This document shows positions 1 to 64,000 of a stretch of 64,000 nt of DNA, in pieces. The stretch's first letter is position 1, and each line of letters opens with the position of its first letter. This DNA comes from Fimbriimonadia bacterium. Lineage in GTDB: Bacteria > Armatimonadota > Fimbriimonadia > Fimbriimonadales > JABRVX01. The notes beneath the pieces were generated by a model. It saw only the letters and a list, made by a program, of their open reading frames with translations, was not told where the DNA came from and ran no database searches. The position numbers and the translations under genes were made by a program. Location of the stretch: contig JBGPGO010000002.1 of the NCBI GenBank assembly GCA_041483895.1, positions 1-64,000 on the forward strand. The letters are read 5' to 3'.

Positions 1-387
1 GAACTTGCGGGCGTGGATGCTCTGCTCTCCGGTGCGCGTCACGAACGGCTCGCCTTCGACCCCCACGATGTCCCCCAGATCGACATGGTCAACCAGGGTC
101 CAATCCTCCGGCAGCTCATCCATCTTCAGATAGATTTGAATCTTGCCGGTCGAGTCCTGAATATGAATGAACGCGGCCTTTCCCATCGGCCGGAGAGAGA
201 CGATGCGGCCGGCAGCCGAAACCGGCTTGCCCGCAAGTTCGGCAAAGCGATCGTGGATCTCTTGGAGGAGGTGCGTTCGAGGAAAGCTTTCGATACGATA
301 CGGGTCGCGGCCCATTTCCTGAAGTTTGCGGAGCTTCGCTTCCCGAGTAGCCCGTTGTCCTCCCGCTTCGTGGTCGGTCGGCTCTAT
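1..387 (-). CDS. lysS: Lysine--tRNA ligase, N-terminal part (runs off window start)
   Basis: Manual translation gives IEPTDHEAGGQRATREAKLRKLQEMGRDPY...AAGRIVSLRPMGKAAFIHIQDSTGKIQIY...DLGDIVGVEGEPFVTRTGEQSIHARKF, the LysRS anticodon OB-fold. Follows greA. Absent from the ORF track. Confidence 0.93.
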   Translation of the reverse strand, partial: MEPTDHEAGGQRATREAKLRKLQEMGRDPYRIESFPRTHLLQEIHDRFAELAGKPVSAAGRIVSLRPMGKAAFIHIQDSTGKIQIYLKMDELPEDWTLVDHVDLGDIVGVEGEPFVTRTGEQSIHARKF

Positions 388-869
388 CGTTTAATCTCCT
401 CGATGACGTAGCTAAGCAGCCCGGCGGGGACGTTGATCTCCACTTTGTCCCCCTTCTTTCGGCCCAAGAGAGCCGATCCAAGGGGCGATTCGCGCGAGAT
501 CATGTCGTTGTCGGGGTCTGCCTCGAACGGCGTAACAATGCGGACATCGAAGTGCTCGCCCCGCTTCTTCGGGTTCTTTAGCGTGACGATGGAGCCGAGG
601 CCGACGACGTCCGTGGGTATGTCCCGGGTCCTTAGCTTGATGGCCGCTCCGAGCACCTCTTTCAATTCCGAGATTCGGTTCTCAATCAAGGCCTGCTCGA
701 ACTTGATTTCGTCCATCTCGGTGTTGTCGTCGGCAAATTCGCCATGTTCCTTGGATTCGCGAATTCGGTTCGCGATATCAGATCGTCGCGCCATCGTTAG
801 GTGCTTCAGTTCCGCTTCAAATTTGTCGAAACCCTTTGGCGTCAGGTAAATGGTTGGGTCTTCAATCAT
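384..869 (-). CDS. greA: Transcription elongation factor GreA
   Basis: YLTPKGFDKFEAELKHL...EHGEFADDNTE...EADPDNDMISRESPLGSALLG. ATG at 869 has GGAG upstream. Confidence 0.93.
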   Translation of the reverse strand: MIEDPTIYLTPKGFDKFEAELKHLTMARRSDIANRIRESKEHGEFADDNTEMDEIKFEQALIENRISELKEVLGAAIKLRTRDIPTDVVGLGSIVTLKNPKKRGEHFDVRIVTPFEADPDNDMISRESPLGSALLGRKKGDKVEINVPAGLLSYVIEEIKR

Positions 870-962
870 ATAGGACTCCGATAATTCACGGGCGACAGGG
901 GGCATTTCTAAGGGGCGCATTTTAGCACAGTCGCATCCGTTTGTCAATAACAGGCGAGCGAA

Positions 963-1661
963 TTAAATTTGGAACGTAGAATCCGGAATTGTGCCGCTGT
1001 TCGCTTTGATGTTGCTGTAGGAGGTGGTGCCGGCGCTCTTGCCCTCCACGTTCTGTACTTCAACCGTGGTCGGGACATACACACCCGAATACGACTTGAC
1101 ATCCCGGTAAAAGAACGTGGCCTTCAATCGGCCTTCCTGGCCGTACCACTCCCGTTTGGTTATTACCTTGGTGGTCGGGTCCACCCAAACGCGATGCCGC
1201 GAGGTGTCATCATTGTATACGTACGTAAGGTCGAATACCCATTCATTCGACTCCCGGTCCGTCCGGACGTACTTCCCCTTCATGAATTCGGTGACGCCCT
1301 TGTCGATGATGCCGAAATCCAGCATGCTCTGGCGCTTGCCGGGAGATTCCTTCGTGTCCTCGGTAATCCTCTGCTTGACCGCGGGGATGTTGATCACTTT
1401 TTTGGCGCCTACCAGCACGTAGCTGATATGGGCGCTCTGATATGTGCCGTCCATCCGCATCTTGGAGGGCTGCTTGTACTTTAGCGTCATAGACGTAAAG
1501 TTGTAAGCGGTGGCGAAATCCCGGCTGATCTTTCGCAGCTCGCCGAAATTGGCTTTGGAAACCTTGGCGGTTAATGACAGATCTTTGAGCGACGACTGAA
1601 CGATATCCTCAAATTTCGGAGTGGCGGAAGCCAGCAAAAATACGGATAGAACGGTAATCAT
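963..1661 (-). CDS. Secreted LolA-like / outer-membrane lipoprotein-sorting family protein
   Basis: Signal peptide MITVLSVFLLASA. Motifs HRVWVDPTTKVITKREWY and GVYVPTTVEVQN are typical of LolA-like folds. Confidence 0.65.
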   Translation of the reverse strand: MITVLSVFLLASATPKFEDIVQSSLKDLSLTAKVSKANFGELRKISRDFATAYNFTSMTLKYKQPSKMRMDGTYQSAHISYVLVGAKKVINIPAVKQRITEDTKESPGKRQSMLDFGIIDKGVTEFMKGKYVRTDRESNEWVFDLTYVYNDDTSRHRVWVDPTTKVITKREWYGQEGRLKATFFYRDVKSYSGVYVPTTVEVQNVEGKSAGTTSYSNIKANSGTIPDSTFQI

Positions 1662-1781
1662 CAATTCCCCCCTTTTGATCCACAAACGATGATACCGGAT
1701 ACGTGCCTTTGGTCCAAAGAGTGCCCGCTGCTGGGCCGATTTCCTAGGCCCCATCCGCCGTTCCGGGTAGAAAAGAAGAAT

Positions 1782-2519
1782 ATGAGCGATCCACGCATCC
1801 GCCCGGCGATGGAAGGCGACGGCCTCGATCAACTGGTCGGCATCGTCACAGGACTGCTGGACTATTCGTGGCAGTTGGGAAAGCACGGAGACTGGGCCGC
1901 GGCATGGGACTCCGCGCAGAAAAGTGCCGGACCTTCCCGTCACAACAAGCTGCTCACGCGCATGGCGCGCGAGATGAGGGAGATAGAGCGGGAAGCGGAA
2001 TGGTTCCCGCCCCCAAGCCGTGTCCCCGTATCCATCCACCATCGGCACGTCCTGAAGGTGATTCGGTTTTGGCTCATGGAAGGGGTTGGGGCGGAATGCT
2101 TCCGAGGGTTCATGGGCATCGGACTCCTCGATGTGGAGGACCGTTGGCCGGAGGAGCTGCGGTCGGCGTGCGAGGCGTGGGGGAGCGAGCGGGTCTCGGC
2201 GGCAAACTACATCGATCTATTGGCGGCAAGCAAGTCCCGGTCGCATGCAATCCATAGTGAATGGCCGCTGCCGGAAGAGTGGATGCCGGACGACCTGGCC
2301 GCCATCGCCCAGGCGGTCGTTTTTGCCGTCTACCTTGGGATCGATGCCTGCACGTCGCGATTTACGGCGCGGACCTCCGACGGGTCTCGGCCGGATGCCT
2401 CCGTTCTTTCACCGGTCCGCCGCTCGCTGATTGAGAACTGGCCGGAGGATCGGCTTGTTGGCGATCTGGCTGCTGTGGGCGTCCTGGTAACGGTCATTGG
2501 CAAACCATCCACCCCGTAA
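1782..2519 (+). CDS. Hypothetical protein
   Basis: Long ORF filling the gap between genes; no recognised motif. Confidence 0.6.
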   Translation: MSDPRIRPAMEGDGLDQLVGIVTGLLDYSWQLGKHGDWAAAWDSAQKSAGPSRHNKLLTRMAREMREIEREAEWFPPPSRVPVSIHHRHVLKVIRFWLMEGVGAECFRGFMGIGLLDVEDRWPEELRSACEAWGSERVSAANYIDLLAASKSRSHAIHSEWPLPEEWMPDDLAAIAQAVVFAVYLGIDACTSRFTARTSDGSRPDASVLSPVRRSLIENWPEDRLVGDLAAVGVLVTVIGKPSTP

Positions 2520-2688
2520 GATTCCAGGCAGTAGCTCTTCTCCGAGACTCATTAATCATGATTGCTGATGTCTCGACTCTGACAATTTGGCCGATCAGGT
2601 TCGTCCTTTGGAGTGGAAGAGTCTTTGGGCCGACATCCAATTTGGCACGCCGAATCGGCCAATCATCTCCTCCGGGAGGGTAGTCATT

Positions 2689-3378
2689 ATGAAGTCGATT
2701 TACCTGTTCGCCGCCGTTACACCGTTCGTTGTCGCTGCTTCTGCTTGTCTCGGGAATGATCCCACCAGTTGGCAGGAAGGGTTGGGCATCTCAATCGTTG
2801 CCGGAAACCTTCGGATCAGCGCGACGTACGTCCGCGACACATCGGCGAAATTGCGTGTATCCGTGTTTGAATTGGCCCCTTGTTACGCCTTTCACGCAAG
2901 AACCGGATGTCGAACAGATGAGGTTTGGAAATTGCGGCGAGCCGGGCTAGGCTGGGGTGAGATTGCCCATCGACTTGGGGTCCATCCCGGGACGTTCAAT
3001 AAGCTTCGGAAACAGGGATTGTTCGACAATGACCGATTTTGGCGAGATGCGGTCTGCTCTCGGTATAAAGTTCCTGACAGTGACGTCAATGACCTCCGAA
3101 AGAGAGGTTATTCCTGGATGGAAATTGCTCCGATGGCCCACGTCTGCCACACGTCTGGTGTTGACCTGCGAGACGTCGAGTCGCGTTATCATAATGACCG
3201 AAATTGGGACCATGTTCGGGAGCATTTTCGAGGCGGGAGAAAGGAAGGTATCGGGAAGCCGGGCCGTATGGGGAACGAACATGGACATTCGGAGAAGCAA
3301 GATAAAGGTCAGGGTTGGCACGGCGACGAAAACCCCGGCGACCGTGGCCACGGTCACGGCAGGGGTCGGAAAGACTGA
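2689..3378 (+). CDS. Hypothetical secreted protein with Gly/His-rich tail
   Basis: SD GGGAGGG, N-terminal hydrophobic stretch, repeated LRR(K)xGxxWxEIA motifs and a GHGHG tail. Confidence 0.65.
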   Translation: MKSIYLFAAVTPFVVAASACLGNDPTSWQEGLGISIVAGNLRISATYVRDTSAKLRVSVFELAPCYAFHARTGCRTDEVWKLRRAGLGWGEIAHRLGVHPGTFNKLRKQGLFDNDRFWRDAVCSRYKVPDSDVNDLRKRGYSWMEIAPMAHVCHTSGVDLRDVESRYHNDRNWDHVREHFRGGRKEGIGKPGRMGNEHGHSEKQDKGQGWHGDENPGDRGHGHGRGRKD

Positions 3379-3484
3379 AAGCCCGGCACATTCCTGCGGA
3401 TGCGGCCTGTTTTTGTTTGCGCGTGAGCCAAATTGGGCCGGAAGGCTGATCGCGAGTACCAGATTGTAGTCCACGACGGTGGGT

Positions 3485-4141
3485 CTATGGTTTGGGCCGC
3501 AGGCTTTCGAGGTAATCCGTCCACAACGCGTCAAACGACTTCCCCGCCGTCTTTTCCCAAATCTCCGGCGTGTATGTGCCCTCATGCAGCGCCGTGTTCA
3601 GCTTTTTCACCAAATTCTTGTCGTACGTCCGGCAGGCCCAATCGAGAAACGCCCCGACATCGCGATAGCCCCGCTTGTAGTCGGCCCTATCCGGATTGAC
3701 ATTCGGCCGGGCGGAGACCGGCTCGTAGTTGAAGAAGCGCACGTAGTCGGCGATCCCTTCCACCAGCCAAGACGGATCGTACTTCGGATACGATTGAACG
3801 ACATGGGCCAGCTCGTGGACGACGAGGCCGATATCGTCTTCGTGCTTGCGGACGTAGTCGCCGTTGACGGTGATGCGGCGCCCACCCGTCCCCGCAATCC
3901 CTTTCCCGTGAGTTTCGATCACCAGGGTGACGGCCTTGACCGGCTTCTTATCGGCCACACCCAGAATGTCGCAGATTTTCGGATACCACTCGGCAATGAG
4001 CTTCTGGGCCTTCTCGCCCCACGGCTTAAGTTCCGGGTCTTCGACCGTCAGTTTGAATGAATCGAGGTTTACCGGCGCGGGTGGGGGCGGCTGGACAGCC
4101 TGGGAATTGGCAAAGATTGTGATGAGGAGTGCGGCTATCAT
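3485..4141 (-). CDS. Basic secretory protein (BSP) family zinc metallopeptidase
   Basis: Signal peptide; VVHELAHVVQ and PSWLVEGIADYVR motifs. Confidence 0.85.
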   Translation of the reverse strand: MIAALLITIFANSQAVQPPPPAPVNLDSFKLTVEDPELKPWGEKAQKLIAEWYPKICDILGVADKKPVKAVTLVIETHGKGIAGTGGRRITVNGDYVRKHEDDIGLVVHELAHVVQSYPKYDPSWLVEGIADYVRFFNYEPVSARPNVNPDRADYKRGYRDVGAFLDWACRTYDKNLVKKLNTALHEGTYTPEIWEKTAGKSFDALWTDYLESLRPKP

Positions 4142-4153
4142 GCCCGTTTATAC

Positions 4154-4792
4154 CTAATCGCCACCCTGCTTGCCGTTCGTCGGTTTCCCGTGGACTGCGT
4201 ATGAGAACACTTCCGGCAGATAGGTCCGGTACACATAGTCCGTATCAGGCTCGCTCGCGTGGCAGCCTTGGCAGTGCGGAATCTGATCGCCAGACGCCGT
4301 AACCTTGCCGCGGGGGTCAAGGATAAAGTATTGCCAATCCCCCGTTGCCGGGCTGGAGCCTTTCGCCCCTTTTCGCATGGCGGTCATCATTACCGGGCTC
4401 GTGGCCTTTTCCGACGTCAGTTTCTCCTTGACGATCATCGATCCGGCGGGAAACAGCGTTTTTCCCTTCCGGTACATGGCCGCTCGACCGATGTCGTTGA
4501 CATAGACTGTGAAGAAGTACTTGCTGTGTGGATCGTGAGCGAGCAGCTCGCTTTCCGCCGGGGTGAGCTGGCGGCACAACTCGATAAGCCGGTTAGAAAG
4601 CTGCAGGGGCTTTGCATTCACCCGCTTCCAGCTCTTATAGGGTTCGAACCGCATCGCAAGCTGGTCGGGAAGCTGTACGGGCTGAGCGTTGGCCGGCTTC
4701 CGACTGTTGTGACTCCCCGCGCCATCGTCCGGCCTGCACGCAAGAAGCGCACCCGCGACAACCGCGACCGGCAATATCCAAATCTTCATCAT
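4154..4792 (-). CDS. Cytochrome P460-family lipoprotein
   Basis: Lipobox LLAC, FPAGSMIVKE, TGDWQYF and C-terminal CQGCH heme motif. Confidence 0.8.
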   Translation of the reverse strand: MMKIWILPVAVVAGALLACRPDDGAGSHNSRKPANAQPVQLPDQLAMRFEPYKSWKRVNAKPLQLSNRLIELCRQLTPAESELLAHDPHSKYFFTVYVNDIGRAAMYRKGKTLFPAGSMIVKEKLTSEKATSPVMMTAMRKGAKGSSPATGDWQYFILDPRGKVTASGDQIPHCQGCHASEPDTDYVYRTYLPEVFSYAVHGKPTNGKQGGD

Positions 4793-4958
4793 CACGCCTC
4801 CCGTCAATAGTATGCGAAGATCGTCGGCCAGAGTTCCCAGGCATCGGACACATCCCCGCAAATAAACGGTGGATTCGGAACCCGGGCGGTTAGATTTCGT
4901 GTAACATAACGTCGGGGCTGGCACTCTAAGGGTTGTGTCAGAATGTTTAGCAATCAAT

Positions 4959-5522
4959 ATGGCTGTTACTGGGCAGGTCAGCATAGACCAAGACAAAGTC
5001 CTCGTCGACAGGTTCCTGCAGGGAGATATAGCCGCTTTCGACGAGATTTTTACCTGCCATAAGGAGCGGGTGTTTGCCATCTCGCTCAGCATTCTCGGAA
5101 ATCATGAAGACGCCGAGGATGCGGTCCAGGACACCTTCAGCCTCGTTCACCGCCACCTCACCAAGTTCGATGGCAGGGCCCGATTTTCAACCTGGCTTTA
5201 TAGAATTGCCGTCAATTCCGCGATTCAATGCACCCGCAGGCGAAAGGCGCGGCCGAAGACCGTGGAGCTGACAGAGGCGATGCATGTCGTCGCCGAATCC
5301 GCAAACCCTGTCATCGCCGATCCCGTTATACAAAAGGCGATGGCGCAAATGGACGGGAAAGATCGGGCGCTGCTCGCACTTTTTTACTGGCAGGACATGA
5401 CGCTCGAAGAGATCGCCGAAGTGATCGCCTGCTCGCCAAACGCCGCCAAAACGCGCCTGTTTCGAGCACGCGAGCGGTTCAAGCAGAACTATGTTCAACT
5501 CGGCGGGGAGGGATCCGTATGA
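4959..5522 (+). CDS. ECF RNA polymerase sigma factor
   Basis: DAEDAVQDTF, FSTWLYRIAVN, EEIAEVI...AKTRLFRARE. Confidence 0.92.
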   Translation: MAVTGQVSIDQDKVLVDRFLQGDIAAFDEIFTCHKERVFAISLSILGNHEDAEDAVQDTFSLVHRHLTKFDGRARFSTWLYRIAVNSAIQCTRRRKARPKTVELTEAMHVVAESANPVIADPVIQKAMAQMDGKDRALLALFYWQDMTLEEIAEVIACSPNAAKTRLFRARERFKQNYVQLGGEGSV

Positions 5523-6823
5523 CCACGCGTCACGTCAGCCCGCGGAAGCTGTGGGAGTACCAGGAAGGCCTTCTCTCGGACCAGGAATCCAATCAGATTG
5601 CAGAGCACGTACGGAACTGCGAGAATTGTAAGAAGGCGATCGACCTCGATCAGTCAATCTTCACCAAATTTCAGGAATCGCGCCCAAACGCCGCGGGCGC
5701 GGGGAGTCTCCGATTTGTGCCGTCGGATAGACCCGTAGAACGCACCATCAACCCGCTCCGGTGGGCGGTCACTGTCGCCGGGGTCGCGATTTTGGCGTTC
5801 GGCGGCATCGGCGTGTTCAACTCTCTGTCATCTCGGAAGGCCTATCAGCCGACGCCTGTGGTCGAAAACAATCGCTCTACTGAGCCGCAGCCGATTGTGC
5901 GAGAGAGAGGAAACAAAGCCCAACCGCCGCCGGTTGCCCACGGCGAGGGGATGGCAGCGCCCGGTCATAAGAATTCAGAACGCAAGACAGATTCGACAGT
6001 GAGCAAGCAGATTGTCAGCCCTAAGAATGTCGTCGAGGGCAGTGTCGAGGGGGGAAGAGCTGCATCCAACCCGGCCACGCCAACTGCGGACAAAGACACC
6101 GGTAAAAATCGCAGCGACGGCAAATCGGCAGTCTCGCTCAATGAGGCGGCCAAACCAAGCGGCGGGCTAGGCGGATTTGGCGGCGGAGGCGGCGGCGCCG
6201 GTGGGTATGCGGCCTTGGGGTACTTGGCCAGCGTCACCGTTCACAAAGATCACAAGCAGCTTTCGCAATCCATCATGGAACGGAAAGTGGGCGAAAAGGA
6301 ACAGCCTCACGGTGATAGCGCTGAGTTACTAAGGAGTGCGGCTTCGAAGGACTCTCTCCGCGAAGAGGTCCGATCCCAACAACTGACAGATGTCGCCGGC
6401 AACGCCAAGAACGTCTCCGACTATCTGTACTATCGGGTCAATCTGGATAACGTGGAAATCAAACTCGGCAAAGTTGTGGATGAGCTGCGCAATCAGACCA
6501 GCGTCGGCTTTGTACTGCCGCTAGTCCTATCCGATACGGTTGTCTCGGCGCAGTTCAAGAACGCCGAACTCGGCATTGCCCTCGGAAACATCGCAATCGC
6601 CACAGGAACCGAATGGGAAGACATGAAGGGACAGATTCGGTTCTTTTCAGCAGACGAAGTCAACAAGAAGCGAGATGTCAAGCTAGGCGCGACCGCGCGG
6701 AGCGTACAAGACGGCGCAAAGAAGGCGATTCTAATCTGTCCGACATGCAAGCTCCGAATCCCGCAACGCACATGGACCTGGATCTTCTGCCCGTTTTGCG
6801 GCAACCCGCTCGGCAAACCCTGA
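5519..6823 (+). CDS. zf-HC2 transmembrane anti-sigma factor with C-terminal STN-like domain and zinc ribbon
   Basis: ATGA overlap with the sigma gene, HVRNCENC, one TM helix, terminal CPTC...CPFCG. Confidence 0.8.
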   Translation: MTTRHVSPRKLWEYQEGLLSDQESNQIAEHVRNCENCKKAIDLDQSIFTKFQESRPNAAGAGSLRFVPSDRPVERTINPLRWAVTVAGVAILAFGGIGVFNSLSSRKAYQPTPVVENNRSTEPQPIVRERGNKAQPPPVAHGEGMAAPGHKNSERKTDSTVSKQIVSPKNVVEGSVEGGRAASNPATPTADKDTGKNRSDGKSAVSLNEAAKPSGGLGGFGGGGGGAGGYAALGYLASVTVHKDHKQLSQSIMERKVGEKEQPHGDSAELLRSAASKDSLREEVRSQQLTDVAGNAKNVSDYLYYRVNLDNVEIKLGKVVDELRNQTSVGFVLPLVLSDTVVSAQFKNAELGIALGNIAIATGTEWEDMKGQIRFFSADEVNKKRDVKLGATARSVQDGAKKAILICPTCKLRIPQRTWTWIFCPFCGNPLGKP

Positions 6824-6828
6824 ATGCA

Positions 6829-6860
6829 ACTTCGGCCCCCCGAAGATGGAAGGCCGAAGT
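6829..6860. terminator. Hairpin at convergent gene junction
   Basis: ACTTCGGCC...GGCCGAAGT inverted repeat. Confidence 0.5.
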
Positions 6861-6887
6861 CATCTTGCCTAATTGAGCACTCAGTCG

Positions 6888-7403
6888 TTAGTTTTCTTCA
6901 CAGATAAGGTTGATTTTGCCGAATTTTCTATTGCAGATCACCCAGCCATAGCGGTCCCAGACGAGGTTGTAGTTGATCGGATCCAACACGATGATTTCTG
7001 CCGAATCCGGACCCCAGAAGCTGTCTTTGACGTAGACGAGAACCACAACGGGCGTTCGATTAAAGTAGCCCCGAGTCGTAGCGAAGAATGCGTCCGGACC
7101 TGTGCACTGAAATTCTTCCGGGCAGCGGAACTCCACAACGTTGATCGGACACCGCTTTTTCGAGAAGTCCGTATCCGGCGTCAGCTCGGCTTCCTTCTTC
7201 CGGAACTCGCCGGCCCAAAAATCCCCCATCTTCGAATCGGGAGTCGATGACACAAACGTGTCGATTGCCAGCCATGTATTTCGGTTCGTTTCGACGACGG
7301 CAACCTTGCCGCACGGGCCGGTGTATACGGCACCGGTTTCGCTCTGACCGAAAACCAGGGAAGCGCCGGAGACCGCTAGCAGTGCGAAAATGAATTTCTT
7401 CAA
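6888..7403 (-). CDS. Hypothetical secreted protein, paralog of 7544-8020
   Basis: TTG start with SD, signal peptide; shares FVxSTPDSK, EFxCPExFxCxG and GPDS...WxRYGW with its neighbour. Confidence 0.75.
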   Translation of the reverse strand: MKKFIFALLAVSGASLVFGQSETGAVYTGPCGKVAVVETNRNTWLAIDTFVSSTPDSKMGDFWAGEFRKKEAELTPDTDFSKKRCPINVVEFRCPEEFQCTGPDAFFATTRGYFNRTPVVVLVYVKDSFWGPDSAEIIVLDPINYNLVWDRYGWVICNRKFGKINLICEEN

Positions 7404-7466
7404 CGAGATATCCCTCCTTCACATAGTGAAAGCGAACCTGACGGCCCGCAGAATCACGCGCGAACT

Positions 7467-7492
7467 TTTACGCGCAAGTAATCTTACCACGG
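7467..7492 (-). promoter_or_regulatory. Conserved upstream element / promoter, copy 1
   Basis: TTTACGCGCAAGTAATCTTACCACGG is identical to 8085-8110; the minus strand contains TGGTAAGAT (extended -10-like). Confidence 0.6.
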
Positions 7493-7543
7493 TTGAATTC
7501 GGTTCGCTACCCGAATATTGCGAATCTGGTAGAAGCAAGCGGT

Positions 7544-8020
7544 CTATTCGTCGCACAAAATGTGTAAGCGACCAGTGCCCGGCCTTAGCCAGCCGTATCG
7601 CTCCCAGATCAGATTGCCGGTGATGTTATCGAGTACGGCGACATCCAACGAATCCGGACCATAGAACCTGTCTTCCACTACGACTATGGCGACCACGAGG
7701 TGACGATTGAAATAGGCGCGATTCGTTGCAAAGAGGGCCACGTTGCCATCACAGTTGAATACTTCCGGGCACTGAAATTCAAGATGGTTGATGGGCGCCG
7801 CTTTCGGTCCCTGCGCCGGTCCCGCGAATTCGTCTAACTCGAAAGGGCCGTACTTAGAATCTGGGGTCGATGCGACGAAACAGTCGAATCTCAACAATGT
7901 GTTTCTATTCGAATTGACCAGCGGCTGGCCATTCGTGTAAACGATGCCCGATTCGCTGCCTTGCGCAAACATCGAAACGGCAAACAATACGAACGATGCA
8001 AAAAGCAATAACCTCTTCAA
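7544..8020 (-). CDS. Hypothetical secreted protein, paralog of 6888-7403
   Basis: TTG start after GGAGG, signal peptide, motifs shared with its neighbour. Confidence 0.75.
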   Translation of the reverse strand: MKRLLLFASFVLFAVSMFAQGSESGIVYTNGQPLVNSNRNTLLRFDCFVASTPDSKYGPFELDEFAGPAQGPKAAPINHLEFQCPEVFNCDGNVALFATNRAYFNRHLVVAIVVVEDRFYGPDSLDVAVLDNITGNLIWERYGWLRPGTGRLHILCDE

Positions 8021-8084
8021 AATGGTTTCCTCCCTTTTCAAATGAAGCGCGAAAAAGAACCGCGGTGATGACACCACAGGGACA

Positions 8085-8110
8085 TTTACGCGCAAGTAAT
8101 CTTACCACGG
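8085..8110 (-). promoter_or_regulatory. Conserved upstream element / promoter, copy 2
   Basis: Exact 26-bp match to 7467-7492. Confidence 0.6.
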
Positions 8111-8187
8111 CGGCGCGAAGTTCGCCGCCCGCAAAAAGGGAACCTGGTAGGAAACAGGGTTATCGTAACGCTGATCGGACAGAAAAG

Positions 8188-8706
8188 CTATTTTCCTACT
8201 TTTGAAGCGGTAAGAATCTGAAGGTCTTTTATCACCTGTTGCCTCACCGCGTCGGACGTGCGCATCGCGGCCAGATCTTTGCGGACATCCGCAAGCGCTT
8301 TCTCCTTGTCCGCTTCGGCGAATGCCTTCAGCACACTTGCATGGAGTGGGCTCTTGGAAAACTCCTCATGGCCTAACGCCAACGCAATATCCCTCGCAAG
8401 GCGATCGATAAGAGCGGGATTGGACCCGATCGGCGCCATCTTCAGAAGTTCCGGCTTGATTTTATCCGCCGTCGCTTGGATCGTCAAATTCGACCGCATC
8501 GTCGGCGTCACCTTGATGCTCTTGAGATTGGCGTTCGGCAGCTTCGTGGGAACGACGCTCTTGACGCCGCCCTTTTGGACGGGAGTGGCAGTGGCCGCGG
8601 ATGTGGGCGGCTTTACCGGCGTTATTTTCCCCGGTGTCGTTGTCTTCTGACCGGAAACACCAGACACACAAAATGCGAATGCGACCGCAAATAAGAGACC
8701 CTTCAT
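8188..8706 (-). CDS. Hypothetical secreted protein
   Basis: SD GGGGG, signal peptide, Pro/Thr/Lys-rich linker. Confidence 0.65.
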   Translation of the reverse strand: MKGLLFAVAFAFCVSGVSGQKTTTPGKITPVKPPTSAATATPVQKGGVKSVVPTKLPNANLKSIKVTPTMRSNLTIQATADKIKPELLKMAPIGSNPALIDRLARDIALALGHEEFSKSPLHASVLKAFAEADKEKALADVRKDLAAMRTSDAVRQQVIKDLQILTASKVGK

Positions 8707-8768
8707 GATTCAATCCCCCTTTGGCCGTGCAACACCATCATAATAGACGACATGGAAGGCGTTGCGTC

Positions 8769-10010
8769 ATGGTAAATCTACTTAAGCTAGCAATTTTAGG
8801 GGGATCACCCGTTCGCGCAAAGCCGTTTCCCGCGTGGCCTGTCTTCGGGGCAGAGGAAGAGGAGCGGCTGTTGGGCGTTTTGCGAAGCGGTAACTGGTGG
8901 CGGCCCGGCGGGACCGAAGTCGATGCATTCGAGCAGGCCTTCGCCTCCTACTGCGGCTGCCGGCACGCGATTGCGGTCACTTCCGGCACCGTTGCGCTTC
9001 GAATCGCCCTGTGGGCTTCGGGCATCCGCGCCGGCGATGAGGTGATCATTCCGCCCTACACGTTTCTTGCCACAGCCACGTCCGTGTTGGAGTGCAACGC
9101 TACGCCCGTCTTCGTCGACATTCAGCCTCACACCTTGAACATGAATCCTGAGCTCTTGGAGGCCGCCATAACGGATCGGACGAAGGCGATCGTCCCCGTC
9201 CATCTCGGCGGCTGCGCGGCGGACATGGACGCCATCAGGAACATCGCGGAACGGCACAATCTGATCGTGATGGAAGACGCCGCTCATGCACACGGCGGTC
9301 AGTACAAGCGCAAGCGGCTTGGATCGATCGGCCACCTTGGCTGCTTCTCACTCCAGGCGTCGAAAAACCTGAATTGTGGCGAGGGCGGCGTGATTGTCAC
9401 ATCGGATGACGCTCTGGCGGAGGAATGCCGCGCGATTCATAACTGCGGCCGCACGTCCAGCGGAAACTGGTTCGACCGAAATCTATTGAGCGGCAACTAT
9501 CGGATGACCGAATTCCAGGGGGCGATTTTGAATGCCCAGATGACGCGGCTGGACGAACAAATCGAGCGCCGGGAACGCAACGCGGATCGCCTCACAAAAC
9601 GTCTCGACGGCCTTCCGGGAATCGTTCCCCAAAATCGCACGTCAGACGAAACACGAAAAGCCTACCATCTCTATTCCTTCTTGTATGACGATGCCGTGTA
9701 TGGGGTGCCACGCTCGGTATATATTCAGGCGCTCCGGGCCGAAGGCATTCCCGCGAGCGAAGGCTACACGGTCCCGCTTTACCGCCAACCGCTTTTCACT
9801 CAGCGCGGCTTCGGTCCCTACACCGCGGCTTCATCGTATGATTATTCGTCCGTCAACTGCCCGGTGTGCGACGACGTATGCGCATCTCATGGCGCGTGGC
9901 TGCTGCACTACCTGCTGCTGGGGGATGACGGCGATTCCGATGACATCGCGAGCGCCTTCGAGAAGCTGTACGAGAATCGGAATGCCTTGAGGGAGATCCC
10001 ATGTACTTAA
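8769..10010 (+). CDS. DegT/DnrJ/EryC1/StrS family PLP aminotransferase
   Basis: TSGTVAL, EDAAHAHG, FSLQASKNLNCGEGG. Confidence 0.92.
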   Translation: MVNLLKLAILGGSPVRAKPFPAWPVFGAEEEERLLGVLRSGNWWRPGGTEVDAFEQAFASYCGCRHAIAVTSGTVALRIALWASGIRAGDEVIIPPYTFLATATSVLECNATPVFVDIQPHTLNMNPELLEAAITDRTKAIVPVHLGGCAADMDAIRNIAERHNLIVMEDAAHAHGGQYKRKRLGSIGHLGCFSLQASKNLNCGEGGVIVTSDDALAEECRAIHNCGRTSSGNWFDRNLLSGNYRMTEFQGAILNAQMTRLDEQIERRERNADRLTKRLDGLPGIVPQNRTSDETRKAYHLYSFLYDDAVYGVPRSVYIQALRAEGIPASEGYTVPLYRQPLFTQRGFGPYTAASSYDYSSVNCPVCDDVCASHGAWLLHYLLLGDDGDSDDIASAFEKLYENRNALREIPCT

Positions 10011-11242
10011 CCGGCGCCGCACAAATCGATATCACTCCCGACTGGCCCGTTGATCTCTGCGGATTTGTGGCACGCGAGCAGCCAAGCACGGGCATCCATG
10101 ACCGGCTCTACGCTCGCGCCCTGTACCTCGAGGGAGGCGGGAAGCGGCTGCTGTGGCTCCACGCCGATCTGCTCGGTTTTCCGGGCTTCTATGCTGACTA
10201 TATCAAATCGCTGTTGCATGAATGCGATGGCTTGGAGGAGCATGAGGTGATGATCTCCGCAACCCACACGCATTCCGGTCCCGCGACTCTGCCGCTGTTC
10301 GAATGCGGTGAGATTGATCCCAAATACCTGTCGCTCGACGACTGCCTTTTGACCCGCCAGCTGCTCGCGGTGTCGGAGGCGGCGATGCGCGATACCGAAC
10401 CCACTCGTGCATGGCATTGCGAAGGAAAATCCGATCTGTGCATCGACCGCCGCGGCTTCTCGACCGCCCACGTCGATCCGATCGTCGGCGTCGTTGGATT
10501 TCGCAGAGAGGACGGCAGCTACAAGGCGGTCATCGCCAACTATGCGGTGCATCTTGTCGCGATGGGTGGAGCAAATCGGATGATCTCCGCCGACATGTTT
10601 GGTGCGGCATCAAGGGCGATCCAGGGCGCGCTCCCGGGGGTGCCGGTCGTGTTGTTCACTGCCGGGGCATGCGGCAATCTTAACCCGCCGGAGGTCGGAG
10701 ATGACTTCCCGCAAATGGAGCGGTGGGGCGGCGGTTTGGGTGACATCGTGGTTGCATCGCTCAAGGGCGCGGAAGCGGTCGCGGACGGGCTGTCCAGTTC
10801 CTTGATCCGGCAAACAGTGCCCTTTCCGACACTCACTCCGACAACAGCGAAGGAGTTCGCGGACCGCCTCCGTTTGGAGGTCGAAGGAAACGAATCCCCC
10901 ACCGCCAACCGGATCAGAAAGGCATGCGATCGTTGGGAAGCGAAACGGGAGAATCAGCCGAACAGCCTCACGGTTCCCATCCAAACGATCAACATCGGCG
11001 GCATTCGATTTGTCGGGATTGGCGGCGAGATTTTTTCCATCGTCACCCCACTCCTCCGCCGACATTTCGGAACACCGACTTACACGGTGAGTTATGCCAA
11101 CGACGTGATAGCATACTTTGCCCCTTCCGCGGCATACTTGGAGGGAGGGTACGAGTTGGAAAGCGCCCCCATCTTCTTCGGCACCCCGCCGATCCCAATG
11201 TATACGATTGAAAGCATGATGCTTGCGTCTACGCGGGCCTAG
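10001..11242 (+). CDS. Neutral/alkaline ceramidase-like amidohydrolase
   Basis: DITP, IHDRLYARAL, SATHTHSGP, NYAVH, GACGNLNP. Confidence 0.8.
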   Translation: MYLTGAAQIDITPDWPVDLCGFVAREQPSTGIHDRLYARALYLEGGGKRLLWLHADLLGFPGFYADYIKSLLHECDGLEEHEVMISATHTHSGPATLPLFECGEIDPKYLSLDDCLLTRQLLAVSEAAMRDTEPTRAWHCEGKSDLCIDRRGFSTAHVDPIVGVVGFRREDGSYKAVIANYAVHLVAMGGANRMISADMFGAASRAIQGALPGVPVVLFTAGACGNLNPPEVGDDFPQMERWGGGLGDIVVASLKGAEAVADGLSSSLIRQTVPFPTLTPTTAKEFADRLRLEVEGNESPTANRIRKACDRWEAKRENQPNSLTVPIQTINIGGIRFVGIGGEIFSIVTPLLRRHFGTPTYTVSYANDVIAYFAPSAAYLEGGYELESAPIFFGTPPIPMYTIESMMLASTRA

Positions 11243-11282
11243 GTAATTGGAGATTGATCGGATCCGGCAAGACGGCCCGCGT

Positions 11283-11645
11283 CTACCCTAATGGATTGAA
11301 CGGTTCGATATCTCGCACAAACTGGTTGGAGTCATCCACCAAAATTATCTTGGGCCGCAAGGGTTCATCGGTGAGGGCAAAACTTACGATGATCAGCCTG
11401 TCTCCGGCATTCACCTTGTAGGCTGCGCCGCCGTTCAGCCCGCATACTCCAGGCCCCCCACCCATGGCATACGTGGTGAAACGCTGTCCGTTCGTCACGT
11501 CCCAAACGTGGACAAGCTCGCCGTCGATCATGCCGACCCGCTCCATCAACGACCGATCGATTTCAATACTTCCGATGTAGTCGGGATTTGTGTAGCTTAC
11601 CTTTGCGTGGTGTATTTTGCTTTTTAGAAGTTGGATGAGACGCAT
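11283..11645 (-). CDS. panD: Aspartate 1-decarboxylase
   Basis: LKSKIH, YIGSIEID self-cleavage site, NGQRFTTYA, LNGGAA. Confidence 0.93.
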   Translation of the reverse strand: MRLIQLLKSKIHHAKVSYTNPDYIGSIEIDRSLMERVGMIDGELVHVWDVTNGQRFTTYAMGGGPGVCGLNGGAAYKVNAGDRLIIVSFALTDEPLRPKIILVDDSNQFVRDIEPFNPLG

Positions 11646-14100
11646 GCGGATGACCGTTTTCCTCGTGTGATGTCAGGGCGCGCTGCCGGGCCAATGCGCG
11701 TGCGTCCAACGCTCGGCGCCGGACCGACAAGAAGCCGCCGCAGGCCATGATACCCGCGCCCAGCCACACGAGAATCGTAAGGGGTTTGTGGAACAGCTCC
11801 ACCGGCAAAAGGTCGGTGATGGTCCCCAATTGGAAAAGGATCGGCCCATTCATCCCTTGGGGCGGTCCAATCGACGCGCCGATCCCCTGTCCGAGGTCCT
11901 GAGGCATTGCCTGAAGGCCATCCTCCGTCATTTGGAGAGCCGGCTCCACGTCGAACGAACCGGTGGGATGGACCACGTGAAAGTGGGCGGAAAAAGTGGT
12001 TCCCACCTGACCCGGCTGGCCCTTCATCGTCAGCGCGCCGATTCGCGTGATTGTAAACGGACCCATTTTTTTCGTTTCGCCAGGGCTGATCTGCACCTGG
12101 CCTCTCGCGTCGAACACGTTTTCCGGCGGCCGAATGGAGACATAGATGTCATTATCGAAGCCGCGCTTAATCCAGGGCCGGGTCATCCGCTGCGGATTCG
12201 GATCGCCCGGCTGAAGCCGTTGCCAATACTCCGGCAGCGCAACAAACTTCTGGTCGCCGCGCACGAATGTAATCGGCAGTTCTTTCATCTGTTTCATCGC
12301 GGTGCTCGCGGGAAGGAGCCGGTCGTCGCCGCGCGTGATGGTGAAGCCAAGACCCTCCGCCGGCTCGTTCTTCGGAAGGAGTACCTGCTCTTTCCGCTCA
12401 AATCCACGGGAAACGACCATTCCAAGCAGTAGGATCGCCACCCCCATGTGCGCGATAAAGCCGCCGACGGTGACCCGACTCCGGCGGATGACTTCCGAAA
12501 TCCGCCATGCGTTGGCCGTTACAGTGAGAAAACAGATGACCGCGACAACAAGCCCAAACGGGTTTCGTATTCCCATCGCGAAGAACCCGACAATGGCCAA
12601 GGTCGCCGCCGCCGTCCACGGAAGCAGCATCCGATTGAAGAATCGTTTTCCGTCCGTCCGGTGCCAACCCAAGAACGGCACCAGCGCGGAGAGTATCAGA
12701 ACGATAACCGCGGGCAAAAGAAGCGCGCGATTGTAGAAATCCTCTTCCAGCTTGACCGATTTTCCGGACAAAAGGAATGTGAGCCAGGGCCAAGCTGTGC
12801 CAAGCAGCGCGCAAAGACTCATGAACATGATCGCCGAAATGCCGGCGTATAGCCCATACCTTCTCGGCACGCCACTTTCCTCCTCGAAATCCCCACGAGT
12901 AGGTACGGACCAGCTCTCCGGACGGAAGAAAGACCAGGCCATGCCGCCGAGCATCCCAACCGTCCAAATCCCCATCGGCCAGCGCAAATAGGCCATGAAG
13001 GAACCGGGAACGATGAGCGACCAGGTGAGCAGTCCCGCGCCGGCCGCGACGGAGCCCCAATAGAGAGCCGTTCGCCGCACCGCCAGGTGGGTCCATGTGA
13101 ACAGGGAGACGAACGCGAGAATGCTGCCGACCACCATGCCGATCAGCAGTCGTTTAGAGCCCTCCTCCATGTTGACAAACGAGTGGACGCTGACATCGCT
13201 CAGCGTGCCGCTGCGGGTAAGGAAGGTTCCGAACATGAACGCCATGAACGGGAAGGCCGCAAAGAACAGGTTGGCCTTTCCGCCCTTGCCGGTGGCATTG
13301 AAAACATATAATCCGTGAAGCAGTGCTACCGCGCCGAGCCACGGGATGAAGGACACATTCTCAACGGGATCCCACGCCCAAAAACCTCCCCAGCCCAGCG
13401 TCTCGTACGCCCAGAATCCGCCCAGACACAGGCCAAGGCCCGTCGTCGCCGCGGAGAAGGCCGCCCAGGGCCGCGCGAGCGCCTGCCAAGTCTTGGTGTC
13501 GCGCTTGACGAGCGCCGCAATCGCAAAGCAGAACAGAATTCCGAGCGAAGCGAAGCCGGTGAACATGATGGGCGGATGAATGGTCATCCAATAGTTTTCG
13601 AGCGACGGATTGAGGCCGAGGCCGTCGGTAACGAGGAACTTATGTCCGCTCGCAGGGTCTGTGAGGTAACCCATTGCGTCCGCACCGGGATGGAAGGCGA
13701 ATGGGGTCTTGAAAGCGAGTATGCCGACGAGCGAGGCCAGGATCAGGGTGAACGCCACCATGAACGGCCGTTCGAGTTTGTCGAGCTTCTTATAGATGAC
13801 GAGGCCGAGCAGGGCCGTGAGGGTTGTCCAAAGCAAAAAGCTGCCTTCTTGGCCGCCCCAAGCGCCGGCCAGCTTGTAGTACCATGCGATGTTGCGCTCG
13901 CTGAACTGCCACACATAATTAATCTCGTACCGGCCCGTCATCAGCAGGTAGATCAGGTATCCCTCGACGGTGAAGATGGACGCCACGGTAGCGAGGTAGA
14001 GGCGTCGACCCCAGGGAATTATCTTCCCGAAAAGATAGGCGAAGACCGTCGCTAATGCGAATGCGAGGGCGACAAAGACGGCGGTGGTTCCGAATAGCAC
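11563..14100 (-). CDS. ccmF: Cytochrome c biogenesis heme lyase CcmF
   Basis: WGGQEGSFLLW, IHPP, WGGFWAWDPVENVS, LTRSG...SVHSF. Confidence 0.93.
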   Translation of the reverse strand: MLFGTTAVFVALAFALATVFAYLFGKIIPWGRRLYLATVASIFTVEGYLIYLLMTGRYEINYVWQFSERNIAWYYKLAGAWGGQEGSFLLWTTLTALLGLVIYKKLDKLERPFMVAFTLILASLVGILAFKTPFAFHPGADAMGYLTDPASGHKFLVTDGLGLNPSLENYWMTIHPPIMFTGFASLGILFCFAIAALVKRDTKTWQALARPWAAFSAATTGLGLCLGGFWAYETLGWGGFWAWDPVENVSFIPWLGAVALLHGLYVFNATGKGGKANLFFAAFPFMAFMFGTFLTRSGTLSDVSVHSFVNMEEGSKRLLIGMVVGSILAFVSLFTWTHLAVRRTALYWGSVAAGAGLLTWSLIVPGSFMAYLRWPMGIWTVGMLGGMAWSFFRPESWSVPTRGDFEEESGVPRRYGLYAGISAIMFMSLCALLGTAWPWLTFLLSGKSVKLEEDFYNRALLLPAVIVLILSALVPFLGWHRTDGKRFFNRMLLPWTAAATLAIVGFFAMGIRNPFGLVVAVICFLTVTANAWRISEVIRRSRVTVGGFIAHMGVAILLLGMVVSRGFERKEQVLLPKNEPAEGLGFTITRGDDRLLPASTAMKQMKELPITFVRGDQKFVALPEYWQRLQPGDPNPQRMTRPWIKRGFDNDIYVSIRPPENVFDARGQVQISPGETKKMGPFTITRIGALTMKGQPGQVGTTFSAHFHVVHPTGSFDVEPALQMTEDGLQAMPQDLGQGIGASIGPPQGMNGPILFQLGTITDLLPVELFHKPLTILVWLGAGIMACGGFLSVRRRALDARALARQRALTSHEENGHPHASHPTSKKQNTPRKGKLHKSRLHRKY

Positions 14101-14493
14101 TTATGTTCCTTGGGCGGTCTTCTCGCCTTGGTACTTGGACGGACACTTGAGCTGGATGTCCGTGCATTCGAAATGCCCTCCGGTCATGGCGCCGCCGACG
14201 ACGACTCGCGGCGCATGCTCCATGTTGTCCGGCATAAATCCCTTGTGGACAACGTTGAGGGTCTCTCCTGTCTTATCGTCTTTGAGCGTGAAGGTGAGCA
14301 ATTTGGATTGCACGTTGTTTTCCACGCTGTCCTTGACCAGCACGCCGTTTACGTGGACCCGTTTGCCTTCCATGTTTTTGGCTTCGCTGACGGTCACATA
14401 CGGAGTGGTGTTCTTGACGAAAGCGAGGACGGCGAGGGTGAGCCCTCCCGCGATAAGGACCAAAGTAAATATTGCTCCGATTTTCATTTTCAT
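14101..14493 (-). CDS. ccmE: Heme chaperone CcmE (CxxxY type)
   Basis: N-terminal TM helix, OB-fold, C-terminal LKCPSKY. Confidence 0.9.
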   Translation of the reverse strand: MKMKIGAIFTLVLIAGGLTLAVLAFVKNTTPYVTVSEAKNMEGKRVHVNGVLVKDSVENNVQSKLLTFTLKDDKTGETLNVVHKGFMPDNMEHAPRVVVGGAMTGGHFECTDIQLKCPSKYQGEKTAQGT

Positions 14494-14524
14494 TCGATTC
14501 TACCGCCTTGTTTCCGTTTCCCTC

Positions 14525-14840
14525 CCCCTTTTCCAGGCGCTTGCCTGGAAAAGGGGCCCCCGTAACTCCCTCCCCCGCTTGCGGGGGAGGGTTGGCGTGG
14601 GGGTTCTTTCCCGTTCCCCGCTTGCGACTCGGTCAGGAGACCGGTCGCATCAGGGCATCAGGGCCCTTCCTAACTCCCTCCCCCGCTTGCGGGGGAGGGT
14701 TGGGGTGGGGGTTCTTTCCCTTCGTCCCTACGTTGACCATTTCATTGACGATCGCATCGTCAAAATCCCGTTCCCGCTTGCGACTCGGTCAGGAGACCGG
14801 TCGCACCATGGCTGCGCAAGCTAAAGCGTGCGGCTACCCT
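14525..14840. repeat. Cluster of REP-like palindromes between ccmE and ccmC
   Basis: Hairpin CCCCTTTTCCAGGC-GCTT-GCCTGGAAAAGGGG, two copies of TAACTCCCTCCCCCGCTTGCGGGGGAGGGTTGG.GTGGGGGTTCTTTCCC, and two copies of GCTTGCGACTCGGTCAGGAGACCGGTCGCA. Confidence 0.85.
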
Positions 14841-14958
14841 TATCCCGTTCTGTGTCCCTCAGAGCCTGCGACACCCGCTGCTGGATCGACCAAAGGTAGA
14901 TCATCAGCGCCGTAAATACGATGAGTGGCGGCAATGTGACCGCTATCTTCCAATCCAC
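14821..14958 (-). CDS. CcmD-like small membrane protein overlapping the ccmC 3' end
   Basis: GGAG then GTG; MDWKIAVTLPPLIVFTALMIYLWSIQQRVSQALRDTERDKGSRTL (45 aa, TM helix plus charged tail); lies between ccmC and ccmE. Confidence 0.65.
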   Translation of the reverse strand: MDWKIAVTLPPLIVFTALMIYLWSIQQRVSQALRDTERDKGSRTL

Positions 14959-15619
14959 GTTCTGTCTCCAATCTGTATAGCAGATGTCCTGCCTGAATGC
15001 GTACCCGCATGATCGCCAGGCCGATGGCCATGTAGCCGACGAAGGCCGACCAGAAAATCTTCTTGTATGTCGGGTCGAGGCCGGCGCTGGAGATCAGGGT
15101 GTTGTTGGGATGCAAGGTCGCGAACACCCTGGGGATGACGATCATCAAGAACGGCACCGTCGCCATCGCGAACACCGCGTATCCCGCCGAAAGCACCATC
15201 CTCCGCCGATCATCGGGTATCGAGCCGCGCAGGGCAAAGTAGGCGGCGTAGATGAGAAGCTGGGCAACGATGGTGGTTTGCCGCGGGTCCCAGTTCCAAG
15301 GGGTGTTCCATTGCATATAGGCGAAGATGGAGCCGGTGACCGTAGCCAGAACGCACATCAGCGTTCCCATCTCGAGGGCGGCTACGGACTTGATGTCGTC
15401 CAGCGGGAGCTTTAGCCGTAGAACCCGAATCGCATACCAGGCCCCGATGCCGAAGAACACGATACAAGAGATTGCGGCAGGGACGTGAAAGAAAATGATC
15501 CGCGCTGCCTCTGGCTTGGAAAATCCCTCTGCCGGCGGCGCCTGGTACGCGGCAACGATGATGACGGCCATAAACAGCCATATCAATAGCAGAGCCCAAG
15601 GGGTTTTCATTCTTTCCAT
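14840..15619 (-). CDS. ccmC: Heme exporter CcmC
   Basis: RIIFFHVP, WNTPWNWDPRQT (WWD motif), TLHP. Confidence 0.92.
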   Translation of the reverse strand: MERMKTPWALLLIWLFMAVIIVAAYQAPPAEGFSKPEAARIIFFHVPAAISCIVFFGIGAWYAIRVLRLKLPLDDIKSVAALEMGTLMCVLATVTGSIFAYMQWNTPWNWDPRQTTIVAQLLIYAAYFALRGSIPDDRRRMVLSAGYAVFAMATVPFLMIVIPRVFATLHPNNTLISSAGLDPTYKKIFWSAFVGYMAIGLAIMRVRIQAGHLLYRLETERGLEDSGHIAATHRIYGADDLPLVDPAAGVAGSEGHRTG

Positions 15620-16362
15620 ATTGCGTCAAACAGCCAAAATCCGGCCGCGCCGATGGCAATCGTCCATCCCAACATTCCTACGTTGCCTTGCCAGCCGATT
15701 GTGGCGGCGGCCGCTCCCAACCCGGCCTTCGTCGTAGAAACCGCCATTGCAATCATCGGTACAAGTACCGGCAAAGACAGCACTCCTACCAGGGATCCCC
15801 GGCTGCCGGCCCGAGCGACCAGCGCTCCACTGATTGTGACGCAGACGGCCAGCCCGATGCTGCCATTGATTATTCCGACACAAAATATCAGCCAATCCTC
15901 AACATGTATCCCTAGGAATAGGAGGCTCAGGGGAATCAAGATGACTTCTGAGGCCAGCAGAAGCGCCCCATGAAACAGCATCTTGCCGGCCAGCGCCGCC
16001 GAGGGCCGGGCCGCAAGCCGCAATAGGTCCGCCGTGCCCTGCTCCTCTTCTAAAACGAACCCGCGGGCCAGCCCCGTAACCCCGGCGAATACGAGAGCGA
16101 CCCAAAGCAGTCCAGCCTGGCCTTCCGGCGTGAGGGCGGAGTTGGCCGTGGCAAGACCCATCGCCACAACGGTCATGACGGCAAAGAGCAGCGCGGTGTA
16201 GACGCCCTGTCGCGTACGCCATTCGACCCGTAGGTCTTTGGCGAGAACGGCGAGGGTCTCAGACGCCCAGGTGGAGCCGTGCGTCCCCGTACCGGTACTC
16301 GTTTGTATCGTTTGTGGCGAAGAGGGCGATGCCTCTGCGTCTTTGGTCATCGAGGATGCCAT
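15607..16362 (-). CDS. ccmB: Heme exporter permease CcmB (true start uncertain)
   Basis: LAKDLRVEWR, GLLWVAL, EEEQGTADLLRL, VLSLPVLVP. Confidence 0.88.
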   Translation of the reverse strand: MASSMTKDAEASPSSPQTIQTSTGTGTHGSTWASETLAVLAKDLRVEWRTRQGVYTALLFAVMTVVAMGLATANSALTPEGQAGLLWVALVFAGVTGLARGFVLEEEQGTADLLRLAARPSAALAGKMLFHGALLLASEVILIPLSLLFLGIHVEDWLIFCVGIINGSIGLAVCVTISGALVARAGSRGSLVGVLSLPVLVPMIAMAVSTTKAGLGAAAATIGWQGNVGMLGWTIAIGAAGFWLFDAIWKE

Positions 16363-17026
16363 CTAATACCTTTCGGCCCGCATCGTCCATGCCGGCGGTG
16401 GGCTCGTCCAGAAGCAGGATCGGGGGTTGGTGCTGGGTGGCGAGGGCGAGGCGAAGCCGCTGCTTCATCCCTGTCGAGTAGGTATCCACTCGGTCGTGAC
16501 CGCGGCCGCCCAATCCCGCCCGGTCCATTGCCTCTTCCGCCTGGGTCACCGTCGTGGACTGTCCGCGTAGCTTCGCGAGGAAGCGGTAGTTCTCTATCCC
16601 GGTCAACGCTCCATACAGCGCCAACTCCGGCGAAGTGAGGCCGATCATGTTGCGTGAAACCCCCTCCCCCGCTTGCGGTGACTCCTTAACCGCCTCCCGC
16701 GCTTGCGGTGACTCCTTAACCCCCTCCCCCGCTTGCGGGGGAGGGTTGGGGTGGGGGCGGATTCCGGTGTTGGGGTCTTTGGGGTCGGCGGACGGCCAGA
16801 CATCGGCGGACGAGGACCCCAACACAACGTTGTCAATGTCTATCGATCCCTCCGTCGCGGGCAGGAGGCCGGAGAGGACCTTGAGCAGCGTGCTCTTGCC
16901 GGAGCCGTTAGCCCCGCTCACAACCAGCACCGACCCGCCCGCCAGGTTTAGATCGAGCTGCCGGAACACCCACCGGGCGCCAAATCTTCTTCCTAACCCC
17001 GAAGCCTGAAGCCGTATGGATACCAT
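16259..17026 (-). CDS. ccmA: Heme exporter ATPase CcmA with repeat-derived in-frame insertion
   Basis: GANGSGKST, YSTGMKQRL, LLLDEP; leads the ccm cluster. Confidence 0.9.
   Translation of the reverse strand: MVSIRLQASGLGRRFGARWVFRQLDLNLAGGSVLVVSGANGSGKSTLLKVLSGLLPATEGSIDIDNVVLGSSSADVWPSADPKDPNTGIRPHPNPPPQAGEGVKESPQAREAVKESPQAGEGVSRNMIGLTSPELALYGALTGIENYRFLAKLRGQSTTVTQAEEAMDRAGLGGRGHDRVDTYSTGMKQRLRLALATQHQPPILLLDEPTAGMDDAGRKVLDGILDDQRRRGIALFATNDTNEYRYGDARLHLGV
16655..16825. repeat. REP-like elements inside ccmA
   Basis: 30-bp tandem CCCCTCCCCCGCTTGCGGTGACTCCTTAA, the palindrome CCCTCCCCCGCTTGCGGGGGAGGG, and GTGTTGGGGTC...GACCCCAACAC. Confidence 0.85.
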
Positions 17027-17071
17027 CCGCCGGATTATACCGACCAGGCTGTGCTATACTTTTCGACCGCC

Positions 17072-18256
17072 ATGTCTCTCTCGCTGGCCAAACGCATCGC
17101 AGCCATCCACGCCTCCCCGACGCTCGCAATGTCGGCGCGCGTTGCGGAAATGCGCAAGAATGGCGCGGATATCATCTCCTTTGGTGCCGGCGAACCGGAT
17201 TTTCCGACCCCGGACGTGATTTGCGAAGCCGGCATCGAGGCCATTCGGACGGGGCACACCAAATACACCGCCTCCGCCGGCACGCCGGAATTGCGGCAGG
17301 CGGTCGCCGAGAAGCTGCGGCGCGAGAATCACATCCGATACGAGACGAACGAGGTCTGCATCACGTGCGGAGCAAAGCACGCCGTGTACCAGGCTCTCAT
17401 GGCGCTGTGCGAGGAAGGCGATGAGGTGATTCTGCCCGCGCCGTACTGGCCCACCTATGTCGAACAGATCAAGCTTTCCGGCGCGACCCCCATTATCGTG
17501 AACTGCAAGCCGGAGAACGGCTATCTGCCCGATTATGACGATCTGCGAGCCGCTGTCTCTCCGCGGACCAAGGCGTTCCTGTTGACCACTCCGCACAACC
17601 CGACGGGCGCCGTAACACCCCGATCGGCGCAGAAAGAGATTGCCGCACTCGCCCTAAAACACAATTTCTGGGTGATATCGGACGAGATTTATGAGAAGCT
17701 GGTGTATGGCTACGCGGAGCATCACAGCTTTGCGGCGTTGGGAAAAGAGGTCCACGATCGCACGGTCACCGTGGGAGGCGTTTCGAAGACCTACGCCATG
17801 ACCGGTTGGCGAATCGGGTGGGTCGCAGCGCCGCAGCCGGTCGCAAAGGCGATCAACGAGCTGCAGGACCAGGTGACCAGCAATCCCTCCTCCATCTCCA
17901 TGCAGGCGGCGTTGGCCGCTCTCCGCGATGGGGATGCCGATGTGGCCCGAATGCGCACAGCCTTTGCCGAGCGCCGGGACGTGATGTACGACGAGCTGAC
18001 GGGAATCCCCGGCTTCCGTTGCGTCAAGACCGCCGGCGCGTTCTATTTCTTTCCCGACGTCTCCGAGATCTGTCACGGCCGGATGGAAAGCTCCGCCGCG
18101 TTGGCCGATTACTTATTGGAGGAGGCCCTCTGCGGCATGGTTCCCGGAGAGGCTTTCGGGTTGCCCGGCCACCTTCGCGTCAGCTATGCCCGCTCGCTGG
18201 ACGATATTCGGCGCGGCGCGGAGCGGATCCGGGTGGCCGTCGCGAAGCTGCCGTGA
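17072..18256 (+). CDS. Class I PLP-dependent (aspartate) aminotransferase
   Basis: GAGEPDF, PHNPTG, SDEIY, SKTYAMTGWRIG. Confidence 0.92.
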   Translation: MSLSLAKRIAAIHASPTLAMSARVAEMRKNGADIISFGAGEPDFPTPDVICEAGIEAIRTGHTKYTASAGTPELRQAVAEKLRRENHIRYETNEVCITCGAKHAVYQALMALCEEGDEVILPAPYWPTYVEQIKLSGATPIIVNCKPENGYLPDYDDLRAAVSPRTKAFLLTTPHNPTGAVTPRSAQKEIAALALKHNFWVISDEIYEKLVYGYAEHHSFAALGKEVHDRTVTVGGVSKTYAMTGWRIGWVAAPQPVAKAINELQDQVTSNPSSISMQAALAALRDGDADVARMRTAFAERRDVMYDELTGIPGFRCVKTAGAFYFFPDVSEICHGRMESSAALADYLLEEALCGMVPGEAFGLPGHLRVSYARSLDDIRRGAERIRVAVAKLP

Positions 18257-18924
18257 AGAAGATACCGATCGATAACGAAGCGCTCTATACGCATGCCCTC
18301 ACACACAGTTCCGCCGCACTCGATCCGGTCCTCGGGTCAAACGAGCGGCTGGAATTCTTCGGGGACGCCGTTCTGGGCGTGGTGATCTCGGAATTTCTCT
18401 ACGACAACTATCCGGACTGGAACCAAGGGCTGCTGACGAAGGCCAAGTCCTATCTCGTTCAAGACACTACGCTGCAGGAAGCCGGCCTCAATTTGGGACT
18501 GGACGAAGAGTTGGTTATCGGTCCTGGGGAGGAGATGTCCGGCGGCAGGCGGCGCGCCTCCCTTGTGGCCGACGCATTCGAGGCGGTGATCGGCGCGGTC
18601 TTCTTGGATAAGGGCCTGGATGTCGCCCGCAAATTCATCTTGGATTCGCTGAAAACCGCGTTGGACCGATTGGCGACGGGGAACATGAGCCTTATTGATT
18701 ACAAGTCTCGGCTGCAGGAATGGACTCAGGCCCGCTGGAAGGACACTCCGCGGTATGTGGTGGTGGATGAGGAGGGCGCGCCGCACCTGCCGCATTTCAC
18801 CATCGAGGTGCAGGTGAACAATGAGGTAATGGGACAGGGAAAGGGCGGCAGCAAGAAGGAAGCGGAGCAGGCCGCCGCGGAGGTGGCGCTGGAAGCCCTC
18901 TTCGAACGGTACGGCGAAGGGTAG
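18253..18924 (+). CDS. rnc: Ribonuclease III
   Basis: GTGA overlap with the upstream gene; NERLEFFGDAVLG, ADAFEAVIGA; dsRBD DYKSRLQE...SKKEAEQAAA. Confidence 0.95.
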   Translation: MKKIPIDNEALYTHALTHSSAALDPVLGSNERLEFFGDAVLGVVISEFLYDNYPDWNQGLLTKAKSYLVQDTTLQEAGLNLGLDEELVIGPGEEMSGGRRRASLVADAFEAVIGAVFLDKGLDVARKFILDSLKTALDRLATGNMSLIDYKSRLQEWTQARWKDTPRYVVVDEEGAPHLPHFTIEVQVNNEVMGQGKGGSKKEAEQAAAEVALEALFERYGEG

Positions 18925-18937
18925 AATCCCCATAACT

Positions 18938-19648
18938 ATGTTTCAAGAAGCTCTCCGACAGCTCATTGCCATTCAAGAACACGATTCCAACCTTCAAAAG
19001 ATACGACATAAGCTAGAGCAGCTCAACGCCGGCAAGGCCGAAAAGGTCGCGCACGACGAAGCGATCAAGGCCCATTCCGATGCGGAGGCGCTCTACAAAG
19101 AGCATCATTCCGAATTGACGGATTCCGAGCTGCAGCTCAAAAGCATCGAGGAAAAGAAGAAGAAGTACGAAAAGCGGCTGTTCGAAGGCTCGATCCACAA
19201 TCCCAAAGAGCTGGATGCCACCCAGAAAGAGGTGGAGATGCTCGGTCGGCAGCGCGACGGGCTGGACGAGAGGATTTTGGAGCTTTGGGACCTTATCGAG
19301 GCCGATAAGTCTCAGGTTGAAGTGTCGAAGACCGCGGAGACCGAGTCGGAGCAGACGCTAGGATCGCGGGTGGAAAAATACACCACTCGGAAAGCTGAGC
19401 TTGAAAACGCGTATCGCGCGATCCACCAGCAAAGGCAGAAATTGGCGAAAGAAGTGGAGCCAGGGCTGCTGAAACGGTATGAGTCCATCCGGGAACGGCA
19501 TCGGGGAGAGGCGCTATCTCCCGTTCGGGAGACGCACTGCACGCTCTGTGGGGCCGGGGTCGCGGTGCATGCTTTGGATGCTCTGAAGGCTGGGGACCGC
19601 ATGATGACCTGCGATAGCTGCTTCCGGATCCTTTACATCGAGGCATGA
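18938..19648 (+). CDS. Coiled-coil C4-type zinc-ribbon protein (DUF164-like)
   Basis: Long coiled coil, LLKRYESIR, CTLC...CDSCFRILY. Confidence 0.85.
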   Translation: MFQEALRQLIAIQEHDSNLQKIRHKLEQLNAGKAEKVAHDEAIKAHSDAEALYKEHHSELTDSELQLKSIEEKKKKYEKRLFEGSIHNPKELDATQKEVEMLGRQRDGLDERILELWDLIEADKSQVEVSKTAETESEQTLGSRVEKYTTRKAELENAYRAIHQQRQKLAKEVEPGLLKRYESIRERHRGEALSPVRETHCTLCGAGVAVHALDALKAGDRMMTCDSCFRILYIEA

Positions 19649-20055
19649 CAGACTCAGCCATGATGTACACGGATGGCGCGAGCAAGGGCAATCCCGGCCC
19701 GGCGGCGATAGGGGTGCTGATTGTCGATGCCGAGGGCCTGACGCTGGCGGAGATATCCGAGCGCGTGGGGAACAAGACCAACAACGAGGCGGAGTATCTG
19801 GCGCTCATTCGGGGGCTGGAGGAGGCGAGGCTGCTGGGCATCAAGCGGCTGAAGTGGGTGACGGATTCGCAGCTCTTGGAGCGGCAGTGGACCGGCCAGT
19901 ACCGGGTGAAGAAGCCGGAGCTTCAGCGGCTGTATCTGAAAGCTCAGGATTTGGCGCGACACTTCGATTCCTTTTCGCCGTCTCATACATTGCGCGATGG
20001 GAACGAGAAGGCGGATTCCTTGGCGAATCGGGCGTTCAAGCCAAAATCGCAGTGA
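19645..20055 (+). CDS. rnhA: Ribonuclease HI
   Basis: YTDGASKGNPGPA, TNNEAEY, DSQL, NEKADSLAN. Confidence 0.9.
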   Translation: MTDSAMMYTDGASKGNPGPAAIGVLIVDAEGLTLAEISERVGNKTNNEAEYLALIRGLEEARLLGIKRLKWVTDSQLLERQWTGQYRVKKPELQRLYLKAQDLARHFDSFSPSHTLRDGNEKADSLANRAFKPKSQ

Positions 20056-20112
20056 GGACGTTGCCGGATTGGGGAAGTAGGGGTACCATGGCAGAACTAG
20101 GGAGCGAAATTT

Positions 20113-23100
20113 ATGAGACTGCAGCTCAGTGGTGCCGGACTGAAGCGGGGGGCGGCGACCATGCTGGTATGTGCGCCGGTAGCTTCCGTCGTGTTAGTGG
20201 GGATGTCCCATGTCGCGGGACCATGCCCCGTTTCTCACACAAAAGCGTTTGGGATTTCCTGTTCATCGATTCATGAGTCGTTGGCGTCTGGGTCTCTAAG
20301 CTCGGGTCGGATTGCCGATATCGCTTCAAATTCCAATATCCAAGACCCGCGTAAGGGCCAAGGAAATGTAGGCGCGGGTCGAGTTGCCGATATCGCTTCG
20401 CTTGCCAATATCCAAGACCCGCGTGGGAGGCTATCTGCCAGGACCTCCTTTGTGAACACGAGCCATCCGGGGAAGCCTGCTCCGCCGCCGATACCGTCGC
20501 TAGTCAGCAAGCAAACGAAGCCCGCCAAAAAATGGGATTTTGTACGTGATATCCGGCCAATCTTGGCGGACAAGTGCTTTACCTGTCATGGACAAGACCC
20601 CGAAAAGCGACAGGTGAACCTCCGACTTGACGTGAAGGAAGAGGCGTACAAGCTGCGGCCCTCAGGCAATACCCCGATCGTCCCGTTCAAGCCAGACAAG
20701 AGCCGATTGGTCCAGCGCATCTACGCCGAAGAGGGTCTGCAGATGCCGCCGCCCACGTCCGGCAAGATTCTGGCGGACGAAGATAAGCGCATGTTGAAGG
20801 AGTGGATCCAGCAGGGGGCAGTGTACAAGCCGCACTGGGCATTCGTCGCTGCCAAGCGACCGCCTCTGCCCAAGGTCCGCCAGAAGAATTGGCCAAGAAA
20901 CGCTATCGACAGTTTTATTCTCGCCAAATTGGAAGAGGGGGGACTCAAGCCGTCTCACGAAACCGACAAGCGCACGTTGATCCGCCGTGTTTCTCTTGAC
21001 CTCACCGGCCTGCCGCCGCTCCCGGACGATGTGACCGCATTCCTCAAGGACAGATCTGCGAACGCCTACGAGAAAGTGGTGGACCGGTTGCTGGCCTCCC
21101 CGACCTACGGCGAACGCATGGGCCAGGACTGGCTCGACGATGCGCGGTACGCCGATAGCAACGGGTATCAGGCCGACTACGAACGGTATCAGTGGCGATG
21201 GCGCGATTGGGTGATCGACGCATACAACAAGAACATGCCGTTCGATCAGTTTACGATCGAACAGCTCGCCGGGGACATGCTGCCCAACGCCACTGAAAGC
21301 CAGAAGATCGCGACCGGCTTCAATCGCAACCACCGGATCAACACCGAGGGCGGCGTCATCGCGGAAGAATGGCGCGTGGAGACCGTGGTGGATCGGCTGG
21401 AGACAACGGGCGCGGTCTGGATGGGATTGACAGTCGGGTGCGCGCGTTGCCATTCCCACAAGTTCGACCCGATTACGCAAAAAGAGTTTTATCGGATGTA
21501 CGCCTACTACAACAACGTGCCGGAATCGGGGACGGGCGAAGAGCGACCCGTCAATCATCCGCCCATCATGAAAGCGCCGCGGCCGGATGAGATCGCGAAA
21601 CTGGCCGAGTACGTCAAGCAGTTGGATGAAACATCGAAGCAGACGGATGCGCGGTTATCGGCAAACGCGCCCAAGGCAGCCGATTGGAAGCTGGACGATC
21701 TGGTAGCCGAGGAAGCGCCCCTCATGAACGGGGCGGTCGCCCGATACGCGCTGACGGACAAGCGCGAGGTGACCGCCGGCAAGGCCCCGACACCCATCAT
21801 TTCCGGCAAGGCATCGTTTGTGGATGGCCATGCCACCGGCGCGGTCAAGCTGGTGGGCGAAGGGTATCTGGACCTCGGCGACGTCGGGGATTTTGACAAG
21901 ACCGACGCCTTTTCTTATTCGATCTGGATCAACCCGGTCAACGGCAACGGTTCGCCCCTTTCGCGCATGGACAGCGGCAGCGACTACCGCGGCTGGGACC
22001 TGTACATGGCCGGCATGAAGCCGATGGTGCATATCATCAACAAGTGGCCCGCGAACGCGCTCAAGATAGTTGCCAACCGAACGATTCCGAACAATGAGTG
22101 GACTCACATATTCGTCACATACGACGGTTCCGCCAAGCCAGAGGGGCTGAAGATGTACGTCAATGGCGAGCCGACGGATACGACGACGGAAGTCAACACG
22201 CTCACGGCGACCACGCGCACACCTGTCACCGCCAAGATCGGGACGCGCACGGGCACGGAGGCTTTTGCGGGGCTGGTGGACGATGTGATTCTGTTCAAGC
22301 GCGTCGTACCGCCCGATGAGGTCCGCAAGATTGCCCAGTTGGGTCCGGCGCGGAAGTGGCTTTCGATTCCGGAAGACAAGCGGACGGCGGAGCAGAAAAC
22401 AAGAATTACGGCGCTATGGTCCGATGTGAACGATGCGGACTACCGCTTGCTGGCTAGCAAGCAAAGCGAAATGGCCCGCACCAAGAACGAATTTGACGAC
22501 AAGATTCCGACGCTGATGGTGATGGCTGAGATGGAGAAGCCGCGAGACTGCTTCATCCTGACGCGCGGGCAATACGATAAGCATGGCGAGAGGGTAAAGG
22601 CGGGGCTGCCCGCATTCCTTCCGCCGCTGCCGAAGGGCGCGAAGAACGATCGGCTTGGGTTTGCCAAATGGCTTGTCGATCCGTCCAACCCGCTGACTCC
22701 CAGAGTTGTTGTCAACCGGATGTGGGAGAAGTTCTTCGGGACCGGCATCGTGGCGACCACGGAAGATTTCGGCACGCGCGGAGAATATCCGTCCCATCCG
22801 GAGCTGCTGGATTGGCTGGCGACGGAGTTTATTAGGCTCAAGTGGGACATGAAGGCGATGCAGAAAGAGATATTGATGAGCGCGACCTATCGGCAGTCGT
22901 CGAACGTGACCGAGGCGCTGGAGCATCTCGATCCCCAGAACCGGCTGCTTGCGCGAGGACCCCGGTTCCGACTGTCGGCCGAAGTGATTCGCGACCAGGC
23001 GCTGGCAATCTGCGGACTGCTGGTTGAAAAGCTCGGTGGTCCGTCCGTCCGTCCGTATATGCCTGGCGGCATTTGGGATGAGACAAACGTGTACGGAAAC

Positions 23101-23592
23101 CTTCGGAATTATATGCCCGACAAGGGAGAGGGACTGTATCGGCGGTCGATGTACACGATTTGGAAGCGCACGGCGGCGCCGCCAACCATGCTGCTGTTCG
23201 ACGTGCCCGGCCGAGAGATGTGCCGCGTTCGGCGGTCGCGCACGAACACGCCGCTACAGGCTTTGGCGCTTCTCAATGAGGAAACCTTTGTCGAGGCCTC
23301 GCGCGTTTTGGCGGAAAAGATGATGACCAACGCGGCGGTGCCCAGGGACTGTATCAACTACGCCTATCGCCGTGCACTGGGCCGCGACGCGAGCGAGCAA
23401 GAGTTCCGCATACTTTTTGGCGGTTATATGCAGCTCGTGGACCATTATCGAAAGCATTACGATGACGCGAAGAAGCTGGTAAGCATCGGCGACAGTCCGC
23501 GTAATCAATCGCTGATAGTCCCTGATTTGGCGGCCTACACAATGATTGCCAGCACGATACTAAACCTAGACGAGACGATAACGAAGGAATAG
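20113..23592 (+). CDS. Planctomycete-type cytochrome c / DUF1549 / LamG / DUF1553 protein
   Basis: DFVRDIRPILADKCFTCH, LIRRVSLDLTGLPP, CARCHSHKFDPI, LamG insert, PSHPELLDWLA, TNTPLQAL. Confidence 0.9.
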   Translation: MRLQLSGAGLKRGAATMLVCAPVASVVLVGMSHVAGPCPVSHTKAFGISCSSIHESLASGSLSSGRIADIASNSNIQDPRKGQGNVGAGRVADIASLANIQDPRGRLSARTSFVNTSHPGKPAPPPIPSLVSKQTKPAKKWDFVRDIRPILADKCFTCHGQDPEKRQVNLRLDVKEEAYKLRPSGNTPIVPFKPDKSRLVQRIYAEEGLQMPPPTSGKILADEDKRMLKEWIQQGAVYKPHWAFVAAKRPPLPKVRQKNWPRNAIDSFILAKLEEGGLKPSHETDKRTLIRRVSLDLTGLPPLPDDVTAFLKDRSANAYEKVVDRLLASPTYGERMGQDWLDDARYADSNGYQADYERYQWRWRDWVIDAYNKNMPFDQFTIEQLAGDMLPNATESQKIATGFNRNHRINTEGGVIAEEWRVETVVDRLETTGAVWMGLTVGCARCHSHKFDPITQKEFYRMYAYYNNVPESGTGEERPVNHPPIMKAPRPDEIAKLAEYVKQLDETSKQTDARLSANAPKAADWKLDDLVAEEAPLMNGAVARYALTDKREVTAGKAPTPIISGKASFVDGHATGAVKLVGEGYLDLGDVGDFDKTDAFSYSIWINPVNGNGSPLSRMDSGSDYRGWDLYMAGMKPMVHIINKWPANALKIVANRTIPNNEWTHIFVTYDGSAKPEGLKMYVNGEPTDTTTEVNTLTATTRTPVTAKIGTRTGTEAFAGLVDDVILFKRVVPPDEVRKIAQLGPARKWLSIPEDKRTAEQKTRITALWSDVNDADYRLLASKQSEMARTKNEFDDKIPTLMVMAEMEKPRDCFILTRGQYDKHGERVKAGLPAFLPPLPKGAKNDRLGFAKWLVDPSNPLTPRVVVNRMWEKFFGTGIVATTEDFGTRGEYPSHPELLDWLATEFIRLKWDMKAMQKEILMSATYRQSSNVTEALEHLDPQNRLLARGPRFRLSAEVIRDQALAICGLLVEKLGGPSVRPYMPGGIWDETNVYGNLRNYMPDKGEGLYRRSMYTIWKRTAAPPTMLLFDVPGREMCRVRRSRTNTPLQALALLNEETFVEASRVLAEKMMTNAAVPRDCINYAYRRALGRDASEQEFRILFGGYMQLVDHYRKHYDDAKKLVSIGDSPRNQSLIVPDLAAYTMIASTILNLDETITKE
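20303..20424. repeat. Two ~50-bp palindromic repeats (72-bp period) inside the coding 5' region
   Basis: CGGGTC..TTGCCGATATCGCTTC....CCAATATCCAAGACCCGCGT occurs twice. Confidence 0.8.
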
Positions 23593-23595
23593 CCA

Positions 23596-25053
23596 ATGGA
23601 CAACGAGCTGATCATTCAGGACGCGCTCAATCGCCGCACCTTTCTTAAAGGAGCCGCCGGATTCGGTTTGGCCGCGCTTGCCAGCATCCTAACCAAGGAA
23701 GGATTCGCGGACGTCTTGGGGGGCAAGAGGGTCGGCGGTCTGCCGGACCTGCCCCATTTTCCGCCCAAAGTGAACCGCGTCATTTACCTTTTTCAGTCGG
23801 GCGCGCCGTCGCAGATGGAGCTGTTCGATTACAAGCCGAAGCTGCAAGAGTTCCGGGGGCAGGACCTGCCCAGCTCTATTCGCATGGGACAGCGATTGAC
23901 CGGCATGACCTCCGGACAGAAGACTTTCCCGGTCGCGCCGTCCATCATGAAGTTTGATAAGTACGGCAAGAGCGGAATTGAGATTAGCGAAATCCAGCCG
24001 CATCTGCAGACCATCGCGGATGATCTGTGCGTAATTCGCTCGATGCACACCGAAGCGATCAACCATGACCCGGCGGTCACCTTCTTCCAGACCGGGTCGC
24101 AGCTGGCCGGGCGGCCCAGCATCGGCTCGTGGCTGTCTTACGGTCTGGGGACGGAGAACGAGGACCTGCCCGCATTTGTGGTTTTGACGTCGAAGGGTTC
24201 GGGGCGGCCGGACGATCAGCCGCTGTACGACCGCCTGTGGGGTTCCGGGTTCCTGCCGACCGTCCATCAGGGAGTGAAGTTCCGAAATCAGGGCGACCCG
24301 GTTCTCTACCTGTCCGATCCAAACGGCGTGGATCGCGTGACGCGGCGGCAGATGCTCGACCGACTGAAGGAGCTCAATCTTCTCAAGCTGGCGCAGGTCG
24401 GCGACCCGGAAATTTCCACGCGCATCTCGCAGTACGAATTGGCGTTCCGGATGCAGTCGGCGGTGCCGGATCTAACGGATATCTCCAAGGAGCCGCAGAG
24501 CATCTTGGATATGTATGGCCCGGACGTGCACCGGCCCGGCTCGTACGCGTACAACTGTCTGTTGGCGCGGCGGCTGTCGGAGCGCGGCGTGCGGTTCGTG
24601 CAGCTTTTCCACATGGGCTGGGATCATCATGGGGACCTGCCGAAGTCGATACGGCTGCAATGCAAGGACACGGACCAGCCGTCGGTCGCGCTGATCAACG
24701 ACCTCCGGCAGCGGGGGTTGCTTGACGACACGCTCATCGTGTGGGGCGGCGAATTTGGACGCACGGTCTACTCGCAGGGCGACCTGACGATGGACAACTA
24801 CGGACGCGACCATCATCCGCGCTGCTTCAGCATCTGGCTGACCGGCGGCGGCGTGAAGAAGGGCGTGACGATTGGGGAGACGGACGACTATTCGTACAAC
24901 ATCACGAAGGACCCGGTCAGCGTCCATGACCTGCATGCGACCATGCTGCAGCTGTTGGGGATCGACCACAAGCGCTTGACGTTCCGCTACCAGGGCCGCG
25001 ACTTCCGCCTGACCGATGTGTTTGGGGATTTGGTGGACCAGATATTGGCGTAG
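23596..25053 (+). CDS. DUF1501 family protein (Tat-like N-terminus)
   Basis: NRRTFLK, GAPSQMELFDYKP, WDHH, WGGEFGRT, GRDHHP; usual partner of DUF1549/DUF1553 genes. Confidence 0.9.
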   Translation: MDNELIIQDALNRRTFLKGAAGFGLAALASILTKEGFADVLGGKRVGGLPDLPHFPPKVNRVIYLFQSGAPSQMELFDYKPKLQEFRGQDLPSSIRMGQRLTGMTSGQKTFPVAPSIMKFDKYGKSGIEISEIQPHLQTIADDLCVIRSMHTEAINHDPAVTFFQTGSQLAGRPSIGSWLSYGLGTENEDLPAFVVLTSKGSGRPDDQPLYDRLWGSGFLPTVHQGVKFRNQGDPVLYLSDPNGVDRVTRRQMLDRLKELNLLKLAQVGDPEISTRISQYELAFRMQSAVPDLTDISKEPQSILDMYGPDVHRPGSYAYNCLLARRLSERGVRFVQLFHMGWDHHGDLPKSIRLQCKDTDQPSVALINDLRQRGLLDDTLIVWGGEFGRTVYSQGDLTMDNYGRDHHPRCFSIWLTGGGVKKGVTIGETDDYSYNITKDPVSVHDLHATMLQLLGIDHKRLTFRYQGRDFRLTDVFGDLVDQILA

Positions 25054-25110
25054 GGTCACGCATTTCCTGACATGATAGGAGTTGGTGAATCCTACGTCGA
25101 AGCCGTGTGC

Positions 25111-25296
25111 ATGACAGCAAAGGAAGTAGTTGCATTATTGGAACATGCCGGATGGCGCAAAGATCGGTAGCGCGGTTCTCATGCTGTTTTCATCCATCCA
25201 GATCGACCTGATCGGCTTGTTGTGCCGATGCATGCGGGCGATCTCCCTACTGGTACCCTCCGTGCTATACTCAAAAAGGCTGGAGAACAACAATGA
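25111..25296 (+). pseudogene. hicA: HicA toxin with internal TAG stop
   Basis: MTAKEVVALLEHAGWRKDR*RGSHAVFIHPDRPDRLVVPMHAGDLPTGTLRAILKKAG; TAG at 25168-25170; ATGA overlap with hicB. Confidence 0.88.
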
Positions 25297-25511
25297 CCGA
25301 ATACCCAATCATTTTGGAACGCGAGGAAGATGGGCGTTATTCCGTATATGCGCCCGATCTGCCGGGTTGCCAAAGTTGGGGCGAGACTCGTGAACAGGCC
25401 ATCGAGAGCATCCGGGAGGCAATCGAACTGTGGATAGAGTCGGCAAAGGCTGCCCACGCCCCAGTGCCTGGCCCCGGCTCCGCATTGGCTTACGTGAAAG
25501 TCGCGTCTTAG
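25293..25511 (+). CDS. hicB: HicB antitoxin (short form)
   Basis: YSVYAPDLPGCQSWGETREQAIESIREAIELW. Confidence 0.9.
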   Translation: MTEYPIILEREEDGRYSVYAPDLPGCQSWGETREQAIESIREAIELWIESAKAAHAPVPGPGSALAYVKVAS

Positions 25512-25679
25512 TTTTTCAAATCTCCGAGTTGTTGGCGCAGGTCTTGTTCGTGGCATTCGGTCAGGGAATTAGATCGAGAACCCGCAACTGCTTTCTTCTC
25601 CCCATTTTCTTCTAGCTTTACAATCCCTATTGTAAAAGGGGAAATAATCCTACTTTTCTAGGCAGAACGGCCCAAGAGG

Positions 25680-25717
25680 ATTGCATAATATGCGGAAATA
25701 GTGCATAATATGCATTA
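25680..25717 (+). promoter_or_regulatory. Tandem ARG-box-like operator
   Basis: TGCATAATATGC occurs twice at 20-bp spacing directly before the argR ATG. Confidence 0.7.
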
Positions 25718-26130
25718 TGCCCCATAGAAACGGCAAAGAGGACCGCCTCGCGGCGATTGCCGGCCTCATAAAAAGGGAGCCAATCGACCGGCAGGAGACG
25801 CTGGTGGACCGGCTGAACGCGCTTGGATATAGCGTCACGCAGAGCAGCGTCTCCCGCGACCTGCAAGAGTTGAGCGTCAGCAAAGTCGGCGGGCGGTATG
25901 TGGTCGGCGGGCAGCCGGGACTGGATATCGTCGGCGCGACGCCGGCGGGGCCGAATCTGCTCGTCATCAAAACCCAGGTCGGTGCGGCATCGCTCGTGGG
26001 GTTGCGGATTGACCAGGCCGAGCATCCGGAAGTCATCGGGACAGTCGCCGGGGACGACACGATTTTCGTCGCCACCAAATCCGCAAGGGCGCAACGAGCA
26101 TTCCTCGCAAAATTGGGCGTGAGGGCATGA
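25717..26130 (+). CDS. argR: Arginine repressor
   Basis: VTQSSVSRDLQEL and IGTVAGDDTIFV. Confidence 0.92.
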   Translation: MPHRNGKEDRLAAIAGLIKREPIDRQETLVDRLNALGYSVTQSSVSRDLQELSVSKVGGRYVVGGQPGLDIVGATPAGPNLLVIKTQVGAASLVGLRIDQAEHPEVIGTVAGDDTIFVATKSARAQRAFLAKLGVRA

Positions 26131-26154
26131 GGCCTGTGATGTGGCAATACGATG

Positions 26155-26212
26155 TGTCGGGGTCCTCGTCCGCCAACGACCGTGCAAGAGCCAATCCCAA
26201 AGACCCCGACAC
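26155..26212. repeat. REP-like palindrome (GTGTTGGGGTC...GACCCCAACAC family)
   Basis: GTGTCGGGGTCCTCGTCCGC...AAAGACCCCGACAC. Confidence 0.75.
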
Positions 26213-26224
26213 GAGGCGCAAGAC

Positions 26225-27283
26225 ATGAGGGCCGTGATGTTGGACAAAATCGCCTCGGTCACTCTCAACTGCCATCTGCGGCGAGACGTGCGAGTCAGCG
26301 ACGAATTCCTGTGCAAAGAGGGCGACGTGCTGGCGGTGCGGGTCCTCAATGCCAAAGCGCAATACAACAGCCTGGAGCTGACAACGGGCCGCATGTCCGC
26401 GCTGCAGCCCGGCGACGTTATCGCCGGCGCGCTGGGCCATCGAAACGCGCTGCAGGGATATGCCGGCGTGATACCAAACTCGCTCCAGGTCGGCGGGACG
26501 ATCAATATTCTCAATCTCGGCGGAGTGTTGGGTCGCTGCACATCGTCTTCGCCGATTGTGGGCGAGCCGTTCGAGTGCGAAGTGCTGGGACAGGTTTTGG
26601 ACTTTCCGTATCTTGCGAGTCGGCGCGGGGTGCCGGCAAATATTTCCACCGGATGCGCAACGCTGGAATCATCAAGCGTCGCGACGGGCGCGCCGGTGAT
26701 CGCCGTGGTCGGGACCTGCATGAATTCCGGCAAAACCGAAGCGTGCATCGCGCTCATCCAGCAGCTTGTGCGTCGAGGGAAGATCGTGATGGCGGCGAAG
26801 GCGACCGGAGTCAGTTTGCGCAGGGATATTCTGGCGATGGATGACGCGGGGGCAGCCAAGTCCCTTATCTTCACCGACCTCGGCATCGTGACGACGAGCC
26901 GTCAGAACTCCCCTTCCATCGCCACGACGATGCTGAATCGACTGGCCGAATCCTCTCCCGACATTATTGTGCTGGAGCTGGGAGACGGGATGATCGGCGA
27001 GTACGGCGTGGATGCGATTTTGGCGGAACCGGCCCTGCGTTCGGCGTTCAGCCAGGTGCTTCTCGCCGCGAACGATCCCGTCGGCGCGTGGGGCGGTGTG
27101 CAGATCCTTCGTGATCGATATGGTTTGACGCCTGCCGTCGTCACCGGTCCGGCGACGGACAACCTGGCAGGGACCACTTTGATAGAACGAGAGACGGGCG
27201 TCGTGGGCATCAATGCGCGGACGAGCGCCGACCGTCTGACGGAAACTATTCTCAGAAATTTGGAGGCCGCAGTTGCAAACTAA
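26225..27283 (+). CDS. DUF1611-like P-loop protein (possible N-acetyltransferase) in the arg operon
   Basis: VIAVVGTCMNSGKT, AAKATG, RRDILAMDDAGA, FTDLG, IIVLELGDG; overlaps the argC start. Confidence 0.7.
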   Translation: MRAVMLDKIASVTLNCHLRRDVRVSDEFLCKEGDVLAVRVLNAKAQYNSLELTTGRMSALQPGDVIAGALGHRNALQGYAGVIPNSLQVGGTINILNLGGVLGRCTSSSPIVGEPFECEVLGQVLDFPYLASRRGVPANISTGCATLESSSVATGAPVIAVVGTCMNSGKTEACIALIQQLVRRGKIVMAAKATGVSLRRDILAMDDAGAAKSLIFTDLGIVTTSRQNSPSIATTMLNRLAESSPDIIVLELGDGMIGEYGVDAILAEPALRSAFSQVLLAANDPVGAWGGVQILRDRYGLTPAVVTGPATDNLAGTTLIERETGVVGINARTSADRLTETILRNLEAAVAN

Positions 27284-28328
27284 AACGATTCCCAGTCTGA
27301 TCCTCGGAGGCAGCGGATACGTAGCCGCCGAGATCATCCGCCTCGTCGTGGGCCATCCGTTGTTTCGGCTCGACGGCGTTGTCTCTTCGACCTATCATGG
27401 ACAGCGTGTGGACAGTGTGTTCCCGCATCTGACCGGAGCGATCGGGGATGCGGCATTTATCACCCCTGACGAAGGCAAGCAACTGATCGCGGACAAGCGG
27501 CAGATCGCCATCTTCTCCGCCATGCCACATGGGGAGACCGCAGCGGTGCTCGCAAACATTTTGTCCGGCGCGGGCGAGGCGGCGAAAGTGGTAGATATGT
27601 CGGCGGACTTCCGCTTCTCCGATCCGAAGCAGTTCGAGGCGATATACGGCCATGCGCACGGCGCGCCGGCTCTGCTGGACAAGTTCCATTGCGCTTTGCC
27701 GGAGCTGGAATCGGAGACGCCGGATCGGTATGTTGCTCATCCGGGCTGCTTCACAACGGTTGCCACTCTCGCGTCGGCCCCGTTGGTGGCGTTCCATCTG
27801 GCGGACGGGCCGATCATTGTCAACGGCGTCACCGGAAGCACCGGCAGCGGACGCAACCCGAAGCAGGGAACCCATCATCCGGAACGGCACGGCGCGATGT
27901 GGGCCTATGATCCGCTGACACACCGCCATGAGCCGGAGATGGAACAGTTGCTCGCGAGGTTGGATGGCGGCGCGGTGGACCTTTGCTTCATCCCTCATTC
28001 GGGTCCGTTTGCGCGCGGCATCCACGCCACGGTATTTGCCCACCTCAAAACGCCGATGCCGTCGGACGCAATGATTCGGCGATATCAGGATTTTTACGCT
28101 AACGCGCCGTTTATCACCGTCGGCGAACGGCTGCCGACGGTGAAAGAGGTGGTCGGATCGAATCGGTGCCACATGGGAATTGTGACGAACGGGGAGAACG
28201 CGGTCGTGACGGCGGTGATCGATAATCTGGTGAAAGGCGCATCCGGCGGGGCTGTGCAGTGGATGAACCGAATGTTCGGCCTCGACGAGACAACCGGATT
28301 GATGACGCCCGGGATTGGCTGGGCATGA
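27273..28328 (+). CDS. argC: N-acetyl-gamma-glutamyl-phosphate reductase
   Basis: LGGSGY, DMSADFR, AHPGC, IDNLVKGASGGAVQ. Confidence 0.93.
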   Translation: MQTKTIPSLILGGSGYVAAEIIRLVVGHPLFRLDGVVSSTYHGQRVDSVFPHLTGAIGDAAFITPDEGKQLIADKRQIAIFSAMPHGETAAVLANILSGAGEAAKVVDMSADFRFSDPKQFEAIYGHAHGAPALLDKFHCALPELESETPDRYVAHPGCFTTVATLASAPLVAFHLADGPIIVNGVTGSTGSGRNPKQGTHHPERHGAMWAYDPLTHRHEPEMEQLLARLDGGAVDLCFIPHSGPFARGIHATVFAHLKTPMPSDAMIRRYQDFYANAPFITVGERLPTVKEVVGSNRCHMGIVTNGENAVVTAVIDNLVKGASGGAVQWMNRMFGLDETTGLMTPGIGWA

Positions 28329-29455
28329 GCACGTACGAATTTCCTGTGTATACGCGGAGCGGCCTTACGATTGTGGATGGGCGCGGCTATACCGTGCGCG
28401 ACAGTCTCGGCAACACGTACCTGGACTTTTACGGCGGTCATGCCGTTGCGATCTTGGGGTATGGACATCCGGGCGTGACGCGCGCGATCCAGGCGGAGAC
28501 GGAGACGCTGCTGTTTCAGACAAATGCCGTGGACCTTTCGGTGCGGCAGGAGGCGTGCGAGGCTCTTGTTTCGATCGCCCCCAAGGGTCTGGATCGCGTG
28601 TTCTTGGTCAATTCCGGTGGGGAGGCGAATGAGAACGCGCTGCGCATCGCGTTTTGGCAGACCGGGCGGTCGAAAGTGGTGGCGCTAAAAGGTGCGTTTC
28701 ATGGTCGCACGGCGGCGGCTGCGGCTGTCACCGATGGGGCCGTATGGTACGGCTTTCCGCGGACGCCGTTTGACGTTGCGTGGGCGTCGCCGAACGATGT
28801 GCAGGCGTTGGATGCGGCTTTGGATGATTCGGTCGCGGCGTTCATCTTCGAGCCGGTGCAGGGCGTGGCCGGTGCGGTCGCGATGACGGCGGAGTTTATG
28901 CAAGCCGCGCGAACGATGTGTACGGAACGGGGCGTGGTACTAATCGCCGATGAGGTGCAGACGGGGATGGGACGGACGGGGACGTTTTTCGCCGTGGAGC
29001 AGCTTGGAATCGTCCCGGACGTGCTGACGGTGGCGAAGGGGATCGGCGCGGGGTTTCCGGCCGCGGCGGTGCTTGCGCCGGCTGCCATTGCGGATTTGAT
29101 CAAGCCGGGTTGGCTGGGGACCACGTTTGGCGGCGGGCCGGTCGCGTGCGCGGCGATCCTCGCGACGGTGCAGGCGATCAGCGCGCCGGAATTCTTGGAG
29201 AATGTGCAATCGATTTCGCAACGTATTTTCGCCGAAGCGCGGGTCGGTCCGGTGCAAGACATATCTGGCTTGGGACTGTTGATCGGGCTGCATGTTTCCC
29301 GGCCTGCCAAAGAGGTGTTGCGGGAGTTGCGCGAGAGGGGCATCTTGGCCGGCGACGCGAAAAACCCGAACGTTGTCCGCCTGTTGCCGCCGCTCATCAT
29401 CGATGATGCGGCGGTGGATGGGTTGATGAAGGCGTTGAAGGAGATAGTCCCGTGA
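28325..29455 (+). CDS. argD: Acetylornithine aminotransferase
   Basis: NSGGEANE, FHGRT, EPVQG, DEVQTGMGRTG, AKG; operon context. Confidence 0.88.
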   Translation: MSTYEFPVYTRSGLTIVDGRGYTVRDSLGNTYLDFYGGHAVAILGYGHPGVTRAIQAETETLLFQTNAVDLSVRQEACEALVSIAPKGLDRVFLVNSGGEANENALRIAFWQTGRSKVVALKGAFHGRTAAAAAVTDGAVWYGFPRTPFDVAWASPNDVQALDAALDDSVAAFIFEPVQGVAGAVAMTAEFMQAARTMCTERGVVLIADEVQTGMGRTGTFFAVEQLGIVPDVLTVAKGIGAGFPAAAVLAPAAIADLIKPGWLGTTFGGGPVACAAILATVQAISAPEFLENVQSISQRIFAEARVGPVQDISGLGLLIGLHVSRPAKEVLRELRERGILAGDAKNPNVVRLLPPLIIDDAAVDGLMKALKEIVP

Positions 29456-30417
29456 TGACAAAATTCTTGTCGCTATCGAATGTTTCTTCGGGTGAGGTCG
29501 ATCAATTGCTGGCGCTGGCGCGCTCGCTCGAAAAAGAACCGATCAACGATTCGCTGAAAGGCAAAGTCATCGGGTTGCTGTTCATGAATCCGTCGCTGCG
29601 AACGCTCGCGTCTTTCCAAGCCGGAACGGCGCAGTTGGGTGGATCGGCGGTCGTGATACAGCCCGGCGCGGGATCGTGGCAGCTAGAAACGAGCGATGGG
29701 GTTGTGATGGACGGCGCGGCGGTGGAGCATGTGCGGGAGGCGATTCCGGTGCTGGCCTCATACTGCGATCTGCTGGGCGTGCGCCGCTTTGCCGAGGCGA
29801 AAGATCTGCAGACGGATCTTGCAGACGAAGTAATGCAAAAAATGTCGGAGCTATGTCCGAAACCGTTCATCAACATGGAATCCGCATCCGATCATCCGTG
29901 CCAAGCGCTGGCGGACTGGAAGACGCTGGACGATTACGACATACCGCGCGCCGGTGGCAAGTTCGTTTTGTCCTGGGCCTACCACCCGAAGCCGCTGCCT
30001 TACGCCGTGCCGCTTGCCGCCGTAACGATGGCGCTCAAACGAGGGATGGATGTGACGGTGCTGCGGCCGGACAGATACGACCTTCCCGTGTCGCTCACAG
30101 GCGTGAAGTACACATCGGATCGCGATGCCGCGATGGATGGGGCGCACGTTCTCTATTGCAAATCCTGGGCACGCCCGGAGAATTATGGCGGCGTGGAGGA
30201 CCGTGAGCATCTGCGCGATTGGTGCGTGCGGGAAAGCTGGTTCGCGGCCGCGCGGTCGGACGCAAAGTTCATGCACTGCCTGCCGGTCCGGCGGAATGTG
30301 AAGGTGGCGGATGAGGTGCTCGATGGTCCGCGCAGCGTCGTGTTGCGCCAGGCGGAAAACCGGCTGCATGCGCAAAAGGCATTATTGATGAAGATGATCG
30401 GAGGCGCGCATGGATAG
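29452..30417 (+). CDS. argF: N-acetylornithine carbamoyltransferase (ArgF')
   Basis: FMNPSLRT, EHVREAIPVL, HPCQALAD, WAYHPKPLP and HCLPVRRN are AOTCase-type motifs. Confidence 0.88.
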   Translation: MMTKFLSLSNVSSGEVDQLLALARSLEKEPINDSLKGKVIGLLFMNPSLRTLASFQAGTAQLGGSAVVIQPGAGSWQLETSDGVVMDGAAVEHVREAIPVLASYCDLLGVRRFAEAKDLQTDLADEVMQKMSELCPKPFINMESASDHPCQALADWKTLDDYDIPRAGGKFVLSWAYHPKPLPYAVPLAAVTMALKRGMDVTVLRPDRYDLPVSLTGVKYTSDRDAAMDGAHVLYCKSWARPENYGGVEDREHLRDWCVRESWFAAARSDAKFMHCLPVRRNVKVADEVLDGPRSVVLRQAENRLHAQKALLMKMIGGAHG

Positions 30418-31300
30418 GGCTTACGCAATTGGGGCGCTGCGGCAGGCGGTGCCATATCTGCGGCTATACCGTGGTCAGATATTTGTCATCAAGTGCGGCG
30501 GTGAGGCGATCCAATCGCGGGACAGCGCGAAGCGTTTGCTGGAGCAGATTTCGGTGTTTCAGCAGTTGGGAATCCATGTGGTTTTGGTGCATGGGGGCGG
30601 GCCGCAGGCGACGGAGCTGGCGACTCGGTTGGGGGCAGAGTCGGAATTTGTCGAAGGACGGCGCGTCACGAACCCGGAGATGTTGGAGGCGATGACGCTG
30701 GCGCTCAACGGCGCGGCGAGCACGCTGCTGCTGTCCGTTTGCCGGGAGATGGAGATTCCCGCCATCGGACTATCGGGAGTGGATGCGGGCCTGGTGCGGG
30801 CTGTGAAGCGTCCGCCTCGGGCTGGGGCCGATTACGGCGAAGTCGGGGACATTGTTTCCGTGCAGCCAACGCCCATACGCCATCTTTTGGACGGAGGATA
30901 TCTGCCGATCGTCAGCCCCTTGTCGGCCAGCGATCAGGGCGATGTTTTGAACATCAATGCAGATAGCGTGGCATCGGCTTTGGCGGTTTCGTTGGGGGCG
31001 ATGAAACTGATGTTCGTGATGGGCGCGCCGGGAGTCCTGCGCGATGCGAACAATCCCGACAGCTTACTATCCCATCTGGATGTTGCGGGAATTCAGGCGT
31101 TGATGGAGCAAGGCGTCCTGACGGATGGCATGTTGCCGAAGACAGATAGTATCATATCCGCGTTGCAGCATGGTGTGGCGCGCGTGCACATCGTGTCATA
31201 CAAGTATCCGGACAGTTTGTTGACCGAAGTTTTCACCAACGAGGGTTGCGGCACGCTGATTGTGCGCGCAGAGAAGGAACTATTACCGGAAGAAGAGTGA
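30410..31300 (+). CDS. argB: Acetylglutamate kinase
   Basis: VIKCGG, VHGGG, NINAD, GMLPK, EVFTNEGCGT. Confidence 0.93.
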   Translation: MDRAYAIGALRQAVPYLRLYRGQIFVIKCGGEAIQSRDSAKRLLEQISVFQQLGIHVVLVHGGGPQATELATRLGAESEFVEGRRVTNPEMLEAMTLALNGAASTLLLSVCREMEIPAIGLSGVDAGLVRAVKRPPRAGADYGEVGDIVSVQPTPIRHLLDGGYLPIVSPLSASDQGDVLNINADSVASALAVSLGAMKLMFVMGAPGVLRDANNPDSLLSHLDVAGIQALMEQGVLTDGMLPKTDSIISALQHGVARVHIVSYKYPDSLLTEVFTNEGCGTLIVRAEKELLPEEE

Positions 31301-31350
31301 TGTTGCCGGACCGATCGTCTATTGGTAGGGATGTCATTACGAGCCACCAT

Positions 31351-31457
31351 GTCATTCCGAGCTTGTCGAGGAATCCCTTTCAGAACCTGGCGATTTCCTG
31401 CTCGCCTTCCGATAGTAGGACCTCCGGAAAGGGATTCCTCGACAAGCTCGGAATGAC
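31351..31457. repeat. Long inverted-repeat element (REPIN/MITE-like), copy 1
   Basis: 31-bp arms GTCATTCCGAGCTTGTCGAGGAATCCCTTTC and its exact reverse complement. Confidence 0.9.
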
Positions 31458-31470
31458 TGCTGCTCTTGTT

Positions 31471-31529
31471 GTGTTGGGGTTCTCGCATTCCGATATCCAC
31501 TCAATTGCCGATCCCCAGGACCCCAACAC
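31471..31529. repeat. REP-like palindrome (GTGTTGGGGT...ACCCCAACAC family)
   Basis: Terminal inverted arms seen directly. Confidence 0.75.
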
Positions 31530-31539
31530 TCTATCGTCG

Positions 31540-34017
31540 TTACTGCGCGCGCGGTTCCACTCCGAGCAGATTGCGCACGAAGAAATCCTTTCTGCGACGA
31601 CTGCCGTAGGGAGTTTCCGCCGCGCCGTGACCCGCGCCCGGAACAATCAGCAAATCGAAGTCCTTGTTGGCCTTGACCAACGCGTTTACCACCTGCATCG
31701 TCGTCGCGGGATCGACGTTGGTATCCAATTCGCCGGCGACCAATAGCAGTTTGCCCTGCAAATCCTTAGCATGTGTCACGTTGGAATTCTCGGCATACTC
31801 CGGCCCGACAGGCCAGCCCATCCATAGCTCGTTCCACCACACCTTGTCCATCCGATTATCATGGCATCCGCTATCGGCAACTCCCACTTTATAAAAGTCG
31901 CCGTGCGTGAGCAGCCCCGCCAGCGCGTTTTGCCCTCCGGCGGAGCCGCCATAGATGCCTACGCGAGTAAGATCCATATAGTGGTACTTTTCCGCCGCTG
32001 CTTTGATCCAGAGAATTCGATCCGGAAATCCGCCATCGATCAAATTCTTATAGCAGACGTTATGAAACGCCTTCGAACGGTTGTTGGTGCCCATTCCATC
32101 GATCTGCACGACGATGAACCCAAGCTCCGCCATTTCCATCATCTGATTGTAGCCTGCCCAGGATTTTGGAACAAACGAGCCCTGTGGTCCAGCGTAGATG
32201 TTTTCTATGACCGGGTAGTTCTTGTTCGAATCGAAGTTAGAAGGACGAATGATAACGCCATAGATGTCTGTCTTTTCGTCGCGACCCTTCGAGACAAATC
32301 GCTCCGGCATCTTCCAACCCGTTGCTATGAGCGCCGATCCGTTGGACAATTCGAGTTTGCATACCAGTTTGCCGTCTTCCGCGCTTCGCAGTTCGGACAC
32401 CGGAGGCAGATCGACGCGAGAATAGGTATCGACAATGAACCGCCTGTCCGGCGAAAAAGCGACCTGATGCGTGCCGTCCCCGTGCGTCAGAACTGTCAAA
32501 CCGGTACCATCAAAATTGACCTTGCAATAATGTATGTAGTAGGGATCCTGGCCGGGGATGATGCCACTCGCCCGGAACCAGATCACTTTATGCTCTTCGT
32601 CCACCGAATCCACCTGCCGAACCACCCATTCCCCCTTCGTAATCTGATTCTTGACTTGGCCGGTATCCATATCATATAAATAGAGGTGATTCCATCCGTC
32701 TCGTTCGGACATCCATATTAGATCCGAACCCACCTGTTGCATGAAGAACTTGTCCGCGTAATCAATGAAGGTCTTGCTTGTTTCATCCACAATCGCCGTC
32801 GCTTCGCCAGACGACGGTTCAATCCCGATAACCCTGAGTATTTGATGCCCGCGCTGGTTGTAGACGAACAGGAATTTTCCCGATGCCGCATCCCAGTGGG
32901 GATTATCGATGTCATACGGGTTTTGGAAAAGCGCGTCAGACACCAATACCTCTTTGCTCCCGGCAACGTCGAAGATGTGAGGCTTGGAGATTGGCAATCG
33001 ATCTCCCGGCTTGTAGTAGTCCATCGTGTGTAGCTTCGGCTGCACTTGATCGGCGGGAGAGGATTCCACCATATATACCTTATGCCCTTCGCCGGCTTTG
33101 GTCTTCATGACCGCGACATGCCGCGAATCCGGCGACCAGAGAACCGGGTCGGTAAAGGAGTTGTCTGCGGTTCCATCGACCGTCAATGGACTCTCCTCAC
33201 CGGAAGTCATGTCCCGCAATATGAGATTTCGGTCCCTGATGAACGCCCGCCACTTGGCGTTTGGAGAAATATGGGTATCCGGTCTTGGCTCGGGACCGGA
33301 TTCGGGGGAATCTTTTCGTTCGTCGATCACCGCCGTGCCGGGGGTGTCTGTGGCCTCGTAGGCGCCGATGAATTGTCCGCTCGCGTCTTCGACCAAGAAA
33401 ACATGATGCGCGTAGGTATTTTGGCTGAACTGCTCACCGGGCTTGATCGTGCCGTAAGCGACGCGCTGATTGTCGCCATTGATCCAGAACAGTTTGACAT
33501 CGTTCTTGGTGTTGTTGGCAAAGGTGATGGTGGACTGTTCGCCGCCCTGGCCAGACGGCCTTGGCCGGCGCAGACGGGGCAGGGAAGGCGCTGAAAGCGT
33601 CACGTCCGCCCGCTTGGTGAGTTTGCCATCGGCGTATTGCCACGTCACGCCCGCTACCCGCAGATACAACCCGTCATTTCGGGATTCCATCCACTCAACC
33701 GGCAGCCGATCCGGATCGAACGACCCTCCATGCTCGCTGAGAGTCTTTGCAAGCTTTTTGTGGTCAAAGGCGGGCAATCGCGTGCCCTTGGCGGCATCGA
33801 CCATCACGAACTCGCGAGCGCCTCCCGGAAGATCGTTGCGATACCAGAACTTCGCGCCGTTATCGAACCAATTGGGTTGTACTCGGGCGCGAAATACCTT
33901 GTTCTGCGACGTGGTTCGGAGGCGAGCGGCGCGGTCATAGTCGGCCTTTGTGCCCTGCGCATGGACCGCCAAAATCAGCGCGGCGAGGGAAAGGATGGTT
34001 ATGAAAATTTTGGACAT
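31540..34017 (-). CDS. S9 family (DPP IV-like) secreted peptidase with VHL-like insert
   Basis: [20 protein letters not shown] catalytic triad; ERDGWNHLY; signal peptide. Confidence 0.92.
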
Positions 34018-34076
34018 TCCTATCTTTTCCCTCTCTTTGCGAACGGTCCCTGCGCCGAGCCGGTAGAATTAGGTTG

Positions 34077-34760
34077 ATGAAGGCGATTGTATTGCTTAGC
34101 GGGGGATTGGATTCGGCGACCACTCTTGCGATCGCACGGGAAGAGGGGTTCGAAACCTACGCCCTCACCTTCCGATATGGTCAGCGCCACGCAATCGAGG
34201 TCGAATGCGCTCGCAAGGTGGCGTCGTCGCTGAGCGCCAGGGAACATCGCGTGATTGACATCGACCTGCGCGCCTTTGGGGCATCGGCGCTGACCGGCGA
34301 CATCGATGTGCCGAAGGGCGGACTGGCGGCCGGAATTCCCATCACGTATGTACCGGCGCGCAACACCATATTTCTTTCCTATGCGCTCGCTTGGGCGGAA
34401 GTGTTGGAGGCGAGCGCCATCTTCATCGGCGTTACGGCCGTGGACTACAGCGGGTATCCCGACTGCCGGCCAGAATACATCGCGGCGTTTCAGGCCATGG
34501 CGAACCTTGCGACAAAAGCCGCCATCGAAGGAAATCGCGTGGCAATCTACGCGCCTCTGATCGAATTGAGCAAGGCGGAGATCATCCGCCGCGGAGCGCG
34601 TTTGGGAGTCGACTTCGGCAACACAAGTTCTTGTTATGATCCTGCTCTTGATGGCGCCGCTTGCGGAGAATGCGATTCCTGCCGAATCCGCCGACGGGGA
34701 TTCTTGGATGCGGGACTACCCGATCCCACGAGGTACATGGTGCATGAGCTACGCAATTAA
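34077..34760 (+). CDS. queC: 7-cyano-7-deazaguanine synthase
   Basis: SGGLDS, YGQRH, YVPARN, GYPDCR, SCY...CGECDSC. Confidence 0.95.
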
Positions 34761-35373
34761 AGAGATCTACTACACGTTGCAGGGGGAGGGCGCCCATACC
34801 GGCCGGCCCGCCGTTTTCTGCCGATTTGCCGGCTGCAATCTTTGGAGCGGGCGCGAAGAGGATCGCGACTCGGCGATCTGCTCTTTTTGCGACACGGATT
34901 TTGTGGGGATGGATGGTCCGAATGGCGGCAGGTTTTCATTGGCGATCGATTTGGCGGAAAAGGTGGCTTCGTTGTGGCTTGGTGGTGGTGCGCCGTTAAT
35001 TGTTTGCACCGGCGGGGAACCTTTGCTGCAAGTTGACAAGAAACTGATCGATACCCTTCACGCCTGCGGGTTTTTCGTTGCCGTAGAAACGAACGGCACA
35101 TTGCCCGCGCCGGATGGCATCGACTGGATTTGCGTGAGCCCCAAGGCCGCGGCGCCGTTGGTATTGACGAGTGGAAATGAGCTAAAGCTGGTCTATCCGC
35201 AAGCGGGAGCCGAGCCGGAGCGGTATGATGGCCTAGCATTCGATCACTTTTATTTGCAGCCGATGGACGGACCGGAACTGGAGGCGAATACGCAGGCTGC
35301 GATTCGCTATTGCCTCGATCACCCGCAGTGGAAGCTTAGCCTTCAAACGCACAAGTTTGTCGGATTGCCCTAA
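34744..35373 (+). CDS. queE: 7-carboxy-7-deazaguanine synthase (Cx14Cx2C type)
   Basis: [39 protein letters not shown]. Confidence 0.95.
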
Positions 35374-35375
35374 AG

Positions 35376-36224
35376 CTATTGCCAATCCCACAGATAGGCG
35401 TCTCGATCGTAGATCCGGCCGCGCCATTGATCTTTCACATCGCAACCGGCCGATATTTGCGGTATGCGGAGCGCTTTCACATGCGTATCCGCAAAGGTAA
35501 CGATTGCGGTCTCCCCGTGCCAGGGCCAAACAGCGCCAAACACGTTGGAAGCCTTTGGCTGGCCCGGATTCCATGCGCCCAGCCACCAGAATGCGTTTGT
35601 TCCGGGCGGGAATGGGGGAAATGTATCAATGTTGTCCACGGTCACACGGCACGGCGGATCAACCACCCAAATCCCACCGCCTTCGGGCGTGCCGGATGGG
35701 TAATCGCGATCCCAGATACTGTTAAGAAAGACTAACACCTTCGCCGGTGTTTGGAGACGATTGGCCTTGATAGGTATGGAAAGCGATCTGCCATTGATCG
35801 TATACATCGGCGCGATATACTGCAGGCTAATCCCGACATCCGCCCGGGTGCCGCGTCCATACTCTTTACACGCCGTATCAGTAGGTCCGCATGGCTTTCC
35901 ATCGATTGTCAGATCGCGATTCTTATTTGGATCGCCGGGAGATACGTAGATGCCCCAATTCCTGGTATAGCCTTGCGTGGATGTGGGCCAAGCCTTGTCG
36001 GGCGGAAACCATTTGCCGACGGTATAGCTGGACGGCGGAAATCCCAAGGAATTGTCGTCCTTATACATTTCCGTCGCCTTGCCCGTCTGATTGAAATTGC
36101 TGATATCGGCTGTTTTGTTGGCCTGGAGACGTGCTTGCGCAAAAACGGGGAACAGGATGGCGGCCAGGATCGCGATGATTGCGATAACCACCAACAGTTC
36201 GATCAATGTAAATCCACGTTTCAT
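35376..36224 (-). CDS. Prepilin-type N-terminal cleavage/methylation protein (DUF1559-like)
   Basis: MKRGFTLIELLVVIAIIAILAAILFPVFAQAR; C-terminal H-x9-DTH. Confidence 0.9.
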   Translation of the reverse strand: MKRGFTLIELLVVIAIIAILAAILFPVFAQARLQANKTADISNFNQTGKATEMYKDDNSLGFPPSSYTVGKWFPPDKAWPTSTQGYTRNWGIYVSPGDPNKNRDLTIDGKPCGPTDTACKEYGRGTRADVGISLQYIAPMYTINGRSLSIPIKANRLQTPAKVLVFLNSIWDRDYPSGTPEGGGIWVVDPPCRVTVDNIDTFPPFPPGTNAFWWLGAWNPGQPKASNVFGAVWPWHGETAIVTFADTHVKALRIPQISAGCDVKDQWRGRIYDRDAYLWDWQ

Positions 36225-36343
36225 TTCAACCTCCCTTTGCTCGCCTTTACGCTCAGGATCACGATGGCCAAAACAATTGCGATGATTGCCACGGTCGCTA
36301 CCACCAGGAACAAATCGAAAAGCGAAAATTCAGACTCCTTCAC
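36221..36343 (-). CDS. Small prepilin-like membrane peptide (40 aa)
   Basis: GTG start; MKESEFSLFDLFLVVATVAIIAIVLAIVILSVKASKGRLK; ATGA overlap with the pilin gene and exactly fills the gap. Confidence 0.55.
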   Translation of the reverse strand: MKESEFSLFDLFLVVATVAIIAIVLAIVILSVKASKGRLK

Positions 36344-36344
36344 T

Positions 36345-36572
36345 CTATCTACCAGGCTTGCCGCTCGGGCCCATCATGCCGGAACCGGGGACGATGCCAC
36401 CCGGCTGCAGCTCCGGCTGGTTGCCGGGCGCCTTCTGCTTGCTCATTTCTTGCAGCGCGCTATCCACGGTCCCCTGTGACTGGGAGCTCGATTTCGCGTA
36501 CAGAACAACAGCGATAGCGGCGATGACGAGACCCGCGACGAGAGCCCAAATCGGTTTGATGGTCCGGTTCAT
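36345..36572 (-). CDS. Small single-TM hypothetical protein
   Basis: N-terminal TM helix and Pro/Gly tail; a common neighbour type for these pilin-like genes. Confidence 0.6.
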   Translation of the reverse strand: MNRTIKPIWALVAGLVIAAIAVVLYAKSSSQSQGTVDSALQEMSKQKAPGNQPELQPGGIVPGSGMMGPSGKPGR

Positions 36573-36587
36573 TTCACGACTACTATA

Positions 36588-38780
36588 TCACGAATCGCCG
36601 CGAATTGTACCGCTTTGGATTGCCGTCGGGTGGCCATCCGCGTATACACACCACTCGCTGCCTTCAATCTGTACGTCGATTCTTTGGCCGCGAATGCGTG
36701 CGTTTTCCAGCCGGACCCAGTCCAAATCGAACGGCAGCGGATCGATCGAGAGGCCGCCATCCGTTTGCGGTTGGAGGCCCGCCACATGCCGGATGATCAG
36801 GTCAACCACCCACGAGTGCTGATAGTCGTCCACCCCGCGATATTCGCACGCCTGGCCGGTAAACGGATTGTAGTGCTCGAAGCAGTTCGGCTTTTTCGGA
36901 TCGCCGTCGTAGAACATCATGTGGATGAATTTGCGAATGAAATCCGCGGCCGGCCGCCTGAGAGTTGCGTCGTGCCGGGCGGCGCCGACGAGGGCTTCCG
37001 CGATGTGGCTGTTGGTCATCGGCCAGACGCGGCCGTTCCACGGGCAGTTGGTCCGTTTCCCCTTCCATTCCGCTTGCGCGTTGAAATAGGGGTCGTCCAC
37101 GCTGGCGGCGGGAACGGGATAAGGGGTCCAGAATTCGTCTGGGTTGAGAAGATGTTTCTGGATTGACACGATGTGTTCTGAGGCGGCGAGATCGGAGCTG
37201 AACGGGTAGAAGCAAAGGGCAGATTTGAAGGGGCTTCGTCGCAGCGTCTTCGGGTCCACGTCGCAAAACATCTCCAGCACCGGGTCCCACATATACTCCC
37301 GCACCGCCCGCTTGGTTCTCTCCGCTTTTTGCTGCCAGTTTTCGTCGGGCGCGATGGCGGCAAGCGCTTTGAACAGTTCGTAGATATACAGCGTCGCATC
37401 GACACCCTTGAGGCAGATGCGTCCCCACTCATCGGCCTTGTCGTCCACAAATAAATATCGACTCATATACTCTTGACCTGTCTCTCCCTGATTCAGGACA
37501 TCATATAGTCCTATGCCGCCCATGTCTCGTCCGCGCTCGAAGTACGCCGCATATTTGGAAAGGGGATGATAGATCTGTTCTAAGAATTCCTTGCGGCCTG
37601 TGATAGCATATAGGTCCATCGCGTTGCGGCCCCAATCTGCGTGATAGAATCCGGGGCGATCGCGCACGGAATAGATGTGCCCTGGAATGAAACCGTTTTC
37701 GTGCTGACACGCCAATTCTCCCAGCAGGCATCCTTCCGCCAGGCTCGAATCATGCATCCAGGAAGTTTCGCGAATATGGCATTGGGCCGAATAGCTGATG
37801 TGTTCCCGAAAGGCACCGATGCCCTCGAAAACGCAAGGACATGGAAATGGGGGATGTTGCACGTCTACCGTCAAAAGCCGCAATCCATACCATCGGTACC
37901 AATAGTAACGCGTTATGTGTTCGTCGGAGCAATCGAAATAGGGGACTGAATCAAAGTATTCGCGCCACGCTCTTTCGCTTTGTGCGGCCACGTCTTGCGA
38001 TACGACATCCCTAGCGGCAGGGCGAGCTTTTTCCCGCGTAGTGTTTATTGCCGCAGCGAACGTGAACCTACACGGCTCATTCGGCTGAACCTCCAAGGAG
38101 TAATGCTGTGCGATATGAACCTGGCCCGTGGGGTTCCATCCGGCGTCCCACTTTTCATCGTTCGGCAGCAAACAACTCTTCCACTTTTCAATAAAGATTG
38201 ATGTTTGCCAATAAGGGGCGGGATCGCAGGGCTCGGCGAGATTTATCGTGTATGAATTCCGCGGCGCGCTGCCGGCCAAACTGACATACAGATCGATATC
38301 GCGATGGTGGTGGGCGTGATGAGCGAAGCAAATGTATTGGTCGCCGACTGATACGTGATTGATGGAAGTATATGGTTCTTCATTGGGCCTTTTCTTTTCC
38401 TGCAGCGACCAAGCCAGTATGTGCAGTTTCCGGGCTATTGGCGAGAAAAGACTGAGCGCGGAACAGAATGAGTGATTCTCCGTGACTACGCGTGTCTCCG
38501 TCATTTCCAAATCGCCGCACGTCCGACGCGTCACCAATCGATCGGGTCGCCAGTCGTGGCCGTGACACACCCACTCCAACGGCCTGCCATCCTCGTCGCA
38601 GACGAATATGTGAAACAGCCGCTCCAAGCGCAGGTCCGCATAGTAGCATTCGTCCCAAAATCCCGGCGCGTTCAGCCATTTTGGAAACTCCGGTGCATAC
38701 ATCGCGCCCTTGCCGCCGCCCAGATACCACTTGTCCGCGCGCCGCAGGTACTCCAGCGGGTCGATTCGAGGTCGGTCCAT
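36588..38780 (-). CDS. GH63/MGH1-like (alpha/alpha)6 glycoside hydrolase
   Basis: GETGQE, LLNPDEFWTPYPVP, WNGRVWPMTN, FEHYNPFTG; translationally coupled to the GH38 gene. Confidence 0.75.
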   Translation of the reverse strand: MDRPRIDPLEYLRRADKWYLGGGKGAMYAPEFPKWLNAPGFWDECYYADLRLERLFHIFVCDEDGRPLEWVCHGHDWRPDRLVTRRTCGDLEMTETRVVTENHSFCSALSLFSPIARKLHILAWSLQEKKRPNEEPYTSINHVSVGDQYICFAHHAHHHRDIDLYVSLAGSAPRNSYTINLAEPCDPAPYWQTSIFIEKWKSCLLPNDEKWDAGWNPTGQVHIAQHYSLEVQPNEPCRFTFAAAINTTREKARPAARDVVSQDVAAQSERAWREYFDSVPYFDCSDEHITRYYWYRWYGLRLLTVDVQHPPFPCPCVFEGIGAFREHISYSAQCHIRETSWMHDSSLAEGCLLGELACQHENGFIPGHIYSVRDRPGFYHADWGRNAMDLYAITGRKEFLEQIYHPLSKYAAYFERGRDMGGIGLYDVLNQGETGQEYMSRYLFVDDKADEWGRICLKGVDATLYIYELFKALAAIAPDENWQQKAERTKRAVREYMWDPVLEMFCDVDPKTLRRSPFKSALCFYPFSSDLAASEHIVSIQKHLLNPDEFWTPYPVPAASVDDPYFNAQAEWKGKRTNCPWNGRVWPMTNSHIAEALVGAARHDATLRRPAADFIRKFIHMMFYDGDPKKPNCFEHYNPFTGQACEYRGVDDYQHSWVVDLIIRHVAGLQPQTDGGLSIDPLPFDLDWVRLENARIRGQRIDVQIEGSEWCVYADGHPTAIQSGTIRGDS

Positions 38781-41700
38781 TAAGATAATTTTAGGGAGAT
38801 GATCTCGAACGGACGAATCTCAAGCTCGACCGCGCCATCACGAACCTGGAGCGCCTCTTGCTCCCGCTCCAAAAGGTCGCATCGCTGGCAGGTTGTAACC
38901 GCGAAACCGAACCGGATGACGGCTCTTCCGCGCGCATTGTGAGCCTCGTACATTCGGACGACGATGGCGTCCGAATCCTCCGCGCGCTTAAGCGCCTCCA
39001 GCACCAGCTTGGGCCCAAACGGCTCCGCTTCTGCGGCCACAAGCGCACGTTGACCGGCCGGGATGGAAGCGGTTAGACATCGAACGGGCGAGTTGAGATA
39101 GTTGGCGAGATCTACCACCGGCACCTCCAACTTTTCAATGTCCGGTTGCGCATGTCCGGCGGCGCCCAGCACGGAGTAGGCGGCGAGGGATGCCAGCGAC
39201 GGGCCGGTCGGCACCCATGCATTTCGGAATCCGCCGAGGTGTGGATAAAGCCAGTATGTGAAATGATGTGATCCCATGTCCGCCTCGGGATCCGGCGCCT
39301 TGGGGGATCGCAGCAGTGTGAGTCGCATGGTATCGCCAAGAATGTCATGACCATACTTGCAATCATTGATCAGCGCGGCACCCCATCCGCCTTCACTTAG
39401 GTCTACCCACTTGTGCGCGCAAACCTCAAACTTTCCGATATCCCATGATGTATTGAAGTGATTCGTGCGCCGCAAGTGACCGAACTGTATGTCATACGTG
39501 GCATGATCGGAGTTGACCCTGACCGGGAATGCCACTTTCAGCATCTTTCGCTCCTCGTACCAATCCACGTGCGTATCAAATTCGATGTAAGGACATCCGG
39601 CTGCCAGTCTCACGTGCTGCGTTATCTTGCTGCCATCCCCGACTTTTCTGGCAATTTGGAAGGCCGCCCGAACCGGCCCGCGCTCCACAATTTCTATCGA
39701 CTCCAACCCCGCGACCGGTGTCATGGTTTCACTGGCAAACACGTCGATGTCCCAAGCGTCCCAATCGTTGGGTGTGTCATCAAAAAACTGGAACTGATTG
39801 ACTGTGCGGCCTTCGCTAACTACTTCTTGGCCCGTCGCCTTCATCATCATCGATGCAATGTTGCCGGTATCGTCCAACATGACTTTCAAGTATTCATTTT
39901 CCAGCGAGCGATCCGTCGCAGAAACCGATGGCGCCACCCCGGCCTCGGATGACAGCTTTCCGTACGTGAAGCCAATGTCTATCTCCGGAGCGCGCACCAA
40001 CATCTTGCCATCTCCCAAATCTTGCGCGGGCGACGGGATCCCTTCTCCCCATGCGACGGATGCCGGAAGCTGGCCGGCATATTCCACCTCGCACACAGCC
40101 GGCACACCGGGATAGGCGAGAAAAGCGGTCACGTAATCTCCAGGCGATGAAGTCAGGACGCGATCGCGAAGGCCGTCCAGAATTTCATGAACGCGGGCGT
40201 AGTCTTTGTCGCTGTCGCGATAGACAATATTGACGCTGGAGCCGGGGATGATGTCGTGAAACTGGTTCAAAAGCACCAATTTCCACGCCTCGTCCAGCTC
40301 CGCGCGAGGGTATTCGCGCGCGGGAAGTTGGGTAGCGCACAGCATCTCCACCTCGCGCAATTTCAACTCGCATTTTCGGTTATGTCGCTTGTTTGCCGCC
40401 TGAGTCGTGTAGGTCCCGCGGTGACATTCCAGATACAGTTCGCCGGACCAAACAGGCAGGTCTCGCGCATCCTCTTTCGCCTTAATGAAAAAGTCTCGAA
40501 CGCATTCCAATTCCACTTTCGGCAGCCCTTCGATGTCGCGCATCCGCGCCGCATTCTCGATCATCTCAATGGTTGGTCCGCCGCCGCCATCGCCGTAACC
40601 ATACACATATAATGATCGATTGGCCCTGCCATGATCTTTGAAGTTCTTTACGCTGTACACCAACTGCTTAGGTGTCATGGATGCATTATAGTCATCAGCC
40701 GGAAGAAAATGCGAGAAAACCTCCGTCCCATCAATCCCTTTCCACAAAAACGTATGATGCGGAAATCGATTTATCATCGACCAAGATATCTTTTGCGTCA
40801 TGAAACTGTCAATCCCCGCTAGCTTCATGATCTGCGGCAGGCTGGCGGCATACCCGAACACGTCGGGCAGCCACATATCCGTCGTTTCGACCCCGAAATT
40901 CTCTAGGAAAAACCGTTTGCCGTATAAGAACTGCCGCACCAAACTCTCGCCGCTTGCCAGGTTGCAGTCGGCTTCCACCCACATGCTGCCGGTCGGCTCC
41001 CACTGGCCAGCCCGAGCACGTTCTTTTATGCGCTCAAACAGCGCCGGATAGCTCTCGCGCATCCAGTCATATTGCACCGCCTGGCTGCAAGCAAACTTAT
41101 ACTCTGGGTAGAGCTCCATATATCGCGTGGCGGTGGCGAAAGTATGAGCGCACTTCTTGCGTGTGATAGACAGCGGCCACAGCCATGCGGTATCGATATG
41201 TGCGTGTCCGATAGCGCTGATCAGGTGCGCGGAGGCGTTCACCGGTTGATTCCACTCATTGCGCAAAACGTCCGCGGCGGACTCATACCCATCACGTAAA
41301 CACACATTGATACTCTCATTCATCGCATACAGCAATCGCCCAAATCGCGGTTCGTCGCGCGGCAGTTGATGCAGCAGGCTGAGCGCCACTTTGAAATCAT
41401 AGGTGTAGGACCAGATGCGCGGGTCGGGCAAAAACAGAAACGCCTCACCCACCTCGCACGGTTCCGCGGGCGGCTCGGCGGGCTTTATGCGGTCGTGCAC
41501 GGTGGGGTTGGGCGCGTACGCCTCCGCGATCAGGTCGATCTCCGGCCCGGTCTCCAGGTGCAGATATCGGTGGTGCCGGTCCAGCCCCTCGCGCGGCGCG
41601 TTGTCCTTCCAAATCGTGGTCTCCGCGCCCAAGCCAATCACCGCCAAAACATTTTCCCGCTGCCAGTTGTCCGGCACGCGGCCCGTCACGCGAAACCAGG

Positions 41701-41899
41701 CTGTGGACCAGATCGGCCCCCAGCGGAACCCCTTCTCCACTTCCGTAAAGGTCGCCCGCCTCGCGCTCGCTTCATCTACGATGCCCGGATCGCGGCTGAC
41801 GGCCAACCGCAACGGCTCCTTGCCTTCGATTAGTGTGGCTTCCAGCTTTTCAACAAAACGGTCGAGCCGCTTCACGGTCTGGTCGGGGTGCTTGAGCAT
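38780..41899 (-). CDS. Alpha-mannosidase (GH38)
   Basis: GHAHIDTAWLW, WLPDVFGY, GDGGGGPT, NQFHDIIPGS. Confidence 0.93.
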   Translation of the reverse strand: MLKHPDQTVKRLDRFVEKLEATLIEGKEPLRLAVSRDPGIVDEASARRATFTEVEKGFRWGPIWSTAWFRVTGRVPDNWQRENVLAVIGLGAETTIWKDNAPREGLDRHHRYLHLETGPEIDLIAEAYAPNPTVHDRIKPAEPPAEPCEVGEAFLFLPDPRIWSYTYDFKVALSLLHQLPRDEPRFGRLLYAMNESINVCLRDGYESAADVLRNEWNQPVNASAHLISAIGHAHIDTAWLWPLSITRKKCAHTFATATRYMELYPEYKFACSQAVQYDWMRESYPALFERIKERARAGQWEPTGSMWVEADCNLASGESLVRQFLYGKRFFLENFGVETTDMWLPDVFGYAASLPQIMKLAGIDSFMTQKISWSMINRFPHHTFLWKGIDGTEVFSHFLPADDYNASMTPKQLVYSVKNFKDHGRANRSLYVYGYGDGGGGPTIEMIENAARMRDIEGLPKVELECVRDFFIKAKEDARDLPVWSGELYLECHRGTYTTQAANKRHNRKCELKLREVEMLCATQLPAREYPRAELDEAWKLVLLNQFHDIIPGSSVNIVYRDSDKDYARVHEILDGLRDRVLTSSPGDYVTAFLAYPGVPAVCEVEYAGQLPASVAWGEGIPSPAQDLGDGKMLVRAPEIDIGFTYGKLSSEAGVAPSVSATDRSLENEYLKVMLDDTGNIASMMMKATGQEVVSEGRTVNQFQFFDDTPNDWDAWDIDVFASETMTPVAGLESIEIVERGPVRAAFQIARKVGDGSKITQHVRLAAGCPYIEFDTHVDWYEERKMLKVAFPVRVNSDHATYDIQFGHLRRTNHFNTSWDIGKFEVCAHKWVDLSEGGWGAALINDCKYGHDILGDTMRLTLLRSPKAPDPEADMGSHHFTYWLYPHLGGFRNAWVPTGPSLASLAAYSVLGAAGHAQPDIEKLEVPVVDLANYLNSPVRCLTASIPAGQRALVAAEAEPFGPKLVLEALKRAEDSDAIVVRMYEAHNARGRAVIRFGFAVTTCQRCDLLEREQEALQVRDGAVELEIRPFEIISLKLS
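41859..41899 (-). repeat. Direct repeat copy A (first 41 nt of the mannosidase CDS)
   Basis: 38/41 identity with 43553-43593. Confidence 0.85.
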
Positions 41900-41925
41900 T
41901 GGAAAACTGTTTGACAGGGGGCGGT

Positions 41926-42888
41926 TCATCCCTGCAAAGAGTCAATATCGAATTTCAGGTTCGGATCCAGCATCATTTTGGCTAGCGTCATTCCGTCTAT
42001 GAGCAGGATTTGGAAGACGGTTTGGCACCGAGCGTACTCCCGCGCCGCTTGTGTAAATTTCGCGGTGGTGATAAAGACCCCTTTGGTGACACCTTCCCCG
42101 AATAGCGCGCCGACGAACGACTGGATTTCATCCCGTCCAACGCTGTTTCGTATCCACCGCTTGACCTGTATGCAAATTCTGTCGAGACCCAAGCGATCTT
42201 GCTTGATCAGGATATCGATGCCGCCATCTTTGGACATGTTCGTGAGCGTTGCGCCGCCCGGGTTGCAGTGACCGTACCCGAGGTTGATCATGAATTGCAT
42301 GACGATCGCTTCCAGCTTTTGCGGGGAAGATTCCTCCAGTTTTTTCAATAATGCGGCGGCCTGGAGTTCGAATTCAGACGGCGGTACCCAGCGGTTGCTT
42401 CTTATAATCGCGTGCGGATTGACCGCTTTCGGTCCCCTTGACATGAGCTCACGGCCGGCGTCGGTGATATTCCAATAGCCCTTGCGGGCATTGTCGATCA
42501 GGCCGGCACCTTTCAAGCGCGAAAGAGCCCAGTCGACGCGAGTCTGAAAGATCTTGCGATGTGGGGACATGCTTGCGGCGAGTTGGGCAGGGGTAAGTTT
42601 GAAATGCGAGGCAAGCGTTTTTGCTATGATTTTGGTTCTTACATCCGCGGACTTGGTGATGATTTTGAGGGCGGGCACATATATGGATTGCATGGTAGGC
42701 AGGGAATTGTGTGGGTCGTCCGCATAGACGGCATAACGCCGACCGATACGCGACCCTGTCTGGGGGGCAGGCAGGCGCGCGCGGCCGGTGGCAATGATTG
42801 TTTCGTCGTAGATCGAGCTGCGATTCGGTCGCTTAGGGGCCTTGCCGGCGCTCGTGTTGGTTCTCGGTTTCGTTTTGCTTGTTCTCAA
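41926..42888 (-). CDS. mrr: Mrr-like type IV restriction endonuclease
   Basis: TTG start after GGAGG; wHTH RVDWALSRLKGAGLI; DGGID...IQVKRW...GVFITT. Confidence 0.9.
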   Translation of the reverse strand: MRTSKTKPRTNTSAGKAPKRPNRSSIYDETIIATGRARLPAPQTGSRIGRRYAVYADDPHNSLPTMQSIYVPALKIITKSADVRTKIIAKTLASHFKLTPAQLAASMSPHRKIFQTRVDWALSRLKGAGLIDNARKGYWNITDAGRELMSRGPKAVNPHAIIRSNRWVPPSEFELQAAALLKKLEESSPQKLEAIVMQFMINLGYGHCNPGGATLTNMSKDGGIDILIKQDRLGLDRICIQVKRWIRNSVGRDEIQSFVGALFGEGVTKGVFITTAKFTQAAREYARCQTVFQILLIDGMTLAKMMLDPNLKFDIDSLQG

Positions 42889-43185
42889 ATATCCTCCCTT
42901 GCAAAGTCGCAAATGCCCCGGAGCGTGATTGGTTGCGGTGGGACAGACGGCGGCGGGTGTTCGATCGGGGTCACTATCCAGCAATTCGGGACAGCCTCCG
43001 TTGGCGCGGATCAGGCTCACCGTCGTACGGGGGCTTCCGCCCGACAAAAGATCAAATCCGTTCGGCTGCGTTCAGGACAAGCGCGGCCTGTTCGTTATTG
43101 AACAACTGCCTGATCAAGCAATGTGGGGAATGATACCCGATAGCGTAGACGCTTGTCAACCTGTTTTGGGGCTTTTGACCCACGG

Positions 43186-43243
43186 GTGTTGGGGTCTGGC
43201 GTGGTTGGCGCGTGTTTGGTTGCCGCAGACGAGGACCCCAACA
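43186..43243. repeat. REP-like palindrome
   Basis: TGTTGGGGTCTGG...GACGAGGACCCCAACA. Confidence 0.75.
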
Positions 43244-43301
43244 AATCGGAGAATCGTTCGACAGGCCAGCGCCGGTTCGGAGCGAGACGCCTAAGCATTC
43301 C

Positions 43302-43442
43302 TCATTCTTGTCTTCGCCGCGAATACAACCATCGAATCAAGATCGCGACAGCGAGGAAGGCGAGGACCCAGTCCTTGAAGTGGCTATTCGACCCCATATA
43401 GGACGCGATAAGGTTTGTCACGATGGGATCAATCGGAATCAC
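43302..43442 (-). CDS. Possible small membrane protein (46 aa)
   Basis: MIPIDPIVTNLIASYMGSNSHFKDWVLAFLAVAILIRWLYSRRRQE; TM helix followed by basic residues. Confidence 0.35.
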   Translation of the reverse strand: MIPIDPIVTNLIASYMGSNSHFKDWVLAFLAVAILIRWLYSRRRQE

Positions 43443-43489
43443 GTTGCTACTGACCCGCGTTTGCAAGGAGCTTGCTTGCTAGGACATTC

Positions 43490-43543
43490 TTGGGGTCTGG
43501 GGCGGTTGGCACACGTTGAGTTGCTGCGGACGAAGACCCCAAC
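43490..43543. repeat. REP-like palindrome
   Basis: TTGGGGTCTGG...GACGAAGACCCCAA. Confidence 0.75.
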
Positions 43544-43552
43544 CAGCGGAAT

Positions 43553-43593
43553 CGGTCGAACCGCTTGACGGTCTGGTCGGGGTGTTTGAGCAT
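43553..43593 (-). pseudogene. Orphan duplicate of the mannosidase 5' end (direct repeat copy B)
   Basis: Encodes MLKHPDQTVKRFDR versus MLKHPDQTVKRLDR, then runs into a REP element. Confidence 0.8.
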
Positions 43594-43682
43594 GGGTTCT
43601 TGTTTTGACGAATTGCTCCAAATCCCTGCCTCAACTTTTGAGAATGGATAATAAACCGCATCAGTTCCACTATAATAGTTGC

Positions 43683-45092
43683 ATGAAGTCAGATCTCGGT
43701 GCGATGGCAACCCGCGCATGGGTGGTTAGAGCTGCCGTGATTTCCACAGTTCTTGGGGTCGTGTCGTGCAAACCCGCACCACCGGTTGCCGGCGGTCCGA
43801 CTACGCATACCCAGGCATTGGCCAAAGTAACGCTCCTTGTCGACATGTCGCGTCAAGACGTCACGCAATTCAATGGACCAATTGCAAGTCCTGACGGACG
43901 GCACGTCGCTTTTACCCACGAAACGATGGGCGATTCCTATGTGTTGCTGGACAACAAGAAGGGGGCCGTTTACGACATGATCTGGGATGAGCCGACGTTC
44001 AGCCCGGACGGCAGCCACCTGGCATATTCGGCGTCTCGAGGGAAGAAATTCTCTGTTGTGGTTGATGGCGTTGAAGGTAAGTCCTACGAGGGGGTTGGCA
44101 GTCTTGCCTACAGTCCGGATGGCAAGCGCTTCGCTTACGTTGCGCAGCTCAGCCAAAAGAGTTGCGTTGTTGTAGATGGGGTGGAAGGTCCGAAGCTTCC
44201 TGGATTCGTTCTCCAGCCGACCTTCAGCGCCGATAGCAAAAGGCTAGCATATTTTGCTGAAGGTGGCGTCGGAGGCAGTCTCATCGTCGATGGCGTCCAG
44301 ATGCACGAGAACGACACATTCCATATGTGGAATCCCACTTTCAGCCCCGATGGAACGAGACTAGCGTACAAGTGTTCTATCGTGAAAGGAGGTATCCGGG
44401 CTGCCCTAAAGTCGGGGAAATTTCCGGAAGTAGTAGTTGTAGATGGTAAACCAGGCGAAGAGTATAAGAAGATAGGCGGACACGAAACCTGGCCGCCGAT
44501 GGCTGTCGCGCATTGGAGTGACAGTATGGATGGGCCGATTTTCAGCGTAGATAGCAAACACTATGCATACGTCGGGCGCCAAGAGCGTTTTGAAGTGATC
44601 GTGCGAGATGGTATTGAGGGTCCGCCTTACGATCAGGTATGGTCCCCGACCTTCGGCGATGGCGGCCGTTTCGGCTATGTTGCCGTGCGGAGCGGTAAGT
44701 GGTTCCCTGTCGTCGATGGCAAGGAGGGCCCGCGGACTGACGGGATTTCAATTTTCAAATTCAGTCCCGACGGCAAACACATCGCTTGGGTGGCGAAGGC
44801 GGCAAACCGAATCAGTCTGTATCTTGATGACGTGAGAGTGGCGACCGCAGATTCGATCACCGCGATGGCGTTCAGCCCGGATGGCAAGAGGATCGCATTT
44901 TGGTCGTTTGACGGGGATAGCGCCACGCTAAGTGTGATACAGGGAGCGAACCGATTGTATAAGAGTGGGCCATTTACTTTCCTAGCAATAGGAGGAGGAC
45001 CAAGTTTTGTCAGCAATGATAGGGCTGTCGCTGTTGCCGGATGGGATAATAAGGTTTTTCGGATCGATGTCACCCTCAATGGGAAACGCTAA
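43683..45092 (+). CDS. TolB/WD40-like beta-propeller lipoprotein
   Basis: Lipobox VVSC; repeated FSPDGxxxAY...VVVDGxEG. Confidence 0.8.
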   Translation: MKSDLGAMATRAWVVRAAVISTVLGVVSCKPAPPVAGGPTTHTQALAKVTLLVDMSRQDVTQFNGPIASPDGRHVAFTHETMGDSYVLLDNKKGAVYDMIWDEPTFSPDGSHLAYSASRGKKFSVVVDGVEGKSYEGVGSLAYSPDGKRFAYVAQLSQKSCVVVDGVEGPKLPGFVLQPTFSADSKRLAYFAEGGVGGSLIVDGVQMHENDTFHMWNPTFSPDGTRLAYKCSIVKGGIRAALKSGKFPEVVVVDGKPGEEYKKIGGHETWPPMAVAHWSDSMDGPIFSVDSKHYAYVGRQERFEVIVRDGIEGPPYDQVWSPTFGDGGRFGYVAVRSGKWFPVVDGKEGPRTDGISIFKFSPDGKHIAWVAKAANRISLYLDDVRVATADSITAMAFSPDGKRIAFWSFDGDSATLSVIQGANRLYKSGPFTFLAIGGGPSFVSNDRAVAVAGWDNKVFRIDVTLNGKR

Positions 45093-45136
45093 CGGCTCGG
45101 TAACGATCGGTAATCGGATCCCGTACTGTGCTTAGA

Positions 45137-46654
45137 ATGCGCATAACTTTACTAATTATTACTCTATTTGGCCTTGTGTTCTTATCGTGCGCGCCACAAC
45201 CGCACATCATCGCCGATCGTGTGAAATTCGCGCATGCTATGGCTCTGATTAAGGTGGGAGCGACAAAAGAACAGGTCCTGCAAATCCTTGGTACGCCTTC
45301 CGACATCGTAACTTCCCCCGCGCCGATCTCCTATGAGCACTGCGCGGCAAATGGTCGGGAGGCATGGTGCTACGGAACGGATCGCCATCTAGGATATCCA
45401 ACACTCGGATATGTGATTGTCTCCGTTGGAACAGCGGATGCAGTCTATGGCGGTACGGGTGATCCGCCCCGGAAGGACCTCTTTAAGGAGAACGAGCTTC
45501 GAGATCTTCTTCGATTTCTCAACGATCAATCTCGACAGCCATCAGATTCTCTTTCCATCATCCGGATCGTAAATCGGTTGCAGCCGCTTGGCATGGAAAA
45601 GGCGCTGGCAGCGGTACGTGAATACTATCGAATTGATCCTTTCTGGGGCAGTGCGAAGGATGAATTACCACTGATTGCATTGAGAATGCTTGTTGATATG
45701 CCCGGAGATTCACCAACGAATGACCACAAACCCTCTGTCCGATATCTGTATGAATCCCTCAAAGAGGTGCCGATTGCTGTGATGGCTGATGTGCCGATCG
45801 TGCTTGGCCGATGGGACGAGCGTTATGTTCATCCGAACAACGAGCCCGACACGCCAGACCCCGCAGCCGTAATTGCGGAATTCGCGTTGAAAGGCCGGAT
45901 GGGTAACAGACTGTTGGTGCCCACTAACAGTCCGTTTACGGAATACGACAAAGTACGCAAGACGTACGGAGAAGTGTTTGGTGTAGATTGGGAGGATAGG
46001 TCGCGACGATGGCACATCAAGCGTACGCAGTTGGAAGCAGATACTTCACGGACAATCATTGACGAACTTCTGGCGTTGACCTATTCCGTGTTCCACCCAG
46101 ACATCGAATATGGCGACGGAACTGAATTGACACCGTCCGTCGCCAAAAAGAATGCGCGGCTATTACGGGACGGTAGTGCGCTAAAACTGACTTGGAGTCC
46201 TCTGGGGCAGCAGTATACCTTCCTCGATGGTTCGACGTTGCCAATTGAGAAGTTTGGGGAGTATCAGCCGGTTCGATGGACTCCCGCGATAGTGGGTGAT
46301 ATCCACGGGTCAATAGATATCGAGCGGTTCTCGCCAGATAGGGCGCAAATTCGCTTTGGCAGCAATAACTCAGATGGCTGGTTTACGCCGGCGTACGTGC
46401 GGATTTATTGTGCCAATGCCCCGGCCACGACTGTTGCCGAAGCCTTCTTGCCTTCAGGATTCAAACTGAATGATGCCGAAAAGGCTTTGTTGCGAACGGG
46501 AGCACCTATTGCCTCGCGACATTGCGATGCACAATCAGGCGGTGGGGGTGCGACGGTCTTCTTGCCGAGAGGAAAACAGCTCATTATCGAGGTCATACGG
46601 AATCACAAGGTTGTGCGGTCGAAGCCCCTCCTCACGGATACTCCAGCATACTAG
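45137..46654 (+). CDS. Hypothetical lipoprotein with SmpA/OmlA-like N-terminal domain
   Basis: Lipobox FLSC; IKVGATKEQVLQILGTP...WCY. Confidence 0.65.
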   Translation: MRITLLIITLFGLVFLSCAPQPHIIADRVKFAHAMALIKVGATKEQVLQILGTPSDIVTSPAPISYEHCAANGREAWCYGTDRHLGYPTLGYVIVSVGTADAVYGGTGDPPRKDLFKENELRDLLRFLNDQSRQPSDSLSIIRIVNRLQPLGMEKALAAVREYYRIDPFWGSAKDELPLIALRMLVDMPGDSPTNDHKPSVRYLYESLKEVPIAVMADVPIVLGRWDERYVHPNNEPDTPDPAAVIAEFALKGRMGNRLLVPTNSPFTEYDKVRKTYGEVFGVDWEDRSRRWHIKRTQLEADTSRTIIDELLALTYSVFHPDIEYGDGTELTPSVAKKNARLLRDGSALKLTWSPLGQQYTFLDGSTLPIEKFGEYQPVRWTPAIVGDIHGSIDIERFSPDRAQIRFGSNNSDGWFTPAYVRIYCANAPATTVAEAFLPSGFKLNDAEKALLRTGAPIASRHCDAQSGGGGATVFLPRGKQLIIEVIRNHKVVRSKPLLTDTPAY

Positions 46655-46714
46655 TGCTGGGGTCTGGGGTTGGTCGGCACTCGGTCAATTGCGGCAGGCG
46701 AGGACGCCCAACAC
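46654..46714. repeat. REP-like palindrome
   Basis: GTGCTGGGGTCTGG...GCGAGGACGCCCAACAC. Confidence 0.7.
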
Positions 46715-46726
46715 ATCGAATCGGAG

Positions 46727-46840
46727 CTTGTCATTCCGAGCTTGTCGAGGAATCCCTTTCAGGACTCTTTGCGTGTCGCCAACGTTTTCAGATCGCGAAA
46801 ACTCTTGAAAGGGATTCCTCGACAAGCTCGGAATGACAAG
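46727..46840. repeat. Long inverted-repeat element, copy 2
   Basis: 35-bp perfect arms with the same core as 31351-31457 but a different loop. Confidence 0.9.
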
Positions 46841-46863
46841 AAGTCCCCAGGTCCCTACCACGA

Positions 46864-49338
46864 CTAATCCAACACTTTCCGGCGGACGAGGCGTTTGGCC
46901 GTGCCGTCGATGTAGAGCATGTCGCCGCGCTTCGCGTCGTAGGCGATGCCGCGCAGATCGGGGATGGCTGGTTGGGATGCGGGGGGATAGGACCAATCCA
47001 GTTTCTTCCACGACTTTGTGTTAATCGCGAAAATGCGGCCCAGTTTTCGGTCGGCGATCCAGACATCGTCCGCGGGTCCGGCGCACAGATAGATCGGCTC
47101 CTCAAACCCATCGATCGAGGCGATCTGTTTGCCGGCGGAATCGAAGATGGCGACGCGTTCCGTGCCGGTATCGCATACGATTAGATTTGTGTCGATCAGC
47201 ATTGCCTTGTGCGGCCGCGATAGGCCGGTAATGATGCGCTGCGGCGCGCCTGGCACAAGAATTTGCACGCGGTTGTTGCCCGTATCCGCCACCACGATGG
47301 TCTTGTCGGCGGGCGAAATCCAGACGCCCATCGGCTCCTTCAGGTGGCCCGGCTCATCGCTTTTCCACTCCGCCTCCAGCATGTCGGTGCGGTCGTTGTC
47401 CCCGCTTTTGGTAAGAGGTTCCACCCGGCGGATGCGCGTGTGCGTCGGGTCATATCCGTGCGGCCACTGGGCGATGTAGAGCTTGCCGTCCGCGTCCGTC
47501 GCGTGATCGTAGGAGCCCTCGAGATGCCAATGGACGCTGCCCAAAAACCCGACCGCGCTGCCGTCCGGTCTTATGAGCAACGATTGGCCGTTTGAACGAT
47601 CACGAATCCACGCCGAACCGTCCGGCGCGAGAGCGAGACCCCACGGATCGATCATGCTGGCCACGCCGCGCGGCTCCGATCGGGCGGAGTTATTAACTGT
47701 TGACGCGTATCGGTACAGTCCCGTGCCGGGGAGCGAGTCGATCACTGTGCCGTTTTTCGATTCGCCTATCGGCTTCCACAGATATTCAAGCGGGTCGGCG
47801 CGAAAGGCGGTCCATTCTTTGACGCCTGGGAGGGTTAGCGTCACCTTTGCGCCGTCCTGTTCCGCAGTGGGCGAGGCCGGTGGTTTGGATGCTCCGGCTA
47901 CTGGGAGCTGGGTCTGGATGACGAGGGTCGCGGTCGGGGCGGACTCCCGCTCTTTCTGCACATTGAACTGTGGGATATCGAGGAAGGCGTAGTCCGTTTG
48001 TCCGCGCGCCACGATCTTGATGAAGAATACGCCGTTGCCGCCCACCACATTGATCTGTCCAAACGGGTTCGGCTTCTGTTGGTAGCCCAGTTCGCCGACA
48101 GTTATGACGGATGGGGCGGGGCGGTTGGGTAATAGGAACCGCCCGTCTTTAGTAGTAGTGCCGCTGAATGTTGGAGTGCCGGAAAAACCGGGTCCGTGCT
48201 CTTCGCGCTGCCAGAATTCCAGCTTTGCGCCCTCCACCGGTTTGCCCGTAGAATCGGTGATGAGCACGTAGTTTTGCGCCGCCAGGTTATAGTAGTAGTC
48301 GCCGAAATATCCGCGTCGCCGCATCTTCTGGTGGTTGAGCGCGATCGCTTGGTCCTCGCTAAACAAAACCGGGCCGTGTCCATGCATCATGGTCCCGACG
48401 CCGGAGCTCATACGACCCATCAGCAGCGGATTACCATGGCTATCCAATACATGATTGCTCTCTTGCGCCACGTCGAGAGCGTACAGATCGGTCAGACCCA
48501 TTTGGTGGCCCCACTCGTGGATCAGGCCCCAGTCCATTCCCGCGGCCCATTCGGAGCAGTCCGCATTCCGACCGAACCACCATCCTCCATCCCAACCTTC
48601 GGACAGCGTCGGGCCTTTGCTCCAACGTGCTTCATTCGCCTTGTCATCAGGCAGCACCCCGATGAAGTCCACACACATGCGATCTTGGATTCCGTTCGGC
48701 ACCGTTTTCGGATAGACGGATTGTGCGTATAGGTGATTCATCCAATCGGCATGAACCTGACACCAGTCCTCGAAACTGTATGTTCCTACCACATTGCGAT
48801 TCTTAGCGAACGAGTGGTAGGTGACGGAGTCGCAGTAACATATCAGCATTTTTGCCATGGTAGATACTGTCCGCGCGTCATTGATATACGAGAATTGTCG
48901 TACTCGGCGCATGGGGTCCGCCGAGAACTTGATGTCATGGAACTCTTGCTTCCATCCCCACTGCATCTTCACCTCGGTGCGCTCTCCCGGATGCAAAGTG
49001 CCGGCGGTTTTCCCGGAACGCAAGAGCTTTCCATCCATATACCACTCGTATTCGAACGGCGGCGCGTCGGCTGCGCCTTTGTTCTCCACCACCGCGGTGT
49101 ATGTCACGATTTCGCCCGCATGCGGCCAGCGCTGGACCGCGGCATTCTCCTCCGATGTCATTTCCGTCGCGGAGCCAGGTTTGGGGAGAAGCGGCTGGCC
49201 CTCTTTTCCCGGAAGGCCGTAGTTGGGCAGATACCCAGGATATCTGGGAGTGCGCGATATGTAGAGCGTGTCTAGATCGCATAGGTTTGGCGCCGGTTCC
49301 ATAGCGAGCGCGGCAATAAGGATGATTAGCAAATTCAA
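46864..49338 (-). CDS. Secreted CARDB + HExGH metalloprotease + NHL-repeat protein
   Basis: Signal peptide; GEIVTYTAVVENKG; LIHEWGHQMGLTDLY; VADTGNNRVQ. Confidence 0.75.
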   Translation of the reverse strand: MNLLIILIAALAMEPAPNLCDLDTLYISRTPRYPGYLPNYGLPGKEGQPLLPKPGSATEMTSEENAAVQRWPHAGEIVTYTAVVENKGAADAPPFEYEWYMDGKLLRSGKTAGTLHPGERTEVKMQWGWKQEFHDIKFSADPMRRVRQFSYINDARTVSTMAKMLICYCDSVTYHSFAKNRNVVGTYSFEDWCQVHADWMNHLYAQSVYPKTVPNGIQDRMCVDFIGVLPDDKANEARWSKGPTLSEGWDGGWWFGRNADCSEWAAGMDWGLIHEWGHQMGLTDLYALDVAQESNHVLDSHGNPLLMGRMSSGVGTMMHGHGPVLFSEDQAIALNHQKMRRRGYFGDYYYNLAAQNYVLITDSTGKPVEGAKLEFWQREEHGPGFSGTPTFSGTTTKDGRFLLPNRPAPSVITVGELGYQQKPNPFGQINVVGGNGVFFIKIVARGQTDYAFLDIPQFNVQKERESAPTATLVIQTQLPVAGASKPPASPTAEQDGAKVTLTLPGVKEWTAFRADPLEYLWKPIGESKNGTVIDSLPGTGLYRYASTVNNSARSEPRGVASMIDPWGLALAPDGSAWIRDRSNGQSLLIRPDGSAVGFLGSVHWHLEGSYDHATDADGKLYIAQWPHGYDPTHTRIRRVEPLTKSGDNDRTDMLEAEWKSDEPGHLKEPMGVWISPADKTIVVADTGNNRVQILVPGAPQRIITGLSRPHKAMLIDTNLIVCDTGTERVAIFDSAGKQIASIDGFEEPIYLCAGPADDVWIADRKLGRIFAINTKSWKKLDWSYPPASQPAIPDLRGIAYDAKRGDMLYIDGTAKRLVRRKVLD

Positions 49339-49392
49339 TTGTCCCTGCCTCCAATGGGATGACAGTTCGACGCGCCAGCGATTATTCCTTCG

Positions 49393-50625
49393 CTACTGCG
49401 GCGGATCGGCCCGCAAACGAAGCGAATTGATCTTGATGAACCCTTCGGCGTCGCGTTGGTCGTAGCCGCCGGCGATGTCCATGCTGGAGAGCGCTTCGTT
49501 GTACAGGCCCGCCTCTGCCGAGCGGCCTGTGATCGTGACGTTGCCTTTGTAGAGTTCAAAGTTAACGGTCCCAGTGACGGATCTTTGGCTTTCGTCCATC
49601 ACCGCCGTTAGGAATCGGAATTCCGGTGAGAACCAGAAGCCGTTGTAGATCAGTTCGGCGAAGCGCGGCGACAGCGATTGCTTGATTCGGAGCACCTCTC
49701 GGTCCAGCGCGATCGTTTCCAGGTCCTGATGCGCCGCCCACAGCACCGTCCCGCCCGGCGTCTCGTACACGCCGCGCGATTTGATTCCGACGAAGCGATT
49801 TTCCACGATATCGATGCGCCCAACACCGTTCGCGCCAGCCAGGTCATTCAACATCAGGAACATATCGAGGGGATCGGTGATGGCGTGGGTCTTGGTGGTC
49901 GGCGATTGAGAGGAGTCGTCATTCCGACCCACGGCTACGGGGATTCCATGTTCGAATCGGATAGACAAGGCGGTCTTCTGATCGGGCGCGTCCAATGGAT
50001 CCACGGTCATCTGGAACATGTCGGCGGGCGGGGGCGTGGCGGGGTTTTCCAGCACACCGGCCTCGTAGCTGATATGCATCAGGTTGCCATCCGTGCTATA
50101 CGGCTTCGCCGCCGTTGCGGTCACGGGAATGCCGTGCTTCTCGGCATACGCGATAAGGTCCGAGCGGCCCGCGAACTGCTCCAAAAACGCGGTGGTCTTC
50201 CAGGGCGCGATCACCTTGATCCCCGGCGCGAGCGCGTAGTAGGCGAGCTCGAACCGCACCTGGTCGTTGCCCTTTCCCGTCGCCCCGTGGGACACATATT
50301 CGGCCCCTTCGCGCTGCGCAATCTCGATCTGCCGCTTCGCGATGATGGGCCGGGCGAGCGCCGTGCCCAACAGATATCGCCCCTCGTATAAAGCCGAAGC
50401 CTTCAGCGCCGTGAAGATGTAATCGGTCACGAACTCGCGCTTCAAATCTTCCACGAAAACCTTGGAAGCGCCGACCTTGATCGCCTTCTGCGCCGCAGCT
50501 TCGAAGTCCTCCCGCTGTCCCACGTCCGCGATGTACGCGATCACCTCGTGCCCCTCGTCGATCAACCACCGAAGGATGACCGACGTATCCAACCCGCCGC
50601 TGTATGCCAGAACAACTTTGCTCAT
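49393..50625 (-). CDS. argG: Argininosuccinate synthase
   Basis: [44 protein letters not shown]. Confidence 0.96.
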
Positions 50626-50701
50626 TGTCAACGAAGATACCGCAAAACGATGCCTCCGCGATGGTTTGCGGAGGCAACGACAGTGAAACTTCGTCCATGC
50701 G

Positions 50702-51472
50702 TCAAGGTGATCCGGTGAGGCCGTAGTTGATGAAAGTGATGTTGAGATCCGGCAGGTCAACCTGTCCGCTGCCATCGAGGTCCGCGTCCGGATCCGTTGT
50801 CTCGTATCCGACGAAGATGCTGTTGATGTCGGCAAGGTTGACAATGTTGTCCATATTGGAGTCGCCATTTATCAGCTCGATGTCGAGCCCATTCGACCCA
50901 TTGACTACATCGACAGAAGCGACTGTCGAGCGGAGCCAGTGGCTGATTTTCAAGGCGACGTCCCACGTGCCGGCTTCGACCGTTCCGATTGAATAGTTGG
51001 ACTGGGCATCCAAAGTGATCGGATAGCTGTGAGAGACATTGGTGGTCCCCGGATCACGGAATTCGAGCATCCCGCTCTGTCCGGTCGGATCACCCACAAA
51101 GGTATCGAGTGTCACGCTTCCGGTCATCGAAGCGGAGCCCGTGACGGTAACTGTGTAGTCGTTCCCATGAACCATGGCGTCCTTTTGGATGTTGCAAAAG
51201 TAGTAATACACGCCTGAAGTATTGAATACGACGATGCGCTTGGCATTGGTAATAATTTCACCAGTATCAAACTTTCCGTCTGGCGTGTAGTTGACGCCGC
51301 TGGTTGCGGTGTGCGTGTAGCCCTCATTATTGATCCAGCGGACTGAATCGCCTGGGTTGATTGTCACATTTTGTGGCATGAAGTCGAGATTGGAAATGTG
51401 AACGTCCACAACGGCACTAAATGCGCAAGTTGCGGTGATGGACGCCACAAGTACCAGCACTAGTTTGCCCAT
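50702..51472 (-). CDS. Secreted cupredoxin-domain protein with dockerin/EF-hand-like tail
   Basis: [13 protein letters not shown]...HTATS...[18 protein letters not shown]...[12 protein letters not shown]. Confidence 0.75.
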
Positions 51473-51577
51473 GATACACTCCTTCTGAGAAATAATAACG
51501 TACGGTCAATACGCCGCTATACTACATAGACGGTAATAAGACCGGGCATTGTTCCCGCCGTGCGTTGGCGCCGGTGG

Positions 51578-51808
51578 ATGGAAGAGGATTGGCATACCGG
51601 CGAGTTCCTGAGCTTCGGTGGTAAGGGCTGGCCTACGACAGACGAGGAGGCGGAAATGATCTTCCCTCGCCCTCCGAAAGGCGGCGATAAGGCGCTTCGT
51701 TGCTTCCGGCTGCTGCGCGATGACGGCAAGACCATCCACGAGGCGGTAGTGGAGACGCTGAGCGCCCTCGCCGGCCCCACACCGGAAGATGAAGACGACG
51801 AGGACTGA
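51578..51808 (+). CDS. Small acidic hypothetical protein or fragment
   Basis: ORF at the island edge ending EDEDDED; no motif. Confidence 0.4.
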   Translation: MEEDWHTGEFLSFGGKGWPTTDEEAEMIFPRPPKGGDKALRCFRLLRDDGKTIHEAVVETLSALAGPTPEDEDDED

Positions 51809-51840
51809 GCTTGCGCCACGGCTCTCCAGCAATCCATTAA

Positions 51841-51868
51841 CCTATCGATAATGGCTGTTTACGATAGG
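51841..51868. other. dif-like recombination site 1
   Basis: CCTATCGATAA-TGGCTG-TTTACGATAGG (11-6-11 imperfect inverted repeat). Confidence 0.7.
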
Positions 51869-52080
51869 AGCTCGTGTGTAAAGTTGTTGGAAAATAGCCC
51901 CGAGAGTGGCGCCAAGGTTACTCGGGGCCATATCCGAAGGGCTCCTTTTGTGCACACGCCTCTTAGGTCTCCACAATTGGATCAGAACGGGATTCTGTGA
52001 ATTCGCCAGCCGTTGGTCCCGATTGTAGGCCAATTTCCGTGATCACATATATAATGAAGCACGACTATCGAGGTGCCTCA

Positions 52081-53838
52081 ATGAGTATCAGCACAGATTC
52101 TACAAAAGCCGAGCAATTCGTAATGGCAGCGACGGTTACCGAAGTGGAAACCGAGGGGACGAAGGTTGTGCATGTTGATGGTCACACGATCGCGCTGATA
52201 CATCACAACGGGCAGATCTACGCGATCGACAATCGGTGCCCGCATATGGGCTTCCCGCTCGATCGCGGCTCCGTTCAGGATTGCGTTCTAACTTGCCACT
52301 GGCATCATGCACGCTTCGATCTCGCTAGCGGCGGAACGTTTGACCAGTTCGCCGGCGATGTTCGCGTGTTCCCTGTCGAGGTCCGCAAAGGTGACGTGTG
52401 GCTGGACCTCGCGCCTCGTAGGGATCAAAGCGCTTACCAGCGCGAGCGTCTCCAAGTCGGACTTGAGCGAGACATCCCTCTGGTCATCGGCAAAGCCGTG
52501 CTGATGTTGATTGACACTGGCGAAGATGCGGTCGAACCGTTCCGCATTGGCCTTGACTTCGGGGCACGCTACCGCTCCGCAGGATGGGGGCAGGGACTAA
52601 CGATTCACACTTGCATGATGAACCTGCTGCCGCACCTTGATGCCGACGATCGGCCCCTGGGGCTCTACCACGGTCTTTCAGCGATCACCCGCGAAACCAC
52701 CGGATCGCCGCCTCGTTTTGCAATTCGCCCCCTGCCGGACACGACGGCCGACATAGATACGTTCAAGCGCTGGTTTCGGCGTTTTGTCGAAGTGCGCGAC
52801 GCGGAAGGCGCGGAACGGTGCATCGTATCCGCCGTGCGTGCGGGATCCGGTTCTGTGCAGATGGCGGACATGCTGTTCGCGGCGGCAACGGACCACCGCT
52901 ACATCCAGATCGGACACGTGGCGGATTTCACGAACAAGGCGTTTGAGGCGCTTGATTGGGCCGGTTGGGAACACGCGGAGATTGTGCTGAGCAGCTTGGG
53001 CTCCGCCTACGCTAGGGCCGATCGGATGGAAGAGTCTAACGCATGGCGTCACCCAATCGATTTGATCGAAATCTTGGAAGAAGCGTTTGATGCGCTTCCT
53101 GTCGCCCTTGAAAATGGTCGCGAGAGGAGAGGAAGCTGGTCGGGCCTTGAGTCGAAGATCCCCGTGTTGCTGGGCGATGATCCACAGGTCATTGCCGACT
53201 CATTGTTGGAGGCGGTCCGCCAAGGAGCGACGGAGGATGACCTTGCCAGAACCGTAGCATACGCTGCCGCGCTTCGAATCGCGCGATTTCACATCAGCAA
53301 CGAATTCAGCGATTGGGACACAGCGCTGCACACGTTCACGTTCGCGAACGCGATCCATCAGGGTCTGCTGCGGAACCCTTCTCCCGAGCTGCTGCGAGGT
53401 GTGTTCGACGCGGCGATGAGCGTTTATCTCGACCGATTTCTTAACGTGCCACCGAGCCGCCTGCCGGAGCCGGATGATACCGTCGCAAAGCCCGAGGCGC
53501 TTTTGGACGAGCTTGCCGCGCTCCTGGATCGACATCAACAGGTGGATCACGCGGGCAAATTGGTCGCACAATATCTTAACAGCAATGGCGGGCTGAACCG
53601 GCTACTCGCAAAGCTTGGGAATCTACTATTAAGAGAGGATCGCAACTTCCACACAATTCAGATGGTTGAAGCGGCAATGCGGCAGTACCAAATGCACCGC
53701 GGCGCATCACAGGGGACCAATATATTGGTGGCTGCAGCCCGGTACCTTGCCGCGCATTCGCCTACAGTGCGCGCGCAGGGTCAGACCTATCGGATCGCGT
53801 CGCGGCTTCATCGCGGTGAGCATATTTATGAAGAGTGA
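52081..53838 (+). CDS. Rieske [2Fe-2S] domain protein with long helical C-terminal region
   Basis: CPHMG...CHWHHARFD; SD GAGGTG. Confidence 0.85.
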   Translation: MSISTDSTKAEQFVMAATVTEVETEGTKVVHVDGHTIALIHHNGQIYAIDNRCPHMGFPLDRGSVQDCVLTCHWHHARFDLASGGTFDQFAGDVRVFPVEVRKGDVWLDLAPRRDQSAYQRERLQVGLERDIPLVIGKAVLMLIDTGEDAVEPFRIGLDFGARYRSAGWGQGLTIHTCMMNLLPHLDADDRPLGLYHGLSAITRETTGSPPRFAIRPLPDTTADIDTFKRWFRRFVEVRDAEGAERCIVSAVRAGSGSVQMADMLFAAATDHRYIQIGHVADFTNKAFEALDWAGWEHAEIVLSSLGSAYARADRMEESNAWRHPIDLIEILEEAFDALPVALENGRERRGSWSGLESKIPVLLGDDPQVIADSLLEAVRQGATEDDLARTVAYAAALRIARFHISNEFSDWDTALHTFTFANAIHQGLLRNPSPELLRGVFDAAMSVYLDRFLNVPPSRLPEPDDTVAKPEALLDELAALLDRHQQVDHAGKLVAQYLNSNGGLNRLLAKLGNLLLREDRNFHTIQMVEAAMRQYQMHRGASQGTNILVAAARYLAAHSPTVRAQGQTYRIASRLHRGEHIYEE

Positions 53839-53858
53839 TAAGTCAATGGAGGTCCTAG

Positions 53859-54737
53859 ATGCCGCTCATTGACTATGGCGACGGTCTTGTCATCGATGCG
53901 CGAGACGGAATGACGGTCCTGGAGGCGTCGATTCAGCACGGGATCTCCCACATCCACGCCTGTGGAGGCAATGCTCGCTGCACGACTTGTCGGTTGAACG
54001 TCTTGGAGGGTCACGAGAATTGCCCTCCTATGAGCGAGGCCGAGCGCAAGGTCCTTGCCCTTACTGGTTACGAGCATCCGGTGCGGTTAGCGTGTCAGTT
54101 GCGACCGACTGGACCGATCAAGATTTGCTGTCTCCTCAAGGACTACCCAAAGAGCGACGCGACGCCGGAGGGCATGGCGAGGGAGCGCGACGTGGCCGTG
54201 CTTATGGCCGACATCCGGAACTTCACTTCCTTTGCCGAGCGCAATCTAGCGTTTGACGTTTTGCATCTGCTCAACCGCTATTTTGATCGCGTCGGGACCA
54301 TCGTCGAGGACAATCGAGGCAGGGTGATCACGTTTCTGGGTGACGGCGCAGTGTGCCTTTTCGAAGACCTGGATTCTGCGCGTGCCGCCGAAAGCGCGGT
54401 GCGAAGCGGCCTGGAAATTATCCGAGCAAGTGAAGTTTTCGGCCGCTATACCCAAGAGAGTTTTGCGTTCGAAATGAAGGTGGGAGTTGGGATCGCTTGG
54501 GGCCGAGCGGTGATCGGTCGACTTGGCTACTACAATCGATCTGATCTAAACGTTGTTGGGGACGTAGTGAACACTGCGAGCCGAGTACAAGATGTGACTC
54601 GCGACGTGGGTGTCTCACTTCTCGTATCGGAGCCGATCCGCGAGCTCATCGGATCGCGTTTCACTTTCGGCCAGGTGTTCACCGTCGGGCTGAAGGGGAA
54701 AGAGCTTCTTCACGACCTCCATGAAGTGCTGCCATAG
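53859..54737 (+). CDS. 2Fe-2S ferredoxin-fused class III nucleotide cyclase
   Basis: CGGNARCTTC...RLACQ; MADIRNFT, LGDG, GDVVNTASR, LKGK. Confidence 0.9.
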   Translation: MPLIDYGDGLVIDARDGMTVLEASIQHGISHIHACGGNARCTTCRLNVLEGHENCPPMSEAERKVLALTGYEHPVRLACQLRPTGPIKICCLLKDYPKSDATPEGMARERDVAVLMADIRNFTSFAERNLAFDVLHLLNRYFDRVGTIVEDNRGRVITFLGDGAVCLFEDLDSARAAESAVRSGLEIIRASEVFGRYTQESFAFEMKVGVGIAWGRAVIGRLGYYNRSDLNVVGDVVNTASRVQDVTRDVGVSLLVSEPIRELIGSRFTFGQVFTVGLKGKELLHDLHEVLP

Positions 54738-54748
54738 CCTGCGACAAT

Positions 54749-54776
54749 GCTATCGATAAAGGTTCTTTTCGACACC
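54749..54776. other. dif-like recombination site 2
   Basis: GCTATCGATAA-AGGTTC-TTTTCGACACC. Confidence 0.6.
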
Positions 54777-54935
54777 TAATCCGCCAGAGCAATTGTTCAT
54801 CCCGCTTCGCATCGGCTCGTTCAGAGTCCCAACAATCCGAATCGGCGATCAGCCTGGCGGAGTGGGGGCGATTCGAGGCTGGGCAGTAACTACGTGTTAT
54901 ACTGACTGGTAGCATCTCGTGCTAAAAGGAATTCT

Positions 54936-56696
54936 ATGAACCGCGCTATCATCTTCCTCGCCGCTGTCGCGGCCCTCGTCGCATCCGCCACCGGGCAGAC
55001 GGCCTTTACCTATCAAGGTCAACTCATGCAAAGCGGCCTCCCTGTCAGCGGGAATGTCAACCTTATCTTTACTCTCTACGATGACCCGTCTCTGACCGTC
55101 AATCATCAGATCGGCAATCCGATAACCCTGAACAACCAGCCACTCTTGAATGGGCTGTTCACCGTTCCGCTGGACTTTGGCGCGAATGCGTTCCCCAGCG
55201 CGCGCAGGTGGGTGCAGGTGAGCGTCAATGGCGTTATTCTGTCTCCCCGTCAAGAAGTCACGCCAACTCCATACGCTCTTGGCCTTCGGCTGCCGTATGT
55301 GGGCAACGCCAGCGTGGACGGCAACGCCTTCTCCGTCACCAACAGTTTCAGCAGTGGCACCGCGCTTTATGGGCATAACCTGGATAATGGCATCGGTGTC
55401 TTTGGAGAAAGTCCCAATGGCAACGGCGTCTATGGCCAGAGCGGTAGCGGCTTCGGCGTCTACGGCCTGGCGCTCTCCGGGACAACCAAGGCAGGGATCC
55501 GGGGCATATCCACAGCTCCCTCCGGCATGGGAGTTTGGGGCTCTAGCGGTGGAGGCATAGGAGGAATCGGCGTCTTTGGCGAGAGCGATATTGGGACCGG
55601 CGTCGAGGGCTGTGCGACTGGATCCGGCTTTGGTGTATATGCAAGCAGCGACACCGGCTACGGTGTATATGCAGGCAGCGACACTGGCACCGGAGTCTTT
55701 GGTCTGAGCAACACTGGCTACGGAATCCAGGGCGCCAGCAACGCAGCGGCGAACTACGCAGGAGTCTACGGTCAAGCCCTCGGTACCGACAGCAATGGTG
55801 TTTTGGGCGAGGCCAACAACGGCGTGGGCGTCTACGGCCAGGCCACGACCGGCACTGGTGTCTTCGGATGGAGTAAGACAAGTGGTATTGGTGTCGAAGC
55901 AGTAAGCGCCAGCGGCCTCGGTATCGATGGCTACAGCAGCAGCAATTACGGAATCCGTGGGATTTTCGCCAACGGTAGCAATCTCAACGTCAGCATTTTC
56001 GCTAAATCTGCCGTCTGGGGCGATTCCGGCACCGGTAACGGAGTCATGGGAACAAGTAGCATGGCGACCGCGGCGGGTGTCGTTGGCTGGTCGCCGATTA
56101 GCATCGGTGTCTATGGCTACACTACCAACGGGAACGCGATCTACGGCGCACGTACCGGAACCGGTTGGGCAGGCTATTTCCAAGGACCACTGTATGCGCA
56201 AAGCGCGAGCGCGAGCATCAAGGCGTTCCGCATCGACCACCCTGTGGATCCAGAGAACAAGTATCTTCAACATTCCAGCGTCGAAAGCCCGGACATGAAG
56301 AACGTCTACGATGGAAATATAGTTTTGGGTAACAACGGCGAAGCGTGGGTGGAGCTGCCCACCTACTTCGAGGCCCTCAATCGCGACTTTCGGTATCAGT
56401 TAACATGTATCGGGCAGCCGGCGCTCGTATATATCAAGCAAGAGATTTCCGGTAATCGATTCCTGATCGCGGGCGGCAAGAAGGGCATGAAGGTCTCTTG
56501 GCAGGTGACCGGCATTCGGCAGGACCCCGCCGCCAATCTGTATCGCATCGAGGTCGAGCCGAACAAGGCCGACAAAGATCGCGGCAAGTTTTTGGTTCCG
56601 GAAGCCTACGGCCAACCAAAAGAGAGCGGGATCAACCCTCCACCGAATTCTCAGGAGACTGCGACGACAGCGCCTGGGAATCCGAGGAAGCGATAA
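54936..56696 (+). CDS. Secreted GVYG-repeat fibre/adhesin-like protein with S74-chaperone-like C-terminus
   Basis: Signal peptide; FTYQGQL N-domain; many G(V/I)(Y/F)G repeats; FRIDHPVDPENKYLQHSSVESPDMKNVYDG. Confidence 0.75.
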   Translation: MNRAIIFLAAVAALVASATGQTAFTYQGQLMQSGLPVSGNVNLIFTLYDDPSLTVNHQIGNPITLNNQPLLNGLFTVPLDFGANAFPSARRWVQVSVNGVILSPRQEVTPTPYALGLRLPYVGNASVDGNAFSVTNSFSSGTALYGHNLDNGIGVFGESPNGNGVYGQSGSGFGVYGLALSGTTKAGIRGISTAPSGMGVWGSSGGGIGGIGVFGESDIGTGVEGCATGSGFGVYASSDTGYGVYAGSDTGTGVFGLSNTGYGIQGASNAAANYAGVYGQALGTDSNGVLGEANNGVGVYGQATTGTGVFGWSKTSGIGVEAVSASGLGIDGYSSSNYGIRGIFANGSNLNVSIFAKSAVWGDSGTGNGVMGTSSMATAAGVVGWSPISIGVYGYTTNGNAIYGARTGTGWAGYFQGPLYAQSASASIKAFRIDHPVDPENKYLQHSSVESPDMKNVYDGNIVLGNNGEAWVELPTYFEALNRDFRYQLTCIGQPALVYIKQEISGNRFLIAGGKKGMKVSWQVTGIRQDPAANLYRIEVEPNKADKDRGKFLVPEAYGQPKESGINPPPNSQETATTAPGNPRKR

Positions 56697-56724
56697 CTCT
56701 TAGATCCTTGGCCCACGTGGGATT

Positions 56725-56752
56725 GGTATCGATAATGGACATTTACGATAGC
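56725..56752. other. dif-like recombination site 3
   Basis: GGTATCGATAA-TGGACA-TTTACGATAGC; 22/28 identical to site 1. Confidence 0.7.
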
Positions 56753-56759
56753 AAGACAA

Positions 56760-59700
56760 TCACTTGCCGGTTAGTCGTTTTGCGGCTCTAACATATAGCT
56801 CAAGGATGAGACCGTCCACCCTGGCTATCGGACCTTCAACGGTAAAGGATCCAACCTCGTGCGATCCGTCGAACGGATATTTGTCCAGAAACGCCTTGAT
56901 GGTGATATGTTTGCCCGAGACCTGATAGCGCCCCGCAAGGCGATATGTCCCGGGAGCGGTGGTCGTCTCCCAATAGGCGATCGGGCTGTCGGAGCCCCGC
57001 GTGGTTCGCTCCCACAAGACGGCCTCCATCTTCTCGGTCAGGCGCTGCGGATCGCCAGGTCGGCCTGTTAGTTGGAAGTCCGGCTTGACAAGCGCGGGCC
57101 GCGGAAGGGTGAGGCGAATGCTTGATCGGTCCTCCTCGGCCAGCACACCAATTGGGAAGTCTTGTCCCTTCTCCTCAAACACCTGTGGCTGTTGCACGCA
57201 ATGGATCTCGCCGGCGATTTTGGGAACCTCACTCTGAGCGTATGCGAACAGGGCCCCAACGCTGACGCGGTCGCCGCGAAGCGCGGCTCCGCTCTTCATG
57301 CCCTGCAAGAGACTGTACGTGAGGAGGCCTTGGTTGAACCGGGATGCCTCGTAGCTGGATCGGTCTTTCGAGCATCCAAGCAATACGTGAAAACCCGTCG
57401 AATTCTGCAACTCCGCCAGAGCGCGGATTAACTCCGTAGGCCTGTCGCGCGGAGCCGTGATATCGACCGCCGCTCCGGCCCCGCAGGTGTCCAGGATGAT
57501 GGCCCTCTTGTTGGCAGGCACCTCTTTCACCCATTCCCACAGGTCCTCATCGGTGATGGCAGTGGCTTCGCGAACGGCAGGAATCGATAGATCGGATCCC
57601 GTCGCTTCCATCGTCAGGTACGCGTAAATGTCGAGGGGTCCCTTCTTGTATGTAACCCCATGACCGGCAAGGTAGACAAGCAGCACGTCGCCCGGCTTTG
57701 CCTTCCTCGCCGATTCGAACGCCTGACGAATGCTGTTCCTGGTCGGGGGCTGGGCGGTCACATGAAACTGCTGGAATGAGGCCCGCTGCTTGGCATCCGG
57801 CGCGCAATCGGTAAGCAGGCTGAGGTGGGTTCTCTCCACTCCGAATGGCCTCTTCGCGCCGATCAGCAGCGCCTGAGCGTAGTCCGCCGCGTCCTTTCCC
57901 GAAAAGCGCAGGCGCAAGGACGGCGAGGCGTAGTCGCAAGTACCCACCACGATTGCATAAAGCTCCGTCGGCGCCGATTCCATTGGATTGGATGGTGGGG
58001 CCACCGCCTTGACACCGCGGCTGACGAGGTATCCTTCTTTGTTCTCCACCTTCACTTCGATCACATTCTCTTGATCGTTATAGAAATGGCTTCGGTATGA
58101 AGTTAGATCGATATTCAGTAAGGCGTCGTTGGCATCCGGATTGACCCGCGGTCCTCGTGCGTCCGCCTCCATCATGGTGCCGTTGACAAAGATGTGTACT
58201 TTGCCGATCCCCCCACCCTGGTTCGTGAGAGATATGCGAGCGTTGGAGTTGCCGTCGGTTAGCTGGACGGTCACGGCCGGATAGAGCTTTAAGTCACAGT
58301 TTTTGCACGGAACCGGAGGCAGCTTCTCGTGCTTCGATATTTTGGAGAGCAGACCGGGAAGGAAATAGTAACGGCGTAACTGGTCAAGCTCGACGGGCTC
58401 CATACCGATCACCCAGTGAAGACCATCGACACGCCCGTTATTGCTGCCGTCATATCGGCCTTCGAGGTCCACAACTGCCCACGTTCCGTCGGTGAAACTG
58501 ACCGACTTGCAGAGTTCCTTGCCGCTTGCGGCGTCCCATAGACGGGCCGTTTTGTCGTAGCTCGCCGTGAGCACCTGCCTCCCGTTGGGTGAGAACACTG
58601 CCGAACTGACCCCGTTTGTATGCCCTTCGAATCGCCGCACCTCCTTCCCCGTTTCGACATCCCAGAGACGGGCCGTTTTGTCCCGACTCGCCGTCAACAC
58701 GTGCCTACCGTCGGGCGAGAACACTGCCGAGTAGATCGCATCTGTATGTCCATCAAATCGCCTCACCACCTTCCCCGTCTCTGCATCCCATAGACGGGCT
58801 ATGTTGTCTCCGTCGAAACTCGCTGTGAGAACGCGGCTACCATCGCGCGAGAACACTGCCGAGGTGACTTGACTTGCGGGTCCCTCGAACCGTCGCACTT
58901 CCTTACCTGTCTTAGCATCCCATAGACGGGCCGTTCTGTCTCCACTTGCCGTGAGCACGTGCCTGCCGTCGGGCGAGAACACCGCCGAGAAGACCCAGAG
59001 TGTGTGCCCTACGAACCGCCGCACCTCCTTACCTGATTCAACATCCCAGAGGCGCGCTGTTTTGTCGTAGCTCGCCGTGAGCACGCGCCTACCATCGGGC
59101 GAGAACACCGCCGATTCGACTTGACTTGCGTGTCCTTCGAACCGCCGCACCTCCTTGCCAGTTTCGGCATCCCATAGACGGGCCGTATTGTCGTAACTTG
59201 CCGTGAGCACGTGCTTGCCGTCGGGCGAGAAGATTGCCGAGTGGACCCTATCTGTGTGCCCCTCGAACCGCCGCACCTCCTTCCCCGTCCTGATATCCCA
59301 TAAGCGAGCGGTCTTATCCCCCGCCGCCAGCATATACCGGCCATCCGATGAGAACACGGCTGAGTTGACTTGACTTGCATGCCCTTCGAACTGCCGCAGC
59401 TCCTTGGCTGTTTCGGCATCCCATAGACGGGCTGTGTTGTCCCAACTCGCGGTCAGCACGTGCCTACCGTCGCGCGAGAACACCGCCGAGTTGACCATAT
59501 CTGTGTGCCCTTCGAACCGCCGCAGCTCCTTTCCTGTTTCGGAATCCCATAGACGGGCCGTTCTGTCATGGCTCGCGGTCAGCACGTGCTTACCGTTGGG
59601 CGAGAAGACCGCCGACTTGACCCGATCCTTGTGCCCTTCGAATCGCCGCAGCTCCTTCCCTGTTTCGGTATCCCACAGACGGGCCGTCTTGTCGGTGCTA

Positions 59701-60350
59701 GCCGTCAGTACGTATTTTCCGTCGGGCGAGAACACTGCCGACTGGACCAAATCTGTGTGCCCTTGGAATCGCCGCAGCTCCTTACCCGTCTCTGCATCCC
59801 ATAGACATGCCGTATTGTCGTAACTCGCCGTGAGCACGTACTTACTGTCAGGTGAGAATACGGCTGAGTTGACCAAATCTGTGTGCCCTTCGAACCGCCG
59901 CAACTCCTTTCCTGTTTCGGCATCCCAGAGGCGCGCTGTCTTGTCTTCGCTCGCCGTGAGCACGTACCTACCGTCCGGCGAGAACACAGCCGAGTAGACC
60001 CAGCTTGTGTGCCCTTCGAACCGCCGCACTTCCTTACCCGTCTCTGCATCCCATAGACGGGCCGTTTTGTCACCACTCGCCGTAAGCACGCGCTTGGAGT
60101 CGCGCGAGAACACTGCCGAGCTGACCCCACCTGTATGTCCTTCGAGCCGCCGCACTTCCTTACCCGTCTCTGCATCCCACAGACATGCCGTCTGGTCTTG
60201 GCTCGCGGTCAGCACGTATCTTCCGTCGGGTGAGAACACGGCAGTGTTTACGCCTATGTGACCTGTCTGCACTACTAATCGCGGCACATCTGTCTGGGCT
60301 AAGGCCGACGCTGCCGCGAAGCCGAGCAGCAGCAGCGCGAGTTGCTTCAT
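56760..60350 (-). CDS. WD40-repeat (14x) plus caspase-like (C14) protein
   Basis: Signal peptide MKQLALLLLGFAAASALA (alternative GTG start at 60416); 14 WD40 repeats; LAGHG and ILDTC dyad. Confidence 0.9.
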   Translation of the reverse strand: MKQLALLLLGFAAASALAQTDVPRLVVQTGHIGVNTAVFSPDGRYVLTASQDQTACLWDAETGKEVRRLEGHTGGVSSAVFSRDSKRVLTASGDKTARLWDAETGKEVRRFEGHTSWVYSAVFSPDGRYVLTASEDKTARLWDAETGKELRRFEGHTDLVNSAVFSPDSKYVLTASYDNTACLWDAETGKELRRFQGHTDLVQSAVFSPDGKYVLTASTDKTARLWDTETGKELRRFEGHKDRVKSAVFSPNGKHVLTASHDRTARLWDSETGKELRRFEGHTDMVNSAVFSRDGRHVLTASWDNTARLWDAETAKELRQFEGHASQVNSAVFSSDGRYMLAAGDKTARLWDIRTGKEVRRFEGHTDRVHSAIFSPDGKHVLTASYDNTARLWDAETGKEVRRFEGHASQVESAVFSPDGRRVLTASYDKTARLWDVESGKEVRRFVGHTLWVFSAVFSPDGRHVLTASGDRTARLWDAKTGKEVRRFEGPASQVTSAVFSRDGSRVLTASFDGDNIARLWDAETGKVVRRFDGHTDAIYSAVFSPDGRHVLTASRDKTARLWDVETGKEVRRFEGHTNGVSSAVFSPNGRQVLTASYDKTARLWDAASGKELCKSVSFTDGTWAVVDLEGRYDGSNNGRVDGLHWVIGMEPVELDQLRRYYFLPGLLSKISKHEKLPPVPCKNCDLKLYPAVTVQLTDGNSNARISLTNQGGGIGKVHIFVNGTMMEADARGPRVNPDANDALLNIDLTSYRSHFYNDQENVIEVKVENKEGYLVSRGVKAVAPPSNPMESAPTELYAIVVGTCDYASPSLRLRFSGKDAADYAQALLIGAKRPFGVERTHLSLLTDCAPDAKQRASFQQFHVTAQPPTRNSIRQAFESARKAKPGDVLLVYLAGHGVTYKKGPLDIYAYLTMEATGSDLSIPAVREATAITDEDLWEWVKEVPANKRAIILDTCGAGAAVDITAPRDRPTELIRALAELQNSTGFHVLLGCSKDRSSYEASRFNQGLLTYSLLQGMKSGAALRGDRVSVGALFAYAQSEVPKIAGEIHCVQQPQVFEEKGQDFPIGVLAEEDRSSIRLTLPRPALVKPDFQLTGRPGDPQRLTEKMEAVLWERTTRGSDSPIAYWETTTAPGTYRLAGRYQVSGKHITIKAFLDKYPFDGSHEVGSFTVEGPIARVDGLILELYVRAAKRLTGK
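58520..60260 (-). repeat. ~126-bp tandem near-identical WD40-coding repeats
   Basis: Recurring GCATCCCATAGACGGGCCG...GCCGTGAGCACG...GAGAACAC.GCCGA...CCTTCGAACCGCCGCA. Confidence 0.9.
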
Positions 60351-60829
60351 CGGTGCCTCCACGCTTTGCCAAACCATTTGTCCAACTCGTAAACGATTCC
60401 ATGCGTGACCCTTCACATCGTTCCTCCTCTTTAATAACCGAACGTCATCGACCGGAAGTAGCAGGATTGTGGCTTCTTCATCAGATTGCCGCCGGACCCT
60501 TCCCCCGCACGCCCTGCAATCGCTTCGGCCCCTCGACGATGCCGACCAACGTGAGGTGAGCATCAAAGAAGTACCCGAAGTGAACCACTGTACCCTATCA
60601 TACTTGTTGCGCCGTTCCGGGCATGCGTCTGCTTTCCGGCATACCCATGTAGGGGAAATACTCACTGGTTGGAGTCGGTCAGAGGGAAGGAGGTCACACA
60701 TAGGGAGGATATCGCGACTTTAGTCCGCATTAGGAGCAAATAGCCATGCGGTCCTTTTTTCCGAACCATCGATAATGCCGCCCGGGTTCGGTGCGCCGGT
60801 GAACCTCTCACCCAAGGGACCTGGGCGAT

Positions 60830-61075
60830 CTATGCTAGCTCAGATAAAAGCCTTGTCGCCCGTCCCTGCAGGTCCTCCCGGGCGTCATCATAGATCATCA
60901 GCGTCGCAAGCTTGGAATGGCGGCTGAACTTCTGTGCCCCACGCACGTCGCCGTTTGTGGCGTGCAGGTAGGCAGTGATGCTCGTTTGCCTCAACTTGTG
61001 AGGGCTGAAGTTCTGGATCCCGGCCATGATACGGAGGAAGCGTTTTTGAACAAACCGCTCGGTTCGCGTTTTCAA
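60830..61075 (-). pseudogene. Tyrosine recombinase/integrase C-terminal remnant
   Basis: SPHKLRQTSIT...GDVRGAQKFSRHSKLATLMIYD (HxxR, H, catalytic Y); N-terminal domains absent; abuts the tRNA 3' end. Confidence 0.85.
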
Positions 61076-61081
61076 GAGGAT

Positions 61082-61157
61082 TGGTACACCCGCAGGGACT
61101 CGAACCCTGGACCCACTGATTAAGAGTCAGTTGCTCTACCAACTGAGCTACGGGTGC
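61082..61157 (-). tRNA. tRNA-Lys(CTT)
   Basis: GCACCCGTAGCTCAGTTGGTAGAGCAACTGACT-CTT-AATCAGTGGGTCCAGGGTTCGAGTCCCTGCGGGTGTACCA; 76 nt with encoded CCA. Confidence 0.97.
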
Positions 61158-61241
61158 ACCGTGGAGGCCGATTATGGCCCGAGGGAGCGTGGCCCGTCAA
61201 GGCCGGCAGGACCCCGTAGGCCGCAGTGGAAGGGTATTCCC

Positions 61242-62945
61242 ATGAAAGCCTGCCAAGCCGTCCTCGGCCTGTGTGCCCTCGTTTCGGTGGGTTTCGCCCA
61301 GGCTCCATCCACCTGGCCAGCGGCAGAGTACAAACGGTACGTCGAGCTCAACGGCAAGTTCGGGCAGCCAAAGCTGCAGGTGATTGCCAAGACCGCAATG
61401 ATAGCGGCAACCACCGGCCCCCTCGCCATCCATTCCGGCCTCAAAGTGTTGGAGATGGGCGGCAGCGCAGTTGATGCCGCCGCCGCGATAAGCCTCGCGC
61501 AGATCGTCCTCAGCGGCGGGTCATGGAACAGCTTCGCCGGCATCTTCAACATGGTCTATTACGACGCGAAGACCAAAAAGGTGTACTGCCTGAACGCGGG
61601 ATACGACACGTTCAAAGAGGAGACTGAGCCGCTGACGATCCCAGCCAAAGGCAAACCCAGTGGGCGCACGGCGATGGTGCCCGGCTACATCGCTGGCGTC
61701 ACGGAAGCACAGAAGCGATTCGGAAAACTGACGCGAGAAACGGTGTTTGCCGCCGCCATCGATCTCGCCGAAAAGGGAATTCCGGTTGACTACGCGCTTG
61801 ACTTGATCATCAATAGCCGCAAGGATGTAATCACGAGGCTGCCGGAAATGAAGGCCATATTGACCAAACCAGATGGAAGTTTCTACAAGCTCGGGGAGAC
61901 GTTCAAACAGACGGACCTCGCGAGCACATTGCGGAAGGTTGCGGCGCTAGGTCCCGACTACATTTACAAGGGTGCGTGGGCGAAGAAGTTTGTCAGCACT
62001 ATCAAGCGGGAGGGCGGCAAGGCCACGCTGGAAGACCTGAGCAGCTACAAGGCAACATGGTCCGAGCCGTTGCACGCAAAGCTGAACGGTGCGGATGTGT
62101 ACACGGTAGGGATACTAGAGCTGGGAGGCGTCCAGTTGGTGGAGGCGCTGAATCTGGTGGAGGCGGATCACCTATCGCAAAAAGGATCGCCCACCAGCTC
62201 GGCACGGGCGCTGTTCGATCTGATCCAGATTGGCCGAATCGGGCACATCAACAGTTACCTGATGTCAACGCCGTATACGGACGCCGCATTTGAAAACCGC
62301 GTCAAGCCGGAGGCAGCGATACAGACGTTGAAGAAACTGAAGCAGCCGAAAACGGTCGGCGCCATCAAGGTCGGGAATCATTCCGACGGAATTGTCGTCG
62401 TGGACAAAGACGGCAATATCGCGGCCCTCGTTCACTCCAGCAACGATATCAGTTGGGGGACAACCGGCATCTTTGTCGATGGCATTTCCATCCCCGACTC
62501 GGCCTCCTTCCAGCAGGATTTCGTGCTAAAGGCGGGTCCTGGAAAGCGGTTTCCCAATCGCACGAATCCAACGATTGTGCTGCGCGACGGCAAGCCGGTT
62601 CTCGCCTGCAGCGCCGTCGGCGCGGGCCTGCACGAAACGATGCTGCAGGGTCTCGTCTATTGCCTTCTATATGGAAAAGACCCGAAGGCCACGATAGACA
62701 GCCCCACGTATTGGCTGCCCGACTTTACGGGGAAAGGCTTCGAGTATCAGACGGTGAATAAGGGCGCTTTCCCGGCAGATGTATTGGAGTCGGTCCGCAA
62801 GATGGGCCAGCAGGTGTTGGAGATTGAGCCGAAGCAAGGCTTTTCGCTGATTGGGTACTGGATCGGCGTCCAGCTTGATCCGGCGACGCGGGAGCTCAAG
62901 GGCGCGGTCAACCCGATTCTCAATGGGATCGTCGAAGGCTACTAG
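61242..62945 (+). CDS. Gamma-glutamyltransferase family Ntn-hydrolase (secreted)
   Basis: GGSAVDAAAA, MVPG, AIDLAEKG, VVVDKDGN, PGKR. Confidence 0.85.
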   Translation: MKACQAVLGLCALVSVGFAQAPSTWPAAEYKRYVELNGKFGQPKLQVIAKTAMIAATTGPLAIHSGLKVLEMGGSAVDAAAAISLAQIVLSGGSWNSFAGIFNMVYYDAKTKKVYCLNAGYDTFKEETEPLTIPAKGKPSGRTAMVPGYIAGVTEAQKRFGKLTRETVFAAAIDLAEKGIPVDYALDLIINSRKDVITRLPEMKAILTKPDGSFYKLGETFKQTDLASTLRKVAALGPDYIYKGAWAKKFVSTIKREGGKATLEDLSSYKATWSEPLHAKLNGADVYTVGILELGGVQLVEALNLVEADHLSQKGSPTSSARALFDLIQIGRIGHINSYLMSTPYTDAAFENRVKPEAAIQTLKKLKQPKTVGAIKVGNHSDGIVVVDKDGNIAALVHSSNDISWGTTGIFVDGISIPDSASFQQDFVLKAGPGKRFPNRTNPTIVLRDGKPVLACSAVGAGLHETMLQGLVYCLLYGKDPKATIDSPTYWLPDFTGKGFEYQTVNKGAFPADVLESVRKMGQQVLEIEPKQGFSLIGYWIGVQLDPATRELKGAVNPILNGIVEGY

Positions 62946-62995
62946 AGACACATCGTACTAAGTCGCTAAATTACCCGCAACGATAACCGGCGGAT

Positions 62996-63011
62996 TGGCA
63001 CGCCATGTGCA
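62996..63011 (+). promoter_or_regulatory. Sigma-54 (-24/-12) promoter
   Basis: TGGCACGCCATGTGCA has GG-N10-GC spacing and lies upstream of the PEP-CTERM gene. Confidence 0.65.
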
Positions 63012-63083
63012 TCTCACCCCATGCCCGGCGTGGGCTTGGGAAGGCCATGCCGCAGCATAAGCCATTCGATGAGGTGCTATCCC

Positions 63084-63893
63084 GTGCTCAAAACATACCC
63101 CGTGCTCACGGGAGTCTGCTTGCTGGCAATATCAGCGCATGCGGCTCCATTCAAAGCTCAAAACGTCATCGTTTCTGAATCCACGCTGGTCCGACACCTG
63201 GACTCCATGGGCTTTCAAGGCTCGTCCGCTGTCATGACCTCCAATCACATCGGTCGAATTAATAACTCGGTCCTCTATGGGCCGGACGGCGCGTTCGGTT
63301 GGTCGGACAACATTGCGAGGGACATGGATGCCAACGCCAACAAATATGAGATCAATCCCGATTGCGCCGACGTCTCCGAGCCATATCTCAATGAAGCCTT
63401 CGCGCAAGGGACGCTGCAAGAGGTGTTTGGACAGAAAAACCTCAACCATCTGATGGATAGCGAAGGTTCGCGCCGCTGGTCCATGGACATGTTCTTCGAC
63501 GGCTTCTCGCTTGCATACGATAACGACCGTAGCTCCGTCGAGCTCGCGTTGTTCGAGCGCGGAATGAACAGCGACATCTTCGTTCGCGGCATCTATCGCG
63601 ACGGGGACGCTCTCGGCTACACGAGCGGGATTCTGATCACTCGCGACATGTATGGCGACGCCAACTTCGCGCTCGATACGTTGGAGATTGGGAATGCGCA
63701 GGAGATCGGCGCAGTGGGTCTTGACATCTTGGACCTGGGGATCGCTCCGTCAAATCTGATCGGCGTGGAGCTGATCGCCGAGCCCGGCTACAACGGTCCG
63801 GACATCGTAAACATCGGCGTCGTTCCGGAGCCGGCATCGGTGGCGGGCATCCTTCTCGGGGCCGTCGCCCTTCTGATCCGACGCAAGAGATAA
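63084..63893 (+). CDS. PEP-CTERM exosortase-target surface protein
   Basis: SD GAGGTG, signal peptide, C-terminal VPEPASVAGILLGAVALLIRRKR. Confidence 0.88.
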   Translation: MLKTYPVLTGVCLLAISAHAAPFKAQNVIVSESTLVRHLDSMGFQGSSAVMTSNHIGRINNSVLYGPDGAFGWSDNIARDMDANANKYEINPDCADVSEPYLNEAFAQGTLQEVFGQKNLNHLMDSEGSRRWSMDMFFDGFSLAYDNDRSSVELALFERGMNSDIFVRGIYRDGDALGYTSGILITRDMYGDANFALDTLEIGNAQEIGAVGLDILDLGIAPSNLIGVELIAEPGYNGPDIVNIGVVPEPASVAGILLGAVALLIRRKR

Positions 63894-63908
63894 TTGGCGA
63901 TCTGTCGT

Positions 63909-63972
63909 CCCTTCACAGTGCGACTGTGAAGGGTCGTAAAAAAAGTTGGCCGGTCCGTACAGGACCGGCCAA
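63909..63972. terminator. Two hairpins flanking an A-tract (terminators for convergent genes)
   Basis: CCCTTCACAGT-GCG-ACTGTGAAGGG, then A7, then TTGGCCGGTCC-GTACA-GGACCGGCCAA. Confidence 0.65.
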
Positions 63973-64000
63973 GAGTAACAACCCGATTTCCTAACGGAAA

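What the first reader, a model, noticed from the sequence alone, without database searches (positions are those of the whole stretch)
51841..61157. Cassette-like island: cargo modules separated by 28-bp dif-like sites beside a tyrosine-recombinase remnant and tRNA-Lys
Seen: three related 11-6-11 imperfect inverted repeats at 51841 (CCTATCGATAA TGGCTG TTTACGATAGG), 54749 (GCTATCGATAA AGGTTC TTTTCGACACC) and 56725 (GGTATCGATAA TGGACA TTTACGATAGC), plus a lone arm ACCATCGATAA at 60765. Each sits in an intergenic gap, giving: site | Rieske + cyclase | site | fibre protein | site | WD40-caspase | half-site | recombinase remnant | tRNA. Sites 2 and 3 lie within about 10-30 bp of stop codons. Established: 11-6-11 with arms ending ATAA is the geometry of XerCD dif/pdif and other tyrosine-recombinase core sites, and pdif modules shuffle cargo in Acinetobacter plasmids. 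Inference: this is a chromosomal gene-capture array using its own near-symmetric site, distinct from integron attC. The symmetry suggests one recombinase binds both arms, possibly the family whose remnant is adjacent.
Basis: partly seen in the sequence, partly recalled or inferred. Interest (0 to 1): 0.88.

Follow-up and report, generated by a model that had tools for sequence, protein, structure and literature searches.

The report
Recombinase-site array dividing cargo gene modules
The three short palindromes are real target sites of a dedicated Xer-like DNA recombinase; about 30 copies split several islands of this soil/sediment bacterium's chromosome into swappable-looking blocks of defence and accessory genes, resembling the dif modules known from Acinetobacter but with its own enzyme.

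Summary
Observation confirmed. The three 28-bp sites sit at 51841, 54749 and 56725, with a degenerate site at 60765, a 66-68-codon recombinase stub and tRNA-Lys.

They belong to a genome-wide family (28 strong and 7 weak PWM hits; consensus nnTATCGATAA-TGGnnn-TTTTCGATAnn). The family clusters in 8 islands and was not found in 60 relatives.

The decisive link is that a site lies 42-43 bp upstream of the ATG of each of four copies of a 315-aa Xer-like tyrosine recombinase. The genome holds 3 intact and 5 broken copies, and the window's stub is one of the broken ones. Homologues in other phyla carry an analogous 9-6-9 site upstream in 51 of 67 loci, against 8% of control windows. Arm sequences covary with recombinase lineage.

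Evidence for past crossover:
- One natural hybrid site whose homology breaks inside the spacer.
- The same order of spacer classes in several islands, with unrelated cargo between them.

Activity today is unproven. Read data were uninformative, and the window's own recombinase is dead, although intact paralogues exist elsewhere in the genome.

I class it as a new variant of dif-module or integron-like systems. This scan reported the same system before on another piece of this genome (e1-5016772).

The parts
51827..51835 (+). Accessory left-flank motif CAGCAATCC, 5 bp upstream of site 1
   Evidence: The same motif sits at the same spacing before 6 other sites of the TGGTTN/TGGCTG/TGGACA classes (alignment). 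Its function is unknown.
51841..51868 (+). Site 1, spacer TGGCTG; left end of the island
   Evidence: PWM 44.7 bits.
51997..54737 (+). Cargo module 1: 613-aa Rieske-domain protein (51997-53838) and 292-aa Fer2 + class III nucleotide cyclase (53859-54737)
   Evidence: Pfam PF00355, PF00111 and PF00211. The cyclase also hits PADLOC PycC models, best E 2e-17.
54749..54776 (+). Site 2, spacer AGGTTC, right arm slightly degenerate
   Evidence: PWM 39.3 bits.
54936..56696 (+). Cargo module 2: 586-aa secreted Gly-rich repeat protein, no family assigned
   Evidence: No Pfam or PADLOC hit; translation.
56725..56752 (+). Site 3, spacer TGGACA, between convergent gene ends
   Evidence: PWM 46.0 bits; context.
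56760..60701 (-). Cargo module 3: 1313-aa WD40-repeat protein with a weak caspase-model hit
   Evidence: Pfam WD40; PADLOC caspase E 1.7e-6.
60765..60790 (+). Degenerate site: left arm ATCGATAA plus TG.CG of a TGGCGA-class spacer, right arm lost. It sits where intact copies have the distal (D) site after the recombinase gene.
   Evidence: PWM below 12 bits. Position compared with the units in C4, C7, C6 and C11.
60833..61036 (-). Recombinase remnant (last 66-68 codons). It keeps H-x-x-R, H and Y but lacks the first catalytic Arg and the Lys region.
   Evidence: tblastn 94% identity to residues 252-315; 88% over residues 248-315; translation. DNA homology to other copies stops at 61025.
61026..61081 (-). 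56-bp flank downstream of the tRNA, shared with two tRNA-Glu loci; the right boundary of the island
   Evidence: blastn 86% to C4 170197-170284; alignment.
61082..61157 (-). tRNA-Lys (CTT)
   Evidence: ARAGORN.

Best explanation
The 28-bp elements are core recombination sites of a dedicated 315-aa Xer-like tyrosine recombinase ('rec'). Each has two 9-11-bp near-identical inverted arms around a 6-bp spacer that reads TGG plus 3 variable bases.

Because the arms are nearly symmetric, one enzyme presumably binds both, and the asymmetric spacer sets orientation and partner choice. At least five spacer classes recur: TGGCCC, TGGCGA, TGGACA/G, TGGTTN and TGGCTG.

Rec and the sites belong to a plasmid-like integrated element family with a backbone of ParB-N6/N4 methylase, DUF927 and small proteins. 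In this genome the family has left 8 islands.

Within an island the sites occur in a recurrent order:
- backbone, then
- a TGGYTN-class site, then
- TGGACA, then
- TGGCGA, then
- [variable gene X, rec], closed by an inverted TGGCCC site.

This order marks out slots that hold unrelated cargo, including restriction-modification, CBASS, STAND/CHAT/NB-ARC proteins, kdp, an RND pump and, in the window, Rieske+cyclase, a repeat protein and a WD40 giant.

Inferred mechanism: recombination between same-spacer sites on two element copies or replicons forms and resolves cointegrates, so a slot's content is exchanged or captured. This is dif-module-like and resembles natural heterospecific cassette exchange. 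Unlike-spacer neighbours cannot recombine, which would keep arrays stable.

The window island is a decayed copy abutting tRNA-Lys. Three sites are intact, the D site is degenerate and rec is cut to its last 66-68 codons. Any present-day reaction here would need one of the 3 intact paralogues acting in trans.

Shown: the site family, its clustering, the rec-site linkage, arm covariation, the hybrid site and the site order. Inferred: binding, strand exchange, spacer specificity, exchange of modules and current activity.
For: 1. Site family. Genome scan with up to 2 mismatches gives 27 forward and 24 reverse matches against 2+2 for the reversed control. The PWM scan gives 28 sites of at least 28 bits and 7 weak ones, against 3 hits for a reversed PWM. 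The strong sites lie on 6 of 43 contigs in 8 clusters.

2. Linkage to rec. Four rec copies have a TGGCCC site 42-43 bp before the ATG. A 33-nt stretch (site plus RBS approach) is identical in all 4 copies, although the genes are only about 84-85% identical in DNA. There are 3 intact and 5 broken rec copies, all inside site clusters.

3. Rec is a complete tyrosine recombinase. Pfam PF00589 matches. In the alignment to XerD and XerA, R164, H260, R263, H287 and Y296 are aligned, and a Lys lies within one position of the catalytic Lys.

4. Family-wide linkage. 51 of 67 homologue loci with at least 130 nt upstream carry an AA-N6-TT 9-6-9 inverted repeat within 130 nt of the start, against 99 of 1257 control windows. 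These loci are not phylogenetically independent. Arms differ by lineage.

5. Covariation inside the bacterial family. G001 and G002 use TCACGATAA arms at the rec-proximal site and at other sites. In G001 the ParB-methylase (64% identical), a 132-aa protein and a 227-aa protein (30% identical) are followed directly by such a site, as in G000.

6. Lineage restriction. The G000 motif was found once, at 1 mismatch, in 1 of 60 relatives searched.

7. Crossover scar. The site at C11 100274 shares the 46-bp rec-promoter-side flank, the left arm and 'TGGC' with the rec-proximal sites. It then diverges inside the spacer, and no rec follows it.

8. Order of spacer classes. All 3 of 3 TGGACA sites are preceded by a YTG/TTC-class site and followed by a TGGCGA-class site or its remnant. 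Of the 7 rec copies that keep their 3' end, 6 are followed by a TGGCGA-type site whose right arm faces the gene.

9. Cargo in equivalent slots is unrelated.

10. Modules are functionally coherent. Examples are kdpABC-porin-kdpD, the MFS+RND+MFP+OMF set, single CHAT-TPR genes and type I R-M.

11. Context. 11 of 31 sites lie between convergent genes.
Against: - No recombination product was seen. The public runs that hold the region are Logan contigs at about 5x depth with pieces of about 0.4-1.8 kb, and no joint falls at a site.
- No close relative (same genus) was available, so presence/absence of modules between strains could not be tested. Synteny with the two same-family genomes ends at the neighbouring argG gene.
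- Rec copies are old (about 15% DNA divergence) and 5 of 8 are broken, so the system may be largely fossil.
- The expected avoidance of identical spacers between co-oriented neighbours is not significant: 1 of 18 pairs observed against 2.0 expected, P = 0.38.
- Island GC (0.56-0.60) equals the genome's 0.579, so there is no compositional sign of recent import.
- Homologues on cyanobacterial replicons have a single site each. The family's usual job may therefore be replicon resolution and not cassette traffic.
- Only 1 of 11 other Armatimonadota homologues (43-47% identity) shows an upstream site.
Confidence: 0.65

Rival explanations
1. The sites are fossil attachment scars. Whole elements of one family integrated one after another (tandem accretion) and then decayed. 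The sites mark old element ends, and no module-level exchange ever occurred.
For: - C11 holds what look like two or three tandem, partly deleted copies of backbone + site + rec unit.
- 5 of 8 rec copies are broken.
- Classical phage-type integrases and tRNA genes sit at the edges of the C7 and C11 regions.
- No live rearrangement was seen.
Against: - The same ordered set of spacer classes brackets unrelated cargo in different islands. Accretion of whole elements does not predict this.
- Site cores stay nearly invariant (17 sites match the 24-nt pattern exactly), while the rec genes diverged by about 15%.
- The hybrid site shows a crossover between two different site classes.
Confidence: 0.17
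2. These are true dif modules or IMEX-like elements. The host's housekeeping XerC/XerD act on the sites, and the 315-aa recombinase is only a passenger or a resolvase.
For: - The 11-6-11 geometry with ATAA/TTAT inner bases is that of Xer sites.
- The genome has two canonical Xer-type genes, on C13 and C14.
- It also has a single-copy candidate dif, GATAA-TAAGTA-TTATGTTAA at C16:36693, whose left arm (CCGATAA) resembles the island arms. The dif consensus used there was recalled from memory.
Against: - Both arms of the island sites are alike, whereas the candidate dif has a distinct XerD-type arm.
- Arms change together with the rec lineage in G001/G002 and across phyla.
- A site is fixed upstream of rec itself.
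- The sites were not found in 60 relatives, most of which have only distant Xer-like matches to rec.
Confidence: 0.1
3. The palindromes are operators of a DNA-binding regulator, or of rec acting only as its own repressor. They mark a regulon and are not crossover points.
For: - The site lies between a conserved upstream flank and the RBS of rec, a typical operator position.
- The left arm contains a -10-like GATAAT.
Against: - 11 of 31 sites are between convergent gene ends and 14 are in tandem gaps, often just after a stop codon.
- No sigma-70-like promoter was predicted on rec's strand at the rec-proximal site (one unrelated opposite-strand match in the scanned stretch), and only a chance-level one at site 3.
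- The motif was not found in relatives.
- Homology between copies breaks inside a spacer.
Confidence: 0.03
4. Some site pairs work as inversion switches (shufflon-like) that flip modules and do not exchange them.
For: - Rec plus gene X is always bracketed by inverted sites.
- In C7, two TGGACG sites in inverted orientation flank a type I R-M module.
- The hybrid site in C11 has the structure expected after an exchange of right halves.
- Earlier scan note e1-5016772 reached a similar view for C7.
Against: - In the window all three sites are co-oriented and have different spacers, so no inversion is expected here.
- The sites are intergenic and do not swap coding ends or promoters in any obvious way.
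Confidence: 0.05

Closest known systems
dif modules bounded by pdif sites in Acinetobacter plasmids and chromosomes (XerC/XerD). Seen: abstract and outline of PMC13141974; search listing and abstract start of PMC12907356.
   Same: - 28-bp 11-6-11 sites with ATAA/TTAT inner bases flank self-contained accessory modules.
- Several spacer variants exist. [quoted passage not shown]
- A conserved backbone is combined with variable modules.
   Different: - Here the arms are near-symmetric and go with a dedicated recombinase gene that carries its own site. Acinetobacter uses the host XerC/XerD with two different arms.
- Sites in the window and in C11 are co-oriented, not alternating.
- The location is chromosomal islands in Armatimonadota. 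The PMC13141974 abstract calls the system unique to Acinetobacter.
- Cargo is mostly defence or accessory genes, not antibiotic resistance.
Integrons (IntI, attI, attC cassettes)
   Same: A tyrosine recombinase with a primary site next to its own gene, rows of cargo units each ending in a recombination site, and defence genes among the cargo (abstract of PMC12614218).
   Different: - Rec scores 19.9 bits against the integron-integrase model, whose cut-off is 265.
- Sites are 28-bp duplex-type palindromes, not long folded attC sites.
- Modules are often multi-gene and of either orientation, and there is no common Pc promoter logic.
Single-recombinase Xer systems whose site lies beside the gene (XerS/difSL, XerH/difH, archaeal XerA/dif). 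Seen: passages of PMC3025954; adjacency of site and gene is recalled.
   Same: - One Xer-like enzyme with a near-palindromic site directly upstream of its gene.
- Best structural-sequence match is an archaeal XerA-type protein (4a8e, E 6.7e-18).
- Cyanobacterial homologues have one site per genome.
   Different: - About 30 sites and 8 gene copies in one genome, inside islands and not at a replication terminus.
- Rec is below every NCBIfam Xer cut-off.
- The genome keeps separate canonical Xer genes.
Engineered recombinase-mediated cassette exchange with heterospecific lox/FRT spacers (recalled, no paper read)
   Same: Cargo is flanked by two sites that share arms but differ in spacer, so that only like sites pair and a slot can be swapped without being lost.
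   Different: This is a natural system, and spacer specificity is untested here.

Membership tests
Tyrosine recombinase superfamily (Pfam PF00589) | C-terminal catalytic domain with R-K-H-R-H/W-Y | tested here: met
   PF00589 E 4.6e-18 with an N-terminal SAM-like domain. R164, H260, R263, H287 and Y296 align to XerD/XerA catalytic positions, and a Lys lies within one position of the catalytic Lys. The window remnant keeps only H-x-x-R, H and Y.
XerC / XerD / XerS / XerA (NCBIfam equivalogs) | Score above the curated cut-off of the family model | tested here: not met
   XerC 104.9 bits (cut-off 335.15), XerA 97.3 (220), XerD 86.5 (329.6), XerS 58.9 (267).
Xer/dif chromosome dimer resolution | Single dif site per replicon, at the terminus | tested here: not met
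   28 strong sites in 8 clusters. A different single-copy dif-like candidate exists at C16:36693. The terminus position is not testable in a 43-contig draft.
Integron | IntI-type integrase (with its extra domain) | tested here: not met
   TIGR02249 19.9 bits against a cut-off of 265; NF011946 18.8 against 435.
Integron | attC sites: long imperfect palindromes recombined as folded single strands | tested here: not met
   Sites are 28 bp, 9-11-bp arms with a 6-bp spacer, and conservation does not extend beyond them except for a 9-nt left-flank motif in one class. Single-strand folding was not assayed.
Acinetobacter-type dif modules | 28-bp 11-6-11 sites flanking discrete modules | tested here: met
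Acinetobacter-type dif modules | Sites made of distinct XerC and XerD arms and used by the host XerC/XerD | tested here: not met
   The arms are near-identical inverted copies and covary with a dedicated recombinase. Which enzyme actually acts is not testable with these tools.
Acinetobacter-type dif modules | Alternating site orientation (C and D modules) on Rep_3/OrfX plasmids | tested here: not met
   The window's 3 sites and C11's 7 sites are co-oriented. The contigs are 155-525 kb chromosomal pieces.
Rec-plus-adjacent-site family (this recombinase's own clade) | 9-6-9 AA-N6-TT inverted repeat within about 130 nt upstream of the gene | tested here: met
   4 of 4 G000 copies that keep their 5' end. 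51 of 67 homologue loci against 7.9% of control windows.

The most novel reading that the evidence does not exclude
This would be a natural heterospecific cassette-exchange system. A dedicated Xer-like recombinase reads at least five spacer-coded classes of one near-symmetric site, laid out in a fixed order on a plasmid-like integrated element. Each pair of unlike sites would define a stable slot whose content (anti-phage systems, transporters, surface proteins) can be swapped with other element copies without being excised. This is a third route to modular gene capture, beside integrons and Acinetobacter dif modules, and related forms may exist in other poorly studied phyla (earlier scan notes e1-5122103, e1-5129033, e1-6683222; not checked here).
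Probability: 0.35. Interest if true: 0.8.

Novelty: new variant of a known kind. Interest (0 to 1): 0.66.

Why it matters
Site-specific capture and shuffling of gene modules is well documented for integrons and, more recently, for dif modules. The dif-module abstract I read describes that system as unique to Acinetobacter.

A comparable architecture in Armatimonadota would show that modular exchange by Xer-type chemistry is a more general way to build defence and accessory islands. This one is run by its own recombinase and by spacer-coded site classes.

It would also offer a compact natural toolkit: one small enzyme and several orthogonal 28-bp sites for multiplex cassette exchange.

For this window specifically, it explains why four unrelated cargo units sit between argG and tRNA-Lys and where their boundaries are.

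Tried and rejected
- Strain comparison by synteny. argG has 69-70% identical homologues in G001 and G002, but nothing else of window 40-64 kb is collinear. The gamma-glutamyltranspeptidase gene was not found there with this query. The island boundaries therefore could not be checked this way.

- Reads. 22 sediment-metagenome runs hold part of the region. Four were laid. All are Logan contigs at about 5x depth in short pieces. No joint lies at a site, so this gives no verdict either way. One odd joint, 51726 to 62208 with 7 extra letters, appears in X1 and X3. It touches no site and remains unexplained.

- Metagenome and genome collections gave only homologues of at most 57% identity, with no second array outside the bacterial family.

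- The viral-contig scan for the site found 0 matches.

- Spacer avoidance between co-oriented neighbours is not significant, P = 0.38.

- Promoter and terminator scans found no sigma-70-like promoter on rec's strand at the rec-proximal site (one opposite-strand match elsewhere in the stretch) and nothing above chance in the window.

- Compositional island signal: none.

- The ORFs left of site 1 (82 aa and 108 aa) have no paralogue or Pfam hit, so no backbone remnant was found there.

- Other Armatimonadota homologues: 26 of 400 genomes at E <= 1e-40, nearly all single copy. Only 1 of 11 inspected has an upstream site.

- Rejected REP/MITE reading: only about 30 copies, all tied to rec-bearing islands.

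- Literature searches found no description of this system. That is limited to the held library.

Full report
**Observation**

- The 9-mer TATCGATAA occurs only at these three places in 64 kb, against 0.24 expected; 0 of 100 shuffles reach 3.
- The 22-nt pattern with up to 3 mismatches hits nothing else.
- ARAGORN finds one tRNA in the window, tRNA-Lys(CTT) at 61082-61157 on the minus strand.

**A genome-wide, clustered family**

The window is contig C2:1-64000 of a 3.95-Mb, 43-contig draft with 57.9% GC.
- With up to 2 mismatches the pattern matches 27 times forward and 24 times reverse. The reversed-pattern control matches 2+2.
- A PWM built from 27 sites finds 28 places of at least 28 bits and 7 weaker ones (12-25 bits). 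A reversed PWM finds 3.
- The consensus is nnTATCGATAA-TGGnnn-TTTTCGATAnn.
- The 28 strong sites lie on 6 contigs in 8 clusters: C1 36 kb; C1 187-195 kb; the window; C2 247-254 kb; C4 140-159 kb; C6 17 kb; C7 51-79 kb; C11 95-133 kb.
- They sit in gaps between genes. Of 31 sites examined (28 strong plus 3 weak), 14 are between tandem genes, 11 between convergent gene ends and 6 between divergent genes. Seven overlap an ORF call, mostly over-extended starts.

**The recombinase link**

All four sites with spacer TGGCCC lie 42-43 bp upstream of the ATG of a tyrosine-recombinase gene (315 aa full length; 311-315 aa in the three intact copies, a 250-aa broken frame in C1), behind a conserved flank of about 46 bp and just before the RBS.

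tblastn finds the following:
- 3 intact copies: C4 150752-151696, C7 50317-51249 and C7 66568-67512, 90-91% identical in protein.
- 5 fragments: two on C11, one on C6, one on C1 and the window's 60833-61024.

The window fragment covers residues 252-315 at 94% identity. It keeps H-x-x-R, H and Y but not the first Arg or the Lys region.

The gene copies are 84-85% identical in DNA, and homology stops at the stop codon. Yet 33 nt covering the site and the RBS approach are identical in all four copies. This argues for constraint on the site.

Rec has the Phage_integrase and SAM-like domains and aligns to XerD/XerA with catalytic residues in place. It falls far below every curated Xer, XerS, XerA and IntI cut-off. 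The genome separately encodes two canonical Xer-type proteins and two phage-type integrases.

**The link is conserved and the arms covary**

Homologues at 37-57% identity are found mainly in cyanobacteria, also in Margulisiibacteriota and other MAGs, and on 119 plasmid records, nearly all with one copy each.
- Of 67 loci with enough upstream sequence, 51 have a 9-6-9 inverted repeat with AA-N6-TT inner bases within 130 nt of the start, against 99 of 1257 control windows. Many of the loci are related, so this is not a probability.
- Arm sequences differ by lineage: TTACGTAAA/TGACGATAA in Nostocales, GTCTGATAA/GTCCTAAAA in another group, and TATCGAAAA/TATTGATAA in a third.
- Five cyanobacterial genomes each have one perfect site and otherwise background. 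No locus has a second copy within +-10 kb.
- The usual state of the family is therefore one enzyme and one site, as in replicon-resolution systems. That reading is an inference.

Within the window's own bacterial family, one member is labelled Fimbriimonadales in its record title. G001 (rec 72% identical) and G002 (59-60%, with an in-frame TAG) use TCACGATAA arms, at the rec-proximal site and at 1-2 further sites.

In G001 a ParB-N6/N4 methylase (64% identical to the C11 copy), a 132-aa protein and a 227-aa protein (30% identical to the G000 226-aa protein) are followed directly by such a site. This is the arrangement seen three times in G000.

The G000 form of the motif was found once, at one mismatch, in 1 of 60 relatives searched.

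**Anatomy of the islands**

By Pfam and PADLOC the modules between sites include:
- kdpABC-porin-kdpD
- an MFS + RND + MFP + OMF efflux set
- two type I R-M systems
- CBASS (CD-NTase + SIR2-SAVED)
- a DruE-like helicase
- CHAT-TPR and CHAT-NB-ARC proteins
- a cyclase-NB-ARC protein with TPR partners
- ECF sigma/anti-sigma pairs with giant surface proteins
- the window's three modules

A backbone (MT-A70, ParB-methylase, DUF927, small proteins) ends in a TGGTTN site preceded by the motif CAGCAATCC in C4, C7 and C11. Site 1 of the window has the same motif.

Rec plus a variable gene X (371, 641, 143, 141+263 or 866 aa, none with a significant Pfam match) is bracketed by inverted sites. TGGCCC lies at the 5' side and TGGCGA beyond the 3' side. 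G002 has the same bracket without X.

Reading each island in site direction, the spacer classes recur in one order:

| Island | Order of spacer classes |
|---|---|
| Window | CTG, TTC, ACA, (degenerate CGA-type), rec remnant |
| C2b | CTG, ACA, CGA |
| C7 | TTC, ACA, CGA, [X, rec], inverted CCC |
| C4 | TTC, CGA, [X, rec], inverted CCC |
| C11 | the pattern repeated with deletions and an IS21 |

Cargo in equivalent slots is unrelated at DNA and protein level, apart from shared repeat or tail domains.

**A crossover scar**

The site at C11 100274 carries the 46-bp flank that otherwise precedes rec-proximal sites, plus the left arm and the first four spacer bases. It then switches to the TGGCGA-class spacer end and a D-type right flank, and no rec follows. 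Homology breaking inside the 6-bp spacer is what a site-specific exchange between two site classes would leave.

**The window island**

- Left end: site 1. The 256-aa gene to its left is an ordinary secreted protein of this organism, and the small ORFs beside site 1 have no relatives.
- Right end: rec homology stops at 61025. From 61026 the sequence matches the flank downstream of tRNA-Glu on C4 (86%) and partly that of a second tRNA-Glu.
- The 5' three quarters of rec and its proximal site were therefore lost in an event that joined codon ~252 to the tRNA flank.
- The 'lone arm' at 60765 lies 57 bp past the rec stop, where intact units have their TGGCGA site, and it matches that site's left arm and TG.CG.

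**What could not be shown**

- Read data were too thin.
- No same-genus genome exists in the collection.
- The spacer-avoidance test was not significant.
- GC gives no sign of recent import.

**Known relatives**

The nearest described system is the Acinetobacter dif module. [quoted passage not shown] Chromosomal dif modules are also reported there (PMC12907356, listing and abstract start).

The present system differs in its dedicated enzyme, near-symmetric arms, co-oriented arrays and host phylum. My searches of the held library found no description of it.

**Earlier notes of this scan**

The C7 island of this same genome was described before (e1-5016772), and similar arrays were noted in other phyla. 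I reached the rec-site link before reading them and did not test the other genomes.

Noticed in passing
window 61026-61081 (and G000 C4 170197-170252, C2 258836-258874): The 56 bp just downstream of tRNA-Lys are 86% identical to the flank downstream of a tRNA-Glu on C4, and partly to that of a second tRNA-Glu. The stretch contains a GAACCG-AGC-GGTTC hairpin. It could be a shared terminator or the conserved end of islands that target tRNA 3' ends.
   Followed up: partly
window 50705-51472 (-): A 256-aa protein with a weak plastocyanin-like domain. Its last ~140 residues match more than 100 places in the genome. This is the common C-terminal tail noted earlier in this scan (e1-2425740).
   Followed up: partly
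window 49393-50868 (-): The argininosuccinate synthase ORF is over-extended at its 5' end. Homologues in G001 and G002 align only from residue 78-81.
   Followed up: no
window 53859-54737 (+) with 51997-53838 (+): A 2Fe-2S ferredoxin domain fused to a class III nucleotide cyclase that hits Pycsar-cyclase (PycC) models (best E 2e-17). It is paired with a 613-aa Rieske-domain protein whose C-terminal 480 residues have no family. This may be a redox-sensing signalling or defence pair.
   Followed up: partly
window 58513-60286 (-), inside the 1313-aa WD40 gene: The WD40 region is a long run of ~126-bp DNA repeats that are 74-77% identical to each other.
   Followed up: no
G000 C7 55699 (-) and 61747 (+): Two sites with the same spacer (TGGACG) in inverted orientation flank a type I R-M module. 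This is the best candidate in the genome for a rec-driven inversion.
   Followed up: partly
G000 C16:36693: Single-copy GATAA-TAAGTA-TTATGTTAA, a candidate canonical dif for the two housekeeping Xer genes on C13 and C14. The consensus used was recalled.
   Followed up: partly
G000 C1 195159-198695: A rec copy broken after residue ~157 is followed by a CBASS pair, SIR2-SAVED effector and CD-NTase.
   Followed up: partly
window 51726 / 62208: Contigs of two runs (X1, X3; depth ~5.8) join these two places with 7 extra letters, skipping the island, the tRNA and part of the transpeptidase gene. Neither end is at a site, and the flanks show no similarity. Unexplained, possibly an assembly chimera.
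   Followed up: partly
L100 (G002 C57) 10523-11658: In the sister genus the rec gene carries an in-frame TAG and is bracketed directly by two inverted sites, with no cargo gene between.
   Followed up: partly
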